The translations under genes were made by a program, and so were the position numbers. Under the pieces are notes generated by a model that worked only from the letters and a program-made list of their open reading frames with translations, was not told where the DNA came from and did not search any database. Positions 1 through 64,000 of a stretch of 64,000 nucleotides of DNA are shown here, one piece after another. Each line of letters opens with the position of its first letter. Positions within the stretch are counted from its first letter, which is position 1. The DNA lies in IMG/VR virus record IMGVR_UViG_3300041955_001927; one strand, 5' to 3'. This DNA is from an uncultured virus (IMG/VR IMGVR_UViG_3300041955_001927). Taxonomy: Duplodnaviria; Heunggongvirae; Uroviricota; Caudoviricetes.

Positions 1-507
1 ATGCAAAAAGAGATTGAGGAGTTGAGCAAAATGACCGTGAAACAGCTCCGCCAGAAACACTTGGAGGTGTTCGGCGAGGAGTCCCGGTCCTTCAACAAGC
101 AGTTCCTGTTCCGGCGAATCGCGTGGCGTGTCCAAGCACTGGTGGAAGGAGGCCTCTCTGAACGGGCCCATCGCCGCGCGCTGGAGATCGCCAACGATGC
201 CGATCTGCGCGTCACGGCACCCAGGACGGCGTTCAGGAAGGATGCCACGCTGGATCGCAATCTGAGCGTCAGCCGGAAAGTGGCCGGTGAACTCGACCCG
301 CGGCTTCCGCCGATCGGAAGCAATCTTGAGCGTGAATACAAGGGACGCCCGATCATCGTGAAGGTTCGGGTCGATGGATTCGAGTTCGGCGGTCACCAGT
401 ATCGGTCGCTCAGCGCAATCGCCACTGAGGTCACAGGCACAAAGTGGAATGGCTACGCTTTTTTTGGGATGCCCCCCGCCGGCGAGGTGTCCCATGGCGA
501 GAAGTAG
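1..507 (+). CDS. DUF2924-family protein (serine recombinase-associated)
   Basis: Motifs LxRRIAWRVQAL, LxREYKG, YRSLSAIATEVTGTKWNGYAFFG; overlaps the recombinase start. Confidence 0.85.
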   Translation: MQKEIEELSKMTVKQLRQKHLEVFGEESRSFNKQFLFRRIAWRVQALVEGGLSERAHRRALEIANDADLRVTAPRTAFRKDATLDRNLSVSRKVAGELDPRLPPIGSNLEREYKGRPIIVKVRVDGFEFGGHQYRSLSAIATEVTGTKWNGYAFFGMPPAGEVSHGEK

Positions 508-2071
508 CGCGAAGCGATCGACAGCTTATTCGCCAGCCGCGCCTGTCGAGAAGAAGGTCGTCCGGTGTGCGATCTACACTCGCAAGTCCACCGAGGAGGG
601 GCTGCAGCAGGAATTCAATTCCCTCGATGCCCAGTGGGAAGCAGGCCAGGCGTACATCGTGAGCCAGAAAAACGAGGGCTGGACGGCCCTTGCCGATCGC
701 TACGATGACGGCGGCTACACTGGCGGCAACATGGAGCGGCCAGCCCTCCAGCGGCTTCTTGCGGCAGTCGAATCCCGGTCAATTGACTGCGTTGTCGTCT
801 ACAAGGTCGATCGGCTGAGCCGCTCCCTGATGGATTTCGCGCGGATTGTCGAAGTGTTCGATCAGAACGGTGTCAGCTTTGTTTCAGTCACGCAGCAGTT
901 CAACACCACGACGTCTATCGGACGCCTGACGCTGAACATCCTCCTGTCGTTCGCCCAGTTCGAACGCGAAATCATCTCTGAACGTACGCGCGACAAGATG
1001 TCAGCCGCGCGGCGGAAGGGCAAATGGATCGGGGGCCACCCGGTTCTGGGCTACGACATTGATCCTAAGGGCGGCCGGCTTCATGTGAATCCCGAAGAGG
1101 CAGAACAGGTTCGAACGATCTTCGGACTTTATCTGGAACGGGGCTCACTGCTTCCGGTGCTGCAGGAAACCAACCGGCGCGACATGCTGACCAAACGCTG
1201 GACCACAGGGGACGGCAAGGTCCGCGGGGGCCAGCGAATGGCGAAGGCGACACTCCACGGGATTCTCACCAACGCTATCTACACCGGGATGGTCGACCAC
1301 AAAGGCACCTTGTACCCAGGCCAGCATGACCGCATCATCGACCAGGACACGTGGGATCGGGTCCATGAAACCCTCCGGGGAAACAGGGGCGATCACGGTG
1401 CCAGCGTCAAGAACAAGTTCGGGGCCTTGCTTCGTGGCTTGCTCTTCTGCATGCCCTGCGGGACGCCGATGGTCCACAGCTACACGATGCGGAAGTCGAA
1501 ACGCTACCGCTACTACGTTTGCTACAACGCCCAGCAGCAGGGATGGAAGAACTGCGAGACCAAGTCCGTTACCGCTCAGGCGATCGAAGCCGCGGTTCTC
1601 GAGAGCATCCGGCGAATCGGTCAGGATCCTGAACTGGCGGATGCCGTTGCCACGGAAGCCCTCGAACAGGTGGCGCGCAGGCACCAGGAAATCGACTACG
1701 AAACCGACGGCATACGTCGGCACCTAAGGCAACTCAACCAGAACATCGCGCGGGAAGCCGCGGACACCAGCGTCGACTCCGGCGCGCGGTTCGAGCGAAT
1801 TACCGTTCTGCAGGGTGACATCGAGAAAACGGAACGCCGTTTGGGGGAACTCGAAGCCGAGCGGGGTGACCTCGTCACGGATCACATTAGCGGTGAAGAA
1901 CTCCGCGAGACCATCGCCGAGTTCGACGCAGTCTGGGCGTCAATGACCACGAGGGAGCAGGAAAAGATGATCCGCCTGCTGGTCTCCAAGGTGGGCTACG
2001 ACGGGCGGACAGGCAAGGTCACTGTGAGTTTCAGCAACACAGGAGCTAAAGATTTATGCCAAGCAACGTGA
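494..2071 (+). CDS. Large serine recombinase (resolvase + recombinase + Zn-ribbon domains)
   Basis: CAIYTRKST catalytic Ser, YDDGG..GG..ERPALQRL, VYKVDRLSRS, CxxCG...YRYYxC Zn ribbon, C-terminal coiled coil; ATG at 494 after GAGG. Confidence 0.95.
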   Translation: MARSSAKRSTAYSPAAPVEKKVVRCAIYTRKSTEEGLQQEFNSLDAQWEAGQAYIVSQKNEGWTALADRYDDGGYTGGNMERPALQRLLAAVESRSIDCVVVYKVDRLSRSLMDFARIVEVFDQNGVSFVSVTQQFNTTTSIGRLTLNILLSFAQFEREIISERTRDKMSAARRKGKWIGGHPVLGYDIDPKGGRLHVNPEEAEQVRTIFGLYLERGSLLPVLQETNRRDMLTKRWTTGDGKVRGGQRMAKATLHGILTNAIYTGMVDHKGTLYPGQHDRIIDQDTWDRVHETLRGNRGDHGASVKNKFGALLRGLLFCMPCGTPMVHSYTMRKSKRYRYYVCYNAQQQGWKNCETKSVTAQAIEAAVLESIRRIGQDPELADAVATEALEQVARRHQEIDYETDGIRRHLRQLNQNIAREAADTSVDSGARFERITVLQGDIEKTERRLGELEAERGDLVTDHISGEELRETIAEFDAVWASMTTREQEKMIRLLVSKVGYDGRTGKVTVSFSNTGAKDLCQAT

Positions 2072-2499
2072 CGATTCGGGGTGTGCCGGACGCTAATGTT
2101 GTCGCGGTCGGGTCGGTTCAGGTTGAGACCATGCTTCCCCTACGCAAACGGCCAGCGGAGTCCGCCGAGCGACCTGAAATGGCGTCAAAACCACGGAGTC
2201 GCCCGCCGGTTCCCCGGATCACTCGATTAATGGCGCTCGCCATTAAATCCCAAGAGATGATCGAGCGCGGGGAAGTCGGCAACTACGCGGACGTCGCGCG
2301 GCTAGGACACGTGACTCCGGCGAGGGTCACACAAATAATGAACTTGCTGCTGCTCGCGCCATCGATTCAAGAGAGCATTTTGCAATTCGGAACGCTGCCC
2401 GCCACACAGTCAGTGCTCTCAGAACGCAATCTCCGTCCAGTGACGCTAATTGCCGACTGGGGCCAGCAAAGGCTCGCTTGGGAGCGGCTCAAGCGCTGA
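2056..2499 (+). CDS. Hypothetical HTH protein following the serine recombinase
   Basis: LMALA...YADVARLGHVTPARVTQIMNLLLLAPSIQE, a ParB-HTH-like segment; overlaps the recombinase stop. Confidence 0.7.
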   Translation: MPSNVTIRGVPDANVVAVGSVQVETMLPLRKRPAESAERPEMASKPRSRPPVPRITRLMALAIKSQEMIERGEVGNYADVARLGHVTPARVTQIMNLLLLAPSIQESILQFGTLPATQSVLSERNLRPVTLIADWGQQRLAWERLKR

Positions 2500-2630
2500 G
2501 CCCCTGCTCGTGTGCCCCTCGGGGTATGGATTCAGCTCGACACGGCAGACTTCGGCGCTCTTCCGCCCGTCCAGAAATGGTCGTACGTGGGGCAAGTGAT
2601 TGTTCGGCAATGGGTTATGGGGTGATTCGG

Positions 2631-3533
2631 ATGGGCTATTCTAAAAGGTTGCTAACAAGAGAAAAGGCCGTTTTGGCAACGCTCCAAGAAACGAAGCAGC
2701 ACCTGAGCTCGCTCGTGCTGACTAAGCTGCTCTTTCTGCTGCGCCAGGAGACCGGCGTTGCGAAGAGGGTCGCGGGATTCTATGACTTCGTGCCCTATCG
2801 TTTCGGCCCATACTCCTTCGCGCTCCACAATGACCTCGCCGCGCTCAAAAGAAATGGCTACGTCGAGCCATCTGGCGACAATTGGCGGCTCGGGCGTTTC
2901 GTTGATCGTGATCGAAACTGGATGTCCGAACTGGACGACGACGTGGCCTCAGCGATCCGCTACGTGATTTCCCAACGGGGCGCATTGAAGAGCGATGATC
3001 TCTTGAGACATGTATACCAGACCTATCCGTGGTTCGCTTCGAAGAGCGAGTTGACGGATCTGGTCCCCAAGAATGTGCCAAAGTCCGCCTCCGCAGAGGT
3101 CGCCGTCTACACTGCCGGCTATCAGCAGAAGACAATCGATGCCTTTCTGGCAGGGCTCTTGCGTCAGGGAATCTCGGCAATTATCGATGTTCGGTCCAAT
3201 CCCGTCTCCCGCAACTATGGATTTGCAGGACGGACCCTATCGACACTCGCGGAAAAGGTAGGAATCGGGTACCATCACTTCCCGCACCTCGGCATTCCGA
3301 GCGATGAACGTAAAGATCTGAATTCCGCGAAGCAATATGAGGACCTGTTTGAGGGGTATCGGAAGAAAGTTCTTCCCAGAGAGCCAGATGCCATCGCCGA
3401 AGTCGCCGTACTCATGACGAAGATGCCTTCGACATTACTCTGTTACGAGGCCGATGCCGGTCTCTGCCACCGAAGCCACCTCGCTCACGCCGTGAGCGAA
3501 GCGAACCGATTACCAATAGTGCATTTGCAATGA
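2631..3533 (+). CDS. DUF488-domain protein with N-terminal wHTH/SocA-like domain
   Basis: N-term KLLFLL...YDFVPYRFGPYS; C-term YTAGY, IIDVRSNPVSR, YHHFPHLGIP, LLCYE...CHRSHLA; start chosen at ATG 2631. Confidence 0.8.
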   Translation: MGYSKRLLTREKAVLATLQETKQHLSSLVLTKLLFLLRQETGVAKRVAGFYDFVPYRFGPYSFALHNDLAALKRNGYVEPSGDNWRLGRFVDRDRNWMSELDDDVASAIRYVISQRGALKSDDLLRHVYQTYPWFASKSELTDLVPKNVPKSASAEVAVYTAGYQQKTIDAFLAGLLRQGISAIIDVRSNPVSRNYGFAGRTLSTLAEKVGIGYHHFPHLGIPSDERKDLNSAKQYEDLFEGYRKKVLPREPDAIAEVAVLMTKMPSTLLCYEADAGLCHRSHLAHAVSEANRLPIVHLQ

Positions 3534-4360
3534 ACTCGGGCGGGGAACGGATGCGCATCCTGATCACGGTCAAAACGTATCCGATCCCGTCGGCGAAGTA
3601 CGACGAACTTGTCTGCACTGCGGGTGTGCTGGCGGACGGCTCCTTCGTTAGACTCTACCCCATAAATTTCCGAGATCTCCCGTACAGCCAGCAATTCAGG
3701 AAGTACCAGTGGATCCAAGCCGACGTTAAGAAGCATACCGGTCGCGATGTCCGGAAAGAGAGCTATCGGCCCACCTCAGACACGATTCAGCTGATTGGCG
3801 AGCCGATACCGACGAAGAATGGGGACTGGTCGGAGAGAGCGCGCTTCGCCTTGGCAAAGAAGTCCAGTTCGATGGAACACCTCTACGCACAGCAAGAGGC
3901 CGATCGGACATCCCTGGGCATTTTCAAACCCAAGACGATTCGCGACCTGGTTGTAACTGCCGACGAGGCCGACTGGAAATCAGGGTTCAAAGCTGCGCTC
4001 GCGCAAGCCAGGCTATGGGAGAACCGGACCGTGTCGAAGGAACCACCTCGGAAAGTTCCTTTTAAGTTTCACTATTGGTTCGAGTGCGACGATCCCTCCT
4101 GCAAGGGAAATCACAAAATGATGATTGAGGACTGGGAGGTCGGAGCTTTGTTTTGGAAGTGCGTTGACGCCGGCGCAAGCCAACAGGAGGCGTGTCAAAA
4201 AGTACGGCATAAGTTTCTGGAGCAGATCTGCTCACCAGAATGCGACACGCATTTTTTTGTCGGCACGATCTTGAGTCACCCCAAGACATGGGTGATCATC
4301 GGAGCATTCTACCCGAAAAAACGCTCTGTCTCAGCAGACTCACAAATGGGCCTTTTTTAA
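3530..4360 (+). CDS. Hypothetical protein, DUF488 partner (possible OB-fold nucleic-acid binder)
   Basis: ATGA overlap with the DUF488 gene; motifs ITVKTYP, VCTAG, VRLYPI, SLGIFKP, EDWEVG. Confidence 0.65.
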   Translation: MNSGGERMRILITVKTYPIPSAKYDELVCTAGVLADGSFVRLYPINFRDLPYSQQFRKYQWIQADVKKHTGRDVRKESYRPTSDTIQLIGEPIPTKNGDWSERARFALAKKSSSMEHLYAQQEADRTSLGIFKPKTIRDLVVTADEADWKSGFKAALAQARLWENRTVSKEPPRKVPFKFHYWFECDDPSCKGNHKMMIEDWEVGALFWKCVDAGASQQEACQKVRHKFLEQICSPECDTHFFVGTILSHPKTWVIIGAFYPKKRSVSADSQMGLF

Positions 4361-4408
4361 CCGGCTGACGTGGCTCTTCGCCGGCCTCCCCTCCGCCGTA
4401 AGAGTTTA

Positions 4409-5353
4409 CTATTGCCTGAACACCATGCAAGCGTGGTACTCCAGATTTTCTGTTGATGGCTTTGCCCATACCTGATCAGGTTCTCGAAGGGGCTGGCCTT
4501 CCAGCTTGTAATACTCCTTTCCGTTCTGGAACTCCTCTTTGATTCGATTACTGACGACGACTCGTCGATCGCTTGGGTCAATTGTCAGGTAGCCTCCGTC
4601 GAACAATCGGTGGAGATCGCTTCGCAGAAAGAGACCGTTGGAAACGTCGTGTCGCTGGACGAGCGAATATGGCTTGATGTGTCCTGCTTCGAGGACAGGC
4701 AACGTGCGCTCTCCTGTAATGGCGCATTTTCGCGAATACGCTTCCATTACCTCCACGCGGAACGTTCCTTGACCAAGGCGGGGATGCACGATCTGCGGTC
4801 TCCCGAATCCATTCGACTCTATGGCGGCGACAGTAGCAGTGTCCTGGTCAAGCAACGACGAGGAACTGCGTTTCAGGCGCTCACAGACGGCATCCCACAG
4901 TCGTCTCCCCGCAGCTTCTTCCGAATCGAAAGTCTTGCCAACTTGATTACTAACGCTGAACTCGGGTGGTCGTGGGATCCAATCGGACTTCGGCCAAAAA
5001 AACGGCTCCGTGAGCATGATGCAGCCGACAGTGGGGTTGTCCGCAGGCTGCATCGGGATATTCCGAATGCGCGCGATCCGCGAGCGAAACTCGGGCAGAG
5101 ATTTCACTCCGTTCGCCTCTCCGAACGTTTCCCATGCCATATTGATTGGCATCTGAAGAAAGCGAGTGAAGAAGCCGCCGCCCGCAATGGCGTCGTTTGG
5201 CGACTTTAGTTTGAAAAGCAGTATTTCCCCTGGTTGGAGTGCCCGGAAGTTGGCCTCCGGCGAAGGACGCCAGAAGTTCACTTCCTCGACGCCGCTCTTC
5301 GCCGCGTGTTGAGCGAACCAGTCGTTGTCGGTCACGGCGAGGAAGAGGCGCAT
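4409..5353 (-). CDS. HNH endonuclease with N-terminal PUA/SRA-like domain (putative type IV restriction)
   Basis: C-term RLGQGTFR..V..AY...CAITG....LEAGHIKPY...NGLFLRSDLHRLFD; N-term VNFWRP, LxPGExLLFKLK. Confidence 0.8.
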   Translation of the reverse strand: MRLFLAVTDNDWFAQHAAKSGVEEVNFWRPSPEANFRALQPGEILLFKLKSPNDAIAGGGFFTRFLQMPINMAWETFGEANGVKSLPEFRSRIARIRNIPMQPADNPTVGCIMLTEPFFWPKSDWIPRPPEFSVSNQVGKTFDSEEAAGRRLWDAVCERLKRSSSSLLDQDTATVAAIESNGFGRPQIVHPRLGQGTFRVEVMEAYSRKCAITGERTLPVLEAGHIKPYSLVQRHDVSNGLFLRSDLHRLFDGGYLTIDPSDRRVVVSNRIKEEFQNGKEYYKLEGQPLREPDQVWAKPSTENLEYHACMVFRQ

Positions 5354-5415
5354 CTTTGTTCGGCGGCTGAAGAGTATGATCTCAAAATTGCAGGCTGTAC
5401 GATGCCAGGATGCTG

Positions 5416-6333
5416 TCAGTTCGTAGAGGTCTCTGGTCTCTTCCGGAAGTACTCCTCAATTAACACCGCGGTCCCTGCTTGCATCTGTTCCTCATGACGA
5501 TCACGAAGCCAGTTGTAGATCCAGTCGAAGACGAGCGGACTTCGAACCCGATGGTCAAAGATTTCATTTTGCAGGTGCCGAGACTCGACAGTCGCTTCGT
5601 CCGGAGTAAGCTGGCCGGACACAGCACGCCGCCAGAGCCCTTCCGCAAGTTTGCGCACACGTTCGGCGTTTTCAGCGGCGTCGTTGTTTTCTCGGTGGAT
5701 TCGGACAAGCAATATAAGCGACGGCTGAATCATCAGGACTACTGACACCGCGTTGACAACGGTGGCACCCGACAGCATACCCAGCACAACGATCACGATG
5801 ATGGCCAGAACTACGACGATCATTGCCGTTCTGGCATAACGCTGGCGAAGGTTCCGCTCCCACCAGCCGCAAGAGCGCTGGCACAGCAGCCGCGCGAGGT
5901 GAAGGGGAATCTTCTGAACGTTCGCCGGATACCAATCCTTCAGCTTTTCAAAATCCGGATCAGACTCTCCCTTATCGTGGTGCTTCGAGAGCAGCTCAGG
6001 CTCAGCCCGATCCCCGGCTTTGCAATCCGACCACTGCAACTCGAGTACATCGCAGTCAAATTCCTCCTGGATTCTCGCCGCCTTCGACTTCTTGTCCTTT
6101 ACCATCGGACTGAGGACCAGGACGTCAAGCAGCGTGGCGCAACACGCCCATAGCGACGCGTATGGTTTGAGTACCGGATTGGCCAGCGAGAGCCCGGACC
6201 AGATGATCACTGCCATGGTGCTGACGGCGATCAGCCACACCTGAATCCGCTTCGCTTCGGAATAGAGATCTCGCTGTGCGGCGAGACGCCGAAGGTTGCG
6301 GAGCGAATTCTGAGTAACGACGATCTGGTTCAT
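5416..6333 (-). CDS. S-4TM (SMODS-associated 4TM) pore-forming CBASS effector
   Basis: Four hydrophobic segments; motifs LAAQR.LYS.AKR, AARIQEEFDCDVL, LKDWY, LLCQR, QNEIF.HR...PLVFDWIY; TGATG coupling to the cyclase. Confidence 0.85.
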   Translation of the reverse strand: MNQIVVTQNSLRNLRRLAAQRDLYSEAKRIQVWLIAVSTMAVIIWSGLSLANPVLKPYASLWACCATLLDVLVLSPMVKDKKSKAARIQEEFDCDVLELQWSDCKAGDRAEPELLSKHHDKGESDPDFEKLKDWYPANVQKIPLHLARLLCQRSCGWWERNLRQRYARTAMIVVVLAIIVIVVLGMLSGATVVNAVSVVLMIQPSLILLVRIHRENNDAAENAERVRKLAEGLWRRAVSGQLTPDEATVESRHLQNEIFDHRVRSPLVFDWIYNWLRDRHEEQMQAGTAVLIEEYFRKRPETSTN

Positions 6334-7208
6334 CAGTAATAATAGGGCGTAAATTGCCCGTTGAAGAGCATGTTCCACCAGTAGAACGCGTCAGCGAGAT
6401 TCCCTCTGGTCTCCGCGTCCCTCGCCTTGTCTATTCGAGAACGTGCGGTCGCGATCTTTGAAAGTGCGTCCTGCAGCTTGGCTCCAGTCGCACACGGGGC
6501 AATGTAACCCGATACGCCCGCCGGATCCTGCAGCGCTGGGAGGTTATTGTCGTGCAGGAAAGAGAACACCCTCTGCAGGTCGATTGAATAGAGGATGGTC
6601 GACTCACCAGATGCGTACTTTGCGACCCTCATCTCCAGATAGAAAGACGAGATCGGAACCGCGTTGTAATATTTCCAGGCCTTCAGGAACCTCACAAGGG
6701 GCTTCACCTTGCCGTTCAGCCGCTGATGTTGAGTCAGCACGTAGGCATTATGTGCATCCGGGCTAACGTCCATCCACTGTCTGCCACAGTTGGGAATCTG
6801 GAAAATCTCGAAACCGGCGGCGTTCGTGCCGCGGGAATGCGCCGGAACGATTTCATGCGCCTCGGCGCGACCGACTCCGAACGGCACGGTCACGGCAGGA
6901 CATCGCACGGAAACACCGGTGAATGGAAAGCGCCGATCAAGAACTCCCCTCATCGTCTGTAGTACATAGTCGGAATCATTGTTCAGGTCGGCGGTGGCGA
7001 CTGAGGCAAAATAATCCACGTCGCTGTACCCGCTGATACTCGTGCCATTGCCGAATGATCCAGTCCTGAAGAACCGCTTCACTGTGTAGCTGTTACGAAG
7101 GCACTGGTCTATTGATGCTCTGTGGTTTTGTGCGCTTACGGATTCAGTTGCACTGGGCGTCAACTTCGCGAGGAAATCCCGGAAGCCTTCATCAAGTGTT
7201 CGGGGCAC
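6333..7208 (-). CDS. SMODS / CD-NTase cyclic nucleotide synthase (CBASS)
   Basis: GSFGNGTSISGYSDVDY nucleotidyltransferase motif, EIVPA, KPLVRFLKAWKY, SSFYLE, LQDPAG; GTG start after GGAGG. Confidence 0.9.
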   Translation of the reverse strand: MPRTLDEGFRDFLAKLTPSATESVSAQNHRASIDQCLRNSYTVKRFFRTGSFGNGTSISGYSDVDYFASVATADLNNDSDYVLQTMRGVLDRRFPFTGVSVRCPAVTVPFGVGRAEAHEIVPAHSRGTNAAGFEIFQIPNCGRQWMDVSPDAHNAYVLTQHQRLNGKVKPLVRFLKAWKYYNAVPISSFYLEMRVAKYASGESTILYSIDLQRVFSFLHDNNLPALQDPAGVSGYIAPCATGAKLQDALSKIATARSRIDKARDAETRGNLADAFYWWNMLFNGQFTPYYY

Positions 7209-7280
7209 GATTCGCGATTCCTCCTTTACGCCACCAAAGCTTTAAACACGGCTCGCCAAGGCTCGGCTTTGGGGGCCATT

Positions 7281-9149
7281 CTACGTTCCGGTCACATGGT
7301 AGCCAGACAGTGGGCCTGGGCGGTTGGGACTTCCCATGTATACGTCCATACGACTTTTCTCATCAAGGACCGGAAGAACGCCACCAATCGCGACTGCGAG
7401 CTGAGGATACTCTCGCTGGAAGGTGTCGTCGTAGTTGTCGGAGATGAACGTCGGGACGGCCGGAACTCGCCGGAAACGGAGAGGCTTGCCGCCGAACTCC
7501 CAAACACGATCAGCGAGAGCCTTTATGTTCGGCATGTTGGCACCGCCCCCGGTCAAAACGATCTGAGCATTATCGGCGACGGTCGCCCAACTGACGTCAA
7601 CTGAACTCAGAAAACGCTGCACGGCTTTTTCGATTTCATTGACAACTCCCTTGACTTGTTCGTTGCCGAGAAACTCATCGAGACTGATAGATACAGTTTG
7701 ATCCGTGCTGTCCAGGGTGGTTTGTATCTCGCCGGTTGTGAACAGACGTTCCTTTAGAGAGCGGAGGCCCGTGAGCCGAAGGCCCGTCTCGATTCGCTTT
7801 CGCACCAGCTCATCGGAGCTGCCGTGTGCTCGGGCGATCAATTGAAGCAAGAGCCTCTCATCAATGAAGTCTCCGGCCATCCTGATAGCGTCGCTGTATG
7901 GAGCCACCTGGAAGGCCTTGCGCTGAGGGGAACCGATATTCTGTACGACCCAGAACAGAGAAAAATCCGTCGTGCCAGCACCAACGTCAATAACCATTAC
8001 AAGATTCTTCGTACTGGAATCTGCCCATACACGCCCAGATCCGGCTGCCAAGGGTTCAAGGATGCCCCTTGCCCCACTCGCTTTATCCAGCAGGTAGGAC
8101 AATCGGCTATCGTGTGCGCCGGCGACGGAAACTGCTGCCCTCCAGTGTTCGGCGGGAATACCTGAATGCCACTTCCCGTGGAATGTGTCCGCCAGAATCT
8201 GAGCGCGAGTCATATACTTCGCCAACGTAGATTCCGCCCAGGACCGTTGGGCCGGCTGCCAGGCGGGCACAGTAAAGCGGCGCTTCACGTATCGTGACTT
8301 CCCCTGGGCGGCGAGTTCAGTGACACTCAGGTCCGTTAGGTAGGCCAGAAAGAGGCAGATGGCGTCCTCGTAGCTCAATGGCACTGAGGTCGGATTGAGC
8401 TCTGGTTCAAGACGACGGGCCGCTAAATTATGCTCGTAGGCCACGAGCGTCAGCTGTTGTTTGACTGAGTCGAGTCGCCGCCGATTCCCGTCGCTGAGCA
8501 CAGCATGCGCACTCCGGCGCATTGCTTCCGAACCCACGTAGAGCAAGCCATCGTCGGAAATCCAAATAGATGAAGCCACGGTGTAAATGGCATCGGCGTC
8601 GCCGTCCAGCCGGCCAAGCCCAAGTTCGATCAGTTCAGGATCGGGGTCATCGTCGCCATCCGATATTGAAGCAAAGGCCTTCGATCTGGCTGTGCCGAAG
8701 TCGAGGCACAAGACACACTCGGGGTTCTGCGGCGCGTCAAACGACAGAGCAGTCTCATCCAGTAACGGAGCCCCAGAAATAGGTTCTGCGACAGGAACGG
8801 TGGGGCCGACATCCGGGATCAGCGGTGTTTGGGCATCCGCATCTCCCGCCGACTCGGTTACCGAAGCCGCCGCATTGACCGGCAGGACATTATCCGCAGA
8901 TTCGGAGGCTGACTCAGCCACGGGCTCAGCTCGAATAAACTCATCCTGTGTCACCAACGGAACCGCTCTTGTTTCTGGCGGCGGTACACGTGCAGCCGGT
9001 GCCTCTTCACCGGACGTCAGCACGGAGCTTAACGCCGCCCGTTCCAGGTTGGAGACGGCACTGAGAAACTGTGGCGCTTCGCGTCTCGCATCAGCCTCCA
9101 GTCTTTCCAACAAGCTCGTCAGTAGTATTCGCGCTGTTTGCTCGTCCAT
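7281..9149 (-). CDS. Hsp70/actin-fold ATPase (nucleotide-binding domain only, long acidic Ala/Pro N-terminal linker)
   Basis: LCLDFGT (phosphate 1), LEPLAAG, IDVGAGTTD (phosphate 2), AGDFID, LKERL, LTGGGANMP (adenosine), LAVAIGG; AGGAGG SD. Confidence 0.85.
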   Translation of the reverse strand: MDEQTARILLTSLLERLEADARREAPQFLSAVSNLERAALSSVLTSGEEAPAARVPPPETRAVPLVTQDEFIRAEPVAESASESADNVLPVNAAASVTESAGDADAQTPLIPDVGPTVPVAEPISGAPLLDETALSFDAPQNPECVLCLDFGTARSKAFASISDGDDDPDPELIELGLGRLDGDADAIYTVASSIWISDDGLLYVGSEAMRRSAHAVLSDGNRRRLDSVKQQLTLVAYEHNLAARRLEPELNPTSVPLSYEDAICLFLAYLTDLSVTELAAQGKSRYVKRRFTVPAWQPAQRSWAESTLAKYMTRAQILADTFHGKWHSGIPAEHWRAAVSVAGAHDSRLSYLLDKASGARGILEPLAAGSGRVWADSSTKNLVMVIDVGAGTTDFSLFWVVQNIGSPQRKAFQVAPYSDAIRMAGDFIDERLLLQLIARAHGSSDELVRKRIETGLRLTGLRSLKERLFTTGEIQTTLDSTDQTVSISLDEFLGNEQVKGVVNEIEKAVQRFLSSVDVSWATVADNAQIVLTGGGANMPNIKALADRVWEFGGKPLRFRRVPAVPTFISDNYDDTFQREYPQLAVAIGGVLPVLDEKSRMDVYMGSPNRPGPLSGYHVTGT

Positions 9150-9157
9150 ACATCCTC

Positions 9158-10600
9158 CTATTCGACGGGTTCTACGATACCTTTTCGCACAATTCGGCGG
9201 CCACCAGACGCAGCCGGAGCTTCAACAGCAGGGCGGACCACGCGGACGGTCCGAATGCCGGGTCGCAAGCCGCCAGCCATCTCATGCTCAGTCGGCAAGA
9301 AACTAACGACATCGCCAATCTGCCCTCTAAGTGCCAGGGACCGAACGCGCACTGCGGTCTCCACTGCGTTACGAATGCTTCGCAGTGTACCCAGCATCCT
9401 GGACAGCGCAACCGCAGTCTGGGGCACTGTTACATTGATTTCCGGCATCGAGTCACGCTCGAACGTCTCCTCCATGCTGCGCAGCCGGGAGCAGTCGATC
9501 AAGAGGTCGGCAAGAAATTCGTCATATTGAGCAGCCTCCGTCTCCGCAGCAAAGGCGCTCTTTCGTCGCACAGGGGTACCAGACAGCCAGCGCGCGAGAT
9601 CTTCCGGAAGACCTGCACTTTTATGAAGGACATCCAGCGCCGCCTTTCTGGCCCGGGAGTCGTTCCCGGCGGCCAGTACCAGCCGCGAGTACAATCCGTC
9701 ATCTGCGACGCCTGCCCTCACAAGAAGTTCGAGCGCCTCTTTCAGATCCCTCGCGATCAGGTTGGCGGACGGAGACTGTTCCGCAAAATTCTCCCAACTG
9801 TAGTCGCGGTACCAACCGCGGACCACTTCCATCGCCGAGTAGGTCTCCTCGGAAGTGACACAGGAGAAGCGCGCCCTTACGATCCCCTGAACGAGCCTCA
9901 GCGTTTCTTCCGCGAGTTCGTTGATGACTCCCGGGTTCACAGCAGCAGGCACGTTTTGCATAGATTCAACGAGAAATTTTCGCAGGCAAACGCCAGCAGA
10001 CTCCCCCGGTTCCTTTGGCGCCGTTGAGTACACCGAATTTATGCTCTCCAGCACTCGACGGAGTCGCTTAGCCTTACTGTCACCGGGCTTCTCGGTGTCA
10101 AAATTCAGCCGACGCATCGGCTCAGTCAGTTCAACCAGCGCGCCAGCGAGGTCTGGCGAAAGGGAGAGCACGCCTTCGATACATTCGAGTCGAACGGGAT
10201 CGGAGCCTTCCTCCTGAATGGCACCTGCTGCAAGGTATGACCTGACCCAAGGCTGTTCCACGAACCGCCAGCAGGTGGCCACGTAACGTCGATCATCCGG
10301 ATCGGGCACTGTCTCCAAGGGTGCCAGGCGATTAACCAGGCCGATCTTGAGGCTTTCAGTTATCCGATCCCGCCACTGCTTAAATAGCGCCGCGCTCTGC
10401 AGAAGGATGGCTGCAACCGTGAGGCGCTCCGCGTCATCTTTCGACTCACGAAGCGCCTGCGACAGAGCCTCGATTCCTCTAGCGAATTCTGGCTCTTTAG
10501 CCGCACGGTGATGCTGCTTGAGTTTCTTCAGGTTGGAAAAGCCTTCGGCTTGCGCCGCGACGCTTTCACCCGCTGCAAAGATTTTCAGGTCACGATCCAT
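9158..10600 (-). CDS. Helical-repeat protein with C-terminal GrpE-like head
   Basis: Mostly helical; ends ...ALRGQIGDVVSFLPTEHEM...TVRVVRPAV...RIVRKGIVE, resembling the GrpE G-x-x-FDPxxHEA...V..V...G...R..R.A.V pattern. Confidence 0.6.
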   Translation of the reverse strand: MDRDLKIFAAGESVAAQAEGFSNLKKLKQHHRAAKEPEFARGIEALSQALRESKDDAERLTVAAILLQSAALFKQWRDRITESLKIGLVNRLAPLETVPDPDDRRYVATCWRFVEQPWVRSYLAAGAIQEEGSDPVRLECIEGVLSLSPDLAGALVELTEPMRRLNFDTEKPGDSKAKRLRRVLESINSVYSTAPKEPGESAGVCLRKFLVESMQNVPAAVNPGVINELAEETLRLVQGIVRARFSCVTSEETYSAMEVVRGWYRDYSWENFAEQSPSANLIARDLKEALELLVRAGVADDGLYSRLVLAAGNDSRARKAALDVLHKSAGLPEDLARWLSGTPVRRKSAFAAETEAAQYDEFLADLLIDCSRLRSMEETFERDSMPEINVTVPQTAVALSRMLGTLRSIRNAVETAVRVRSLALRGQIGDVVSFLPTEHEMAGGLRPGIRTVRVVRPAVEAPAASGGRRIVRKGIVEPVE

Positions 10601-10633
10601 ATAAGAACTTTCGGTCGCTCGAGGCTCTTTCCG

Positions 10634-12703
10634 TTACTCCACCAGTGCCTTAAAAACGGCATCCGCCGCGTCTTTATAAAACTCAATGCTGATCCGGGTC
10701 CACAGATCGTCGGGCAAGTCGTTCAATTGCCGGCGGGCTGTCACAGGCACCAGCAGCGTCTGAGCCTGCTTGTCAATTGCGAGTTCAGCGATCTGGACCG
10801 CGTTCGGGAGCATATCGATCGAACCGCCAAGGTTAAGCGCGCCGACTACAATCGTGCCGCCTCTCGTGTTCTTACCCAGCAGCGACCCACATAGGGCTAC
10901 CAACACCGCGAGCCCCACACCGGTCCCTGATTTGTCGGCGTCGATGGCGCGCATCTGGATCGAGAATTCATGCTCGCGGGGATCCCGATCGCCGACGAGC
11001 TCCTTGGCGCGCGTGTAGAGGTTCTGCTCGCCAATCCTGACACTTTCGCGGAGAGCCGGTGGCACCGGCTGGTTCAGGATCTTTACACCGCCGCCCGGAC
11101 CCGAGGTTACCTCCAGCCGATAAAGTCCCGCGCCCGTTTCAGGCGAGCCGATGCTGACGGCCCACACTTGTCCAGGTGGCAACGGATCGCTCTCGATGGC
11201 CTCATCACTGTGCAACTCCGGTGTGGCTACAAATTGTTCGACACCCTCCGAGCCCATCGTGTAGCTGAAATGGGTGTTGCGGAACTCGCTCTTGAACACC
11301 CGCTTTTGCTGTTCCTTCACGCGGCGGCGACCTTCCAGTGCAATCCGCACGATCCACTCAAGATCGTCATCGGGAACGCCGGTTTCCGAGGAAGGAAACA
11401 GAAGTTTCAGCAAGCCGCTGACGGTCTTGTTGACCGCTTCGATATCGCGCCCACTCAAAGCGCCGCCAAGGTGGACGCGCCCCTGCATCAGGTTTACCCG
11501 GCTGCCGGCGCGCAATTTATTCCAGCACTCGCAGAGGAAATCGCTGACCAGTCCGAAGTGGTCCGTCAGATGGTCGCTCGCCTTGAGCTTCGGGAAATCC
11601 CATCCCGGCGCGAATGCGTGGAGGCGGTCCATGAACGCAGTGTCGTTGCGCATCTCCGGCGGCAGCGGGCTTAAGAGATGTCCAATCCTCTGCTGCTGTT
11701 CGACGTCGACGTCGAAGTTGCCAACCATGACGAGACTTCCGTCAGCGCGGATATTCTCTTTCCCGCGGCTGAACTGGCCCGAAGCCATGTAGCCCTTCAT
11801 GATGTTCACGCCGTCTTTTTGGTCGAATGAGATTCCGGAGATCTCGTCGAAGCAGACCACGTCGTACTGGCAGACGAGGCCGCGCTGCCCAGAGGCGTTG
11901 TTGACGAACATCTTGGCGACGGTCGCCTTGCCTCCTGAGATCAGGTGCGAGTACGGAGAGATTTGCTGGAACAGGTGGCTCTTTCCCGTTCCGCGCGGAC
12001 CGAGCTCCACGAGGTTATAGTTGCGCTCCACAAAAGGCACCATGCGGAGCAACGCCACTTTTTTCGCCCGTTCGTCCAAACTCAGGGGCTCCAGGCCGAT
12101 GGATCGCAACAGAAGATCGATCCACGCCGAGGTCGTAAACTTAGCCCGCCCCCGGGCCAGCACTTCCAGTGCATCCGACTTGGACATCTGGATGGGCCGA
12201 AGAGAATCGATCGCAAACGGCCTGCCGCTATTCTCCTGCGCCACAACGGCGTCATACGACAGCGTCACCTCGGCGTAAAAGCCGTCGGTGAGCATCCGTT
12301 CGTTCTCCCGAACCAGCTCATCGGCGATCCGGACTTCTTTCAGCGCCAGACTCGGCAGCTCGGCTACATAGCAATCGTTGCGCGTGTCGAGGCGAGCACG
12401 CACGATATCGATCAGCTTGATGGAGCCTTGTTCCTTCGCGCGCGCCTTGAAGAGCTCCTCCTCGCCGGTGCGAACTGTACGGTCTCGCAGTTGCTTCTCG
12501 ACAATCGCGAGGCCCTCTTGGATCTCCTGCTCATCGACGCTAGCGCAGTAGCGCCCTAACAGGAACTCGACCACGTAAGTGGGCACCGGGTATTGCCGCG
12601 AGTACTTCCGAACCAGATCCTTCCGGACGAGATATCCGTCAAAGGCTGCAGCGGCAAGTGTGTCCAAATTGTCCAGCTTTGCATCCATTGAGCCTGCGTT
12701 CAT
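10634..12703 (-). CDS. brxL: BREX Lon-related ATPase BrxL
   Basis: VPTYVVEFLLGRYC, ELGPRGTGKS Walker A, YDVVCFDE, MKGYMASGQFSRG, DTAFMDRLH, Lon-like C-term; ATGA overlap with pglZ. Confidence 0.92.
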   Translation of the reverse strand: MNAGSMDAKLDNLDTLAAAAFDGYLVRKDLVRKYSRQYPVPTYVVEFLLGRYCASVDEQEIQEGLAIVEKQLRDRTVRTGEEELFKARAKEQGSIKLIDIVRARLDTRNDCYVAELPSLALKEVRIADELVRENERMLTDGFYAEVTLSYDAVVAQENSGRPFAIDSLRPIQMSKSDALEVLARGRAKFTTSAWIDLLLRSIGLEPLSLDERAKKVALLRMVPFVERNYNLVELGPRGTGKSHLFQQISPYSHLISGGKATVAKMFVNNASGQRGLVCQYDVVCFDEISGISFDQKDGVNIMKGYMASGQFSRGKENIRADGSLVMVGNFDVDVEQQQRIGHLLSPLPPEMRNDTAFMDRLHAFAPGWDFPKLKASDHLTDHFGLVSDFLCECWNKLRAGSRVNLMQGRVHLGGALSGRDIEAVNKTVSGLLKLLFPSSETGVPDDDLEWIVRIALEGRRRVKEQQKRVFKSEFRNTHFSYTMGSEGVEQFVATPELHSDEAIESDPLPPGQVWAVSIGSPETGAGLYRLEVTSGPGGGVKILNQPVPPALRESVRIGEQNLYTRAKELVGDRDPREHEFSIQMRAIDADKSGTGVGLAVLVALCGSLLGKNTRGGTIVVGALNLGGSIDMLPNAVQIAELAIDKQAQTLLVPVTARRQLNDLPDDLWTRISIEFYKDAADAVFKALVE

Positions 12704-15036
12704 GCTTTCTCCCCTACGCACGTGGTCTGACTTGCGATTACCTTTCCTTCGGGGTCCATCAAAACCACAAAAGCCGCGGCGCCCTCATGGGTGTCGTCGG
12801 GAACCGCCAGGCTCACTTCGCCGCTGGCGCCCACCTCTTTAACCACTGCGGCAATGCTGGTCCCTTCCTGCTTCCAGCTCTTTCGCAAATCCACGCGCAC
12901 CCTCGGTTCATTCGATTCCACCCTGACGCGACATCTCATTCCACGCCACTCGACCGACTGGATCACTGCGTAGATCGCGTTTGTGCCCCGTTCGACCACC
13001 AATTCCGGGACAACGCATTCCTGGGGGCTGATACCGCCGTGCGCATAGTTTTCACCGGCCCGGAAACAGGCAATCCCGGGCGGCGAGGCGATTCTCACTT
13101 CGGCGTTCCAGTACCAGGAGGAGACGGGAACAGACAGATCGGGCTGGCCCTTCACAAGTGCGCATCTCGCCCATTTGGTTTCGACCAGGTATGCGGGAAG
13201 GTCGACCTTCGGCAGTCCGCCCGGCAGCAAAAGCCAACCATGGTCGGTGACAATCCGGACGCGACGCCAACCGGCATCCAACAAACCGAAGGCGCGTTCC
13301 GCGATCCGGTCAACCTCACCCTCCAGCTGATAGACCAACTCACTCTGCAGCTTATGGCCGAGGCTGTCGATGGCACCGGACTCCGTCCATCCGCCTCCAC
13401 TTGTTCCGGCGGGTATGCGCGTCTCCGTCGAATCCAGGACTTCGATACCCTCGTCCTCGAGTCGCTGTCGCAGCAATGGGGCGATCAGCGGTTTCCACCC
13501 TGACTTCGACTCGATAAATGGCGTGAAGTCCACCCCGTCCCCACCCTTGATGCCAGCGGTGATCGGGGTGGCTGCGGGCTTTGCCGTAGCAGTAACAGTC
13601 GGCAAAGCCGCCAGCCGATGTGTCATAACCACTCGCAGGGACCGCGCTTCGAGTCTTGCCGCCAGCTTGCCGGCAAGATCGAATCGGAGCCCGTCCACGA
13701 ACATCAGGCAAGTATCCTTCTCCGCAGTTGACCGGCCAACGGCCTTCCTCGCTTCGCCGGGTTCCCTGGCAACGAGCGACTGGAAATGCCGGGCGGAAGA
13801 ATCCAGCCAGGGCTCATAGAGAGACCGGACCACCTTGCCCAGCACGGTCGCATCCGCTGCGTTACGGGCGCGGGCCATCGCTTCCATCGCACCGCTATCG
13901 CATTCCCATCCACTATCGGCGTAAGAGGCGGCGGCGGCCGAGAGTGTGGCTCCGTCCACTGGCTTTCGTGCAGTCTGGGCCAACCGCGCTAACGGTCGCA
14001 GTGCCAACGCCCACGGGCTGAGATCCGTTCTGGCCCAAACCCAATCGCGTCGCACAGCGTGACGAGCTTCTAGCTCCAACACTCGTGCGCAGGCGGCTGA
14101 GTGTGGCAGTTGCGCCGCAGCGTCCAGGTCGCGGCGGAGTTCAGCCTCTTCGCGCTCATTGATGCTTGGATCGCGGGAAGGATCGAGCGTCAGTAATCCC
14201 TGCCCGGCCCCCGTCGGTTCCCGAAGGAGACGGGCGACACCCGGATAAATTTGCGGAGCTTCAGAGAAACGATTCCAGACGCGGTCCAGTCGCATCTCAG
14301 CGCGAAGGAGCAGGCCCGCCACCTCAGCTGCGGGAATTCGATCCGGATCGAAGCCAAATTCCGACTGGCAAAGGTTTCGGAACGATTCCCATCGCGCACC
14401 CTTCGCGCTGGATTCGAAAGTCTCCGGATTATTGAGCCACAGCAGCAGGTCGCGGACCGGATCCTGTACGGAAAGTTTGTCGAAGTCGTCGGAGTCCAGC
14501 CGCCGGCCTTTAAGGGTTCGAGTGTCGGCCTGCGCCAACAGCGGGAGCGCCCGGAGGAATGCTTCCTCGGTACGCCGGTCAGAGGCGACATCCAAACCGA
14601 GGCCCTCATCGGAGACCAGAAACGACCTGACGGTCCAGTCATTTCCGCTCTTCGGTTGATACCAGGCGCGGCCCCGATATTGAAGCTCCACAAGGGGCTG
14701 CAGCGACGGCGGGCAATCGCCGGCGGCTCGCAGATCCTGACGGTTGACGCGTGGCAGGTAAAGTACGGGTGTTTCCCCGGTCGGCGGCGCTTCTGGGACG
14801 GTTCGATCAACGATGCACCTGAGCCATATAGCGGGTCCAGTACGAGCCTCTCGATCAAAGCGACCCAACGTATAGAAATTCGGCAATGCGGCTCGCAGAC
14901 TCTCGGCCAACGGCAACCATTGGCCCTCCGTGTCAGTCCAGAGCAGGGCGACGGGCTGAGCTGTGCCTTCCGCCGCTCGAGTTGAGGCCGCCAGTGACTG
15001 TTTCAGCGCGTCGAGCAAGCTTCGCACTTCCTTCAC
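12700..15036 (-). CDS. pglZ: BREX phosphatase PglZ (type B-like)
   Basis: MFVDGLRFD, ALPTVTATAK, IDxxGH, IVTDHGW, YAHGGISPQECVVP alkaline-phosphatase-fold motifs. Confidence 0.92.
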   Translation of the reverse strand: MKEVRSLLDALKQSLAASTRAAEGTAQPVALLWTDTEGQWLPLAESLRAALPNFYTLGRFDREARTGPAIWLRCIVDRTVPEAPPTGETPVLYLPRVNRQDLRAAGDCPPSLQPLVELQYRGRAWYQPKSGNDWTVRSFLVSDEGLGLDVASDRRTEEAFLRALPLLAQADTRTLKGRRLDSDDFDKLSVQDPVRDLLLWLNNPETFESSAKGARWESFRNLCQSEFGFDPDRIPAAEVAGLLLRAEMRLDRVWNRFSEAPQIYPGVARLLREPTGAGQGLLTLDPSRDPSINEREEAELRRDLDAAAQLPHSAACARVLELEARHAVRRDWVWARTDLSPWALALRPLARLAQTARKPVDGATLSAAAASYADSGWECDSGAMEAMARARNAADATVLGKVVRSLYEPWLDSSARHFQSLVAREPGEARKAVGRSTAEKDTCLMFVDGLRFDLAGKLAARLEARSLRVVMTHRLAALPTVTATAKPAATPITAGIKGGDGVDFTPFIESKSGWKPLIAPLLRQRLEDEGIEVLDSTETRIPAGTSGGGWTESGAIDSLGHKLQSELVYQLEGEVDRIAERAFGLLDAGWRRVRIVTDHGWLLLPGGLPKVDLPAYLVETKWARCALVKGQPDLSVPVSSWYWNAEVRIASPPGIACFRAGENYAHGGISPQECVVPELVVERGTNAIYAVIQSVEWRGMRCRVRVESNEPRVRVDLRKSWKQEGTSIAAVVKEVGASGEVSLAVPDDTHEGAAAFVVLMDPEGKVIASQTTCVGEKA

Positions 15037-15149
15037 AGCAGCCTTCCTTGCTCAGCCACTTCTAGGGTTCGTCTAGCCATCTCTTCAATGCGCCCCGCCA
15101 CTTTCGCGATCAGATCGAGTGACACGGAGTTCTGTCGTCCCAAGTTCAC
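15033..15149 (-). CDS. 38-aa ORF coupled between pglX and pglZ
   Basis: GTG start overlaps the pglX stop (GTGA) after AGGAGG; its TGA overlaps the pglZ GTG; MNLGRQNSVSLDLIAKVAGRIEEMARRTLEVAEQGRLL. Confidence 0.5.
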   Translation of the reverse strand: MNLGRQNSVSLDLIAKVAGRIEEMARRTLEVAEQGRLL

Positions 15150-18100
15150 GCGCCCTCCTTCTTTCGTCTGCGTTCCCGGGCCTGTTGCTTGGCAGTAGGT
15201 GAGTAGTGCAGATCATTCCATCGCGCGCCGTCGAACTCATTGCCACCTTCGAAGTCTTCTGTCTGACCGTCCCATGCCCAGAACCAAGGGAAATCCTCCT
15301 TCGTGCGCCAGTGCTCCTTGCCTTTGTCCTTCCCGTATGAAACTGCAGGTGTGACGCGTAGGATACAAGAGCCCTTTTTCGGTTTGGTACTTGGAGCTAG
15401 GTTTGCCGTAAGCCATGGGCGGATGTTCATTCGAACTCCGTCATTGAGATCCGGATCCCAACTTATGGGTTGTTGGTCCAGCGGCTTCCACCGGACGAAA
15501 ATGTCATACGGCTTCTCGCCCGCGAGGATTTTCTCAAGTTCTCCCTTTAAATGGAGGGCCGCCGTTAAGCGCCCATCAGCGCCTTCGGAGCCGGAGGCGA
15601 CTTCCGCTCTTTGACGTGTGATCCAGTCGCCCAATGAAGTGAAGATTAGCTTCTCGAGGCTTTTCCGCCCCTCTCCATTCGGTGCTGCCAGCTTGTGGTA
15701 GTTCACCAGGACGTGGAAGCCGTCATCGCGACCGTCCCATATGTGCCACACGAATGGGCATTGCTGAAATGTTCGGCAGTGCTCTTCGAAAAACTGGTCA
15801 CGTAACCAGAGTTCGAGAGATTCAGCACCGTTCAACAAATCAGTGAGCTTTGCGGAAGACCAGTCACTCCCGTAGGCATCAGCAAGCAAGGCCCGAAGTC
15901 GGTCTGCGGCGCTCGCCTCGCCCCCAATGGAGCTTAGGCACACAATGCCGTCGTTATCGGCATGCTTCTTTAACCTGTCAGCATCAAGCGACGGGCAACT
16001 CGGAAAACTGGATCCCGTTTGGCGAGGCCAGCGATAGCCCACCAATCGCGCCACCGCCGTTTGAAGAGGCAGGTTGGAAGTCGAAACACTCCCGTCACAA
16101 GTTACCTGGTCAAGAGCTGCAATCGGGGCGGAAGGGAGGCCGCCGAGGAGGTTCTTCGTAGCCTTGTCGCGCCATTCTTCGATGTTGAAAGGCACATCAG
16201 TAATGACGCTAGTAGCGGCCGACACGCGAGGGTCGATAGTCCGCACATACCGTTCATATTCTGACGATCGCAAGAACGAGTAAATAGGCAGCAAATCCGT
16301 CTCGTTCTTCGGGCAGACCAACACAGCCCCTTTGGAGAAGCATCCGCCATTAAAAAGCGTCGCGGTTATTCCGCGGACTCGTCCAACCAGAACCCCCATT
16401 CGGCTCCACATCTGCGTGTTCTGAATGCGGGCCTGGGTGCTTTTCGACAGCTCGCCGGTCCCTTTTTGCCAAAACACGACCAATGAAGAGTCACAGTACT
16501 CAGAGTCCACATAGCCAGGGCCGCAATAGCTGTACCAATCTCCCTCGCAGCCGACTTCCCAGAAGCGTCGCAAGAAACGATTTGCGTCTCCTGTCGAAGA
16601 GCCTTCACCTGAGTTGACAAATTGCGATAGCGAGGTGCCTTCTCGCCGCTCTGCAATTGAGATTCTCGACCCTCGAGAGCCTGCAAGGGCCGACTGGCTC
16701 AGTGTATTCAGAGCTGGCGAGCAATTGACACCTGGAACTTCCTCACCGCGCATGAGGGCAGCTTTTGCCTCCATGTCTACAACCGGCGATCCAGGTTTTG
16801 TTGATACATCCAAACCAAGGAACCGTTGATCCTGGGCCGGGGCGTGGGATTGCGCTACCAACAAGACCGTGTTGGGCCCACGATTCCCGAAAGTCCACCA
16901 AGCCTCCTCGCCTAGTACAACCGCGATTCGAAAACTCACCTCGTGGAGGAACCGCTTGCGAAAGGCGCCGTAGTCTCGGCCCACCCACCAGTTCTGAGGA
17001 AGAACAAGGGCAAGCCCACCTCCGTGACTCAGAAATGTTCTGCAGCGGTGGAGCATAAGGGTCGCCAAGTCCGCTGCCGCGTCACTGGCATACCCTTCTG
17101 CAAAGCGAGCGAGGGTCTCGCAATGGCCCTCTCTACCGAGGTACGGAACATTAGTGCAGACAAGCGAGAACTTGGACGTCAAGAACTTCGTTGCTGTAGC
17201 TATGCCGCTTGCGGCAATCGCCAGCTCTCGAATTTCATCACTCGACTGCTCGGAAGCGATGGCACGCTCAAAGATCGCTCTGATTTCTTGGTACTCCGCA
17301 ACAAAGAGATTCGCCGATAATTTTGTTGGATCGATCAAGCTGCCCAATACTGACGCATTCGAGAACAGACTATAGAGCTTGCTCAGGGTTTCTCTGGCGC
17401 GCCCGTCACCACCAGCAAGCCGCAGCCAATCAGTTTCGGGTGCGTTGATACTCAGTCCCGAACAGGCGAGGTTCAATTGAGGCAACGCAAAGTGCCCGCC
17501 GGCCAGACGCCAAGCCGCCAGCGCCAGATTGAACGCTGCGATCTGGGAACACCTCGGATCTAACTCCAACCCGAAGAGGTTGTCCCGGAGTGTGGCGACA
17601 ATGGCCTCCTGAAGCGACAGCCCTTCCTCGTCCATGCGCATGTGGGCCAGGATTGGCAACGCGAACGCCAAGAAGTGCCCACTGCCCATCGACGGATCCA
17701 GCACGCGAAGGTTACACGCCGATCGGGGCCAGTCTTCAAATGATCCGCCCGCGGGAGAGCCATCCTCCTGCATGCGCAAATAGCTCCAATCGTATCCAGG
17801 CAAGGCTGGACCCTGGCCTAAGGCGCGGCGCTTTGCTGCCCACCAAGCGCCCAATGTGTTCTCGAGCAGAAAGAGGACCATGTAGTCCTCGGTGAAGAGT
17901 TGTGTGACGGCAGGGAGTTCATCGCCACCGATCTTAACTTCGGACTTGTTGACCCGATCCTTTTCATCCCTTTGCCAGAACTGGTAAACCCACCCGAGGC
18001 TGTCGTCGGCTCGAAAAACCTCTGCTGGTAGCGTTGAGAGCTTCTCCTCGAGTTGCTGGCGTGTTTCCGGGGGAAGTGAGACGCGCAGCACCGGATCATC

Positions 18101-18580
18101 TGGCTGGAAAACGGAGAGTAACATCTTTTGCGCAAGCTCCGCCGCAATCTCAAGCCAATCCCGGTTCTGTTCGCGCGCCAGTTCCCGGACCTCCTCAAGG
18201 GTCATGGCCATGCCGTGATCCGCATCCAACAAAAGGTCGTTCTCTGCGAGGAATCGCGCAAAGAGCATCCGGTGCCAATGCTCGTAGGCGCAGGCTTGCA
18301 CCAGGTGATCGATGTCCTGCGTGTCCCGCCGATCATCGCGCCGGTCGCCGAGTTGGCGGCCGTGGGCACGAAGTTGGTTGCGCAGGTCGCGCGCCGCGGC
18401 TTTTTCTGACCGAGTCTGTGGCGAGTCGCCTTCAATGTCCTTCATATGCGGCCACGGTTCATGGTGGTGGACCGCATACTCACCGACGAGAACTTTGCGA
18501 GCACCCGCCTCGGCGATGGCTCGTGCCTGGGCCACTGTGTTTTCCAGCAGTCGGCGATGATCTCGGTTCAATGTTGGCAT
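15146..18580 (-). CDS. pglX: BREX adenine methyltransferase PglX (BrxX)
   Basis: LGWVYQFW, PAVTQLFTEDYMV, VLDPSMGSGHFL (motif I), TNVPYL (motif IV variant), WDPDLNDGVRMNIRP. Confidence 0.9.
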   Translation of the reverse strand: MPTLNRDHRRLLENTVAQARAIAEAGARKVLVGEYAVHHHEPWPHMKDIEGDSPQTRSEKAAARDLRNQLRAHGRQLGDRRDDRRDTQDIDHLVQACAYEHWHRMLFARFLAENDLLLDADHGMAMTLEEVRELAREQNRDWLEIAAELAQKMLLSVFQPDDPVLRVSLPPETRQQLEEKLSTLPAEVFRADDSLGWVYQFWQRDEKDRVNKSEVKIGGDELPAVTQLFTEDYMVLFLLENTLGAWWAAKRRALGQGPALPGYDWSYLRMQEDGSPAGGSFEDWPRSACNLRVLDPSMGSGHFLAFALPILAHMRMDEEGLSLQEAIVATLRDNLFGLELDPRCSQIAAFNLALAAWRLAGGHFALPQLNLACSGLSINAPETDWLRLAGGDGRARETLSKLYSLFSNASVLGSLIDPTKLSANLFVAEYQEIRAIFERAIASEQSSDEIRELAIAASGIATATKFLTSKFSLVCTNVPYLGREGHCETLARFAEGYASDAAADLATLMLHRCRTFLSHGGGLALVLPQNWWVGRDYGAFRKRFLHEVSFRIAVVLGEEAWWTFGNRGPNTVLLVAQSHAPAQDQRFLGLDVSTKPGSPVVDMEAKAALMRGEEVPGVNCSPALNTLSQSALAGSRGSRISIAERREGTSLSQFVNSGEGSSTGDANRFLRRFWEVGCEGDWYSYCGPGYVDSEYCDSSLVVFWQKGTGELSKSTQARIQNTQMWSRMGVLVGRVRGITATLFNGGCFSKGAVLVCPKNETDLLPIYSFLRSSEYERYVRTIDPRVSAATSVITDVPFNIEEWRDKATKNLLGGLPSAPIAALDQVTCDGSVSTSNLPLQTAVARLVGYRWPRQTGSSFPSCPSLDADRLKKHADNDGIVCLSSIGGEASAADRLRALLADAYGSDWSSAKLTDLLNGAESLELWLRDQFFEEHCRTFQQCPFVWHIWDGRDDGFHVLVNYHKLAAPNGEGRKSLEKLIFTSLGDWITRQRAEVASGSEGADGRLTAALHLKGELEKILAGEKPYDIFVRWKPLDQQPISWDPDLNDGVRMNIRPWLTANLAPSTKPKKGSCILRVTPAVSYGKDKGKEHWRTKEDFPWFWAWDGQTEDFEGGNEFDGARWNDLHYSPTAKQQARERRRKKEGA

Positions 18581-18589
18581 GGCGTTCTC

Positions 18590-21500
18590 CTACTGAATCT
18601 GCACTGGCCCATTTGGCAGAGTGTTGAGCAAACGATCGCGCTGGCGCGCTAACCACGCTTCCACGTCGGCTTCTGTTTTCAGGACACTACGTTCGAGGGT
18701 CACAAACTGGACCTTGGGCTCAAGCAATTGCGCCGCCTGTTGCAGGGCCTTGGCGACGCGCGCGGGAATAGCCTCGGCTTCAGTTCTCCGGGCTGCCAGA
18801 TTCTTGGCGTCGAGAGCACTCAACAGGGCTTCGTCGCTGCTGACGTCAGGTTTCGCGGGTGCCTGCAGTCCTACTTCAGCGAGGATGCGCGACTGATCCG
18901 CGGCGGAGATTTTCTGCCACGCAGCATTTTCCGAAAGGCTCTCGGTAGCTACCTGGTAGGCAGACTGGTGCGAGTCCTGGGCAGCGTTCGTCGCCTGACG
19001 CAGGAGGTCTGCCAACCCAGTGCGCAATGGGGCCACTGGATCGGGATCGGCCAGCAACAGACGGCTGCTCCGAACAGCATCGCGCTGGTTAAGGGCCGGC
19101 TGCGCTTCGGAGAGAGTACCCGCGTGACCTGCCAGCCGCTCGAGTGTCTGCCAGGCTGGCCGACGTTTCGCGATGAGGTCGCGAGTCTTCTTCCACTCCG
19201 CGATCCGCGTCTTCAGTTCCGTCTCCTTGAGGCGAAGAGCGGACAAGCGGTCGTTGCCAAACTGCTTCTGGATGTCTTCGATATCGGCGACGGGCGGCCG
19301 CGCAGGCGCGGGTGCGTCGCCGCCGGCATCAGATGCCAGCTTCAGAAGCGCAATGAAGAACTCGGGTGCCTTCGCATCCAGTTCGTCACCCTTTGCCTTA
19401 ATGTCGAGCTCCTGGTACAGGGCACGGAGAGCGTTGCGGTCCGGAATACTGAGGGTGATCTTCTCAACACGGAATTCGGTCTTCGGAACTTTGTTCTGGT
19501 CAAGCTGGCCGACGGGCAAGGAGACGCCATTCAACGTTGCGGTGACGTGCTGGCTGCGGTGCAGAACGACCAGTGCAGCATCGACCGCGTCGCGAGGCCA
19601 GCCGAAGGGGCTGGATTCCAGTTCCTTGCGAAGTTGCGTGCCCGTCTTACCAGAGCCAATAGCGGAGAGCACTTGCCGGCAAACCGGGTGCTGCTCGATG
19701 GGGCCATCGTATTTGAGCGGGGAGAATGGCTGGTCGGCACCGTCGCGGGCCCGCTTAAGCGCCGATTCCCATGCCGAACCCGAGAAGTCGGCTTCCTTAA
19801 ATCGGGGGAAGAGACGAGCCAGTGCCGCGTCGGACCCTGCCCGCAACTTTTCTTCGAGTGAAAGCTGGAGCAGTTCATTGCCGCCGCCCTGAAAGACCTT
19901 GGTGCCGACAATGATATCTGCCACCAACACTTCCCGCTGCTGTTTGGCGAGACGGTACCGGCTCTCCATGCTTTGCCGGGCAATCTGTCCTTCGGGCGTC
20001 GCTGGCGCGCCCTTTGCGTTGATGGTCTGCTCGGCCGCCTGCTCGGTCGCGATCAGATTGAGCAGCTCATCCCGGGACTTCCGAGGAATGAAGACGAAGA
20101 GCATGGGGCTGTTGACACCTATCGCTCGTGCGGCGTTCAGGATTTCCTTTTCTGAGGTCGAAAATCCGTCGCGCAGCCAGACCGGGATGGATTCACCGTC
20201 CGCGAGGGGCGGGTCCTGAGATCGATGAACTTTGAAATCGCGGGGAACCTTCGCGGCACCGTGCAGCAGTGTCTTCTTTACTTTGTCAACAATCTTTTGA
20301 ACGTCTGCGGCCAGTAGCTGGTCGCGCCGTTCGTCAAAGAAGGCGGCGTCGTTCTTGAGTTTTGCCTCGCGCTGCTGGAAATCGTAATGCCAGTTACGGC
20401 CCTCTTCGGTCTGAATACGAAATTCGTCGCCGACCTGCATGAGAACGCTGTCTGCCGCGAGCTTGTCGAGCAGCCGTGCGACGTCTGCCCGGAGCTTGCC
20501 GTTGTCGGCAGCAAGGTCGTCGACCAGGAGATCGGCGACATGCTCCTTGTTGGCACGTACACCGATGTCGGCCCCGCCGTCCGTGGGCAGCTGGCCGATG
20601 AGAAAAACCAACCCGCAGATTCTTTGCTGGAGTCTTCCCTCCACAGATCCGTCACGTCCCAACGTGACGATTCTTTCGTTGATCTCACGTGGCAGCGCTC
20701 CCGTCGTGACCATTTCCGGAGCGAGCGCCTCGTAGAGATCATCGCCGGGAATGAGTCGGCCGAGCGATTCCGCAGTGATCTTGGCGACGCAGTCATGGAT
20801 GATTCGAAGCTGCGAGCGAAGCTGGCTCTGGGTTCCCGCCGTGTCGACCTGCCGGAAGCAATGCTCCCAGAAACGGCGCCGCACCGGCAGCAGGGGATAG
20901 TCTTCGACGATAGTGGCTTTGTCTTCCAGCCGCTCTCCGATCTTGGTGCCCTGAAGCTGCCGGGAGATCTCGCCGGCGTGCGTTGCAAAAAGCTCGGCGA
21001 TGGGCGTGAGGGCGGAAGGCTGCTTGCGGAGCAGCACCTTGCGGGTGACGGTCTCGACATCCGCGTCGGAAAGCTGAATGCGGATCGTGAAACGGTCGAG
21101 GAGCTTGTTCAGCAGCTTCACACCGGTGAGTGCCGACTGCCCGGCCGCAACCAGCATCACCTGGCTGTCAATTTGTTTACACAAGGCTTCGGCGATTTCG
21201 GTAATGAGCACAGAACGGGTTTCAGAATCCCCGATATATTGCTGGGCCTCGTCGAGGATCAGAATTGTGCACGGGATCTGTCCATCCTTGCCGGCACGGA
21301 CGAGTACGCGCTTCGCCATATACAGGAACTCTTCAGTTGTGAGATCCGTTGTTCGAAGGGCAAACTGAGTCCTAATGATTTCTTTGGCAGCGCCCTCGCT
21401 GGTGGCGAAGTTCGGGTCGCACGCAAGCAGAGCCTTTGTGATCAGTGGGCTGACGTACAGATTGTTCAGTTCCTGTGCCCACTTCTTGCCGGTGGCTTCT

Positions 21501-22069
21501 ACCGCACCTTTCACTTTTTCGAGAATTCCGCGCTCTTCGAGCCACAGATGGAACTGAGCCTGAGGGTACTGAGTCGGCAGCCCACAGGCACGAAGGAGGA
21601 TGCCGAGAACGCTGAGGCGGACGTTCTCCGTGGTTCCCGCGGGAAGGGTTCCGGCGGCCGCGAGCAGTCCCCCGCTGCGCTTGGCTGCGACGTCGAGCTC
21701 CCGAAACAGATCGCGCACTTCCTCGGGCAATTCCGGAACGAGACTGCGGGCGGTTGCGCCGTCCGAAAACTTCGTATCCTCCCAGAGGTGGCAGAGCATC
21801 TTCAGCAAGTGCGACTTACCACTGCCGAAGAATCCGCTCACCCATGCGGCTTTCTGGTGGGTCTGACTGCGATTGCCGAGGAAGGACGACAGGATCGTGA
21901 TCATGCCCTCGGCGTACTGGCCCTCACAGACGAAGGTGGAAAGTTCGCCCCGCAGCTCCTTCCTGACGTTGTCGTCCGCGCTCTCATTGGTGATTCGAGC
22001 CTGACCGTTGTTGACCAGCCCTTCTTTCGAAGGGTCGCGAAGTAAAGTTTCCCGAATGAGCGTCGGCAT
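18590..22069 (-). CDS. brxC: BREX P-loop ATPase BrxC
   Basis: ELSTFVCEGQY, WVSGFFGSGKSHLLK, LILDEAQQYIG, YPLLP; TGATG overlap with brxB. Confidence 0.92.
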   Translation of the reverse strand: MPTLIRETLLRDPSKEGLVNNGQARITNESADDNVRKELRGELSTFVCEGQYAEGMITILSSFLGNRSQTHQKAAWVSGFFGSGKSHLLKMLCHLWEDTKFSDGATARSLVPELPEEVRDLFRELDVAAKRSGGLLAAAGTLPAGTTENVRLSVLGILLRACGLPTQYPQAQFHLWLEERGILEKVKGAVEATGKKWAQELNNLYVSPLITKALLACDPNFATSEGAAKEIIRTQFALRTTDLTTEEFLYMAKRVLVRAGKDGQIPCTILILDEAQQYIGDSETRSVLITEIAEALCKQIDSQVMLVAAGQSALTGVKLLNKLLDRFTIRIQLSDADVETVTRKVLLRKQPSALTPIAELFATHAGEISRQLQGTKIGERLEDKATIVEDYPLLPVRRRFWEHCFRQVDTAGTQSQLRSQLRIIHDCVAKITAESLGRLIPGDDLYEALAPEMVTTGALPREINERIVTLGRDGSVEGRLQQRICGLVFLIGQLPTDGGADIGVRANKEHVADLLVDDLAADNGKLRADVARLLDKLAADSVLMQVGDEFRIQTEEGRNWHYDFQQREAKLKNDAAFFDERRDQLLAADVQKIVDKVKKTLLHGAAKVPRDFKVHRSQDPPLADGESIPVWLRDGFSTSEKEILNAARAIGVNSPMLFVFIPRKSRDELLNLIATEQAAEQTINAKGAPATPEGQIARQSMESRYRLAKQQREVLVADIIVGTKVFQGGGNELLQLSLEEKLRAGSDAALARLFPRFKEADFSGSAWESALKRARDGADQPFSPLKYDGPIEQHPVCRQVLSAIGSGKTGTQLRKELESSPFGWPRDAVDAALVVLHRSQHVTATLNGVSLPVGQLDQNKVPKTEFRVEKITLSIPDRNALRALYQELDIKAKGDELDAKAPEFFIALLKLASDAGGDAPAPARPPVADIEDIQKQFGNDRLSALRLKETELKTRIAEWKKTRDLIAKRRPAWQTLERLAGHAGTLSEAQPALNQRDAVRSSRLLLADPDPVAPLRTGLADLLRQATNAAQDSHQSAYQVATESLSENAAWQKISAADQSRILAEVGLQAPAKPDVSSDEALLSALDAKNLAARRTEAEAIPARVAKALQQAAQLLEPKVQFVTLERSVLKTEADVEAWLARQRDRLLNTLPNGPVQIQ

Positions 22070-22629
22070 CAATAACCTCCTGAAGAGTGAAGCGTGATGG
22101 GCACCGCGAGGTAGTTCCAGCCGTCGCGAGCATCCAGTAAACGGTAGTTGTTTTGGTCGTAGGTGCCAGGGAAGAACACGACCATACGGCCCCGAATCGA
22201 TGGTTCGAGGAATTTCATCACACGCGACACCCGCGTGAAGCCGAAAAGTGAACCAACCCCAAAAACAGCGACGACTGAAGTCTTAGCGACTTCCGGCTTC
22301 TCCAGAACTGCCCGGATTCGCGCCGCGACATGTTCAGCGAACTCAGATTCCAGCTTGAGCTGCAGGTCGTCAGGAGACTCAAAATAGGCATCCCGGTATT
22401 CCTCCTGCGCCATCCATTCAGCGAAGCAGTCCGCTACGTTCACCTCAAACCATTCGTGGCCGGTTTCGCGCGTCGCGATGGCGAACAGGTCCTTGCGGGC
22501 CAGCAATGCGCGCTCCTGGTCCTTGTCGTACACAACCATGACGATGCGTTGAGCGCCGGAGACCGTCTGCTGCCAGGGGAGCGAGACGTGCTGACGATAC
22601 TTTTCGGCTAGCTGTTCAATTCGTCCCAT
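22069..22629 (-). CDS. brxB: BREX protein BrxB (DUF1788)
   Basis: VVAVFGVGSLFGF, GRMVVFFPGTYDQNNYRLLDARDGWNYLA; lies directly upstream of brxC. Confidence 0.85.
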   Translation of the reverse strand: MGRIEQLAEKYRQHVSLPWQQTVSGAQRIVMVVYDKDQERALLARKDLFAIATRETGHEWFEVNVADCFAEWMAQEEYRDAYFESPDDLQLKLESEFAEHVAARIRAVLEKPEVAKTSVVAVFGVGSLFGFTRVSRVMKFLEPSIRGRMVVFFPGTYDQNNYRLLDARDGWNYLAVPITLHSSGGY

Positions 22630-22631
22630 GG

Positions 22632-23444
22632 TTACCTCGTCTGTAAGCTACTGGCGAAAAACGGATCCAATCGATTGAGATTCAGGTCGATAACATCCCC
22701 GGCCATGCGCAGGTCGATCAGCCCCATCCGCTTCGCCGAAGTGGCAAGATCGAGGGCCGCGGATGCGCTGCAATCGAGAACTTTTACCCAGCCCGAGGTG
22801 AGGCTTTCATTGACCGCGAAGCCGGCAACACGAGCGAGATAGAGAGCAAATGCGACCGAAGAAGGAGTCGGCTGCACCAGTCTGCGGAACTTGAAGGTCC
22901 GTCCCTCAAGGTGTCCGGCCTGAGACCACGTGCTCGCCGTATTGCGGACGGTCTTGTTAATGGTGGATTCGTTGAGGCGATCCTGCACTGAATCGGCGAG
23001 CGCCTCCCGGACAGCGGTCCGCTGGAATTCGGTCTTTTCCGGCATGTCGATGATCACCGCAGCAGTCGCACGAAGCAGGGGGTCTCGAGCCAAACTGGAA
23101 AGCAAGGCCAGCAGCGGTCCACTCGCGGCATCGACATGCCACAGCCCCGCAAGGACCCGGAATAAAGGAATGCTCGGATCGAGCCCGTACAGTTCGCGCA
23201 AGTGCTGAAGGGAGTGCCTGCGGGTAGCGACGGTCTGCTTGGCGAGGCAGTTTTCCTCCACAATGGCGGTGGCATAGGCCTCGGATTTACTGTCCGGTGG
23301 CACGATGGCAAGCACGGTGGTGAGTTCCTCCAGCATCATGGTTCGGCTGGAGTGTGTGCCGACATGGCCAAATCGAAACCCTCCCTTTGCCGCGGTGGCG
23401 CGGTTGCTTCCCGCCTGGAAGAACAGGTTTGGTGCCTGGGTCAT
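22632..23444 (-). CDS. brxA: Probable BrxA (DUF1819-like)
   Basis: Position before brxB; IVEENCLAKQTVATR, RDPLLR and a C-terminal wHTH-like KRMGLIDL..AGDVI are consistent with BrxA. Confidence 0.65.
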   Translation of the reverse strand: MTQAPNLFFQAGSNRATAAKGGFRFGHVGTHSSRTMMLEELTTVLAIVPPDSKSEAYATAIVEENCLAKQTVATRRHSLQHLRELYGLDPSIPLFRVLAGLWHVDAASGPLLALLSSLARDPLLRATAAVIIDMPEKTEFQRTAVREALADSVQDRLNESTINKTVRNTASTWSQAGHLEGRTFKFRRLVQPTPSSVAFALYLARVAGFAVNESLTSGWVKVLDCSASAALDLATSAKRMGLIDLRMAGDVIDLNLNRLDPFFASSLQTR

Positions 23445-23447
23445 AAG

Positions 23448-25100
23448 TTATGCCGCCTGGGCCACGCAGGTTCGCAATCCGTTCACCTGGCGATCCAGCG
23501 CTTCGATCTCCTTCGACAGATCGGCGCGCATTCTGGTCGCGCGGTCGACGACCTTCTCTCCGTTGCTGCGAACCGTTTCAGCCCAGATCTTGATCTGTTC
23601 CAGATTGTCGAGCTGTTTTTCAATGGAGCGCGTGGCAATGTCGATCGCCTTCAGCGCCTGATCGCTCTCAACTGATTCGTGGCTTTCCCGAATCACGAGC
23701 GCGCGGGCGACACTGTACGCAACCCGGACACGCAGGTCGCTGTCCGCGCTTTCCGCATCCCAAGTAATGATGATGTCATTGCCATAGCGGGCAAAGGGCT
23801 GAAGGGTGTCCGGCGCCGTCTTCGTCGAAAAGACGAACACGCCGATCTGAGCCTGCCGGTTCTTGCGAGCCACGGCAATCTCGGCCAAGGCCTGCTTGAG
23901 ATCGTAGCTTCCGTCTTCCTTCGCTTCCCAGACGATCCTGGCACCTGGAGCGGCGCTGTCGGGACCGAGGGTGGTAACGAAGTCGCCGGTTTTGCAGTTC
24001 TTGATTGCCCCGGTCGTCGCGCCGACGGATTCGTACGGGTCATTTAGGCGCTGCGCTTCGGTCGCCAGCAGAATACCCACTTCCGCCTCAAATTCGTGTC
24101 CGTGTCTGGTGGACCGCGCAGCCTCCTGCTTCCGAGCCTGAAGTGCCGCCAGGGTAGCGCGGACCTCATTCTGGAACGACGCGTTTGTGGTTGCGAGTGC
24201 TTCTATGGTGCTCGTCAGTTCCCGTTTGACGCGAGAGAGCGCGGAACTGTCGTCGTCCAACGTAAGGTTCTTGTCGATCTGCTGACGCGTTTCCTCGAGC
24301 ATTCTGGAAAGGCGGACGATGGCCGAGTTTTCGTTGTCGGCGGAGAACTCGTCAGTGATCGCCTGGTGAGCATTCTCGACCCGGGCGACCAAACGTGACA
24401 GCGCGGAGTCAGGCTTATCCAGGGAGAACTCGCAGGCGAGCTTATCGACCTCGCCCTGCAGTTCCGACTTCAGCGTGCCGTTGCTCGACGTGAGTTCCGC
24501 AATGAGTCGCGATAGAGCAGACTCCTTATTATTAAGCGAGAATTCATTGAGGATCTGATCCCGCTGCACCTGCAATGCCGCCTCCATGACGTTCTCCAGC
24601 TGTGCCTTCACACCGGTGGCATCGGTTGGGGAGAGGAGCCGCGAGATCGGGCTTCCTTCACCGAAGTGCGCAGACAAGGCCTGCGCAATCGTGGAGTTCT
24701 CGGAGCCGAGGTGCGCCCGAAGCGCCCTGTCGAGCTCTCCATCGTTGCGGATCAGGGAGTCAATGCGCTGGGTGAGCGCGCCAGTCGAAGGATCGAAGTA
24801 CTGGCGCAGAGTTCCTGAAATGTCCGTTGAGATCTGGAGTCCGCGGTTCGTCAGCATCTGGCCCAAATCGGCCAACATGTTCTGCGCTGCGTTCCGGATG
24901 GCGGCGGCATCGAGTTCTCCCGCAGCCTGGCGGAGTGCGAGAACGCCCAAACGCAACGCGCCCATTGCATATTTTTCACGAGAATCTATTTCCGGATATT
25001 TATTAAGTTCACTCACTACGTCAGGATCGGAAATTTCTAAGTGCAGAAAAATATTAGAAGAACATCCAGAATCAAGATTTTGAGAATTTGCAGGGCTCAT
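23448..25100 (-). CDS. Coiled-coil protein with C-terminal PD-(D/E)XK-like domain (RmuC/DUF2130-like)
   Basis: Repeated SALSRL coiled-coil units, then RHGHEFE...KTGDFV...IVWEAKED...ARKNRQAQIGVFVF; stop is 3 nt before the brxA ATG. Confidence 0.65.
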   Translation of the reverse strand: MSPANSQNLDSGCSSNIFLHLEISDPDVVSELNKYPEIDSREKYAMGALRLGVLALRQAAGELDAAAIRNAAQNMLADLGQMLTNRGLQISTDISGTLRQYFDPSTGALTQRIDSLIRNDGELDRALRAHLGSENSTIAQALSAHFGEGSPISRLLSPTDATGVKAQLENVMEAALQVQRDQILNEFSLNNKESALSRLIAELTSSNGTLKSELQGEVDKLACEFSLDKPDSALSRLVARVENAHQAITDEFSADNENSAIVRLSRMLEETRQQIDKNLTLDDDSSALSRVKRELTSTIEALATTNASFQNEVRATLAALQARKQEAARSTRHGHEFEAEVGILLATEAQRLNDPYESVGATTGAIKNCKTGDFVTTLGPDSAAPGARIVWEAKEDGSYDLKQALAEIAVARKNRQAQIGVFVFSTKTAPDTLQPFARYGNDIIITWDAESADSDLRVRVAYSVARALVIRESHESVESDQALKAIDIATRSIEKQLDNLEQIKIWAETVRSNGEKVVDRATRMRADLSKEIEALDRQVNGLRTCVAQAA

Positions 25101-25120
25101 CGCTTTCAACCTTTCAACTC

Positions 25121-25226
25121 ACCGGCAAACTCGCCGGTTTAATAAATCAAGCTTCGATAATCATTCTGCCTGACAATTCGCTCGCTGTCAATGGCTACAA
25201 CTAAGTTCACCGGCAAACTTGCCGGT
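25121..25226 (-). promoter_or_regulatory. Sigma70 promoter of the BREX operon flanked by two 18-bp palindromic operators
   Basis: Minus strand TTGACA(25191-25186)-17 nt-CAGAAT(25168-25163); palindromes ACCGGCAAACTCGCCGGT 25121-25138 and ACCGGCAAACTTGCCGGT 25209-25226. Confidence 0.7.
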
Positions 25227-25275
25227 TAATACTTGAGACGCGCGGTGGTGAATCTGAAGGGTTGTGAAGCAGGCG

Positions 25276-25923
25276 TCAAACGCCCTGGATGTCCGAAGAA
25301 TCCGGTACTCGTCGAGCTACAAAGAAGCCATAGATCTTGATTCCCGGGAAACGGTCACTTAGCAATTGCTGAGCGGCCTTGAAGTGCGCGCCCGTGGTCA
25401 GGACGTCATCGACCAATCCGATTACGCGCGGAGTGGGATCGACGAGGGATTCGTCGACCGCGTAGTTTCCCAGTAGATCGTAAATCCGAGGGCGCAGTTC
25501 CGTGGTGTGCGCCGGATCGGTGCTTTCCCGCTGTACAATCAGCTCCCGAACGTCGACCTCGATACCGGCTCCGAGAACTTGTAGCATTTGGATCAGCCGA
25601 TCGTCATACATCGGGTCCGTCTTGACTTTGGATGGGGGCATCGGCACCAGAGTGGCAATCGACAACCATTTTTCATTCAGGGCATCGAGGGCCTGCCGCA
25701 TTTCCTTGCCCGCCATTTCGATGGCGCGCCGCTTGTAGGCCCAGCCTGGCTGACCCCGGCGGTCCATAGGCTTCTTCAGGTTGAAGATCAGATTGTTGGT
25801 TTCGCTGAATTGATAACCCTTGCGCGCGTTGTACTCCCCCAAATAGAGACACTCATCATCGGCCTCGATGAACGTGTGGTCTGAGCGGGTAAGGTCATCA
25901 ATTCTGGAGAGGCGCAACGGCAA
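25276..25923 (-). CDS. Phosphoribosyltransferase (ComF-like), partner of DprA
   Basis: LVPMPPSK, IGLVDDVLTTGAHF PRPP-binding loop; overlaps the dprA end. Confidence 0.85.
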   Translation of the reverse strand: MPLRLSRIDDLTRSDHTFIEADDECLYLGEYNARKGYQFSETNNLIFNLKKPMDRRGQPGWAYKRRAIEMAGKEMRQALDALNEKWLSIATLVPMPPSKVKTDPMYDDRLIQMLQVLGAGIEVDVRELIVQRESTDPAHTTELRPRIYDLLGNYAVDESLVDPTPRVIGLVDDVLTTGAHFKAAQQLLSDRFPGIKIYGFFVARRVPDSSDIQGV

Positions 25924-26845
25924 GATGTTCCTGAATGTCCTCGTAGTCCCGCACGCGAATTGCTCCCATCTGCTCGAAGCGGTGAGGCCATGTCAGGGCA
26001 GGGTTGTTGAAGTTGCTCTCCAGTATGAAAAGCTTCTTCTTCTGCTTCAGTGCGTGGCGGGCCTGAATCAGGGTTCCTGAAGTCTCGCCGGCCTCCACGA
26101 TGATGGTGGCCTCCGTCAGCGCCGACATCGTAATGTTGCGCTCTGGGAAGAAGATCCGATTCGTCGTTGGGTTCGGTCTGTCGTATCGGACGACGGGGAC
26201 CTGACTGATCACTAGGAAGTCCTGCGCCAGCTTGTCCTGGAGCTCCGCGTTCTCCCTCGGGTATCGAACGCTGAGTGGAGTGCCGATAACGGCTATCGTT
26301 CGTCCGCCAGCTTCCATCGTTGTGAGGTGAGCTATCGTGTCGATTCCCTTCGCGAGACCGGAAACGACCGTGAATTTGTCGTCCACCAGGCAACGGACAA
26401 GCTTCCTGGTCCGAGCGATGGATTGTTCTGACGGCTGTCGCGTTCCGACGACCGCGACGCCCCTGCTCTCGACGAGATCCCACCAACCCTGGAAATACAG
26501 GAGTTCAACGGGGTGGACCGCTACGCGCAGTTTCATTGGGTATTCACCCGCGCCGTGGACCCGAATTCCGAAATGGGCTACACCCGCGGCCGCCAGGGTG
26601 TCCACAGTCTTCCGGGCAAACTCGACGGCGACATCTTCCGGCACGAAATCGGACGGAACGGCACCGGGATGCTCGCGGAACTTGTCGGCCACCCATTTGA
26701 AGCTGGCTTTGAACTCAGACCACAGCGCCTCGTATGCGCCCATCTCACGAAAAGGCGAGACAGAGCGCATCAATGTGCCTGGCATCTCGAGTGCGTAGTC
26801 GGCCGGCATTGCGTTGACCATCGCCATTGTTCCCTGAGCCATCAT
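25898..26845 (-). CDS. dprA: DprA/Smf-family protein
   Basis: VAVVGTR, VVSGLAKGIDTIAH, TIAVIGT, FPERNITMSAL, IVEAGETSGTLIQA; ATG 26845 after GGAGG. Confidence 0.88.
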   Translation of the reverse strand: MMAQGTMAMVNAMPADYALEMPGTLMRSVSPFREMGAYEALWSEFKASFKWVADKFREHPGAVPSDFVPEDVAVEFARKTVDTLAAAGVAHFGIRVHGAGEYPMKLRVAVHPVELLYFQGWWDLVESRGVAVVGTRQPSEQSIARTRKLVRCLVDDKFTVVSGLAKGIDTIAHLTTMEAGGRTIAVIGTPLSVRYPRENAELQDKLAQDFLVISQVPVVRYDRPNPTTNRIFFPERNITMSALTEATIIVEAGETSGTLIQARHALKQKKKLFILESNFNNPALTWPHRFEQMGAIRVRDYEDIQEHLAVAPLQN

Positions 26846-27006
26846 TCCGCGCTCCTCCGTGCTGCGGGCCCGTTCGACTCTGATGTACAGCGTACCGAAT
26901 AGGCGGAACTCCGATTGTATACGCTCCGGGTCCATCCCGGAGTATCTGACGAGACGAGAACGATAAAAGGGAGCGGTCGCTGTTGGGCGGCGGGTAGCAC
27001 ACTTCG

Positions 27007-27035
27007 AGTATAGCGAACAAAAGGCGAACAATCGA
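27007..27035 (-). promoter_or_regulatory. Promoter with a LexA-type box (GTTC-N7-GTTC) in its spacer, upstream of dprA
   Basis: Minus strand TCGATT-gttcGCCTTTTgttcgc(17 nt)-TATACT; the box is GAAC-N7-GAAC at 27015-27029. Confidence 0.65.
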
Positions 27036-27123
27036 CCCCGCTTTCTGCCCCGAAATCCACAGTCCTCCCCTGTCAAGAATTCGATTTGGGTTCCGATTCA
27101 CCGAGTTCCCCTGTGCAAATCAT

Positions 27124-27151
27124 GTTCGCCGTATCTTCGCCGTGGTAGCCT
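27124..27151 (+). promoter_or_regulatory. Second, one-mismatch LexA-type box and extended -10 upstream of the rightward phage operon
   Basis: GTTC-GCCGTAT-CTTC at 27124-27138 followed by TGG-TAGCCT. Confidence 0.45.
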
Positions 27152-27250
27152 GAATTTTAAATCTGTTCCGGTCAAGCCCGCGCCTCTTGATTTACCGGCT
27201 CCCGCCTGCCCTCCTCAGACTTCGTATCTCCTTGAAGAGGTGGATCAAAG

Positions 27251-28408
27251 ATGGCGCTCAAACTAAAGAGTTTTTCCCAGCCTGACCAGCTGAAGCGGTT
27301 TCAGCCAGAAGGCCTCCTTCGCTTACTTGAGCCCTACAGGCTCTTTCTCGAGATGAAGGGACTTCAGTTTCCCGGACCGGACAGCGAGATCGACTTGCCC
27401 ACACTGGCGGGCATCCTCGCGGAACCCGACGAGGAGATGCCTTCGGATCTCGTTGAGGCACTGCACCTGATCGAGCATCTCGGAACCAACGAATACTACG
27501 ACGATCTGCTCCAGTTGGCCGCCGCCAACGGGATTGATCCGGATGGAGAAGCCACGGCGCCGGATCTCGCCGTTCAGATTTGGCTGAAGAACCCACAGGC
27601 GCTGGAGCGAAAAGATCGCGAGGGCCTTTTCCAGCAGCGCAAGACCTTTGAGAGTTTCCGCGCGGCTGACTCCGCGGCGACCATCGAAATCGATGCCATC
27701 CCTGACGACCTTGGACCACTCGAAGAAGCCCTCGGCCAATACTTCGAGGAAAAGAAGCGTGGGATCGGATGTCGGGTGATCCGCAAGGATTCGCCGGAGG
27801 AGATTCGGTATCTGGTCCAGCACGGGCAGCCGTGCAAAAGAGAACCGAGCCGCAAGGGGCCACTGTCCACATGTACGTTCTTCCGGCCTGAAAAGACGGA
27901 CGTCGTCATCGTCCACGCCGCACAGAAAGAACTGCGCATCAATGCTTCGTGCAAACCTGACCTCCGGAAATACCGCGAGATGTTCGGGCTGTATTTGTTC
28001 GGCGACGCCGGGAAGTTTGTGTACATCGAGAAGTACACCCTCGAACCGCTGAGAGCGCAGGGCGAAGCTGCGCTCCGTTGCAAAGATGTTGACGGCATCG
28101 AATCGGTGCGCCTCACGCAGCTGGAGTTTGACTGGGGTGGCGCGTTCGACTACATCGAAAGACACGTTGCAGCCGATGTGTTCAAGGCACTGGCAGTGCG
28201 CGAGGCGAAGATGCCGACGGACCCGATCATCCGCAAGGCTGTGTTCAAAGTAAAATTGGGCGGCGAAAAAAAGGCCCGCGCGGTATCGGTTACGGCCGGC
28301 AATCAGGCTGGTTACCAGCGCAGCGAAGAGTGCATGCTCGTCGAGCAGTGGCTCTGGGCGCGTGGCTTCGTCCTGCTTGACACGAAGGCCTATGCAGACG
28401 CTGCCTAA
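27251..28408 (+). CDS. Hypothetical phage protein (385 aa)
   Basis: Clean ORF with GAGG SD; no motif recognised. Confidence 0.6.
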   Translation: MALKLKSFSQPDQLKRFQPEGLLRLLEPYRLFLEMKGLQFPGPDSEIDLPTLAGILAEPDEEMPSDLVEALHLIEHLGTNEYYDDLLQLAAANGIDPDGEATAPDLAVQIWLKNPQALERKDREGLFQQRKTFESFRAADSAATIEIDAIPDDLGPLEEALGQYFEEKKRGIGCRVIRKDSPEEIRYLVQHGQPCKREPSRKGPLSTCTFFRPEKTDVVIVHAAQKELRINASCKPDLRKYREMFGLYLFGDAGKFVYIEKYTLEPLRAQGEAALRCKDVDGIESVRLTQLEFDWGGAFDYIERHVAADVFKALAVREAKMPTDPIIRKAVFKVKLGGEKKARAVSVTAGNQAGYQRSEECMLVEQWLWARGFVLLDTKAYADAA

Positions 28409-29261
28409 ACTCTGGCGCAGTCTCGACCGCGTCGCCGGCCAACTTGCCGTTTCCGCAACATGGGCGCTTGAGGCTGGCGAAGATTTCGAGTTTCTGCGCC
28501 CACACCTGCGTCCGACCGACATGGTCGGCGCGCTCTACCCCTGCCCACACCGCTACGGCAACTGCCCGCGGAAGATCGTGGATTACGATAACGGCGAATT
28601 TGCCGCCATCTGCCGCGATCAACATCAGTCCTGCGACCGAGTGCCGCTGACCGTCAGGGAAGCGCTGGTGCATGAACTCGATCTCGCGTCCTTCCTGCGG
28701 CCGATTCTCCTGGCGATATCCATCAGGCGGGAAGAACCACAGAAGCGAGGGTTCGCGACCTGGAGTCTCGGGCTTTCGGCCCGGCGCAGTTCATTGAATC
28801 AACGAGCGTTTCTTATCGTCGCCCATCGGACTGAGAGCTTCGAGTCTGCCGTGAACGACCTGCTGGCTGATGTGGTTGGCCAGTTCCTCGTTCTGGCCCC
28901 CACCAACAAATTCCGCACCGCGCAGGTCCAGGCGAGATTGCAGACGCGCAAAATCGGCTACCTCTGCCTGGAGGAGCAGGTAGGCATCGACGTGAACGGC
29001 GGCTTCGTTTCTATCGATCCGCTGGAGTCCACCGATAGCGTTCAGGCAACGCCGGTCGCGGATCGCAAACGGGTCATTGCGGCATTCAGGTCCAGGCACG
29101 GATGTAAGGTGGCGGAAATCCACGAAGCAGCCGGCGTCCACGAAGCCGACTACTACAAATGGCTGAACGGAAGCATTCCGGACCACTACTCCACCTGCGT
29201 TGCCATCGAGAAGGTCCTGGCGGCCGGCATCCCCAAGCGCGCGCCTCGTAAATCTTCCTAG
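28392..29261 (+). CDS. Hypothetical protein with Cys cluster and C-terminal HTH (possible regulator)
   Basis: CP....CPR...AIC....C cluster; C-term VAEIHEAAGVHEADYYKWLNG XRE-like HTH. Confidence 0.55.
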   Translation: MQTLPKLWRSLDRVAGQLAVSATWALEAGEDFEFLRPHLRPTDMVGALYPCPHRYGNCPRKIVDYDNGEFAAICRDQHQSCDRVPLTVREALVHELDLASFLRPILLAISIRREEPQKRGFATWSLGLSARRSSLNQRAFLIVAHRTESFESAVNDLLADVVGQFLVLAPTNKFRTAQVQARLQTRKIGYLCLEEQVGIDVNGGFVSIDPLESTDSVQATPVADRKRVIAAFRSRHGCKVAEIHEAAGVHEADYYKWLNGSIPDHYSTCVAIEKVLAAGIPKRAPRKSS

Positions 29262-29355
29262 TTTTTCCCTAGTTTTCCGGGGTTGTTTTTCCTGGTATTC
29301 GAGGCCGCATTATCGCCTTGTACCAATCACGCACAAAGCGTGAGGGACAGGCGAA

Positions 29356-29568
29356 ATGACCGACAAACCCTTAGAAAAACTACTCGAAGAGAAGGAACTG
29401 GCGGAGAGGCTTCAGGTCTCTCTCGGCACGCTCCGAACGTGGCGGACTGACGGCACAGGGCCACGTTTTCACCGGATCGGGCAGATGATCCGGTACGCGC
29501 CATCCGACGTGAAGGACTGGCTGCTGAGCCGTCAGGGCGGCGGCGAAGCCATGGCGGTGGCGCGATGA
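29356..29568 (+). CDS. AlpA/excisionase-like HTH DNA-binding protein
   Basis: LLEEKELAERLQVSLGTLRTWR..GTGPRFHRIGQMIRY. Confidence 0.85.
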   Translation: MTDKPLEKLLEEKELAERLQVSLGTLRTWRTDGTGPRFHRIGQMIRYAPSDVKDWLLSRQGGGEAMAVAR

Positions 29569-29924
29569 TCCAGTCCGTCACGCTGCAGAATCTGCTGTCG
29601 TCCGAGATGGCGTTCATCGCCGCCATGCGGCAGCTTGGCTTCGGCCGCTTTGAATTCCTGCAGATCCGCAACGGCGAACTGATCTTCAATCCCGCTCCCA
29701 TTACGGTGCGCGACATCAAGTTCGGGTCGCCGGTGACGCTCGGCAACCCGTCGGCTTCCCCGTCGGAATTCTGTCCGCAGATTGCGGAGTTCTTTAACTA
29801 CGTGCGTGACGTCGAAGCGGGCGAGATCCGCGAAGTCGAGGTGCGGCACGGGCTGCCCTTTTCCATGGAGATCGAACTGTCGGGCGCGAAAAACGCAGCA
29901 ACGCAGGGAGGCCGCCGTGGCTGA
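29565..29924 (+). CDS. Hypothetical phage protein
   Basis: ATGA-coupled; MRQLGFGRFE.L.IRNGE, IEVRHGLPF-like motifs. Confidence 0.6.
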   Translation: MIQSVTLQNLLSSEMAFIAAMRQLGFGRFEFLQIRNGELIFNPAPITVRDIKFGSPVTLGNPSASPSEFCPQIAEFFNYVRDVEAGEIREVEVRHGLPFSMEIELSGAKNAATQGGRRG

Positions 29925-30435
29925 CCTCAGTCTTGATCAGGCGATTCCTGTCGTCCAGAATCTCGCGAGGTTGAAAGCCAACGCTTTCGTCCGGCGATGC
30001 GGGATCGCTGTGGACGAACGGGAGGACGTCGAAAGCCAACTCGTTCTGACCTTTATTTCCCGTTGGCCGAAGTTCGATAGCCAGCGCGCGTCGGTTCGCA
30101 CGTTTGCCTCGCGGGTGATGGACAAGGAACTGAGCTCCATCCTGCGGTATCGACTGACGCCCAGCCGGATCGAACAGGACTTCCCTGCCGCCGGTTTCTC
30201 CCCGAGTCCCGCAGCGCGCGGGCGATTCCGGGTTGACCTCGAGCGGGCGCTGGCGCCGCTGCCGAGCGCCGTCCAGGAAACCGCCCTGACGCTGTTCTGG
30301 TACTCCACGGTCGAAACCGCTGCGACGCTGGGCTGCTCCCGCCAGATCGTCCAGATCCGGAAACGGCAGATTCGGGAAGCACTCGACGCCGCCGGCATCG
30401 GCCCCTTTTATTTCATCGCCGGAGGTGCCCGATGA
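29917..30435 (+). CDS. ECF sigma-factor-like protein
   Basis: EDVESQL...WPKFD..RAS..TF (region 2); VDLERALAPLP...ETAATLGCSRQ (region 4 HTH); GTG after GGAGG. Confidence 0.65.
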   Translation: MADLSLDQAIPVVQNLARLKANAFVRRCGIAVDEREDVESQLVLTFISRWPKFDSQRASVRTFASRVMDKELSSILRYRLTPSRIEQDFPAAGFSPSPAARGRFRVDLERALAPLPSAVQETALTLFWYSTVETAATLGCSRQIVQIRKRQIREALDAAGIGPFYFIAGGAR

Positions 30436-31441
30436 GCGCCCCGCCGATGACCTCCACCTACAGCATGTGGTCGCTGTTTCGAAATTGCCGGAAGGCCGCC
30501 GAATATCGCTACGTTCTCGGTCTCACACCGAACGGGAAGGATCCGAACCTCAACTTCGGCGCCCTGATTCACGAGTGTCTGCAGTTGTGGCACGGGCGCG
30601 GCGACCTCGATGCGGTCATTGCGCTGATCGACCGCGCCTGCGCCGCCCGCGTCAGTGATGAAAACGTCCGCCGCGACTGGCATGTGGCGCGCGCCATGAT
30701 GAGCGGCTACGCCGCGCGGTATCCGCAGGAAGAATTCGAAATCGTCGCCCTGGAGAAAACCTTCGAGGGGCCAATCGTCAATCCGGCGACAGGCGCGGCG
30801 TCCCGGAGTTTCGTTCTGGCCGGCAAGGTCGACGGGATTGTTCGAATCGGCGATGCGCACTACATCCTTGAACACAAAACCGCTGCCACGATTCGACGGT
30901 GATTACCTCGAACGGCTGTGGATGGATTTTCAGATCGCCATCTACTCACATTACGTCGAGGAAGCGCTGGGCATCCCGATCACCGGCGTCATCTACAACG
31001 TTCTCGGAAAGGCGCGGCTCCAGCAGGGAAAGGGTGAAACCGAGGAAGAGTATCTCGAATCGCCGCGCCGAACTGATCGAAAAGTCGAAGACGGGTAAAA
31101 GCACCGCGAAGCAGAAGATGCCGGAGTCCGACGAGGAATTCCAGGCACGGCTGGCGGAGAAATACGCCGCCCCGGAGATGTTCCACCGCGAGAAGCTGTA
31201 TCTGTCGCGGGACAGATTCGACGTCCTGCGGGCCGAACTCTGGCAACTGACCAAGGCGTTTCTCGACGCCCGTAACAGCAAGGTCTTCTACCAGAACACG
31301 GCGTTCTGCTTCAACTACAACCGGCCCTGCGCCTACTTCCCTGTCTGCCGATCCAATGGCAATCCCAACGTGATTGAAAACTTTTACACCATTACGGCGC
31401 CGCACGAGGAATTGCGAACGCCGGCCGCACCCGCTTTCTGA
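30432..31441 (+). pseudogene. PD-(D/E)XK (RecB-like) exonuclease interrupted by two +1 frameshifts
   Basis: FGALIHECL, LAGKVDG, ILEHKT, then DGDYLERLWMDFQ..IY, then CFNYNRPCAYFPVC, in three successive frames; breaks at ~30892 and ~31056; may be a sequencing artefact. Confidence 0.75.
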
Positions 31442-31454
31442 AAGGACAAAACGA

Positions 31455-32223
31455 ATGCCTCTACTACCCACAACGAAAACCGCACCGAAGAACACACTGG
31501 CTGACCTGACCGTATTGGTCTACGGCCAGACCAAGATCGGCAAGACGACGCTCTGCTCACAGGCGGAAGGCGCGCTGTTCCTGGCCACAGAGCCAGGCCT
31601 GAATGCCCTCGACGTTTACCAGGTCCCAATTCTCAACTGGGAGGACCTGCTCAACGCGTGCGCCGAAATCAGCGAAGGCAATCACCCCTTCAAGACGGTG
31701 ATCATCGACACGATTCGACAACGCCTACAAGTTCTGTACCGACTACGTGCTGAAGAAATTCAAGATCGAGCACGAGTCCGACCTGGGCTACGGCAAAGGT
31801 TACGCCCTCATCAACAACGAATTCCAGCGGGTGCTGACGAAGCTGGCCTTCCTGCCCTGCGGGCTTTTCGTCATCTCCCACGCCAAAGAAATGGAGATGG
31901 ACTCGCGCACTGGCAAGTACACGCGCGTCGTTCCGACGCTGCCGGACAAAGCGCGCAAGATCATTCTGGGCATGGCCGACATGGTGCTGTTCTGCGACCT
32001 GGACGTCGAGACCAGTGGCGACGGCGAGCCGCGCGTACGCCGCGTGATCCGCACCAAACCGAGCATCTATTACGAAGCCGGGGATCGCACCGGACGTCTG
32101 CCCGAGACGCTGGACCTCGAGTTCTCGAGCTTTCTCGAAGCATTCAATGCGGCAACCGCCGCGAAATCAGCCGCAAAGCCGATTCCGGCGGGCAAGCCTG
32201 CTCCGGCTACGGTGAGCAAGTAG
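31455..32223 (+). pseudogene. Phage AAA NTP-binding protein (Sak4/AAA_24-like) with one +1 frameshift
   Basis: LVYGQTKIGKTT, TVIIDT|DNAY, LGYGKGY, VISHAK, EAGDR; break at ~31714. Confidence 0.75.
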
Positions 32224-32250
32224 TGAATCCAAATAACAAGGAGAAACCAT

Positions 32251-32709
32251 ATGGGTAAGCAATCAATCGATTTAGCGCAGTTCGACGACGGGTTCCAGAG
32301 CGAGGCCACTGCGGAGCGTGGCGATTTCGAGGGTGTTCCGGACGGCAAGTATCAGGTGACGGTGGAGAAGGTCGAGTTGACCGAAGCACAGAGTTCCGGC
32401 AACCCGATGCTGAAGTGGACGCTCCGCGTGATCGCCCCGAAGTTTGTCGACCGCTTGATGTGGCGCAACAGCGTGATCACGCACAACACGCTGAAGTACG
32501 TAAAGACCGACCTGCAACTGTGCGGCCTGAATCTCGACAAGCTGTCGGATCTGCCGAAGCACCTCGGCAAGCTGCTCGACGTGAAACTCGAGGTGACCAA
32601 GAAGACCAAGGGCGACAACGAGAACATCTTCTTCAACCGGCGCATCGAGAACGACCGGACTCCCAGCAAGTTCCGGCAGGAGGCCGGCGACGCGCTTGTC
32701 CCGTTTTAG
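32251..32709 (+). CDS. DUF669-family (SSB-like) protein
   Basis: VPDGKYQVTVEKVE...SSGNPMLKW; C-terminal VPF tail. Confidence 0.8.
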   Translation: MGKQSIDLAQFDDGFQSEATAERGDFEGVPDGKYQVTVEKVELTEAQSSGNPMLKWTLRVIAPKFVDRLMWRNSVITHNTLKYVKTDLQLCGLNLDKLSDLPKHLGKLLDVKLEVTKKTKGDNENIFFNRRIENDRTPSKFRQEAGDALVPF

Positions 32710-33145
32710 CCGAAGCGAGCCCACCATCATCGTCGACACGCGCGAACAGGAGCCATACTCATTCGATCTCCGGCTGGCAAACGCCGTGCGACGGGCGCTG
32801 CCAGCCGGAGATTACTCTGTCGCCGGACTCGAAGGGATGGTCGCGGTGGAGCGGAAGACGCTTGATGATTTCGTTTCAACCGTGATCCACAGCCGTGAAC
32901 GCTTCCTCACGGAACTGCGCAAGCTCGGCGGATATCGGGCTGCCTGTGTCGTGGTCGAGGCAAACCTCGCCGATGCGTTGCAGAAACGGTACCGGAGCGG
33001 CGCAAATCCGAACGCGGTACTCGGCAGCGCTCTCGCGATCATCCTCGACCAGCGCGTCCCGGTTTTCTTCTGCACGAACCGCCAGGCGGCCTGCCACTTC
33101 GTGCAGGCGTATCTGCTCGCCGCTCACGAAAGGTGGGGGAAATGA
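32696..33145 (+). CDS. ERCC4-domain nuclease
   Basis: IIVDTREQ, LPAGDYS, VAVERKTLDDF. Confidence 0.9.
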   Translation: MSRFSRSEPTIIVDTREQEPYSFDLRLANAVRRALPAGDYSVAGLEGMVAVERKTLDDFVSTVIHSRERFLTELRKLGGYRAACVVVEANLADALQKRYRSGANPNAVLGSALAIILDQRVPVFFCTNRQAACHFVQAYLLAAHERWGK

Positions 33146-35319
33146 CGGCAGAGCGCGCCAGCATTCGCGGCGTCGTGGAGACAGTGTTCTATTCCGGGCC
33201 GACTTTCTCCGCAGGCTCGCTTCGGACCGCGAGCGGAGCCTTCGTCAAGTTCGCCGGCGCAGTGTACGTCCGGGAGAACGATCCGGTCCGGATGGAGGGC
33301 CAATGGGTAAATCATCCGAAGTACGGGCGGCAGTTCGAAGCCGAGTTCATGGGGCACGACCTCGAAATGGACGCCGACGGCCTCGCAAATTTTCTGGCCA
33401 ACCATCGCGACGTTAAGGGTATCGGTCCCGTCAAAGCGCGGCTGATCGCCGACGAGTTCGGTGCCGATTTCGATCATGCGATCCGGACCGGGCCCGAGCG
33501 GGTCGCGGCGGCCGCGAAAGTGCCGCTCGAAACCGCACTCGAATTGCAGAGAATCTGGATTGCCAACACGCAATTCAACACCGCGATGGCCTACCTGGCG
33601 GGCTACGGGCTGACCCACCATCAAGTCACGACGCTGGTGGGGAAATTCGGCAGCCGGGTAGTGTCCATTCTGGAGAGCGACCCATATGTCTTGATGCGCG
33701 AGATCCCCGGTTTCGGGTTCAAACGTGTCGACAAGATCGCCCGGAAGATGGGCACGCCGAAGGATCTGCCGTCGCGGATTCGCGCCGGACTGCAGTACTG
33801 TATTCTCGCGGCTCTCGATGACGGCGACTGCTGGGTTGAATACGAAGATCTGCTCGATCGCGCCAACACGCTGCTTGTGATGGATACGCTCGAAAGCCGC
33901 GAAGTGATCGAAGGCCACCTCGAGGCGCTGATCGCAGACGGAAATCTGGTGTCCCAGCCGTTTGAACAGCTCGTGGTGGCGAGCCCCGAGATTCACCGGA
34001 TGGAGACGGAGCTTGCCGCGGTCTTCAAAACCGCCCGCGGGCGCAGCCCACACGCAGTTGCCAATGTGGATCGGTTAGTCGCAACCGAGGGCGCCGAACT
34101 GAATTCCGAGCAAAGGGAAGCTGTCAGGAACGCGCTCAGCTTCTCCATCTCGCTCATGACCGGCGGTGCCGGGAGCGGCAAGACGTACTCCGTTTCGACG
34201 ATCGCCAGTATCGCCGAGCGTCTGGAGTTAAAGGTCATCCTGGCGGCACCCACAGGCAAGGCAGCTAAACGGCTTGAGGACGTTGTCGGCCACGAAGCCA
34301 GCACGATTCACCGGTTGCTTGGCTTCAATGGCCATACCTACGCGCGCGATGCATTAAACCCGATTGAAGCAGACATCCTCGTTGTGGACGAGGTTTCAAT
34401 GGTGGACGTCCCGCTCGCCTGGCGGCTGTTTGCCGCGGTCGATCGGACGCGCACCGCGATCATTCTCGTCGGAGACCATAATCAGTTGCCGCCAGTAGGG
34501 CCGGGCAATCTTCTGCGCGATCTGGTGCGGTCTCAGGCCCTCCCGACCACGGTGCTCACCAGAATTATTCGTCAGGCCGGCGTACTGAAGGAAAATTCGA
34601 CCGCCATTCTCACTGGCGAAGTGCGGCCCACATCGGATGAGCAAGTGGGCGCTCGCCGACCGTGGTATGTCATCGACAAATTCACGGATCGCGAAGATGT
34701 CCGGCGCATGCTGCTGCTTCTGTTCGATGAAGTGCTGCGGGAGCGACTGGGTTACGACCTGCTTCGCGATGTCCACGTGCTGACACCCACGCACAAAGGC
34801 TCGCTCGGCACCGTGGAGCTGAATATCGAATTGCAGCGCCTGTTGCAGCGGAAGCTGTTTCGGTTCGAAACGCCGGCCGTTGAGGCTGGGCACCGTCCCC
34901 GGGTTTATCCCGGTGACAAAGTGATCCAGACGAAGAACGACTACGATCTGGGCGTCATGAATGGCGCGATGGGCTTTGTGCTCGAAGCCGCTTCCGATGG
35001 AGGTCTGACCATCGACTTCGACGCCCGCCCGGTCAAGATCGATGGCGACTCGGATGCGCTCGGCAATATCCAGTTGGCTTATGCCACGTCGATCCACAAA
35101 GTGCAGGGTTCCGAGTTCCCCTGTGCGGTCGTCATCGTCCACAAATCCCATGCCTTCATGCACCACCGCAATCTGCTCTACACGGCTGTGACCCGCGCCA
35201 AAGAGTCGGTCATTATCCTCGGTGACCGGTGGGGCATCGATAACTGCGCAGCAAAACGCCAGGTGGACCAGCGCAACACATTTCTTTCATTTCTGCTGCA
35301 TCAGGAGCCTTGCCCGTGA
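33142..35319 (+). CDS. recD2: RecD2-like SF1B helicase
   Basis: HPKYGRQF, KGIGP HhH, TGGAGSGKT, LAAPTGKAA, VDEVSMVD, VGDHNQLPPVGPG, LAYATSIHKVQGSEF, LLYTAVTRAK. Confidence 0.9.
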   Translation: MTAERASIRGVVETVFYSGPTFSAGSLRTASGAFVKFAGAVYVRENDPVRMEGQWVNHPKYGRQFEAEFMGHDLEMDADGLANFLANHRDVKGIGPVKARLIADEFGADFDHAIRTGPERVAAAAKVPLETALELQRIWIANTQFNTAMAYLAGYGLTHHQVTTLVGKFGSRVVSILESDPYVLMREIPGFGFKRVDKIARKMGTPKDLPSRIRAGLQYCILAALDDGDCWVEYEDLLDRANTLLVMDTLESREVIEGHLEALIADGNLVSQPFEQLVVASPEIHRMETELAAVFKTARGRSPHAVANVDRLVATEGAELNSEQREAVRNALSFSISLMTGGAGSGKTYSVSTIASIAERLELKVILAAPTGKAAKRLEDVVGHEASTIHRLLGFNGHTYARDALNPIEADILVVDEVSMVDVPLAWRLFAAVDRTRTAIILVGDHNQLPPVGPGNLLRDLVRSQALPTTVLTRIIRQAGVLKENSTAILTGEVRPTSDEQVGARRPWYVIDKFTDREDVRRMLLLLFDEVLRERLGYDLLRDVHVLTPTHKGSLGTVELNIELQRLLQRKLFRFETPAVEAGHRPRVYPGDKVIQTKNDYDLGVMNGAMGFVLEAASDGGLTIDFDARPVKIDGDSDALGNIQLAYATSIHKVQGSEFPCAVVIVHKSHAFMHHRNLLYTAVTRAKESVIILGDRWGIDNCAAKRQVDQRNTFLSFLLHQEPCP

Positions 35320-38075
35320 CACCGCCAGTTGATGTTCACGCCTATTACCGCCAGATCACCGAGGTCGATATCGGCGCCATCGCCCGGGAACTTCTGGGCG
35401 CCCGGATCACGCAGGAAACACGCCACACACTGGCATGCGATTGTCCGAACCACAGCAGTCAGTCCCATCGGTCGCTGCACATCATGCTCGACAGGCAGGG
35501 CTGGTACTGCTTCGGATGCGGCATGGGCGGGGACGTGCTGCAATTCGTCGAGTTCATTCATGACGGCGTTGTGACGCGTGGCGTGTCCGGCACGATGCCT
35601 CAATCGCACCGCGATGCCCGTGATTTCCTGGCCGCGCGGATTGGCACGGCACCTCTGTCGCAGATTGGCCGCACACCGGAGGAAATCGCCGAAGCCGAAG
35701 ATCAGCACCGTCTGACGCTGCGAGTCCGCGATGCACTGACGGCACTGGCGGATTTTCATCATGAGCAACTTACCGGGAATGCTGAAGTTCTCACATGGTT
35801 CAAGGCGAAGTACGGAACGAGCGACGAAACCATCGCGAGGTTGAAAATCGGCTTTGCTGCCAATGAGCCGAGCGCCGCGCGCGCTCTGATGGACGGGCCC
35901 GGCGGATTTACGCTGCGAGAACTAACCGCGACCTCCGCCTTCCGGCCCACCGCACAGGATGGGTTGCTGCCGTTCTTCGATGGCCGGATCATCTTCCCGT
36001 ACTGGAGTCGCGGCCGGGTTGTGTTCATGATCGGTCGCCGAAGTCCGTGGACGCCAGATCACGAATGGGAAAAGTCGAAGTACAAGAAGCTGGCTGTCCA
36101 CAACGAACGCAACCACAACCACGTCGCGCAGTGCATCCAGAACGACGTCCTGTACAACGAAGACGTTCTAATCACGCGGCCACAGCGCGTGATAATCACC
36201 GAGGGGGTGACCGACTGCATTTCGCTCATGGAGCACGGGTTCCCGGGGCTGTCACCAGTCACTGTGCAGATCCGGGAGGCCGACTGGGAGCGGCTCCTGC
36301 CGCGGCTCGCCGGCGTAAAAACTGTCTTCATTTGTCAGGACAACGAGGTGTCGGACGCCGGGATGCAGGGCGCCATGAAGACGGCGCGCGTTCTTGCCGG
36401 CCATGGAATCGCAACGCGTGTTGCTGTCCTGCCACTGGGCGAGAAGCAGCGCGCCGCACGGGAGAAGCTGGCCGGGATGCCTGTCGGAAGCGCCGAAGCG
36501 GAAGGCGCAACTGCCGACTCCAAGATCGACGTCAACGAATACTTCGCGTCCGGCAAGATGGCCGCCGACTTCGAAGAGATACTCTCTGCCGCGCAGACGC
36601 CGCTCGAGCTGAGCATTTCAAAACTATCGCCTGACACACCAGAGGCGGAGTTATCCCGTCTCCTGGAGCCGATCCTCACGGAAGTTCGGCAACTCGGTCC
36701 CCTCGACCAACCACGTCATTTGCGGCTGATTCAGGAAAAGTGCGGCAAAGATCGTGTTCCGATATCGGCTTTGCGGCAACAGATGAAGGTAGTCCGCATC
36801 GACAGCCGCCGCAGCGGAAAGGGGCAGCGTTCCGGGGCCGTGCGCGCTGTCGGTCAGCAGCCCGCACTCGCGGTCGCCGCGGGATCCATCGCATGGCGCG
36901 ATGCGCTGCTGCTCAACCTGAACGGAACGGTCAAGCCGGCACTGGCCAACGCCATCACCGCATTGCGTTGTGCGCCAGAATGGACTGGAGTTCTGGCTTA
37001 CAACGAATTCGCTCATTTCACGCTGGTACAAAGCCCGCCGCCATGGACGAAAACCGACGCATTCAGTCCAACGCCGTGGAGTCCGAATGACGACGTCCTC
37101 GCGACCGAGTGGCTGCACCACCAGGGCATCTTCATTTCCTCCGACATAACCGGCCAGGCGGTTGAAGCCGTAGCTCGCGAGCATCCATTTCATCCGGTCC
37201 GTGACTATCTGAGCGGACTGTCGTGGGACGGCGAACCTCGCCTCCGGTCATGGCTGGCCGACCATCTCGGCGTCGACCCGTCATCCTACGCGTCCGCTGT
37301 CGGTTCGCGCTGGATGATCTCGGCTGTTGCGCGGGTGTTCGCGCCCGGGTGTAAGGCCGATTGCTGCCTGATACTCGAGGGCATCCAAGGCATCAAGAAA
37401 TCGACCACTCTTCGCGCGCTGGCGGATCCATGGTTCACTGACGAGATCGCCGAAATCGGGTCAAAGGATGCCGCCATTCAGACGCATGGCGTCTGGCTGA
37501 TTGAGATTGCCGAGCTCGAATCGATGTCACGTGGCGATGTCGGCAAGATCAAAGCGTTCATGAGCCGCGCCACCGATCGGTTCCGACCGCCCTACGGAAA
37601 ACGGTCCATCGAGTCGCCGCGCCAGTGCGTTTTCGCCGGCAGCGTGAATCACAGCACCTATCTGCGAGACGAGACTGGCGGGCGCCGCTTCTGGCCAGTG
37701 GCATGTAGAGCGCCGGTTATCGACGTCGATGCCCTGAAAGAAGCTCGCGACCAGCTATGGGCCGAAGCAGTGGCTCTGTACTACGACGGAAAGCCGTGGT
37801 GGCTCGATTCGGTGGCGCTGAATCAGGCCGCGGAGGATCAACAGGCCGACCGTTACGAGGGTGATCCGTGGGATGAACTGATCCTTCGATGGGCCGAAAC
37901 ACGGGAGTCGGTTTCCATCTCCGAGATCCTCACGGGTTGTCTCGAAAAGAAAAAAGACATGTGGACGCAGGCCGACAAGGTCCGGATTGCGCGCGCACTT
38001 CGGACTGCCGGATGGAGCCGTTTCTACACCGGGCCGCGAAGTGCGCGGGAATGGCGATACCGGAATCCGGAGTGA
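35316..38075 (+). CDS. DnaG-like primase (CHC2 Zn finger + Toprim) fused to a VapE-family helicase
   Basis: CPNH...WYCFGCGMGGD, IITEGVTD, CQDNE; C-term FHPVRDYL..L.WDG, LEGIQGIKKST, WLIEIAEL, YLRDETGGRRFWPV. Confidence 0.88.
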   Translation: MTPPVDVHAYYRQITEVDIGAIARELLGARITQETRHTLACDCPNHSSQSHRSLHIMLDRQGWYCFGCGMGGDVLQFVEFIHDGVVTRGVSGTMPQSHRDARDFLAARIGTAPLSQIGRTPEEIAEAEDQHRLTLRVRDALTALADFHHEQLTGNAEVLTWFKAKYGTSDETIARLKIGFAANEPSAARALMDGPGGFTLRELTATSAFRPTAQDGLLPFFDGRIIFPYWSRGRVVFMIGRRSPWTPDHEWEKSKYKKLAVHNERNHNHVAQCIQNDVLYNEDVLITRPQRVIITEGVTDCISLMEHGFPGLSPVTVQIREADWERLLPRLAGVKTVFICQDNEVSDAGMQGAMKTARVLAGHGIATRVAVLPLGEKQRAAREKLAGMPVGSAEAEGATADSKIDVNEYFASGKMAADFEEILSAAQTPLELSISKLSPDTPEAELSRLLEPILTEVRQLGPLDQPRHLRLIQEKCGKDRVPISALRQQMKVVRIDSRRSGKGQRSGAVRAVGQQPALAVAAGSIAWRDALLLNLNGTVKPALANAITALRCAPEWTGVLAYNEFAHFTLVQSPPPWTKTDAFSPTPWSPNDDVLATEWLHHQGIFISSDITGQAVEAVAREHPFHPVRDYLSGLSWDGEPRLRSWLADHLGVDPSSYASAVGSRWMISAVARVFAPGCKADCCLILEGIQGIKKSTTLRALADPWFTDEIAEIGSKDAAIQTHGVWLIEIAELESMSRGDVGKIKAFMSRATDRFRPPYGKRSIESPRQCVFAGSVNHSTYLRDETGGRRFWPVACRAPVIDVDALKEARDQLWAEAVALYYDGKPWWLDSVALNQAAEDQQADRYEGDPWDELILRWAETRESVSISEILTGCLEKKKDMWTQADKVRIARALRTAGWSRFYTGPRSAREWRYRNPE

Positions 38076-38078
38076 CCA

Positions 38079-38396
38079 GTGTTCCAGTCTCCCCTTGGTG
38101 TTCCAGTCCGTGTTCCAGTCGGTGTTCCGGGATTTGCCGGTCGTAAGTTCATCCTTATAAACAGGTTAAAAGGCGGTGTTCCAGTGTTCATGTCTATTCC
38201 TTCTAAATGTATGGAGAAAGAGAGAGCATATATACCCGCCATAGGACACACACACTCATTACGTTTTATAGGAAGTGTTGGAAAACCCGTTGAAACTGGA
38301 ACACGTGAACACGGACCGGTAACTCCATCTGAGTCAACAAGTTCCGGTGTTCATGTCTCGTCGTCGGCGGAAATCGAGACCGGAACACCGGAACAC
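38079..38396. repeat. Iteron-like GTGTTCC(A/G)G repeats in both orientations around an AT-rich core; putative replication origin
   Basis: Direct copies at 38079, 38098, 38110, 38122, 38176; inverted copies at 38296, 38380, 38388; immediately after the primase-helicase. Confidence 0.7.
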
Positions 38397-38747
38397 CGAC
38401 CCGAGGCCGCGCTGTTCGTTTCCACCGGTCTTGATTTCTGGGCCACGGAGCGTCCGCACGTGTTCGCCCGCGACGTTCAAATCAACGACACCGCATACCG
38501 GCGGCTTGATCCCGAGTATTTCGCATGGCTGAGGTCGCGGATGCTGGCGGTCAGGTCTGCGGTCGGTTCCGGTCGCGTGGTGGCGGACGCTTTCGAAGAA
38601 TTGCGCCAGAACTTCTATGCGGTTCAGGAATGGGCGCTCGATACGTTCGGAGAAGCAACGCTTCGTGACGCGATCCGGACCACCGATCCGACGACTTACC
38701 GACCACCGCTATGCGAGAAACCTGAGAAGACGAAACTTTTCCCGTAG
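38079..38747 (+). CDS. Hypothetical phage protein (true start uncertain; 5' part overlaps the ori repeats)
   Basis: The C-terminal half LFVSTGL...INDTAYRRLDPEYFAWLRSRM looks protein-like. Confidence 0.45.
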   Translation: MFQSPLGVPVRVPVGVPGFAGRKFILINRLKGGVPVFMSIPSKCMEKERAYIPAIGHTHSLRFIGSVGKPVETGTREHGPVTPSESTSSGVHVSSSAEIETGTPEHRPEAALFVSTGLDFWATERPHVFARDVQINDTAYRRLDPEYFAWLRSRMLAVRSAVGSGRVVADAFEELRQNFYAVQEWALDTFGEATLRDAIRTTDPTTYRPPLCEKPEKTKLFP

Positions 38748-38812
38748 GTCACGGGGTCTGGATTGCTGGACAGATTCCGTTCCCCCCTGGCGTATGATGC
38801 GATCTTGGAAGT

Positions 38813-39994
38813 ATGAAGGCGTGGCAAAAGGAAACTTCACGGGGGCGATACGTCGACCACCCTTACGTTCTGCATCTCTGCGCCGACGCGGACCTCACCA
38901 CCACGCCACAGCGTTTTAGCGATGGCACCCTCACCGTTCTTGCATATTGCCGAACGCGACTGGATATCAATCGAAAGGCTTGGGAAACCCTGCCAGCCGA
39001 TGGAGTCCTCCTTGTTCGTATTCGTCAATCATCGGGTTTACGTTTGCATTTTTGCGCGTCGCGGAGCGAACTGGATGCCGTATTTGGCGAGGTGCGGGAA
39101 ACGCCCAGCTGGGACAAGTATCGCCACTACTCCTTCCCTGATCTTCCTCAAGGTGCGAAGTCGTTCCTCATCGATCCGACTGTCGATCAGTTAGTGTCCA
39201 ATCAACAGATTTCCCGGAAAACTGCTTCACGAATCCGTGCCGACACCAGTGATCCCGGGGCGTTTGGAAGGCACTGGTGGGCCACACGGGGTCCTCTTGA
39301 GCAAGACTCGGAGGAATATCTGCGCGGCGTGGCGGCGTGGCGTGAAGCGTGGCGTCCAAAAAGAATCCGCGTTCTATTGATTGCAGAGAGCCACGTTGCA
39401 GAAGCAGTCGGTGACGCGGAGGCCCGCGTGAAAGTTCCACCGGGCCTTCTCCAGGCGACAACCATATCGTCCCTCCCGGATTGCTATGTTCGCTTGGTCT
39501 ATTGCCTTGGCTACGGACTGAACGACGCTTGCGAGCCAATCCCACGGTACAGCAATCCCGACACGCCATTCTGGGGAATCTTCGAGGCTCTCGCTTCTGG
39601 CCATCCCCTGCTTACTGTAGAGCCCGGTCCGACAACTCTTTTACACCGCCGGATTCTAATCTTGCAGGCGCTACTTGAACGTGGGATTTGGCTCGTTGAT
39701 GCAAGTGTCGTCGCCTTGTACCATCCAAGCGGCATCAAGCTCTTCAACCCGTCGATGCGAAAGAAGATCATCCGCCAGAGTTACGAGCACTTCGTGTGGC
39801 CCGCAGTGGAGAGTGGCCGACCCGAGGAAATCTGGATCATCGGCAAAGAAGTAGGAAAGGCGCTCATCGGGCGACCCGAGATTGATTCAGACCACGTGGT
39901 CAGTCAGCCTGGCGATCGTAACGTTGAACAGTATCAGTTGGGCTTGGCGCGAATGAAAGCATCGATTGTTCGCCTTTACTCACCGGGCCAGTGA
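38813..39994 (+). CDS. Two-domain moron protein with a uracil-DNA-glycosylase-like C-terminal domain
   Basis: WRPKRIRVLLIAESH, FWGIF, RGIWLVDAS, PEEIWIIGK, QP motifs resemble the UDG superfamily. Confidence 0.5.
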   Translation: MKAWQKETSRGRYVDHPYVLHLCADADLTTTPQRFSDGTLTVLAYCRTRLDINRKAWETLPADGVLLVRIRQSSGLRLHFCASRSELDAVFGEVRETPSWDKYRHYSFPDLPQGAKSFLIDPTVDQLVSNQQISRKTASRIRADTSDPGAFGRHWWATRGPLEQDSEEYLRGVAAWREAWRPKRIRVLLIAESHVAEAVGDAEARVKVPPGLLQATTISSLPDCYVRLVYCLGYGLNDACEPIPRYSNPDTPFWGIFEALASGHPLLTVEPGPTTLLHRRILILQALLERGIWLVDASVVALYHPSGIKLFNPSMRKKIIRQSYEHFVWPAVESGRPEEIWIIGKEVGKALIGRPEIDSDHVVSQPGDRNVEQYQLGLARMKASIVRLYSPGQ

Positions 39995-40193
39995 GCGCTG
40001 AGCCCCGAGATTTCCTGGGCACAGGTTTACACTTTTCCCCCGCCTTGCGTATATTTACATCGAAGGTTCTGATCGAACACGGCCAGCGCAAAGCGCACCC
40101 TCAGAAGGAACTCTTCCTCCGCCATTGATAACCGAGAGACGGGACTCTCGAAACAACTCCCTCCCTTTCTTGTCGTACCCGAAGTGTGCCCGG

Positions 40194-40529
40194 ATGAAGC
40201 CCGCCGATCGAATCCCCTACTACGCGCCCGATGGTACGTCGCGCGGCTTCCGTTCTCTTGAAGCGGCCAATCTGCTGATCGCGGCCAATCTGGTGAACCC
40301 GTCGTATGGCCGTAAGGGGCACTTGAAGGCAATCTGGGCGCCGAAGGAAGACGGCAGCAGCGCAGTTGATGCAAGTACCAAGACCGGCACTCGATACAGC
40401 GTTCTCGAAACCCTCCAACATGGCCGCTGCTGGAAACTGCGGCGACTTGATCGCCGTGATGAAGACGGCGTACCGTTCAGCACGCGGGCTGTATTTGTGC
40501 AGGTCGTGACAGATTGTCTGGTGCCGTGA
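40194..40529 (+). CDS. Hypothetical phage protein
   Basis: ORF in line with the downstream late genes. Confidence 0.5.
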   Translation: MKPADRIPYYAPDGTSRGFRSLEAANLLIAANLVNPSYGRKGHLKAIWAPKEDGSSAVDASTKTGTRYSVLETLQHGRCWKLRRLDRRDEDGVPFSTRAVFVQVVTDCLVP

Positions 40530-40577
40530 AAACCAGCCGGAAGAAGATAGGCGGCCGATTCGTAGCGTGGGCTCGCG

Positions 40578-40778
40578 GTGCGTTTGTCCGTCAGCCGCAA
40601 GTCTCGAAAGCGGCGAACACTGAGCTTGCAGTCGGAAAAAGAACGATGCCGCCAAGAACTGGTGGCCATCGAAGCGGAACTGCATGCCGGGTCTCCTGAC
40701 GTCGAAGGGCTGTGTCAGGCGCTGCAGGACTGGTCGGCTGAACTGCGAATCCTTGAAGGACTGTCCCTCGAACCATGA
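40578..40778 (+). CDS. Small hypothetical protein
   Basis: ERCRQELVAIEAEL..G.PDVEGLC.AL.DWSAELRIL; coupled to the next gene. Confidence 0.45.
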   Translation: MRLSVSRKSRKRRTLSLQSEKERCRQELVAIEAELHAGSPDVEGLCQALQDWSAELRILEGLSLEP

Positions 40779-41041
40779 CAACAGACGATCAGATTCTTCA
40801 AATCATAATTCCGGCATTCGGGCTGGTGTCGGGCCTGATCGGCGCTTATGTCGGCCTGCAGAATCGCGCGCTCCTTGCCGAGGTCCGCAAGGAGCTGGCG
40901 GAACTGGAGAACCGGATCATCCTGCGGATCAACGGCACTTACGTGCGGACGGCGGAATTGAAACTTCACGACGAGAATATGCGCGCGAGGATCGAACTCC
41001 TGGCAGCAGAGTTGCGGAACCGAAACGCCGCGACAGACTGA
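40775..41041 (+). CDS. Small membrane protein (1 TM + coiled coil; holin/antiholin-like?)
   Basis: Hydrophobic ILQIIIPAFGLVSGLIGAYVGL, then a charged helix. Confidence 0.5.
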   Translation: MTTDDQILQIIIPAFGLVSGLIGAYVGLQNRALLAEVRKELAELENRIILRINGTYVRTAELKLHDENMRARIELLAAELRNRNAATD

Positions 41042-41047
41042 CCCGCA

Positions 41048-41488
41048 ATGCCGAGCGCACCCAGGCGTTCGTGCGGTTCGCCCGGCTGCGGGACTCTCTC
41101 CGATGGCGAACCGTACTGCCCGGAGCACAAACGGGAGACCCGGCGCCAGCAGGATGAGCAGAGAGGGAACTCCGCGACACGCGGCTACGGCGCGGACCAT
41201 CGCAAACTGCGCGTCCTCTGCTTCCAGCGCGACGCGTGGCGATGCGTGGATTGCGGGTGGGAACCGGAGATCGTAGCGGACTGCCGGTGCTTCGAACTGG
41301 GCGACCCGCCCGTTGAGAAAGTGCTGGAGGAACTGCGGCAACGGCTCAACCAGGGTGAACGGCATCTGCACGCCGACCATCGGATCCCCATCGCGGTTCG
41401 TCCGGACCTCAGTCTGGTTCTGGATAACCTCCAGACCCTTTGCGACCGATGCCATAACCGGAAAACGCGGAGGGAAAAGGATGGATGA
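41048..41488 (+). CDS. Terminase-associated HNH endonuclease
   Basis: CxxxGC...YCPEH, RGYG, CVDCG, HADHRIPI...NLQTLCDRCHNRKT; upstream of terS. Confidence 0.9.
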   Translation: MPSAPRRSCGSPGCGTLSDGEPYCPEHKRETRRQQDEQRGNSATRGYGADHRKLRVLCFQRDAWRCVDCGWEPEIVADCRCFELGDPPVEKVLEELRQRLNQGERHLHADHRIPIAVRPDLSLVLDNLQTLCDRCHNRKTRREKDG

Positions 41489-41594
41489 AGGGGGGATGGG
41501 GGTAGGGCGGGTCAAATCTCCGCGGGTCGGGGCCGCGCGACCGGTGCGCCCCTTTCTGCGAAAATCCGCGAATTAGAAAATTTCGTTTCCTGAA
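41489..41594. other. Probable cos packaging site region
   Basis: G-rich GGGCGGGTCAAATC...GACCG intergenic stretch between HNH and terS, the usual cos position in HK97-like phages. Confidence 0.45.
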
Positions 41595-42137
41595 ATGCGA
41601 CCGGGACGAAAGCCAACGCCGGTCAAGGCGCAGATCGCAGCCGGCGACCCTCGCAAGAAGGGTGTCCACAAGTTGGCGCAGCAGCTCGCGGCAGAGCCGA
41701 AAGCCTCGCGGGGATTGCCATCCTGTCCGAAGCACCTGAAAGGCCGGGCGCGCGCGGCGTGGATTTTCTGGTCGGAGGAACTGGCGGCGATGGCCATCGA
41801 CTGCCGTCCTGATTCCCACATGCTCGAAGGCGCCTGCGTTGCTTACGATGCGGCGGTCGATGCCTACGAGACGATCCAGAAACAGGGAAGGCTGATCGCA
41901 AAGAAGGCAGTGGACCCGACGACCAACAAGCTAGTCGTCGTGGATGTGAAACCACATCCTGCGGTGCGGCAGGGAAATCAGGCGTGGGCTTTGATGCGTT
42001 CGTTCTGTTCTGAGTTCGGTTTGTCGCCGGTAAGCCGGATGCGGCTCGCGATCGAGAAGGAAGACGTTGGCGACGCGGACCTGCTGGAACTGCTGGGGCG
42101 GCCACGAGAGAAGAAACCGCCGGTCGTGGTGCAGTGA
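41595..42137 (+). CDS. terS: Terminase small subunit (P27 family)
   Basis: GRKPTP..., PKHL...AR..W, KPHPAV, EFGLSPVSRMRL. Confidence 0.9.
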   Translation: MRPGRKPTPVKAQIAAGDPRKKGVHKLAQQLAAEPKASRGLPSCPKHLKGRARAAWIFWSEELAAMAIDCRPDSHMLEGACVAYDAAVDAYETIQKQGRLIAKKAVDPTTNKLVVVDVKPHPAVRQGNQAWALMRSFCSEFGLSPVSRMRLAIEKEDVGDADLLELLGRPREKKPPVVVQ

Positions 42138-42637
42138 TGAAAATCGAATTCTGGCCGATCGACAAGCCGATCCCGTTCGCGCGGAACGCACGAAAGATTC
42201 CGCAGGCCGCTCTCGACAAGGTCGCCGCGAGTATCCGGGAGTTCGGCTGGCAGCAGCCGATTGTCGTGGACGGCGAGGATGTCGTCGTTGCCGGCCATGT
42301 GCGCCTGCTGGCCGCCAGACAACTCGGGGAGAAGAACGTTCCCGTTCATGTTGCGACCGGGCTCACGTCTGGACAGATCCAGGCATTTCGCCTCATGGAC
42401 AATCGCAGCCATGAGGAAACTGGATGGGATCTGGAGCTCTTGGGCTTGGAGATGGCCGAGCTTCAGGAGTTGAACGTCGACGTAACGCTGACCGGTTTCG
42501 ACGCCGCTGAGCTTTCAAAGTTGATCGATTCGACGCCGGAATCAGCAGAGTCGGTTGAGAACCCCGACCAGACTGCTCCTGCCGCACTCCGGTGCCCGAA
42601 GTGCGGATTTCTGCAAGGGGCGGACATCCCGTCATGA
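42134..42637 (+). CDS. ParB/Srx N-terminal-domain protein with C-terminal CxxC
   Basis: IPFARNAR, VAASIREFGWQQPIVVD, AGHVRL.AA, DNR; CPKCG. Confidence 0.85.
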   Translation: MMKIEFWPIDKPIPFARNARKIPQAALDKVAASIREFGWQQPIVVDGEDVVVAGHVRLLAARQLGEKNVPVHVATGLTSGQIQAFRLMDNRSHEETGWDLELLGLEMAELQELNVDVTLTGFDAAELSKLIDSTPESAESVENPDQTAPAALRCPKCGFLQGADIPS

Positions 42638-43167
42638 AGGCCCCCGCGATGAAGGTCGAACTCTGGCCCATCGACAAGCTGATCCCTTACGCCCGGAACG
42701 CGCGAACCATGACGCCCGCTGCAGTGGACAAGGTGGCTGCCTCGATTCAGGAATTCGGCTGGCGGCAGCCGATTGTGGTGGATGCGAACCGCGTGATCAT
42801 CGCCGGGCATACGCGTCTGGCGGCTGCCCGGAAACTGGGGCTCAAGAAAGTCCCGGTGCTAACCGCCGCGCATCTGACACCGGCGCAGGTGCGGGCGTAC
42901 CGGCTGATGGACAACCGCAGCCATGAAGAGACTTCGTGGGACTCATCCCTGCTGGCCGACTGTCTCGCCGAGCTTCAGACCGGGGGTGCCAACCTCGACC
43001 TGACCGGTTTCAATTCAGACGAGATCACGGTTTTCCTGATGAAAGCAGCGGCTGCCGACGAGGCGCCGGAAGAATTCAAAGAGTACGACGAAACCGTAGC
43101 CACCGAGCACGAGTGCCTCAACTGCGGATACAAGTGGAGCGGCGGCAGTGCGTCGCCTTCCGACTGA
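42634..43167 (+). CDS. ParB/Srx N-terminal-domain protein with C-terminal CxxC (paralog)
   Basis: IPYARNAR, VAASIQEFGWRQPIVVD, AGHTRL.AA, DNR; HECLNCGYKW. Confidence 0.85.
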   Translation: MKAPAMKVELWPIDKLIPYARNARTMTPAAVDKVAASIQEFGWRQPIVVDANRVIIAGHTRLAAARKLGLKKVPVLTAAHLTPAQVRAYRLMDNRSHEETSWDSSLLADCLAELQTGGANLDLTGFNSDEITVFLMKAAAADEAPEEFKEYDETVATEHECLNCGYKWSGGSASPSD

Positions 43168-43169
43168 CC

Positions 43170-44588
43170 ATGGCCACTCGGGTAATGCATCACACCAACG
43201 GCCAGCACCGCAATCAGGGCAACGTGCTGAATCGGGCATGCCCAGCGATCAAAAGCCGACCGGCGGACCTGTCGGTTCAGACTGACGGCCAGCCTGAGGT
43301 TCTACCCGCCAGTGCAACCGCAGGCAAGCCGATCTATCGTGTGCCGTCGATGGTCGAGGTGGCAGCGATCCCATGGAATGGTTTCACGGTGGCGTCGACG
43401 TTCTCAGGGTGCGGCGGATCGTGCCTCGGTTATCGCATGGCGGGTTTCAAGGTCGTCTGGGCGAATGAGTTCGTGCCAGCGGCACAGGATTCTTATCGGG
43501 CGAACATGAGTCCCGGCTGCATTCTGGATACTCGCGATATCAAGACCGTGAAGGTGGAGGAAATCCTCGCGGCCACCGGTCTGAAGCCGGGCGAACTGGA
43601 TCTCTTCGACGGTTCACCGCCCTGCCAGGCATTCTCCATGGCAGGCACCCGCGAAAAGGGCTGGGGCAAGAAAAAGACCTATGAGCACGGCGCGCAGCAA
43701 TGCAACGAAACGCTGTTCGATGAATACATTCGTCTGCTGCGAGGGCTCCAGCCGAAAACGTTTGTCGCCGAGAACGTGAGCGGCCTGGTTAAAGGCACGG
43801 CCAAAGGCTGGTTCATCGAAGTGCTGCGCGCGCTGAAAGCTTCCGGCTATCGCGTGAAGGCCCGGCTTCTCGATGCGCAGTGGCTCGGCGTGCCGCAACT
43901 GCGCCAGCGGATCATCTTCGTCGGCGTGCGTGAGGATCTCCGGCTGGACCCGGTTCACCCGGAGCCGCTCCGATACCGCTACTCGGTGCGCGACGCGCTG
44001 CCGCACCTGACAGCCTGCCGGACGGTGGCCCACGGTTTCACGAAAGAGGGAGACTTGAATCTTCGCGGCCCGGCACCTTCCGTCACCGCATCCGGAGGGG
44101 CTGCGTACACCGGACACCAGGTGCAATCGGCAGAGCTGCTGCCGGGCGATGCTTCGCCGGTCACGGAACTGACAGGGCGCGTCGGCTCGAAGTTCAAACG
44201 GAAAAGGATCAGTCTCGACGGACCGCTCAATACCGTGAACGCGCAGGGCGCGGGCGTCCAGCGATTCGAACTGTCCGACCGCGCCATTCACAATACCGGG
44301 AGTCCGGGATGGAGCGCCGGCGACATTACCGATCAACCTTCGCCGACCGTGACTGTCGGAAGCATCAGCCGCGACGGCGGTGGCGCCAGCAACCATTTCC
44401 ACGTTGTCAACGCAACGGAGCGCCGGAAGTTCACCATTGCGGAACTGAGGCGCATCTGCGCTTTCCCCGATGACTTCATCCTGACCGGAACATACGCGCA
44501 GCAGTGGGAGCGGCTCGGCAATTCCGTTCCGCCACTGATGATGAAGGCGATTGCCGAGACGATCCGCGACAAGGTGCTGGCCCGATGA
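43170..44588 (+). CDS. DNA (cytosine-5) methyltransferase
   Basis: STFSGCGG, GSPPCQAFS, ENVSGL, GVPQLRQR, FPDDF, LGNSVPP. Confidence 0.92.
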   Translation: MATRVMHHTNGQHRNQGNVLNRACPAIKSRPADLSVQTDGQPEVLPASATAGKPIYRVPSMVEVAAIPWNGFTVASTFSGCGGSCLGYRMAGFKVVWANEFVPAAQDSYRANMSPGCILDTRDIKTVKVEEILAATGLKPGELDLFDGSPPCQAFSMAGTREKGWGKKKTYEHGAQQCNETLFDEYIRLLRGLQPKTFVAENVSGLVKGTAKGWFIEVLRALKASGYRVKARLLDAQWLGVPQLRQRIIFVGVREDLRLDPVHPEPLRYRYSVRDALPHLTACRTVAHGFTKEGDLNLRGPAPSVTASGGAAYTGHQVQSAELLPGDASPVTELTGRVGSKFKRKRISLDGPLNTVNAQGAGVQRFELSDRAIHNTGSPGWSAGDITDQPSPTVTVGSISRDGGGASNHFHVVNATERRKFTIAELRRICAFPDDFILTGTYAQQWERLGNSVPPLMMKAIAETIRDKVLAR

Positions 44589-45835
44589 AGATCGAACTCT
44601 GGCTGATTGACAAGGTGATTCCTTACGCAAGGAATGCCCGGACAATCACGCCTGCGGCGGTCGAGAAGGTCGCGGCGTCGATTCAGGAATTCGGCTGGCG
44701 GCAACCGATTGTGGTCGATGCGCAGCGCGTGATCGTCGCCGGGCACACACGCATGCTGGCGGCCCGCAAACTCGGGCTAACGGAAGTTCCGGTGCACGTC
44801 GCGGACAATCTGACGCCGGCACAGGTGAAAGCCTACCGGTTGATGGACAACCGGAGCCACGACGAGACCTCGTGGGACTTCGAACTGCTCGGGCTCGAGT
44901 TGCTGGACCTGCAGAACCTCGGCTTCGGCAATCTGGAACTGACGGGATTCGACCAGAAGGAAATCGCCGACTTCCTCGCCGGCGCGGCGTCGCCGGGGCA
45001 GGACGGCCTGACCCCCGACGACGAGGCACCGGCCCTGCGTGAGGCCGCCGTGACGCAAACGGGCGAACTGTGGCGGATGGCGGAACACCGCCTGCTCTGC
45101 GGTGACGCGACGATTCTGGCCGATGTCAAACGGGTACTCGCAGGCGCCCGGGTGGACCTGGTTATCATCGATCCGCCCTACAACGTCGATTACGAAGGTG
45201 CGACGAAAGAGAAGCTCAAGATCAAAAACGACCGGATGGCCGACAGCGTGTTCTTCAGCTTCCTGCTCAAGGCTTATGAGAACCTCGCCGGCGTAACGAA
45301 GGAAGGCGCGGGGATCTATGTATTTCACGCCGATACCGAAGGCGTGAACTTCCGCCGCGCGCTGGTCGAGGCGGGCTGGAAGCTGGCGCAGTGCTGCGTA
45401 TGGGTCAAGCAGGCACTGGTGATGGGCCGGCAGGATTACCACTGGCAGCACGAGCCGATCCTTTACGGCTGGAAGCCCGGCGCCTCGCATCGCTGGTTCA
45501 CGGACCGGAAGCAGACCACGGTGTGGAACTTCGATAAGCCGGCGCGGTCCGTCGAGCACCCGACCATGAAGCCGGTGGACCTGATCTCGTACCCGATTCT
45601 CAACAGCAGCCGGAACGGCGACGTTGTGCTGGACACTTTCGGTGGAGCGGGATCAACTTTGATTGCGTGCGCGAAACATGGACGCGAGGCCCGGCTGCTG
45701 GAAATCGACCCGAAGTATTGCGACGTCATCATTCGCCGATGGCAGGAGTGGAGCGGGGAGAAGGCCTGCAACGAAGAAGGCCGGTCATTCGAGGATGTCT
45801 CGAAGGACCGGCTGGTGGCGGTGCCCGCTGGTTAG
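44585..45835 (+). CDS. ParB-domain + N4/N6 DNA methyltransferase
   Basis: ParB N-term; HRLLCGD, IDPPYNV, HPTMKPV, VLDTFGGAGST, EIDPKYCDVIIRRW. Confidence 0.92.
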   Translation: MKIELWLIDKVIPYARNARTITPAAVEKVAASIQEFGWRQPIVVDAQRVIVAGHTRMLAARKLGLTEVPVHVADNLTPAQVKAYRLMDNRSHDETSWDFELLGLELLDLQNLGFGNLELTGFDQKEIADFLAGAASPGQDGLTPDDEAPALREAAVTQTGELWRMAEHRLLCGDATILADVKRVLAGARVDLVIIDPPYNVDYEGATKEKLKIKNDRMADSVFFSFLLKAYENLAGVTKEGAGIYVFHADTEGVNFRRALVEAGWKLAQCCVWVKQALVMGRQDYHWQHEPILYGWKPGASHRWFTDRKQTTVWNFDKPARSVEHPTMKPVDLISYPILNSSRNGDVVLDTFGGAGSTLIACAKHGREARLLEIDPKYCDVIIRRWQEWSGEKACNEEGRSFEDVSKDRLVAVPAG

Positions 45836-46065
45836 TACTTAAGCCCCAATTCATCAACCCCGCTCCGGTCGCCGAGGGAGGCGAGCACCTGGGCGAGTTC
45901 TTCGTTGATGTGGCCGATGTCGCCGACGTAACCCCAGTCGCGAGGCTCGGCAGCCTGTCTGGTCTGGTGTTCGGCGAGGCGGGAGGCGATCCGCTTCAGG
46001 AGGTCCTGCGCGGTTGCGGTCTTCTGGCTGTAGGCGGCGGCTGCGGTCTTTGTGGTGTTCGTCAT
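45832..46065 (-). CDS. Small hypothetical protein
   Basis: AAGGA SD; DWGYVGDIGH motif; own repeated promoter unit. Confidence 0.6.
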   Translation of the reverse strand: MTNTTKTAAAAYSQKTATAQDLLKRIASRLAEHQTRQAAEPRDWGYVGDIGHINEELAQVLASLGDRSGVDELGLKY

Positions 46066-46075
46066 CGTTTGTTGT

Positions 46076-46170
46076 CCTTGCATGACGATTAATCACTCCG
46101 TTCGCGGGACGGATCAAGTTGAATTCTGCGAATACGACGAAGAAAGCCGCCGGGAAGGTGACCGGCGGCT
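46076..46170 (-). promoter_or_regulatory. Repeated terminator + promoter unit, copy 1
   Basis: Hairpin AGCCGCCGG/CCGGCGGCT with minus-strand T tail, then TTGATC...GAGTGATTAAT...CATGCAAGGA. Confidence 0.6.
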
Positions 46171-46197
46171 GGAGGGCTTAAGAATGCGCCTGGCGAT

Positions 46198-46524
46198 TCA
46201 TCCGCGAAGGGCTGGCCTGGCGGCGAGAATCGATCGCTCAATCGCGTCGAGTTCCGCGGAAGCGTGCGCGTTGCTGGTCGCCACCGTGCGCGCCAGTTCG
46301 TTCTCCTTCAGGGAGTGGCTGATTCCCGAGTTCTCGCCAAACTCTGTGGTGAAGCCGACGAAGGCCCGTCCGTAAACGTCTGTGCCGCGGAAGCGAATGT
46401 CGATCACCCTGCGCATTTTGCCGAAGCAATCCAGCGCGAGGTCTCCGACCTGCAGGTTTTGAATATCAGCCAGCGTGGGTACGATCAGGGCCGGTCCGGT
46501 TGGGTTCGTTTGGTAGTTCGTCAT
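46198..46524 (-). CDS. Hypothetical protein
   Basis: AAGGAG SD; own repeated promoter unit. Confidence 0.55.
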   Translation of the reverse strand: MTNYQTNPTGPALIVPTLADIQNLQVGDLALDCFGKMRRVIDIRFRGTDVYGRAFVGFTTEFGENSGISHSLKENELARTVATSNAHASAELDAIERSILAARPALRG

Positions 46525-46533
46525 CGTGCGTCT

Positions 46534-46633
46534 CCTTGCATGACGATTCATCACTCGGGTCGCTGAACGGATCAAGCGAATTCTGCGACAAACGAAGAAA
46601 AAAAGCCGCCGGGGAAGAAAGACCCCGGCGGCC
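46534..46633 (-). promoter_or_regulatory. Repeated terminator + promoter unit, copy 2
   Basis: GCCGCCGGGG/CCCCGGCGGC hairpin with T-run, then TTGATC...GAGTGATGAAT...CATGCAAGGA. Confidence 0.6.
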
Positions 46634-46656
46634 GGAAGTAATCAACATGGCTGCGT

Positions 46657-47241
46657 TCAGACTTTGAGTTCGTAGCGGCGATCCCCGTTCTCGCCCTTGG
46701 TGGAGACGACCGTCAGGCCATGCTTTTTTGCGAGGGACCCGCCGGCGCTCATCAGCGCTCGCGTGGTGTGCGACTGCCAGCCCATCTCGGTCATGAGTTC
46801 TTTGAGCGTCACGCCGCCTTCGCGTTTGAGCAGTTCAATCACGCGGCTGGTTTTGCTGCCTTCGCGCGGGCCGGAGGCTGCTGCGGCGGCCCCGTCGGCT
46901 TTCTTCGCCCGCTTGGGCTTGGTCTCCGCGGGTGCCGCCTCCGGCGCGACGTCGGGCGTTTGTGGCGCAACGGGCTCGGGCGTGGCAGCCGGCACCGTTT
47001 CGCCGAGGCTCTGGAGGGCCTTCCAGATGCGTTCGGTGGCTGTTTTGCGGCTGGTGAATTTCGTTACGGGTTTGACGCCCGGCAGGCTGTTCCAGATCTC
47101 AATCAGCCGCTTGTTGTCGGGGCCGATCAGGTCCGCGAATTGCTCCTCGGTGGCGAAGACGCCGGCGTCGGTCTCGCGGGCGGCTTTGCGGGATGCGTGG
47201 ACCGTGATGTTGTTTTCTGCGTCGATCGTAAAGTGTTTCAT
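46657..47241 (-). CDS. DUF3489-domain protein
   Basis: PREGSKT..VI.LL.R..G.T..ELM...GWQSHT.R; N-term LIEIWNSLPG..PV.KF. Confidence 0.8.
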   Translation of the reverse strand: MKHFTIDAENNITVHASRKAARETDAGVFATEEQFADLIGPDNKRLIEIWNSLPGVKPVTKFTSRKTATERIWKALQSLGETVPAATPEPVAPQTPDVAPEAAPAETKPKRAKKADGAAAAASGPREGSKTSRVIELLKREGGVTLKELMTEMGWQSHTTRALMSAGGSLAKKHGLTVVSTKGENGDRRYELKV

Positions 47242-47280
47242 GTTTTTTCTCCTTGCGGGGATTCCCTCGCCGCGATCACA

Positions 47281-47321
47281 TTCATCACTCGGGTCGCGAA
47301 CACAAGCAAGTCAATTCTGCG
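47281..47321 (-). promoter_or_regulatory. Repeated promoter unit, copy 3
   Basis: Minus strand GCAGAATT..CTTGCTT...CGACCCGAGTGATGAA, matching copies 1 and 2. Confidence 0.55.
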
Positions 47322-47347
47322 GCCCGGCGCAGGAAACCTAAATCAAT

Positions 47348-48973
47348 GTGCCCTTCTCCGAGCAGCACGCCACCGCAGCCTGCAATTTCTTTGAACTCCT
47401 GCTGAAGCACAGCGCAGACGAATGGCACGGGCAACCGTTCCTTCTTTGCCCATGGCAGGAGGAAGCGCTCTGTCAGATCTTCGGCCAACTGGACGAAGCC
47501 GGAAACCGGATCATCGAAATGGTCTACATCGAGACGCCGAAAAAATCGGGGAAGACGGAGTTCGCCGCCGGCATCGTGCTGCTCGTTCTCCTGATGAGCA
47601 ACACGCAGGGGTGCCAGGTGTACGGCGCCGCTTCGGCCACGCGTCAGGCGATGAACGTTTATCGCGCCGCATGCAAGATGGTCGAGCAGTCGCCTTTGCT
47701 GAAGAGGCGGCTCAGGGTCCTGCGGGGCACCAACCGCATCCTCAAACGTTCGGACCCCGATTCTTTCTACGCGGCGATTGCGGCCGATGGCGACGTGGGC
47801 GATGGCGTCAATCCGGCGTGCGTGATTGCGGACGAGCTCCACCGCTGGAAGACCCGCAAGCAGATTGAAAACTGGGATGTGCTGTCGAACGGGGGCATCA
47901 CGCGAAAGCAGGCGCTCACCATCGCGATCACCACCGCGGGCGTGCAGAACGAATCGCCGCTCGCGTGGCGGCTGCACGAGAAGACCCGCAAGGTTCAGGC
48001 GGGCATCGTTTCCGACCCGAAGTTTTACGGCAGGATCTATGGCGCGGCAAAGGAAGACGATCCTGCCGCCCCTGAGACGTGGATCAAGGCGAATCCGAGT
48101 CTCAAGCAAAACGGCGGCTTCCTCGACATCGAGAAGATCGGCGAGCAGTATGTCTCGCACGCCGCCGAGGGCGACCTCACCTCGTTCAAACGCTACTTCC
48201 TGAATATGTGGGACCAGAAGGAATCGCGCGCGATCGATCTGGTCCAGTGGGATGCATCGTGCAGCCACTGGCAGGCGGCCGGGCTTCTGCCAAAGGCGCC
48301 CGAGGACGTTATCCGCCCGCTGCCTCACGATCTGCTGCGGCACTTCATCGAACGCCGCTGCTGGGCGGGCGTCGATCTCTCGATGAGCACGGATCTTTCC
48401 GCCGTGGCTTTCGTGTTTCCGTGCGACGACGGCGGCTACGACATCCTGCCGTTCTTCTGGACGCCGGAAGCCAAAGTGAAGCATCGCCAGCTTCGCGACG
48501 GCATGCCTTATCAACAGTGGGCGGACGAGGGCTTTATCGAACTCTCTCCCGGCAGCGTCATCGATTACCGGGATGTGAGAGCGCGCCTCGAGTGGGGCGT
48601 GAGCATGTTCGACGTGCAGGAGATCTGCTTCGATCCGTGGAACTCGCGCGAGATGTCCGTGCCGATGGTCGAAGCGGGGTTTCCCTGTATCGAGGTGCGC
48701 CAGGGATTCCAGACTCTGTCGGAGCCTTCAAAGAAGTTGCTGGAGCTTGTGGCGTCAGGGCGCCTCTATCACGGCGGCCACCCAGTTCTACGCTGGAACG
48801 CCAGCTGCCTGAATGCCAAATGGGCGAACGACAATCTGATGTTCTCGAAGCCCGACCGGGAAAAGAACTCATCCCGCATCGATGGAATCTCGGCGGCGGT
48901 GAACGCACTCCATCGGGCTCTGGTAATGGAGAGCAACACGATTTCCTACACCGGGCTGCGGAGCGTCGGCTAA
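47348..48973 (+). CDS. terL: Terminase large subunit
   Basis: PKKSGKT Walker A, IADELH, ITTAG, WIKANPSL, GVDLS...DL, FDPWN, RIDG. Confidence 0.95.
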   Translation: MPFSEQHATAACNFFELLLKHSADEWHGQPFLLCPWQEEALCQIFGQLDEAGNRIIEMVYIETPKKSGKTEFAAGIVLLVLLMSNTQGCQVYGAASATRQAMNVYRAACKMVEQSPLLKRRLRVLRGTNRILKRSDPDSFYAAIAADGDVGDGVNPACVIADELHRWKTRKQIENWDVLSNGGITRKQALTIAITTAGVQNESPLAWRLHEKTRKVQAGIVSDPKFYGRIYGAAKEDDPAAPETWIKANPSLKQNGGFLDIEKIGEQYVSHAAEGDLTSFKRYFLNMWDQKESRAIDLVQWDASCSHWQAAGLLPKAPEDVIRPLPHDLLRHFIERRCWAGVDLSMSTDLSAVAFVFPCDDGGYDILPFFWTPEAKVKHRQLRDGMPYQQWADEGFIELSPGSVIDYRDVRARLEWGVSMFDVQEICFDPWNSREMSVPMVEAGFPCIEVRQGFQTLSEPSKKLLELVASGRLYHGGHPVLRWNASCLNAKWANDNLMFSKPDREKNSSRIDGISAAVNALHRALVMESNTISYTGLRSVG

Positions 48974-50356
48974 ATGTTTCCCGAGATCGCGGCGCGGATC
49001 AGGGGCCTGGTGGAGCAGATCTCCGCCGGCACCGAGCCGCTGTCCATTCTGCGGGTTCCCGGTGAAGCGAAGGCCGTTGCCTCCTTCGAGGCGGTCACAA
49101 CCGACTGGTATGCGCGGAACGGCTATGAAAACATCTACGCCGCGCTGGGCGGAGGATCGATCTCGTGGTCGGGCGAGAGGGTCAACCTTGCCAGCGCTCT
49201 GAATCATTCCGTCGTGTGGGCCTGCAACAGGATTATCAGCGAGACGGTTGGTTTCATTCCCCTGGTGATGCTGCAGGTGGACAAGGATCCGGCGAAGGGC
49301 AAGCAGCCCGCAACGCACCATCCGATGTATCAGGCGCTCCGGAACGCGCCCAACGACGACATGACCGCGATGGGTTTCCGGGAGACGCTGACGAGCCATT
49401 GCGTTTTGCAGGGTAATGCCTATGCCCGCATCATTCGCCGCAGCGGCACCGGCGTAGCGATAGAACTGCAGCCGCTGATGCCGAACCATGTGCGGTGCGG
49501 GAGGGATGCTTCCGGCCAGTTGATCTACGTCGTCAAGACCGGCAATGAGCAGGAGAAAACCTACACCGTGCGGCGCAACAAGCCGCAGGACATTTTCCAC
49601 ATGCGCGGCATCGGCAATAACGGCACCGTTGGATTCTCGGTGCTGCAGATGGGCGCGCAGTCCATCGGAACCGCGATCGCGGCGGAGAAGAACGTAGGCG
49701 GCTTTTACGCGCGCGGCGGACGTTTGCCGTACATCCTCCAGATGGCGCAGAAGTTCAAAACCAAGGAAGATTTCGACCGTTTCCGGTCGGACTGGGAGAT
49801 GGTCTATTCGGTGCCGCATAAGGCGCCTATCCTCGAAAACGACATGAAGTACAAGCAGATCGGACTCAGCGCGAAGGACGCCCAGCTACTCGAAACGCGT
49901 CTGTTCAGCATCCATGAAATCTGCCGATGGTTCGGCGTTCCGCCACATCTTGTCGGCGATCTGAGCAGGGCCACGTTCTCGAACATCGAGCAACTGGCGC
50001 TTGAGTTCGTGAAATTGACGTTGTCGGTGTGGCTCACGCGGTGGGAGCAGGAGCTGTGGCGGTGCGTGCTCACTCCCGAGGAGAAAACACAGGATTACCT
50101 GTGGAAGCACAACCTGAACGCGTTGCTGCGGGGAGATTTCCCGACCCGCATGGCCGGCTACGCCACGATGCTGCAAAACGGCATCGCCAGCCAGGACGAA
50201 GTGCGCGATCTCGAAGACTGGAATCCGATTCCCGACGGCTCTGGCTCCGGCTATCACATTCAGCTCAACATGCAGACGCTTCCGCCCGGAGGCGGAGCCC
50301 TGCAGCCTCCGGCAATTCCCACTCAGGATGCCATCGGGGATGGTCCGGCTGTTTAG
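48974..50356 (+). CDS. HK97-family portal protein
   Basis: VWAC..II, PN..MT...F, LQGNAY, FGVPPHLVG, FSNIEQ, LLRGD. Confidence 0.95.
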   Translation: MFPEIAARIRGLVEQISAGTEPLSILRVPGEAKAVASFEAVTTDWYARNGYENIYAALGGGSISWSGERVNLASALNHSVVWACNRIISETVGFIPLVMLQVDKDPAKGKQPATHHPMYQALRNAPNDDMTAMGFRETLTSHCVLQGNAYARIIRRSGTGVAIELQPLMPNHVRCGRDASGQLIYVVKTGNEQEKTYTVRRNKPQDIFHMRGIGNNGTVGFSVLQMGAQSIGTAIAAEKNVGGFYARGGRLPYILQMAQKFKTKEDFDRFRSDWEMVYSVPHKAPILENDMKYKQIGLSAKDAQLLETRLFSIHEICRWFGVPPHLVGDLSRATFSNIEQLALEFVKLTLSVWLTRWEQELWRCVLTPEEKTQDYLWKHNLNALLRGDFPTRMAGYATMLQNGIASQDEVRDLEDWNPIPDGSGSGYHIQLNMQTLPPGGGALQPPAIPTQDAIGDGPAV

Positions 50357-50389
50357 ACGCAGCCCAATCGCAGTCGAGGGAGAACATTC

Positions 50390-51367
50390 ATGAAGACAAA
50401 GCACCTGCTTCGCATGGCGATCAAGGACGTATCGAGCGACGGTTCGTTCGAAGGGTCGCTCGCCGTGTACAACAACGTCGACCTTGGCGGCGACCTCATC
50501 GAGCCCGGCGCGTTTACCAAAACGATCCGGGAGCACGGGAACGAAGTTCCGTTGCTGTGGCAGCACAAGAGCGATAAGCCGATCGGCATGCTGACCCTGA
50601 CAGACGGGCCGGATGCGCTCAATGTGAAGGGCCAGTTGCTGATGGATCTGCCGGAAGCGAAGAACGCTTACCTGCTGATCAAAGCCAAGATCGTCAAGGG
50701 TCTCTCGATAGGCTTCGACACCGTCAAGGATGCCGTCGACGGAGCCGTGCGCCATCTGAAAGAGATTCGCCTCTGGGAAGGCTCCATCGTGACTTTTCCG
50801 ATGAACGAGCAGGCGCTGATCACCAGCGTGAAGGCCCGCAGGCAGGCGAAGGCCGACTTCACCACGGAATACGCCGAGCTGCAGCTTCAGGACGCCGCCT
50901 ACCAGATGTGGCTCGCGCTGCGCTCCGCGCTCTGCTCGATCCCGTGGTCCGATTTGTCGAAGGACGAAAAGGTGGCGGCGTCGGAGGCCAGCATCGGGCA
51001 GTTCATGGCCGCTTACATGGAATTCATTCCGGCCTACCTCGACTGGCTCACCGAAGAATATGGAGACTTCAGCACCATGGGGCGCACGCCGCGGGAAGTG
51101 AAGACCGGCAAGCGCATCAGCGCAGCCTCCGCGAAACAAATCACCACGGCGCGCGAGCACGTCAAGAGCGCCGACGACATTCTGGCCGCACTTATCGATC
51201 CCGAAGCCGTGGACGCCGATACCGACATCAATACCGACGTCAGTACCGACGACGACACTTCGGCGCAGAAAGCCGCGGTCCCGACCGAACCCGAGCCGGT
51301 AATAATCGACCACTCGGCAGCAACAAACCTGATCGATTCGATCCGGTCGCTCATTCCGGCGGCGTAA
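50390..51367 (+). CDS. HK97-family prohead protease with C-terminal extension
   Basis: D.IEPGAF, LLWQH...PIG, GLSIGF, LWEGSIVTFPMN. Confidence 0.92.
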   Translation: MKTKHLLRMAIKDVSSDGSFEGSLAVYNNVDLGGDLIEPGAFTKTIREHGNEVPLLWQHKSDKPIGMLTLTDGPDALNVKGQLLMDLPEAKNAYLLIKAKIVKGLSIGFDTVKDAVDGAVRHLKEIRLWEGSIVTFPMNEQALITSVKARRQAKADFTTEYAELQLQDAAYQMWLALRSALCSIPWSDLSKDEKVAASEASIGQFMAAYMEFIPAYLDWLTEEYGDFSTMGRTPREVKTGKRISAASAKQITTAREHVKSADDILAALIDPEAVDADTDINTDVSTDDDTSAQKAAVPTEPEPVIIDHSAATNLIDSIRSLIPAA

Positions 51368-51400
51368 CGCCGGGAAATCCAAACAAAAAGGAAAACGAAA

Positions 51401-52606
51401 ATGGAAGCGAAACTGCTGGCGCTGCAGGCCGAGCTGAAGACCCATTTCGAAAAAGCTGCCGAGCAACAGACGAAGCACGGCACCATTTCGGAAGAACTGA
51501 GAACCAAGATCGACGCGGTCCAGAAACAGGTGGACGCGATCGACAGCAAACTCGCCGCGCATGTGCCGGCGGGGGAAGACGAAGACTCTTTCGAAGCGCA
51601 GATGAAGAACGACGCGGGCGTTCAGCGTCTTCTGAAGGACAAGCGAGGCAACGCGGTGATCACCTTCACCGGGAAGAACGCGCGGTCGTTGTTCGAGCGC
51701 AAGACCACCATCAGCGATGCCGCGGTGGGAAGCGCGATCTCCGGCGTGCTGCAGATCGGGCGTCTTCCCGACATCACGATGGAAGCGCGTCAGCAGCTCA
51801 CCATCCGGGATCTGCTGACGGCGACTCCGACCACTTTCCAGGTGGTTGACTTTGTGAAGGTTCTCGCCCCGATGGCGATCGCGTCTCCGGTGGCCGAAGC
51901 CGGCACGAAACCGGAGAACGCGGTGACGTTCACCACTGTGTCGGAACGCGCCAAGACCATCGCCACCTGGATCCCCGCGACGCGCCAGGTGCTCGACGAC
52001 TTCAGCGAACTGATGACTTTTATCAGGACGATGATGCCGTATTACGTGAACCTCGCCGAGGAGCAACAGATTCTCTCGGGCGACGGCACGGGAGAAAACC
52101 TGCATGGCCTGATTCCGCAGGCATCCGCTTTTTCCACCGCGCTTCTGGACGCAACCGAAGGCTGGAACAAAATCGACATCATCGGTCGCGCTATCCAGCA
52201 GCTCACGGCGGCGAAGGAACTGATGCCGACGTTTTGCGTGGTGCACCCGAACGATTGGTGGGACATCCGCCTCACCAAAGACGGCTTTGGGCGTTACATT
52301 CTCGGCAACCCGCAGCAGGGTTCTCTCACGAATGCCGGCATGGGGATCACCAACCCCACGCAGAACATCTTCGGACTGGCCGTCGATCCGACCACCAGCA
52401 TCGCTCAAGGGACGTTCCTCGTCGGCTCGGGGAATCCGATTGCCGCGGAGATTCGCGACCGCATGGAAATGCAGATCGACGTATCGACCGAACACAGCAC
52501 GTTCTTCACACAGAACCTCGTTGCGGTCCGCGCCGAGAAACGGCTCGCACTTATCACGCGAAGGCCCGGATCGTTCATCACGGGCACCTTCAACACCTCG
52601 CCGTAG
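51401..52606 (+). CDS. HK97-fold major capsid protein
   Basis: Coiled-coil delta domain, VAEAGTKPE, QILSGDGTG.N..G, HPNDW..I.L.KD..GRY, F.QNLVAVRAE.R. Confidence 0.95.
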   Translation: MEAKLLALQAELKTHFEKAAEQQTKHGTISEELRTKIDAVQKQVDAIDSKLAAHVPAGEDEDSFEAQMKNDAGVQRLLKDKRGNAVITFTGKNARSLFERKTTISDAAVGSAISGVLQIGRLPDITMEARQQLTIRDLLTATPTTFQVVDFVKVLAPMAIASPVAEAGTKPENAVTFTTVSERAKTIATWIPATRQVLDDFSELMTFIRTMMPYYVNLAEEQQILSGDGTGENLHGLIPQASAFSTALLDATEGWNKIDIIGRAIQQLTAAKELMPTFCVVHPNDWWDIRLTKDGFGRYILGNPQQGSLTNAGMGITNPTQNIFGLAVDPTTSIAQGTFLVGSGNPIAAEIRDRMEMQIDVSTEHSTFFTQNLVAVRAEKRLALITRRPGSFITGTFNTSP

Positions 52607-52740
52607 AAAAGACAGCAACACCGTGGCGCGCCGGCTCTCTCTAAGCGGGTTGGCGCATTTTGGGCCGGGATTCGTTCGCATTCTTGCGGACGGTTCCCGG
52701 CCGTAATTTTGAAAAACAGCAAAAGGAAAGGTAAACCAAA

Positions 52741-52962
52741 ATGAACAGTCCACTGGACAACGCAATTACCGCTGCGGCCGCAGCCGAGGCGACGTACACG
52801 GCAGACGTGACCAACATCGCCACAATCGAGACCGCCATCTCGACAGCGACGGCGCCGCTCTCGGCCGCACAGACCCAGGCGACTACGGATGCCTCGGCAT
52901 TCAATGCCTCGCTGGACGCCCTGAGCGCAGCCGCCCTCGCCGCCAAAGTCGCGACAAGCTGA
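52741..52962 (+). CDS. Small Ala/Thr-rich protein
   Basis: AAAGG SD, clean ORF after the capsid gene. Confidence 0.55.
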   Translation: MNSPLDNAITAAAAAEATYTADVTNIATIETAISTATAPLSAAQTQATTDASAFNASLDALSAAALAAKVATS

Positions 52963-52981
52963 AACGCTCCGGCCCCGAACC

Positions 52982-53320
52982 ATGCGACTCATAGCGAACA
53001 GCCAACTCAGTGGCGAATACGGAACCGTCACCGCCGGACAGGAGTTTGAATGCCAGGATGCGGTCGCGTTGGAACTTCTGAGGACGAACATGGTACGAAA
53101 GGCCGGGCCTCCAACCGTCCGTTACGAAACGAAGGTCATCGCGCCAGAAGCTCCCGAGGTAAGCGCGCGGCCTTCGTTTCGTGACGTGTCTTTGCCTGAC
53201 GAAGGATCGGCGGCAGTGGCTTCCGCAGGCCATCGAGTGCTTCCGGCGCCAGACATACAGCAACGCGGAGTTGCTGATTCTGGCGGACGGGGCCGACGTT
53301 CGAGACCTGGTGCCGGATGA
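52982..53320 (+). CDS. Small capsid-region hypothetical protein
   Basis: G...AGQEFE...A..L....V N-term; the 3' part overlaps the next gene by 140 nt. Confidence 0.5.
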   Translation: MRLIANSQLSGEYGTVTAGQEFECQDAVALELLRTNMVRKAGPPTVRYETKVIAPEAPEVSARPSFRDVSLPDEGSAAVASAGHRVLPAPDIQQRGVADSGGRGRRSRPGAG

Positions 53321-53780
53321 TACGCGCATCAGGCTCATACATCTGGAAGGGCCTGTAGTCATTGGCGACAAGCGCAATTTCGGTTGCGAGCGCGCCGCCG
53401 GTGACGTAATTGCCCATTTCGACGACGACGATTATTCGGCTCCGGGCCGGCTGGCTGAGCAGATACAGCAGCTTCGCGAGAGCGGGAAGGCTGTCACCGG
53501 CTTTCATTCCATGCGGTTTGTCGCCGCTGATGGTCAGTGGTGGCAGTACGACGGCACCGCCGGTTATGCGCTGGGCACGTCGCTTTGCTACCGGAGGGGA
53601 TGGTGGAGAAATCATCCGTTCCCGGGGCTTCAAATAGGCGAGGACAATGCAATGGTCGCAATGGCCCATGCGGCAGGCGAACTGGTCACCGCTGACGCCG
53701 GCGAACTGATGCACGCAACGATCCACCCCGGCAATACGAGTCCCCGCAAGTTGGGCTCCGCGTGGAAAGCTGTCAAGTGA
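53181..53780 (+). CDS. Glycosyltransferase family 2
   Basis: R..WLPQAIECF.RQTY.N.ELLILADG, IG.KRN, IAHFDDDDY, GED. Confidence 0.88.
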   Translation: MTCLCLTKDRRQWLPQAIECFRRQTYSNAELLILADGADVRDLVPDDTRIRLIHLEGPVVIGDKRNFGCERAAGDVIAHFDDDDYSAPGRLAEQIQQLRESGKAVTGFHSMRFVAADGQWWQYDGTAGYALGTSLCYRRGWWRNHPFPGLQIGEDNAMVAMAHAAGELVTADAGELMHATIHPGNTSPRKLGSAWKAVK

Positions 53781-54466
53781 ACCCAAACCTCTCGATCATC
53801 ATCCCGAGCAAGACCGACGTGAACCTCGGGGCGTGCGTGCGGGCGATCCGCGCGGCGGGCGAGACCTGCAGGATTATCGTCGTGGACGATTTCGACGGGC
53901 CCACACGGTTTCTCCTTCCATGCGATGAGCCCGTCGATTGGCGGCTGGGGATCAAGCCTTTCGTCTTCGCTCGCAATATCAACATCGGCATTCGCGCGGC
54001 GGGAGACAACGACGTGATCCTGCTCAACGACGATGCGCTGCTGAAGACGGCGGGAGGATTCACCGCCATACAGCGAATTGCCGCCGCGCATCCGGATTAC
54101 GGCATCATCGCTTCCACCTGCAATAACGTCGGCAACCGCAGGCAGTGGCCGCAAAACAAAGGCCTGCGCGAAGAGCCCCGCATGGTTTGTTTCGTCTGCA
54201 TCTTCATTCCGCGGCGCTCGATTGAGTCGGTGGGACTGCTCGATGAACGATTCACCGGCTACGGCTGCGACGACGACGATTATTGTCTGCGCGTTCGAAA
54301 GGCCGGGTTGAAAATCGGAATCTTCGACGGCTGTTTCGTCGATCACACGACCCTCGTCAGCACCTTTCGCGGAAGGGCGCTTTCCGGAGGAGACTACCGG
54401 CCAAACCTGAAGATATTTGCCGACAAATGGGGAGCCCCGGAGGCCGCGCGCGTTGGGACCTTCTGA
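53777..54466 (+). CDS. Glycosyltransferase family 2
   Basis: SIIIPS, IIVVDD, FARNINIGI, ILLNDD, GLLDERFTGYGCDDDDYCLR. Confidence 0.88.
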   Translation: MNPNLSIIIPSKTDVNLGACVRAIRAAGETCRIIVVDDFDGPTRFLLPCDEPVDWRLGIKPFVFARNINIGIRAAGDNDVILLNDDALLKTAGGFTAIQRIAAAHPDYGIIASTCNNVGNRRQWPQNKGLREEPRMVCFVCIFIPRRSIESVGLLDERFTGYGCDDDDYCLRVRKAGLKIGIFDGCFVDHTTLVSTFRGRALSGGDYRPNLKIFADKWGAPEAARVGTF

Positions 54467-55208
54467 ATTCTCGGCGACGGCCTTCATGTGCGTCTACAAC
54501 GAAGCCGACATCCTGCCATGGACGCTGGCGCACCTGATCGAGCAGGGCATCGATGTGCATGTGATCGATAACTGGTCGACCGATGGCAGCGATCGTATCG
54601 CGCAGCAGTTTCCCCTGGCAGGGTTCGAACGATTCCCGGCGGAAGGAAACGGCCCTATCTTCCGGTGGGAACTACTCCTCCATCGCGTCGAAGATCTGGC
54701 AAACGCGTCGCGGGCATCCTGGTGCATTCATAACGACGCCGACGAGATCCGGCGAAGTTCCCGGTCAACTGAGCCGTTGATCGCCGCCCTGCGCAGGATG
54801 GACGCCGCCGGCTATAACGCCGCCGATCACAGGGTCTTCTGCTTTCATCCTGTCGATGAGTTGTACGCGGGCGATCCCGAGCCGTATTTCCGCCACTACT
54901 CGGAAGACGGCGTGGATAACAGGCTGCCTCATGTCAAAGCCTGGAAGAACCAGGGTCCCGTTTCTCTCGCACGGAGCGGCGGGCATCAGGCCGAATTTTC
55001 CGGCCGCAGAATTTGCCCCGAGGCGATGATCCTGAAGCACTACCCCATCCGCTCGTCGCAGCAGGGGGCGCGCAAAGTTCTTCATGAGCGCATGCCCCGG
55101 TTCGACCCGCGGGAGCGGGCAAAGAACTGGCATGTCCAGTACGACCGCCTGGCACAAACACAAGAGTGGGTCCGCGATCCGAAGACGCTCAGGGAGTGGC
55201 CGGTTTAG
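54417..55208 (+). CDS. Glycosyltransferase family 2-like (exact start uncertain)
   Basis: VYNEADIL, VIDNWSTDGS, WCIHNDADE, LKHYPIRS. Confidence 0.85.
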   Translation: MPTNGEPRRPRALGPSEFSATAFMCVYNEADILPWTLAHLIEQGIDVHVIDNWSTDGSDRIAQQFPLAGFERFPAEGNGPIFRWELLLHRVEDLANASRASWCIHNDADEIRRSSRSTEPLIAALRRMDAAGYNAADHRVFCFHPVDELYAGDPEPYFRHYSEDGVDNRLPHVKAWKNQGPVSLARSGGHQAEFSGRRICPEAMILKHYPIRSSQQGARKVLHERMPRFDPRERAKNWHVQYDRLAQTQEWVRDPKTLREWPV

Positions 55209-55278
55209 CCGGCAGGGCGCGCCGGGAAGCATCGCGGGCCGGAGCGGCAGTTTACAGGGACAAGTGGGGAGACACATT

Positions 55279-56094
55279 ATGAACCCGACACCACACGGTC
55301 GTTATCTGGCAATCGGCACGGCCATCACAGTCATTCTGTCCATCGGCGTTGGGTTCGCTCTGTTCGAGTTAGTGCGGATCGAGCGCAATCTCAATACGTC
55401 GGCGGCGGCGAGCGCCGAGACTCTGGCTCTGGTGAACACTGCGCTGAAAGGCACCCATAAGAACGGTGACGACGGCCTGCTCGTTCTCGCGCGGGTACTG
55501 CTTCAGAACAGCGACGGCGCGGCGAACGCGCTGAAACAGACATTGCAGGACGCCAACAGGATCGCGAAACAGGAGCAGCCGAAAACGGCGGCGCTGGCGG
55601 ACTCTTCTCTCGCCGCGGTGAGAGCCGGTGGCGAGGTGGTGGTGAAACTCGGCGCTGCCGTGGACATGCTGAACGGGGTGATCGGCGACGTGCGCACCAC
55701 CACGCTGCCGAAGCTCAACGCGGGCGTGGATTCGCTGAACGGACTGGTCGCGGATCTCCGGCCCACCGCGACGGCTTCGACGGATCTCGTTACGCAGGCC
55801 GCCGGGGTGGTTGGTGAACTGAAGGGCACCGTGAGCCAAGCGAACGCGCTGCTGGCGGACCCGGACATCGCCGCAACGGCCGCCAATCTGGCGAGCATGT
55901 CCGCGAACCTGAACGGCGCCGCGCTCCATGCGAATCACGCGCTCGGGTATATCGAAGCCGACCTGACGCCGAAGAAGCTGCCGTTCTGGCAGGCTGTCGT
56001 CTCGACCGCGCTTTCCGAGGCCATCGGGATTCCGCTCAAATACCTGCCTCAGGCGGTGACCGTCGTTTCGACCGTGCCCGTACCCAAGAAATAG
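55279..56094 (+). CDS. Membrane-anchored coiled-coil protein (MCE-stalk/spanin-like)
   Basis: One N-terminal TM (YLAIGTAITVILSIGVGFALF) followed by long Ala/Leu heptads. Confidence 0.55.
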   Translation: MNPTPHGRYLAIGTAITVILSIGVGFALFELVRIERNLNTSAAASAETLALVNTALKGTHKNGDDGLLVLARVLLQNSDGAANALKQTLQDANRIAKQEQPKTAALADSSLAAVRAGGEVVVKLGAAVDMLNGVIGDVRTTTLPKLNAGVDSLNGLVADLRPTATASTDLVTQAAGVVGELKGTVSQANALLADPDIAATAANLASMSANLNGAALHANHALGYIEADLTPKKLPFWQAVVSTALSEAIGIPLKYLPQAVTVVSTVPVPKK

Positions 56095-56908
56095 AAAAAG
56101 GGAGTTCCGAACAATGGACCGAAAATGTCTTCTCGTTTTCTTCCTCTCCGTCGCGAGTATCTGTGCGCAGCGCCCTCCCGCCGGAGGCCAGATCGCCGGC
56201 GTGAGCGGCAATGGAAATATCTCGGTGACCAGCGTCGGCGCTCAGACTCCGGGGAGTTGCGTCGCAATCGACGGCAATGGCAACCACGTAGCCACCGGCG
56301 TTCCGTGCAGGATTATTGTCCATCAAAGTCAACTGGCGAATGTCCCGACCAATGGAACGGACCAGACCTTTTTTTCGACTACGATCCTCGCGAACACCAT
56401 GGGCGCGGGGGGCTGTATTCATGTCGAATTCGTCTTTGCGCAGACCGCGGGCGGAGGGACTTCCAAATTTTGGTTTGGAGCAACCTCCGTTGTCATCTAT
56501 CCCGCCAGCGGGGACACCAGCAACTGGATAGGTTCTGTCAGCATTTGCAATAACACGGCCGCGACCAATGCCCAGCAGATCGTGGCTACACCCGTCGCCT
56601 ACGCGGGCGCCAATTTCCTCGCCTGGTTTGGCGGGGCTTTCACTACAGCAGCCGCGGACACGACCGGGGCGGTCGTCGTAAAACTCACAGGCACCGGCGG
56701 CGTATCGAACGCATATACGCCGATCTCCTGGACCGTGTATTAAAGAGAGCCCAACCGACCTGACTGCGCGGGTCTGACGCCGACGAAGCTGCCGTTCTGG
56801 CAGGCCGTCGTCTCGGCGGCGCTTTCCCAGGCCATCGGGATTCCGCTCAAATATCTGCCGCAGGCGGTGCGTGTCGTGAATACGGCCGCGGCGCCCGCAG
56901 CCAAATAG
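55963..56908 (+). repeat. Direct repeat: the 3' end of the 55279 gene is duplicated downstream (55963-56094 vs 56774-56908)
   Basis: First 96 nt match at 89/96 (LTPKKLPFWQAVVSTALSEAIGIPLKYLPQAV vs LTPTKLPFWQAVVSAALSQAIGIPLKYLPQAV). Confidence 0.9.
56114..56743 (+). CDS. Secreted beta-rich Thr/Gly-rich protein (moron)
   Basis: Signal peptide MDRKCLLVFFLSVASICA-Q; GGGAG SD; lies between the repeat copies. Confidence 0.6.
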   Translation: MDRKCLLVFFLSVASICAQRPPAGGQIAGVSGNGNISVTSVGAQTPGSCVAIDGNGNHVATGVPCRIIVHQSQLANVPTNGTDQTFFSTTILANTMGAGGCIHVEFVFAQTAGGGTSKFWFGATSVVIYPASGDTSNWIGSVSICNNTAATNAQQIVATPVAYAGANFLAWFGGAFTTAAADTTGAVVVKLTGTGGVSNAYTPISWTVY

Positions 56909-56944
56909 TTCCGCTCCAGAGGAGCAGAAACAAGAGGAAAAAAC

Positions 56945-57310
56945 ATGTCGAAACTCGGAACAGCATTCACAACAGCCTGGAAAGACATCAAGAAGGTAGC
57001 TACGGAGGCCGCGTCGTTCGTCACCTCGAACAGCGCGACCATTCAGAAAGACGTTGCCATCGGCAGCGCAATCCTCACGACGGCAGTCCCTTCGCTCGCT
57101 CCCGCCGTGACGGTGTTCGATTCCGTCGAGGAAGCGGCCATGGGCGAACTGTGCGCCGTCGCCAGCGACGTGACGAACGCCACTACGCTCGAAGGTCTGT
57201 TCGGCGCGGCATGGCCGACCATTCAGGCGCTGGTCAAGACGCTCAGCACGCATCCCGCGGTGACGGCCGCGCAGGCGCCCACCGCCGCTCCTGCCACCGC
57301 TACCGCTTAA
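56945..57310 (+). CDS. Ala/Thr-rich hypothetical protein
   Basis: GAGGA SD, clean ORF. Confidence 0.55.
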   Translation: MSKLGTAFTTAWKDIKKVATEAASFVTSNSATIQKDVAIGSAILTTAVPSLAPAVTVFDSVEEAAMGELCAVASDVTNATTLEGLFGAAWPTIQALVKTLSTHPAVTAAQAPTAAPATATA

Positions 57311-57319
57311 CCAACCCCA

Positions 57320-57487
57320 ATGACCATCTTCGGAATGCTGCGCATCAGGAACGAGGCGCACCGGCGCGTCTTCCTGCTGGATGGCCATTCCGAAGATGGC
57401 ACGGCGGACGTTCCCGCCGGAGCGAGGCTGCGGCATGCCGGTCCGCTGGAACTGGTGATGGAGGATGTCAAATGTTTGGGGGCATAG
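57320..57487 (+). pseudogene. Internally deleted glycosyltransferase remnant (55 aa)
   Basis: MTIFGMLRIRNEA..VFLLDGHSEDGT matches the GT2 N-terminal RNEA and D-x-x-S-x-DGT motifs; the catalytic core is missing. Confidence 0.6.
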
Positions 57488-58158
57488 GCGCGGGCATTTA
57501 CGGCCCGAACAGTCTCTATGAATGGCTTGCCGGATACGGCAGCCTCACTCTCACCGATTCGTCCCCGGTGCAGTCGTTCGTTGAGCCGTTCACGCTGGAC
57601 GAAGTGAAATCGTTTCTGAAGCTGCCCGCAAGGTCGCCCGCCGATCCGGATGAAGACGCACTGGTCGCGGAGCTGATTTCCGCCGCGCGCGTGGTGGCCG
57701 AGTTCTATCAGGGCCGCGACCTGGTGCGGAAACAGTGGGACCTGCATTTCGATTTCTGGGTCGATTACTTCATTGGGCTGCGCGATCCCCTGGTGTCGGT
57801 GGACCTGTTCACGGTGCGGGATTCGACCGGCGATTTCACCACGCTGGTCGAGAATACCGACTACATCGTCGATCTGGTCAAAAGTCCCGGGTTGGTGGCA
57901 CCGCCCTATAACGGCATGTGGAAGGCATTCACACCGTGGCCGAGTTCGGCGATTCTGATCCGGTTCACCAGCGGCTTCGCGAATAATTCCGTCTTCTGGC
58001 AGGCGGATGGGCGCGCGGTGAGAGCCGGTATGCGCCGCCTGATTGTCGACTGGTTCACCAACCGGATGCCGTTCGAGAAGAGTATCGATCCCACCCGGGA
58101 ACTGCCCTTCGGCGTGACGGCGATGCTGACAACCGGCGCTCTCAAACACGTCGGATAG
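57472..58158 (+). CDS. Head-tail connector protein
   Basis: EPFTLDEVKSFLK...EDALV..LI.AAR..AE...GR.L..QW, IRFTSGF, WF.NR. Confidence 0.85.
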   Translation: MFGGIGAGIYGPNSLYEWLAGYGSLTLTDSSPVQSFVEPFTLDEVKSFLKLPARSPADPDEDALVAELISAARVVAEFYQGRDLVRKQWDLHFDFWVDYFIGLRDPLVSVDLFTVRDSTGDFTTLVENTDYIVDLVKSPGLVAPPYNGMWKAFTPWPSSAILIRFTSGFANNSVFWQADGRAVRAGMRRLIVDWFTNRMPFEKSIDPTRELPFGVTAMLTTGALKHVG

Positions 58159-58161
58159 CGC

Positions 58162-58500
58162 ATGAATTGGCCCTCCATAGATCCCGGCGAGATGCGCCAC
58201 CAGATCGTCATCCTCCAGCAGCAGCGGTCTTCCGACGCCTCCGGGAGCGCGGTGACCATGGTGCCGTTCGCGTCGGCCTACGCGAAGATCGTGGTCGTCC
58301 GCGGCACCGATGTCATCAAGGCGGGTCAGGTGACGACGCAGCTTTTCCTGACCATCTCGATCTGGTATCAGGCCGGCATCCTCGCCGACATGCAGGTGCA
58401 GGCGATGAACGGCCTCTATGTGATCCAGTCCGTCGAGAACGTTTCCGAGCTTGACGTTGTACTGGTGCTGAATTGCGTCGCCCTCTCGCAGAACCAATAA
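58162..58500 (+). CDS. Head-closure (head-tail adaptor) protein
   Basis: GEMRHQIVI, D.SG, Y.I.SV.N; position. Confidence 0.85.
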   Translation: MNWPSIDPGEMRHQIVILQQQRSSDASGSAVTMVPFASAYAKIVVVRGTDVIKAGQVTTQLFLTISIWYQAGILADMQVQAMNGLYVIQSVENVSELDVVLVLNCVALSQNQ

Positions 58501-58503
58501 CCC

Positions 58504-58905
58504 ATGCTCGAAGCCGGGATCGTGTCTCTCGTCATGGCGAATGCGGGTGTCCTGGCCATCACCACGACCGGTGGCTTCCTTGTGAATCTCCCCAAGGACG
58601 AAACGCTGCCGAGCTGGACGCACCAGACAATTTCCGACTCGGGCCCGTATGCGCTGCGCGGAGAGCACGGTTTCGCGACCCGGCGATTCGAAATCAACTG
58701 CTTTGGAAACCAGCGGGCCGATGCCATTTCTCTGGCAGTGGCCATCGACGCGGTGCTGAGCGGCTACAAGGGCACGCTCCCCGATGCCGACTCCACCGTC
58801 GTCTATGGGTGCTTCCGGTCGGATCGGATGGACGCGCCGTTCGACGAAGCCAGCCGCACTTACCGGCGAATGCTTGAGTACGAAATTCAGTATGCCGACG
58901 TGTAA
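58504..58905 (+). CDS. Tail completion/terminator protein (DUF3168-like)
   Basis: LPSW...IS, RFEINCF...A..LA.AI..VL.GY.G; position. Confidence 0.75.
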   Translation: MLEAGIVSLVMANAGVLAITTTGGFLVNLPKDETLPSWTHQTISDSGPYALRGEHGFATRRFEINCFGNQRADAISLAVAIDAVLSGYKGTLPDADSTVVYGCFRSDRMDAPFDEASRTYRRMLEYEIQYADV

Positions 58906-58938
58906 GTAAACGCCCCCACACATAAGGAGAAACACGAA

Positions 58939-59376
58939 ATGTCTTTAGCCAATTCCGCCTATGGAGCAGTGTTCTATACCGGGGACGCCTCCAGTCCGAC
59001 CGACTGGACCGCAGTCCTCGAAATCGCCAGCATCACGAAGAAGAATTTGTCGGTCCCGTCCATCGACGTCACTCACCTGAAGTCTCCGAACGCAACCGAG
59101 GAGATGGTCCCCGGCATCATCAAACCGGGCACGATGGAACTCACCGGCAACTTTATCGGCGACACGACGCAGCTTGCCTTTCTCACGTTCGCGCAGGGTC
59201 AGACGGTATTCCCGTTCAAGATGACCGCGCCCATGCAAAAGGACACGAAGACCCTCACCGTAATCGGCACCTGTTTCGTAACCGAAAACGAGGACGGACC
59301 CTATGAAGCGAACAAGAAAATCGACTTCAAGGTCACCCTTCAGGTCACCGGCACCTCGTCCGTAACCGTCGCGTAG
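58939..59376 (+). CDS. Major tail tube protein
   Basis: IDVTHLKSP...E..PG...G....GNF, TLQVTG; AAGGAG SD. Confidence 0.85.
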   Translation: MSLANSAYGAVFYTGDASSPTDWTAVLEIASITKKNLSVPSIDVTHLKSPNATEEMVPGIIKPGTMELTGNFIGDTTQLAFLTFAQGQTVFPFKMTAPMQKDTKTLTVIGTCFVTENEDGPYEANKKIDFKVTLQVTGTSSVTVA

Positions 59377-59379
59377 TCC

Positions 59380-60057
59380 ATGCTGGCTCACCGGATAACA
59401 AAGCCGATCGAGATTCCGGCGGGCGGCGCCAGGTGGCGGATCGCGTTCACGCACCGGGCTCTTCTCGACATCGAGGAGTTGACGGGGATGGGCGCGATGC
59501 AGGTTAACCTGGCGAATCTATCGGCGGGCCTGCTGCGCGCCGTTTTGTTTGCCGTTCTTCGGGAGGCAGGAGCCGCGACTTCGATCACGGAGGCTGGGGA
59601 GATTCTGCGTCCCGGAGCGGTGCCGAAGATCCGCGCTTTGTTGATCGAAGCGTGGACGGCTTCGATGCCGGAGACCGACCGCGACGACGAGGAAGAGCCT
59701 TCGACCGGAAATGCGGCCGAGCCGCTCACTACGCTGGATGCTTGGGCCAAGGCGCGGTACGACCTCCGGTTGTCAGACGACGACTGGTTGTCGATGACGC
59801 CGCGCATGGTTTATGCCCTCTCGAAGAGACGTCTGGAAAGTGCGCGCCAGTTCGAGTTGATGGTCGGCGTTCTCTGCGCCCACACGGTCAACCATAGCTT
59901 TCACGCTCCCAGAAATTCGACGAATCCGCGATCGTACATGCTGCACCCCTGGCCCGAGCGCGCATCGGCACATTCCACAAGGGTGACAGGCGAAACGGTC
60001 ATGACTGTGTTCGCCGACCTGCTCCCGAAACCTAAGAAAGGCAAATCAAAACCGTGA
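59380..60057 (+). CDS. Tail assembly chaperone, in-frame G+T-like fusion
   Basis: N-half F..RAL..IEE.TG (G-like), acidic linker, C-half L.LS.DDWLSMTPR (T-like). Confidence 0.6.
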   Translation: MLAHRITKPIEIPAGGARWRIAFTHRALLDIEELTGMGAMQVNLANLSAGLLRAVLFAVLREAGAATSITEAGEILRPGAVPKIRALLIEAWTASMPETDRDDEEEPSTGNAAEPLTTLDAWAKARYDLRLSDDDWLSMTPRMVYALSKRRLESARQFELMVGVLCAHTVNHSFHAPRNSTNPRSYMLHPWPERASAHSTRVTGETVMTVFADLLPKPKKGKSKP

Positions 60058-60350
60058 AAACCTCCACGCTTGTAATCGACAATGAAACCCTGACGCTGGC
60101 ATACGATTTCAATGCCATCGCCGACGCCGAGAGAATTGCCGGATGTAACCTGCTTGCGGCACTCGAGAACCTCGCCGACATCTCCGCCATTCAGTTGCGA
60201 GGCTTGCTCTACGCCGCCATCGTGACGGAACCGCCGGACGTCAGGCCAACGCTGGTGGATTGCGGGAATCTGATCCGACTGGATACGATCGCCGCCGTGA
60301 CCATGGCGCTCGCCAAAGCGTATGAGTTGGCCACGCCCGGCGCCGTTTAA
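60054..60350 (+). CDS. Tail assembly chaperone, stand-alone G-like
   Basis: LAYDFNAIADAERIAG...LRGLLYAAI. Confidence 0.6.
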   Translation: MKTSTLVIDNETLTLAYDFNAIADAERIAGCNLLAALENLADISAIQLRGLLYAAIVTEPPDVRPTLVDCGNLIRLDTIAAVTMALAKAYELATPGAV

Positions 60351-60354
60351 CCAA

Positions 60355-60780
60355 ATGTCCTCCACCGGGATGGTAGTCACGGGCCTGAAGGAATGCATCG
60401 AGATGGTGGAGGAAGCTCCGCGGAACATCGTGATGCTGGGCTACGCGCGCGCACTGGCTGCCGGGATCTACGTGATCGCGGAAGCGGTTGTTTCGCGCGC
60501 TCCGGTGGAGACCGGCGACATGGCCAAGGCACTTGTGATCAACGTTGAGATCAATCAGACGAGCCTCAACGGGATGGCCGAGATGGGTTTCGGCAAGCAG
60601 GACCACGTTGCGATGTGGGTCGAGTACGGCCACCGCATGGTGGGCCACAGGCCTGGGAAAAAGGTGCTCGGCGATGTGCCGCCGCATCCGTTCATGCGGC
60701 CCGGGTTTGACGCCTCGGCCGAAGCGGCGATTGGCGCCTTCATCGAGTCCCTGAGTGCCACGTTGAAATCGGAATACTGA
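60355..60780 (+). CDS. HK97 gp10-family protein
   Basis: V.GL.E, RAPVETG, WVEYGH, PPHPFMRPGFD. Confidence 0.85.
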   Translation: MSSTGMVVTGLKECIEMVEEAPRNIVMLGYARALAAGIYVIAEAVVSRAPVETGDMAKALVINVEINQTSLNGMAEMGFGKQDHVAMWVEYGHRMVGHRPGKKVLGDVPPHPFMRPGFDASAEAAIGAFIESLSATLKSEY

Positions 60781-60782
60781 CC

Positions 60783-63710
60783 ATGGCTTCAAAACGCGTC
60801 GGCCTGATTTCCATAAATTTGGTGGCCGGGACGGCCCAATTCAACACCGACATGGCCAACGCCAAGGCCAAAATCGTCGCGGTCGGCGGAGCCGCGAAGG
60901 AAGCCAGCGGCCACATGGTCAGCGGGATGATGGCGTCGAGCGCCGCGATCCGCGTCATGGAAGGCGGCATGACGAACAACCTCCGCGCGGTGGAGCGATT
61001 CGTCTCCGGCACGCTGGGTCTCGGCCCGGCATTGCAGAAGATATTTCCCGTAGTCGGCGCCATCGCTTTCGCCGGCCTCATCGTGAAGTTGGGCGTGGAG
61101 GTTTACGACTTCTACAAGAAGGTCGCGGAAGGCCCGGCCAGAATCGCCAACGCGTTCCGTCAGATGAGCGCTCCCATCAAGCTGACCAACGACGAGCTGC
61201 GGGTGACGAACGACCGGCTCACGAACGATATCGCGAAGCTGGAGGGCAGGCGGCAGAACAATCTCCAGCTCGCGCTCGATGAGGCGCGGGTTACCGCCGA
61301 CCACCTGGCCGACTCTCTCGAGAAGGATCTGACGGCGCTCAACAAGCTGCTGAAGGATGAGAACATCAGCGCCTTTAAAGGGTTCTTCACAAACCAGGCG
61401 TCGACTACCGACCTGAAGGAGTACATGGGCGGCAGAACCGGTACCGGAGGGTTCTTCGGCGACATCGCCGAAATAAACGACAGGGGCAAAGCGAAGATCG
61501 ACGCCGCGGCCGGGAGGAAAGACAAGAAGGCGCAGGACGCCGCGATCATCGGGCTGAATACCGAGCTTGAAGAGCGGTATGCCAAAGCAATCAGCCATGT
61601 CAACTTTGCGCTCGAAACCGCGCAGATCCTGCAGCAGGAACGCGATAAGGCACTGCAGCGGACAGCACACGGGCTGCTGAATCCCGGCGGCGTCCCACGG
61701 GATCAGACGTCCGAGATCGAACTGGCGCGGGCCTCGCTGGGCGTGTTGCGCGCCGGGCCTCAGCTGGTGGAACTCACCGCGACCAAAACCGCACTGACCG
61801 GACGGAAGGAAGCCGACGAAGCGGCGAACGCCAACGCCAAACTCGACGCGCCTCTCGACGACAAGCTGGCCGCGATCGGAACGCTTCTGGCCGAATCCCA
61901 GGAACGCCTTGAGGCGGCCGGCAAAAGCGAGGAGATGAAGGAACTGGCGACTGCCGGTATCGCGGCGACCAAAGCCATCACGGAAGTCAACAAGGCCCTC
62001 GAACGCCTGCATGAAGGGCCGATGTCTCAGGCCGATGAAGACGCGATCCGGTACGTGGAAGGTCTGATCGCGGCCAATAACGCCGAGTCCGAGTGGCGCG
62101 ACAAGCTCGCCGCCACCACCAGCCAGATGGAGGAGCGAACGGCCAGCTACCGCGATCTCGCCGCAGCGGTCGGACTCAGCTACGAAGCGACCAAACAGGC
62201 GAACGCCGAGTTGGCCGTCAAGACTTTCGCGAAGCAGAAGTATGGCGACGCGGAATGGATGACCGGCCACGCCGACGATATCTCGAAGGTGCGAGGCGAC
62301 GCGAACGACGAATTCGATGCGAAGCACGCCGAGGCAGTGCAGTCGTCGCTGAAAAAGCTCGACGATCAGATTTCCCTCGAACAGAAACTCGCGCGTGTCC
62401 AGGCCGAAGGCGAGGAAGCCGTGCGGCAGACGACGCTGGCAGCGAAGATTCAGGCGATCGAGCGGGACAACGATGCGGAGTCCGCGAAGAAGCTCGTGCA
62501 GGCCGAGAAGGATCTTTACGCAGCGGAGAGGCTCAACGCCGCCGCGAAGAACATCGCGGAGATTAACGTGGAGATCGATGCGACCAAGCGGCTGGCCGCG
62601 GCGCAGATCGAAGGGGCCGAGTCCGTGCGCCGCGCAGAACTGCGGCTCAAATATGAAAAGATGTCGCGCGCCGGCGCAACCCGCCAGGAGATCGATGCCA
62701 CTCGTCAGGAAGACGAGCTGAAGCACCAGGACGCCATCACCGAGGCGGTTCTCAAGACTGCGAACGCCGACCGCGACCGCTTGCAGGCCATCGACCAGGA
62801 AGCGAAGGCCGCGATTCTGCTGGAGGGCACGGGCGCCGATGAGCTGGGGATCATGATCAAGCTGCGCGATCTCGAAAACGAGCGCCTGAAAATCATTGCC
62901 CGGCAATACCTCGCGCGCGGCCGTGCCGAGGACGGCGTCAAGGCATTCTTCGCCGAAATGCAGGAATCGGCCCAAACGACCGCATCGATTATTTACGACG
63001 CGCTCAATTCTTCCTTCGGCAAGCTCTCGGAAAATCTGACGCAGCTCATCACCGGGGGCAAGACCAAATTCGGGCAGATGTTCAAAGACATCGGCAGGGA
63101 GATGGTGGAAGCTTCGATCAAGCAGGGGATTCACAACGGGCTCGGGGCGCTGGGCAGGAAGCTGGGCATCGGCAAGAAGGCTGTCGAACTGACGCGCAAA
63201 GGGCAGACCGAGGACACGGGGATTTACGTGATTCCGGTCGGCCAGCAGCAGCCTCCCAGCGGCAGCACGGCGGCGGACGCGACCAAGGGGCTCGCGAACC
63301 TTGGCGGCCAGCAGAGCGGCGGGCCGCTTCATGGTATTGGCGGTGTCCTGAAGGCGCTGGGTGGCGCGCTGTTCGGAGGCGGCGGCGGTGCAGGTAGTGG
63401 CGGAGAATCCGTAATCAGCTCGATACAGTACATGGCTGGCGGCGGCAACGTGTCGGCGGATCAGGCGTATGTCGTCGGCGACGATGGGCCGGAAATCCTG
63501 AAGGGCACTTCGGGGACGATCCTGAGCAACTCGGCGTCACGCAAGCTGGTGGGCAGTGGCGGCGATCACGTCTACAACATCGACGCGCGCGGCACGGACC
63601 CGGTTCAGACGGAGATGCGGGTTCGCCAGGCCATCATCGCGGCGCATGGATCGTCGGTCACGACTGCGGTCCGCGCCAGTGCAGAGCGAGCGAGAAGGAT
63701 CCCGGCGTAA
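60783..63710 (+). CDS. Tail tape measure protein
   Basis: 975-aa Ala-rich helical protein; N-term INL.A.TAQF, C-term AGGG.V...YVVGDDGPEI. Confidence 0.9.
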   Translation: MASKRVGLISINLVAGTAQFNTDMANAKAKIVAVGGAAKEASGHMVSGMMASSAAIRVMEGGMTNNLRAVERFVSGTLGLGPALQKIFPVVGAIAFAGLIVKLGVEVYDFYKKVAEGPARIANAFRQMSAPIKLTNDELRVTNDRLTNDIAKLEGRRQNNLQLALDEARVTADHLADSLEKDLTALNKLLKDENISAFKGFFTNQASTTDLKEYMGGRTGTGGFFGDIAEINDRGKAKIDAAAGRKDKKAQDAAIIGLNTELEERYAKAISHVNFALETAQILQQERDKALQRTAHGLLNPGGVPRDQTSEIELARASLGVLRAGPQLVELTATKTALTGRKEADEAANANAKLDAPLDDKLAAIGTLLAESQERLEAAGKSEEMKELATAGIAATKAITEVNKALERLHEGPMSQADEDAIRYVEGLIAANNAESEWRDKLAATTSQMEERTASYRDLAAAVGLSYEATKQANAELAVKTFAKQKYGDAEWMTGHADDISKVRGDANDEFDAKHAEAVQSSLKKLDDQISLEQKLARVQAEGEEAVRQTTLAAKIQAIERDNDAESAKKLVQAEKDLYAAERLNAAAKNIAEINVEIDATKRLAAAQIEGAESVRRAELRLKYEKMSRAGATRQEIDATRQEDELKHQDAITEAVLKTANADRDRLQAIDQEAKAAILLEGTGADELGIMIKLRDLENERLKIIARQYLARGRAEDGVKAFFAEMQESAQTTASIIYDALNSSFGKLSENLTQLITGGKTKFGQMFKDIGREMVEASIKQGIHNGLGALGRKLGIGKKAVELTRKGQTEDTGIYVIPVGQQQPPSGSTAADATKGLANLGGQQSGGPLHGIGGVLKALGGALFGGGGGAGSGGESVISSIQYMAGGGNVSADQAYVVGDDGPEILKGTSGTILSNSASRKLVGSGGDHVYNIDARGTDPVQTEMRVRQAIIAAHGSSVTTAVRASAERARRIPA

Positions 63711-64000
63711 TGGTCTTCGGATGGAACCTCGTTCCGATGCCGGCGGTTCCCGCGGCGCCAGCCTCGATTGAGTATCTGGCGGTCGATACCGTCGCCCTCG
63801 CAACCTCTGTCTTTACCGGCCAACAGCAGACGCAGGACTGGCAGGCGGGCTGGATGGAGTGGACGGTTACGATGCCGGCCATGCCGCACGCACTGGCGCA
63901 AGCCTGGATAGCCTGGCTGCTCGGTTTGCGGGGCATTGCCGGTGTGTTTCAGATCGGAGATCCGCTGGCCGCGCAGCCGCAGGGAACAGGGGCAGGCGCT
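63710..64000 (+). CDS. Distal-tail-like protein (partial, runs off the window)
   Basis: TAATG coupling to the tape measure gene; MVFGWNLVPMP...SVFTGQQQTQDW..GW.EWTVTMP...WIAWL..LRG..G.F..GDP. Confidence 0.7.
   Translation, partial: MVFGWNLVPMPAVPAAPASIEYLAVDTVALATSVFTGQQQTQDWQAGWMEWTVTMPAMPHALAQAWIAWLLGLRGIAGVFQIGDPLAAQPQGTGAGA

Follow-up and report, generated by a model that had tools for sequence, protein, structure and literature searches.

A predicted solenoid protein with a GrpE-like end and an Hsp70-type ATPase make up the two-gene defence candidate PDC-M61

Behind a type 1 BREX operon in the window analysed here (the whole stretch of DNA, 64,000 nucleotides long) lie two adjacent genes, termed A and B below, and the question raised by this locus is what they encode, whether they belong to the BREX system, and whether they might constitute a defence system in their own right. 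The pair and its surroundings, all on the minus strand, are as follows:

9158..10600, minus strand: gene A (PDC-M61A), 480 aa with an ATG start, from the ORF list and its translation
7281..9149, minus strand: gene B (PDC-M61B), 622 aa with an ATG start, from the ORF list and its translation
9154..9159, minus strand: ribosome-binding site of B, AGGAGG, overlapping the TAG stop of A, read directly from the sequence
10634..12721, minus strand: brxL, directly upstream of A
10634..23444, minus strand: type 1 BREX operon (brxA, brxB, brxC, pglX, pglZ, brxL), directly upstream of the pair, from PADLOC
5416..7208, minus strand: two-gene CBASS, 72 nt downstream of B
6333-7208, minus strand: CD-NTase of the CBASS (PADLOC Cyclase, 4.2e-110; Pfam SMODS)
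5416-6378, minus strand: 4TM effector of the CBASS (PADLOC 4TM effector, 1e-94; Pfam S_4TM)

The two open reading frames that the sequence-only reading had described after brxL are both present as given, with 33 nt between the TAA stop of brxL and the ATG of A, 8 nt between the TAG stop of A and the ATG of B, and the AGGAGG ahead of the latter. The same is true of every motif string quoted for their translations, namely GDVVSFLPTEHEM at residue 429, VRVVRPAV at 452 and RIVRKGIV at 469 in A, and DFGT at 150, EPLAA at 365, DVGAGTTD at 388, AGDFID at 425, TGGGANMP at 533 and AVAIG at 585 in B. Both are real genes rather than chance open reading frames, given their many relatives at E<=1e-3 (483 for B and 784 cluster representatives for A). 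All six BREX proteins match PADLOC models (8.6e-89 down to 0), and a scan of the minus strand recovered no terminator-like site in the interval between brxL and A. A Pfam scan of 17 neighbouring ORFs in the window yielded no match to a DnaJ family, in agreement with the earlier observation that no J-domain gene is visible.

The sequence-only reading regarded the pair as a candidate new defence system. As an object it is not new, since it matches an already named system, one of the outcomes that the sequence-only reading had listed as refuting: A matches four PADLOC PDC-M61A models near full length (E 1.1e-53 to 4.1e-47) and B matches PDC-M61B (E 3.9e-116). The correspondence extends over 5-479 of 489 for A, and for B residues 1-592 align to positions 1-557 of the 588 in the model, with gene order and strand agreeing as well. 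There is no difference in kind, and the pair is a member of this named PADLOC candidate, which stems from a guilt-by-embedding survey. As stated in the available part of that survey, PDC-M61 was predicted by guilt-by-embedding and derived from genes that lie within BREX, DISARM or type I RM loci; the BREX embedding seen here is the very setting from which the family was defined. The same part reports an enrichment for defence systems among genes located inside BREX, DISARM, type I RM and Hma, seven embedded candidates having been confirmed, and a looser association of such candidates with other defence systems than is seen for classical ones. The catalogue attaches no domain description to the PDC-M61A and PDC-M61B models, and the body of the preprint from which they come makes no mention of Hsp70, actin, HscA, MreB or chaperones, though its supplementary tables may hold annotations. 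Our literature search recovered no experiment on PDC-M61, and the only paper found to name it describes a statistical correlation with how many prophages are present. Hence, what is new in the present analysis of this listed defence candidate is the domain reading and the idea of a mechanism.

Protein B is organized as four segments, which were delineated from its structural model, homologue alignment and fold comparisons:

9006..9149, minus strand: residues 1-48, conserved two-helix head (helices 3-21 and 34-45 in the model)
8790..9005, minus strand: residues 49-120, disordered acidic Ala/Pro linker (pLDDT <50)
7359..8762, minus strand: residues 130-597, Hsp70-type nucleotide-binding domain (NBD), from Foldseek, the family profile against PDB and invariant residues
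7284..7358, minus strand: residues 598-622, disordered tail with conserved Gly/Pro positions (pLDDT <50)

The affinity of the third segment emerges from structure and profile comparisons alike: the best 50 Foldseek matches of B are all Hsp70 NBDs (E 2.9e-17 to 1e-14), with TM 0.63-0.67 to NBD-only targets, and the best 53 rows of the family profile against PDB are Hsp70s (top 6.5e-8), with MreB appearing only from rank 54. Across 21 homologues the DFGT, EPLAA, DVGAGTTD, AGD..D and TGGG motifs, which align to those of BiP, are invariant, as are the phosphate-1, phosphate-2, connect and adenosine motifs, with invariant positions at D150, G152, T153, K157, E365, D388, G390, G392, T393, D395, G426, D427, G534 and G535. 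At the level of Pfam, MreB, HSP70 and FtsA models match B, each under its own cut-off; the HSP70 model (PF00012) reaches 19.1 bits against a gathering cut-off of 20.6 and covers only residues 378-547. In the model the fold stops at residue 597 and is followed by a disordered tail of 25 residues, leaving no C-terminal substrate-binding domain or lid. The earlier assignment of B as an Hsp70-type NBD devoid of a substrate-binding domain is thus borne out: B is a chaperone-type ATPase pared down to the Hsp70 NBD, with its catalytic residues intact and a small conserved head on a flexible linker instead of the missing domain. The small helical N-domain and acidic Ala/Pro linker noted previously are likewise recovered, in that two helices precede a stretch (residues 46-130) with 34% Ala plus Pro and a net charge of -11, of which residues 49-120 are predicted to be disordered. 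The head shows invariant positions (L14, R16, L17, D20 and E36 in the same 21 homologues) and is preceded by a SAP domain in some homologues of B, the linker is variable in both length and sequence, and the tail has an invariant G606 and nearly invariant G612, L614 and G621.

Protein A matches no Pfam or NCBIfam family, and its architecture was derived from an AF2 model with pLDDT 93.8, which suggests two parts:

9581..10600, minus strand: residues 1-340, predicted ARM/HEAT-like alpha-solenoid (all-helical model; Foldseek; VIA-align)
9161..9565, minus strand: residues 346-480, predicted GrpE-like module, comprising a helical hairpin (349-419) and a beta domain (421-480)

The best Foldseek matches of the solenoid are designed armadillo proteins, importin alpha and Ric-8A (E 3e-4 to 1e-2), and VIA-align places it with HEAT/ARM proteins at Z 8-9.3. 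The C-terminal module superposes on the GrpE structures 1dkg_B (Z 8.2, rmsd 5.1, 106 aligned), 4ani_A (Z 7.8, rmsd 4.3, 107 aligned) and 9bls_B (Z 8.4, rmsd 13.3, 142 aligned), values of about 8 being in the middling range by the tool's own scale. These three GrpE representatives rank within the top 35 in a fold search of 48,161 chains, and among the matches listed only the GrpE rows align through residue 480 of A, two helical-bundle rows stopping at 465-466. Profile-profile alignment with hhalign gives scores of 31.2 for the A C-terminus against seven GrpE proteins from pair-bearing genomes (P 4.2e-4), 30.1 against 12 GrpE proteins (P 6.5e-4) and 29.4 for a 197-row A alignment against GrpE (P 3.7e-4, 82 columns), with a probability of only 27-36% over the 64-82 columns aligned across runs; controls scored 12-14.5 for reversed profiles, at most 16.8 and 16.4 for 60 and 40 column shuffles, respectively, and 10-20.1 for nine unrelated query windows. 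The alignment equates G..V.FSP.EHE of A with G..FDP..HEA of GrpE, and the 197-row version additionally pairs RVVRPAV with RVLRPAxV. In contrast, with the threshold relaxed to E<=10, the Pfam GrpE model (PF01025) still finds no match among 39 C-termini of A, the C-terminal profile of A retrieves no GrpE from PDB at E<=10, and a six-frame PF01025 search of 10 pair-bearing genomes detects only the bona fide grpE genes, which these genomes retain. On the whole, the proposed GrpE-like C-terminus stands as regards fold and is suggested by profile-profile alignment above controls, but is not borne out by the GrpE sequence model, and modelling indicates that in A an ARM/HEAT-like solenoid is joined to a hairpin and beta domain of GrpE-like kind.

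The two proteins are also linked by their inheritance. Of the 78 loci, 67 hold a homologue of A together with B, confirming the co-conservation that had been posited. In 61 of the 78 this homologue immediately precedes B in the same orientation, at a distance of -229 to +74 nt, and nine of these 61 show a 4-nt overlap. Three Bryobacteraceae loci (L001, L002 and L020) encode an intact B of 607-625 aa with about 50% identity and no A within 10 kb, and A is likewise undetectable in six divergent loci; B may therefore work without A. Prediction of the A-B complex, a check put forward with the original description of the pair, yields a score of 0.56 against 0.00 for the best of three controls, with at least 62% of contacts shared between runs and a partner pLDDT of at least 81. 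This passes a mark that 116 solved complexes out of 157 attain, along with 2 mismatched pairs out of 215, counts which hold only roughly as the A-B run used its own alignments and three chains. The support is weak; scores passing at <=0.60 comprise only 18 of the 157 solved complexes together with both passing mismatches. As solved DnaK-GrpE complexes exist, the pass may also reflect likeness to these. It appears fairly probable that A binds B physically, and the best reading is that A is a dedicated partner of B.

Examination of gene neighbourhoods supports the predicted association of the family with defence, since 24 of the 78 loci have the pair within or next to an Hma or BREX operon, where it occupies four different positions. 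Its position in Hma is always between HmaB and HmaC (15/78), often overlapping the HmaB stop. Type 1 BREX accounts for only six loci, with the pair situated after brxL in four (L006, L029, L031 and L075) and between pglX and pglZ in two (L041 and L024), and in three loci with BrxF-type BREX it lies between BrxC (DUF6079), which it directly follows, and PglXI. Two loci (L004 and L025) preserve the pair next to a mere 3' remnant of brxL. The HmaB-HmaC gap also houses HEC-05, an unrelated embedded candidate, next to the pair, which fits an insertion hot spot. By the same tests, neither BREX nor Hma surrounds the pair in the other 54 loci, and among 31 further annotated stand-alone loci, mostly from Acidobacteriota, 20 have no defence-type gene within two genes on either side. 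Its other neighbours include PtuA, TIR, GmrSD-like, CapP, DndB and SoFic proteins. The phyletic pattern is patchy, extending over Acidobacteriota, Pseudomonadota and Myxococcota, the context labels require at least 14 changes on the tree of B, and no match to the pair was recovered from the phage and plasmid collections searched. These four positions in 24 of the 78 loci, taken together with the many stand-alone occurrences, indicate that the pair is an autonomous, horizontally mobile two-gene cassette and not a part of BREX. Its description as appended to BREX is hence incidental, and its site in the window is an island or hot-spot effect with no functional tie. Nor does the suggested link to the adjacent CBASS find a counterpart among the relatives, a CD-NTase or CapP being nearby in a single locus (L026) out of 78.

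Given the above, the reading that we favour, with somewhat better than even confidence, is a defence candidate of two genes with, at its core, an ATP switch formed by an Hsp70 NBD and an exchange factor. The GrpE-like end of A would dock on the nucleotide cleft of B and control ADP/ATP exchange, such that the two together would act as a switch driven by ATP; a target or trigger, which might be a phage protein, or DNA where a SAP domain is present, would be bound by the solenoid of A, the tethered head of B, or both; and the nucleotide cycle would hold or remodel this target and thereby block infection. The parts of this reading differ in strength: the domain identities, the joint conservation of A and B and the recurrent embedding in defence operons are shown, whereas an anti-phage function is somewhat more probable than not, an exchange-factor activity of A on B is an evenly balanced proposition, and the sensing and output steps are suggested with low confidence, the earlier idea that the helical repeats sense a phage protein being conjecture. 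No recognizable effector domain (nuclease, TIR, pore or similar) was seen in A, B or their longer variants, so the favoured reading leaves the output unexplained. The Hsp70 ATPase is slow even when stimulated, which also counts against this reading. A more speculative and rather improbable extension is that PDC-M61 is a minimal self-contained Hsp70 cycle serving as an immune sensor, which either guards or mimics the host DnaK-GrpE machine exploited by phages or employs its tethered head and solenoid as an ATP-gated clamp that traps a specific phage protein or DNA; if true, it would be a chaperone-derived defence needing no enzymatic effector. More generally, if the pair protects, it would represent a new mode of action, namely defence from parts of the chaperone cycle only, with no nuclease, pore or nucleotide-degrading enzyme, and would tie in with recent reports of host DnaK and DnaJ gating other defences. 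The domain reading renders an anonymous catalogue entry experimentally approachable, and the family is sizeable (the above 784 cluster representatives of A) and spread over several phyla.

Three other explanations have to be weighed against the favoured one. The pair might be an accessory or regulator of methylation-based defence (BREX, Hma) that has no defence activity of its own and, for instance, loads, recycles or switches a BrxC/DUF499-type ATPase or the methyltransferase. The 24 loci inside or directly beside BREX or Hma, the fixed HmaB-HmaC site with its overlap of the HmaB stop, the placement directly after BrxC in BrxF-type BREX and the terminator-free interval after brxL in the window are all compatible with such a role; but with 54 loci lacking both systems, 20 of 31 annotated loci lacking any defence neighbour within two genes, a position that varies with the host system (after brxL, pglX-pglZ, BrxC-PglXI or HmaB-HmaC), a Hma gap that also takes HEC-05 as a hot spot would, and two loci retaining the pair beside only a brxL remnant, we regard it as improbable. 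A similarly low likelihood attaches to the pair acting as decoy or guard for the DnaK-GrpE chaperones of the host, on which many phages depend, by engaging DnaK, GrpE or a phage protein hijacking them, with the result that the phage is starved of chaperone activity or the hijack is sensed. The pair has the same kinds of domain as the host machine, B cannot be an ordinary chaperone because it lacks a substrate-binding domain, and the replication of lambda needs DnaK, DnaJ and GrpE; furthermore, the available accounts report that host DnaK acts much like a guard in repressing the cyclase of a type I CBASS and that DnaJ mediates sensing by bNACHT25. Against this, A and B are tightly co-inherited across phyla with very different DnaK and GrpE sequences, which argues for a cognate partner encoded in the cassette, and their complex prediction passes, albeit weakly.

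Slightly less remote, though still unlikely, is that the pair is no defence system at all but has a specialised role in housekeeping or stress, for instance as a dedicated chaperone-like ATPase or regulatory switch, and hitch-hikes in variable regions. This would accommodate the stand-alone, mostly acidobacterial loci, the adjacency of B to a Hpt protein and hybrid histidine kinases in the three Bryobacteraceae loci (L001, L002 and L020), the missing effector domain and the lack of matches in the phage and plasmid collections. It sits poorly with the recurrent embedding in defence operons, which involves four different positions and several phyla, with the patchy distribution over Acidobacteriota, Pseudomonadota and Myxococcota, and with the PtuA, TIR, GmrSD-like, CapP, DndB and SoFic neighbours. 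Moreover, the weaker association of embedded candidates with other defences, as given in the available part of the survey, means that solo loci are expected.

Comparison with better-characterized systems places the cassette further. It shares with DnaK-GrpE the NBD fold and motifs in B, and in residues 346-480 of A a segment superposing on the bundle helices and beta domain of GrpE and aligning, in the weak hhalign matches, to both GrpE motifs; it differs in that B lacks a substrate-binding domain and lid and falls under the Pfam HSP70 cut-off, while A fails the GrpE model, carries a solenoid of 340 residues in place of the long N-terminal helix of GrpE, and has no J-protein alongside. HspBP1, Fes1 and Sil1 are armadillo-repeat exchange factors that act on the eukaryotic Hsp70 NBD, and the ARM/HEAT-like N-terminal domain predicted for A may resemble them in kind, although they are absent among the fold matches listed for A. 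The predicted GAP1-N2 GTPase-centric conflict systems also encode an HSP70 and the exchange factor GrpE and, as far as the consulted portion of the report goes, some carry an extra HSP70 without a peptide-binding domain (Kaur et al. 2020, PMC7159879). These are described there as multi-gene systems combining GTPases with FNIII, DnaJ and TPR proteins, mainly in Actinobacteria and Firmicutes, in contrast to the two genes, the absence of a GTPase and the presence in Acidobacteriota, Pseudomonadota and Myxococcota seen here. In the available descriptions of type III CoCoNuT systems, which belong to McrBC-type restriction and often share superoperons with BREX, CnuD/CnuCD likewise combine an Hsp70-like ATPase with HEAT-like repeats in a defence system, but CnuD keeps the substrate-binding domain, has degenerate Walker-like motifs and predicted RNA binding, and works with McrB and McrC homologues. 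The present pair is set apart from CnuD by this description, having intact motifs, no substrate-binding domain and no McrBC, and its repeats reside on a separate protein, A, which also bears the predicted GrpE-like domain.

The pair of genes termed here A and B lies directly downstream of a type 1 BREX operon recognized by PADLOC:

brxA 22632-23444 through brxL 10634-12721, minus strand, type 1 BREX operon
9158-10600, minus strand, gene A, open reading frame of 480 aa
7281-9149, minus strand, gene B, open reading frame of 622 aa

As read from the sequence, 33 nt separate the TAA of brxL from the ATG of A and 8 nt the TAG of A from the ATG of B, with an AGGAGG at 9154-9159 overlapping the stop codon of A; a CD-NTase gene lies 72 nt downstream of B. 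No terminator-like or promoter-like sites were found on the minus strand from brxL through A and B to the CD-NTase gene. The motifs quoted in an earlier sequence-only reading were all recovered from the two translations in the order stated, and both genes are real and were correctly described there. In one run guessed to be RNA, part of B is covered by four contigs of ~150 nt with 95-99% likeness, which does not count as evidence of transcription.

The same reading had put the pair forward as a candidate new defence system, a claim of novelty overtaken by PADLOC, where A matches PDC-M61A (1.1e-53) and B matches PDC-M61B (3.9e-116). The pair is an already catalogued, untested defence candidate. 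According to the guilt-by-embedding preprint, PDC-M61 entered PADLOC without an individual test and seven Hma-embedded candidates were confirmed; the terms Hsp70, actin, HscA, MreB and chaperone are all absent from its main text. The name recurs in one other paper, where PDC-M61 correlates negatively with how many prophages P. aeruginosa isolates carry. Our literature search found no printed description of its domains or function nor any test of it, and the main text of a 2026 BREX survey (PMC12839542) contains no Hsp70, GrpE, DnaK or ASKHA term. The useful addition to PDC-M61 is its anatomy, namely an Hsp70-type nucleotide-binding domain (NBD) encoded with a partner that has a GrpE-like end.

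B has an ATPase core of the Hsp70 type whose motifs are intact. Its Pfam matches are all sub-threshold (MreB, 23.2 bits against a cut-off of 27; HSP70, 19.1 against 20.6; both at residues 378-557), and its AlphaFold model (mean pLDDT 77.7) shows the following parts:

residues 3-21 and 34-45, two N-terminal helices
residues 49-120, disordered stretch
residues 130-597, actin/Hsp70-fold domain
after residue 597, disordered tail

The best 50 Foldseek matches of this model are all Hsp70 NBDs (e.g. DnaK and BiP; E 3e-17 to 1e-14), and a profile of 21 homologues searched against the PDB returned Hsp70s in rows 1-53 (best 6.5e-8), with MreB appearing only from there on. Across the 21 aligned homologues the motifs for nucleotide binding and catalysis do not vary, and B is without a substrate-binding domain. 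In Vicinamibacteria, some B proteins of 683-699 aa (L014:2065-4146, L015:9674-11773; also P0108, P0110 and P0115) carry an extra N-terminal SAP domain, a DNA-binding motif, before the conserved two-helix head, and variants of 913-940 aa (L065:8753-11497, L071:8729-11470, L074:4040-6862) have in place of this head a conserved ~300-aa helical domain, with no Pfam family match, and a Pro-rich linker. Pfam scans of the longer variants of B (797-940 aa) and A (594-981 aa) revealed no fused effector domain, the sole match at E<=0.001 being that of the 797-aa B of locus L067 to HSP70, itself sub-threshold (20.5 against 20.6 bits).

A belongs to no Pfam or NCBIfam family, and its predicted model (pLDDT 93.8) comprises three parts:

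residues 1-340, helices resembling ARM/HEAT solenoids
residues 349-419, long hairpin
residues 421-480, small beta domain

The C-terminus had been described as resembling GrpE, the exchange factor of the Hsp70 chaperone DnaK. Direct sequence tests did not recover this relationship: PF01025 matched 0 of 39 A C-termini at E<=10, a profile of the C-terminus retrieved no GrpE from the PDB at E<=10, and single-sequence phmmer against the PDB gave no GrpE and only a weak Cap2 match (E 0.017). A PF01025 search of 10 genomes carrying the pair returned ordinary grpE genes only, an ESM Atlas search with A returned only clusters of 'hypothetical protein', and Foldseek with the whole model found ARM/HEAT repeats only. 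Of the two structure searches, GrpE surfaced solely in the Foldseek-independent alignment of A against 48,161 chains, with three representatives among the top 35 rows:

9bls_B, Z 8.4, rmsd 13.3, 142 aligned
1dkg_B, Z 8.2, rmsd 5.1, 106 aligned, model residues 346-480
4ani_A, Z 7.8, rmsd 4.3, 107 aligned

Among the matches listed, these three alone reach the last residue of A, 480; the other rows for this region mostly end at the hairpin, with two helical-bundle rows extending to 465-466. Profile comparison by hhalign of the C-terminus of A with GrpE sequences from these 10 genomes scored 29-31 (P 3.7e-4 to 6.5e-4, 64-82 columns), against 12-14.5 for reversed alignments and maxima of 16.8 in 100 column shuffles and 20.1 in nine unrelated query windows. 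The alignment pairs G..V.FSP.EHE of A with G..FDP..HEA of GrpE and, when a 197-row alignment of A is used, additionally RVVRPAV with RVLRPAxV. On the strength of the structure alignment and hhalign, and despite the failed direct tests, residues 346-480 of A are read as GrpE-like in predicted fold, though outside the Pfam GrpE family, and are probably GrpE-like in origin as well.

Complex prediction lends weak support to binding of B by A. With B 1-48, B 128-598 and full-length A as the partner, the score was 0.56, against 0.00 for the best of 3 controls, with no interface reported. Of 157 solved complexes 116 attain the mark of this test, as do 2 of 215 mismatched pairs, and the range over the mark up to 0.60 holds only 18 of the 157 solved complexes together with both passing mismatches, counts that hold only roughly here given our own alignments and the three-chain set-up. 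The runs showed at least 62% contact agreement and a partner pLDDT of at least 81; the score may be skewed by the DnaK-GrpE complexes already solved.

The two genes are tightly coupled genetically. A scan of a genome collection yielded 194 relatives of B and, after selection, a set of 78 loci, among them those of the cultured carriers Ottowia, Thauera and Corallococcus (L047, L033 and L051). Of the 78 loci, 67 contain a homologue of A, which lies directly upstream of B on the same strand in 61, with gaps, measured from maximal ORFs, of -229 to +74 nt (nine with a 4-nt overlap). Two loci (L058 and L068) have A downstream of B in convergent orientation, and in two more (L027 and L038) the contig begins inside B. 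Nine loci lack A. In six of these, B is divergent, with no more than ~29% identity, and in five of the six it is also short (447-496 aa). The remaining three, from Bryobacteraceae (L001:9292-11806, L002:9261-11806, L020:9391-11800), have an intact B (607-625 aa, ~50% identity) with no A within 10 kb; the place of A is occupied by a gene for an Hpt phosphotransfer protein, with hybrid histidine kinases on the opposite strand. The family of B comprises 483 proteins at E<=1e-3 among 8000 scored candidates, and that of A, uniform in length at ~480-490 aa, 784 cluster representatives at E<=1e-3, 518 at E<=1e-10 and 353 at E<=1e-30. Members of the divergent clade with a short B have a third gene overlapping the end of B, coding for a Macro-domain protein in L075:11317-11985, a BREX-adjacent locus, and for a class I methyltransferase in L076:11317-12075.

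Neighbouring genes were clustered, their representatives annotated and the annotations mapped back by tblastn, with a smaller set scanned directly; the annotation covered all but 24 of the 78 loci. The pair lies between HmaB (DUF1156 methylase) and HmaC (DUF499 ATPase) of the Hma defence genes in 15 loci, often beside other embedded candidates (HEC-05, HEC-08, HEC-09, PtuA, TIR), between BrxC (DUF6079) and PglXI of BrxF-type BREX in three, after brxL in the window-like arrangement in four, and between pglX and pglZ in L041 and L024. Embedding in defence operons is recurrent. In 31 further loci, for which two genes on each side (122 proteins) were compared with PADLOC at E<=1e-12, 10 had defence-type neighbours, one a transposase-type neighbour and 20 neither. 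In a FastTree phylogeny of 74 B proteins (four short rows of the 78 being dropped) the context labels require at least 14 changes. These varied loci and positions, together with the context changes, argue that the pair is an autonomous, mobile cassette that has repeatedly landed in insertion hot spots of methylation-based defence operons. B had no match in a plasmid collection (E<=1e-10) or a phage collection (E<=1e-5).

The window B falls within a Bryobacterales clade of the tree, and this acidobacterial placement fits the occurrence of near-identical contigs (at least 99% likeness to the window) in the three other wetland or peat metagenome runs compared, each of a different study; these contigs span parts of 7281-10700 or almost the whole of it. 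Two loci without BREX retain 3' remnants of brxL just upstream of A (L004:8378-8452, 25 aa, 100% identity to the window BrxL; L025:8078-8239, 54 aa, 56%), which suggests loss of the host BREX operon around a retained cassette. Identical BREX and pair loci in two MAGs labelled Bacteroidia and Pseudomonadota (L029 and L031) reflect either a binning error or a very recent transfer.

The pair is not specific to BREX, nor is it linked to CBASS. Only 1 of 78 loci has a gene for a CD-NTase or CapP near it, and the proposed role as a link between BREX and the adjacent CBASS was dropped, the adjacency not being conserved. Its interpretation as an appended part of BREX likewise gives way before positions that vary among Hma, BREX types and stand-alone loci. 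The recurrent embedding would also be expected of a BREX/Hma accessory, a rival against which this variability of position speaks. A non-defence module is another rival, favoured by the 20 of 31 further loci that lack a defence-type neighbour within two genes and opposed by the recurrent Hma and BREX embedding. Finally, the pair could serve as guard or as decoy for the host DnaK-GrpE machine, which B and, in predicted fold, the C-terminus of A resemble. In the mechanism proposed here for the cassette, the GrpE-like module of A would dock on the cleft of B and set its nucleotide state, binding of a target or trigger would fall to the solenoid of A together with the tethered head of B, and the ATP cycle of B would then clamp or remodel the target. 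The absence of an effector domain and the Bryobacteraceae loci without A are left unexplained by this scheme. Futile ATP depletion as the output was set aside, Hsp70-type ATPases being slow.

Hsp70-like proteins are also present in predicted conflict systems. CnuD of the CoCoNuT systems combines an NBD and substrate-binding domain with HEAT-like repeats and has degenerate motifs; the GAP1-N2 GTPase systems carry genes for HSP70 and GrpE and in some cases for an HSP70 reduced to its NBD; and repression of a type I CBASS cyclase by host DnaK has been reported. None of these has the two-gene architecture of the pair.

In the window, PDC-M19, an HNH endonuclease, CBASS, PDC-M61, BREX and Shosta form a ~27-kb defence island beside a recombinase. 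Further genes of this stretch are:

374-2071, plus strand, large serine recombinase, at the island's other end
2478-3533 and 3530-4360, plus strand, PADLOC candidate PDC-M19 A and B, the former carrying DUF488
4409-5353, minus strand, HNH endonuclease
23448-25109, minus strand, 553-aa protein with weak, sub-threshold coiled-coil-type Pfam matches (Filament, ATG17-like) and no PADLOC family
25276-25923, minus strand, ShosT (4.5e-48)
25898-27076, minus strand, ShosA, DprA-like (2.5e-94)

The last two constitute a Shosta-like pair adjoining the BREX island. The gene for the 553-aa protein lies 3 nt upstream of brxA, and in L057 and L064 relatives with 39-46% identity occur no more than ~8 kb from the pair; this protein may represent another companion of such islands not yet listed.
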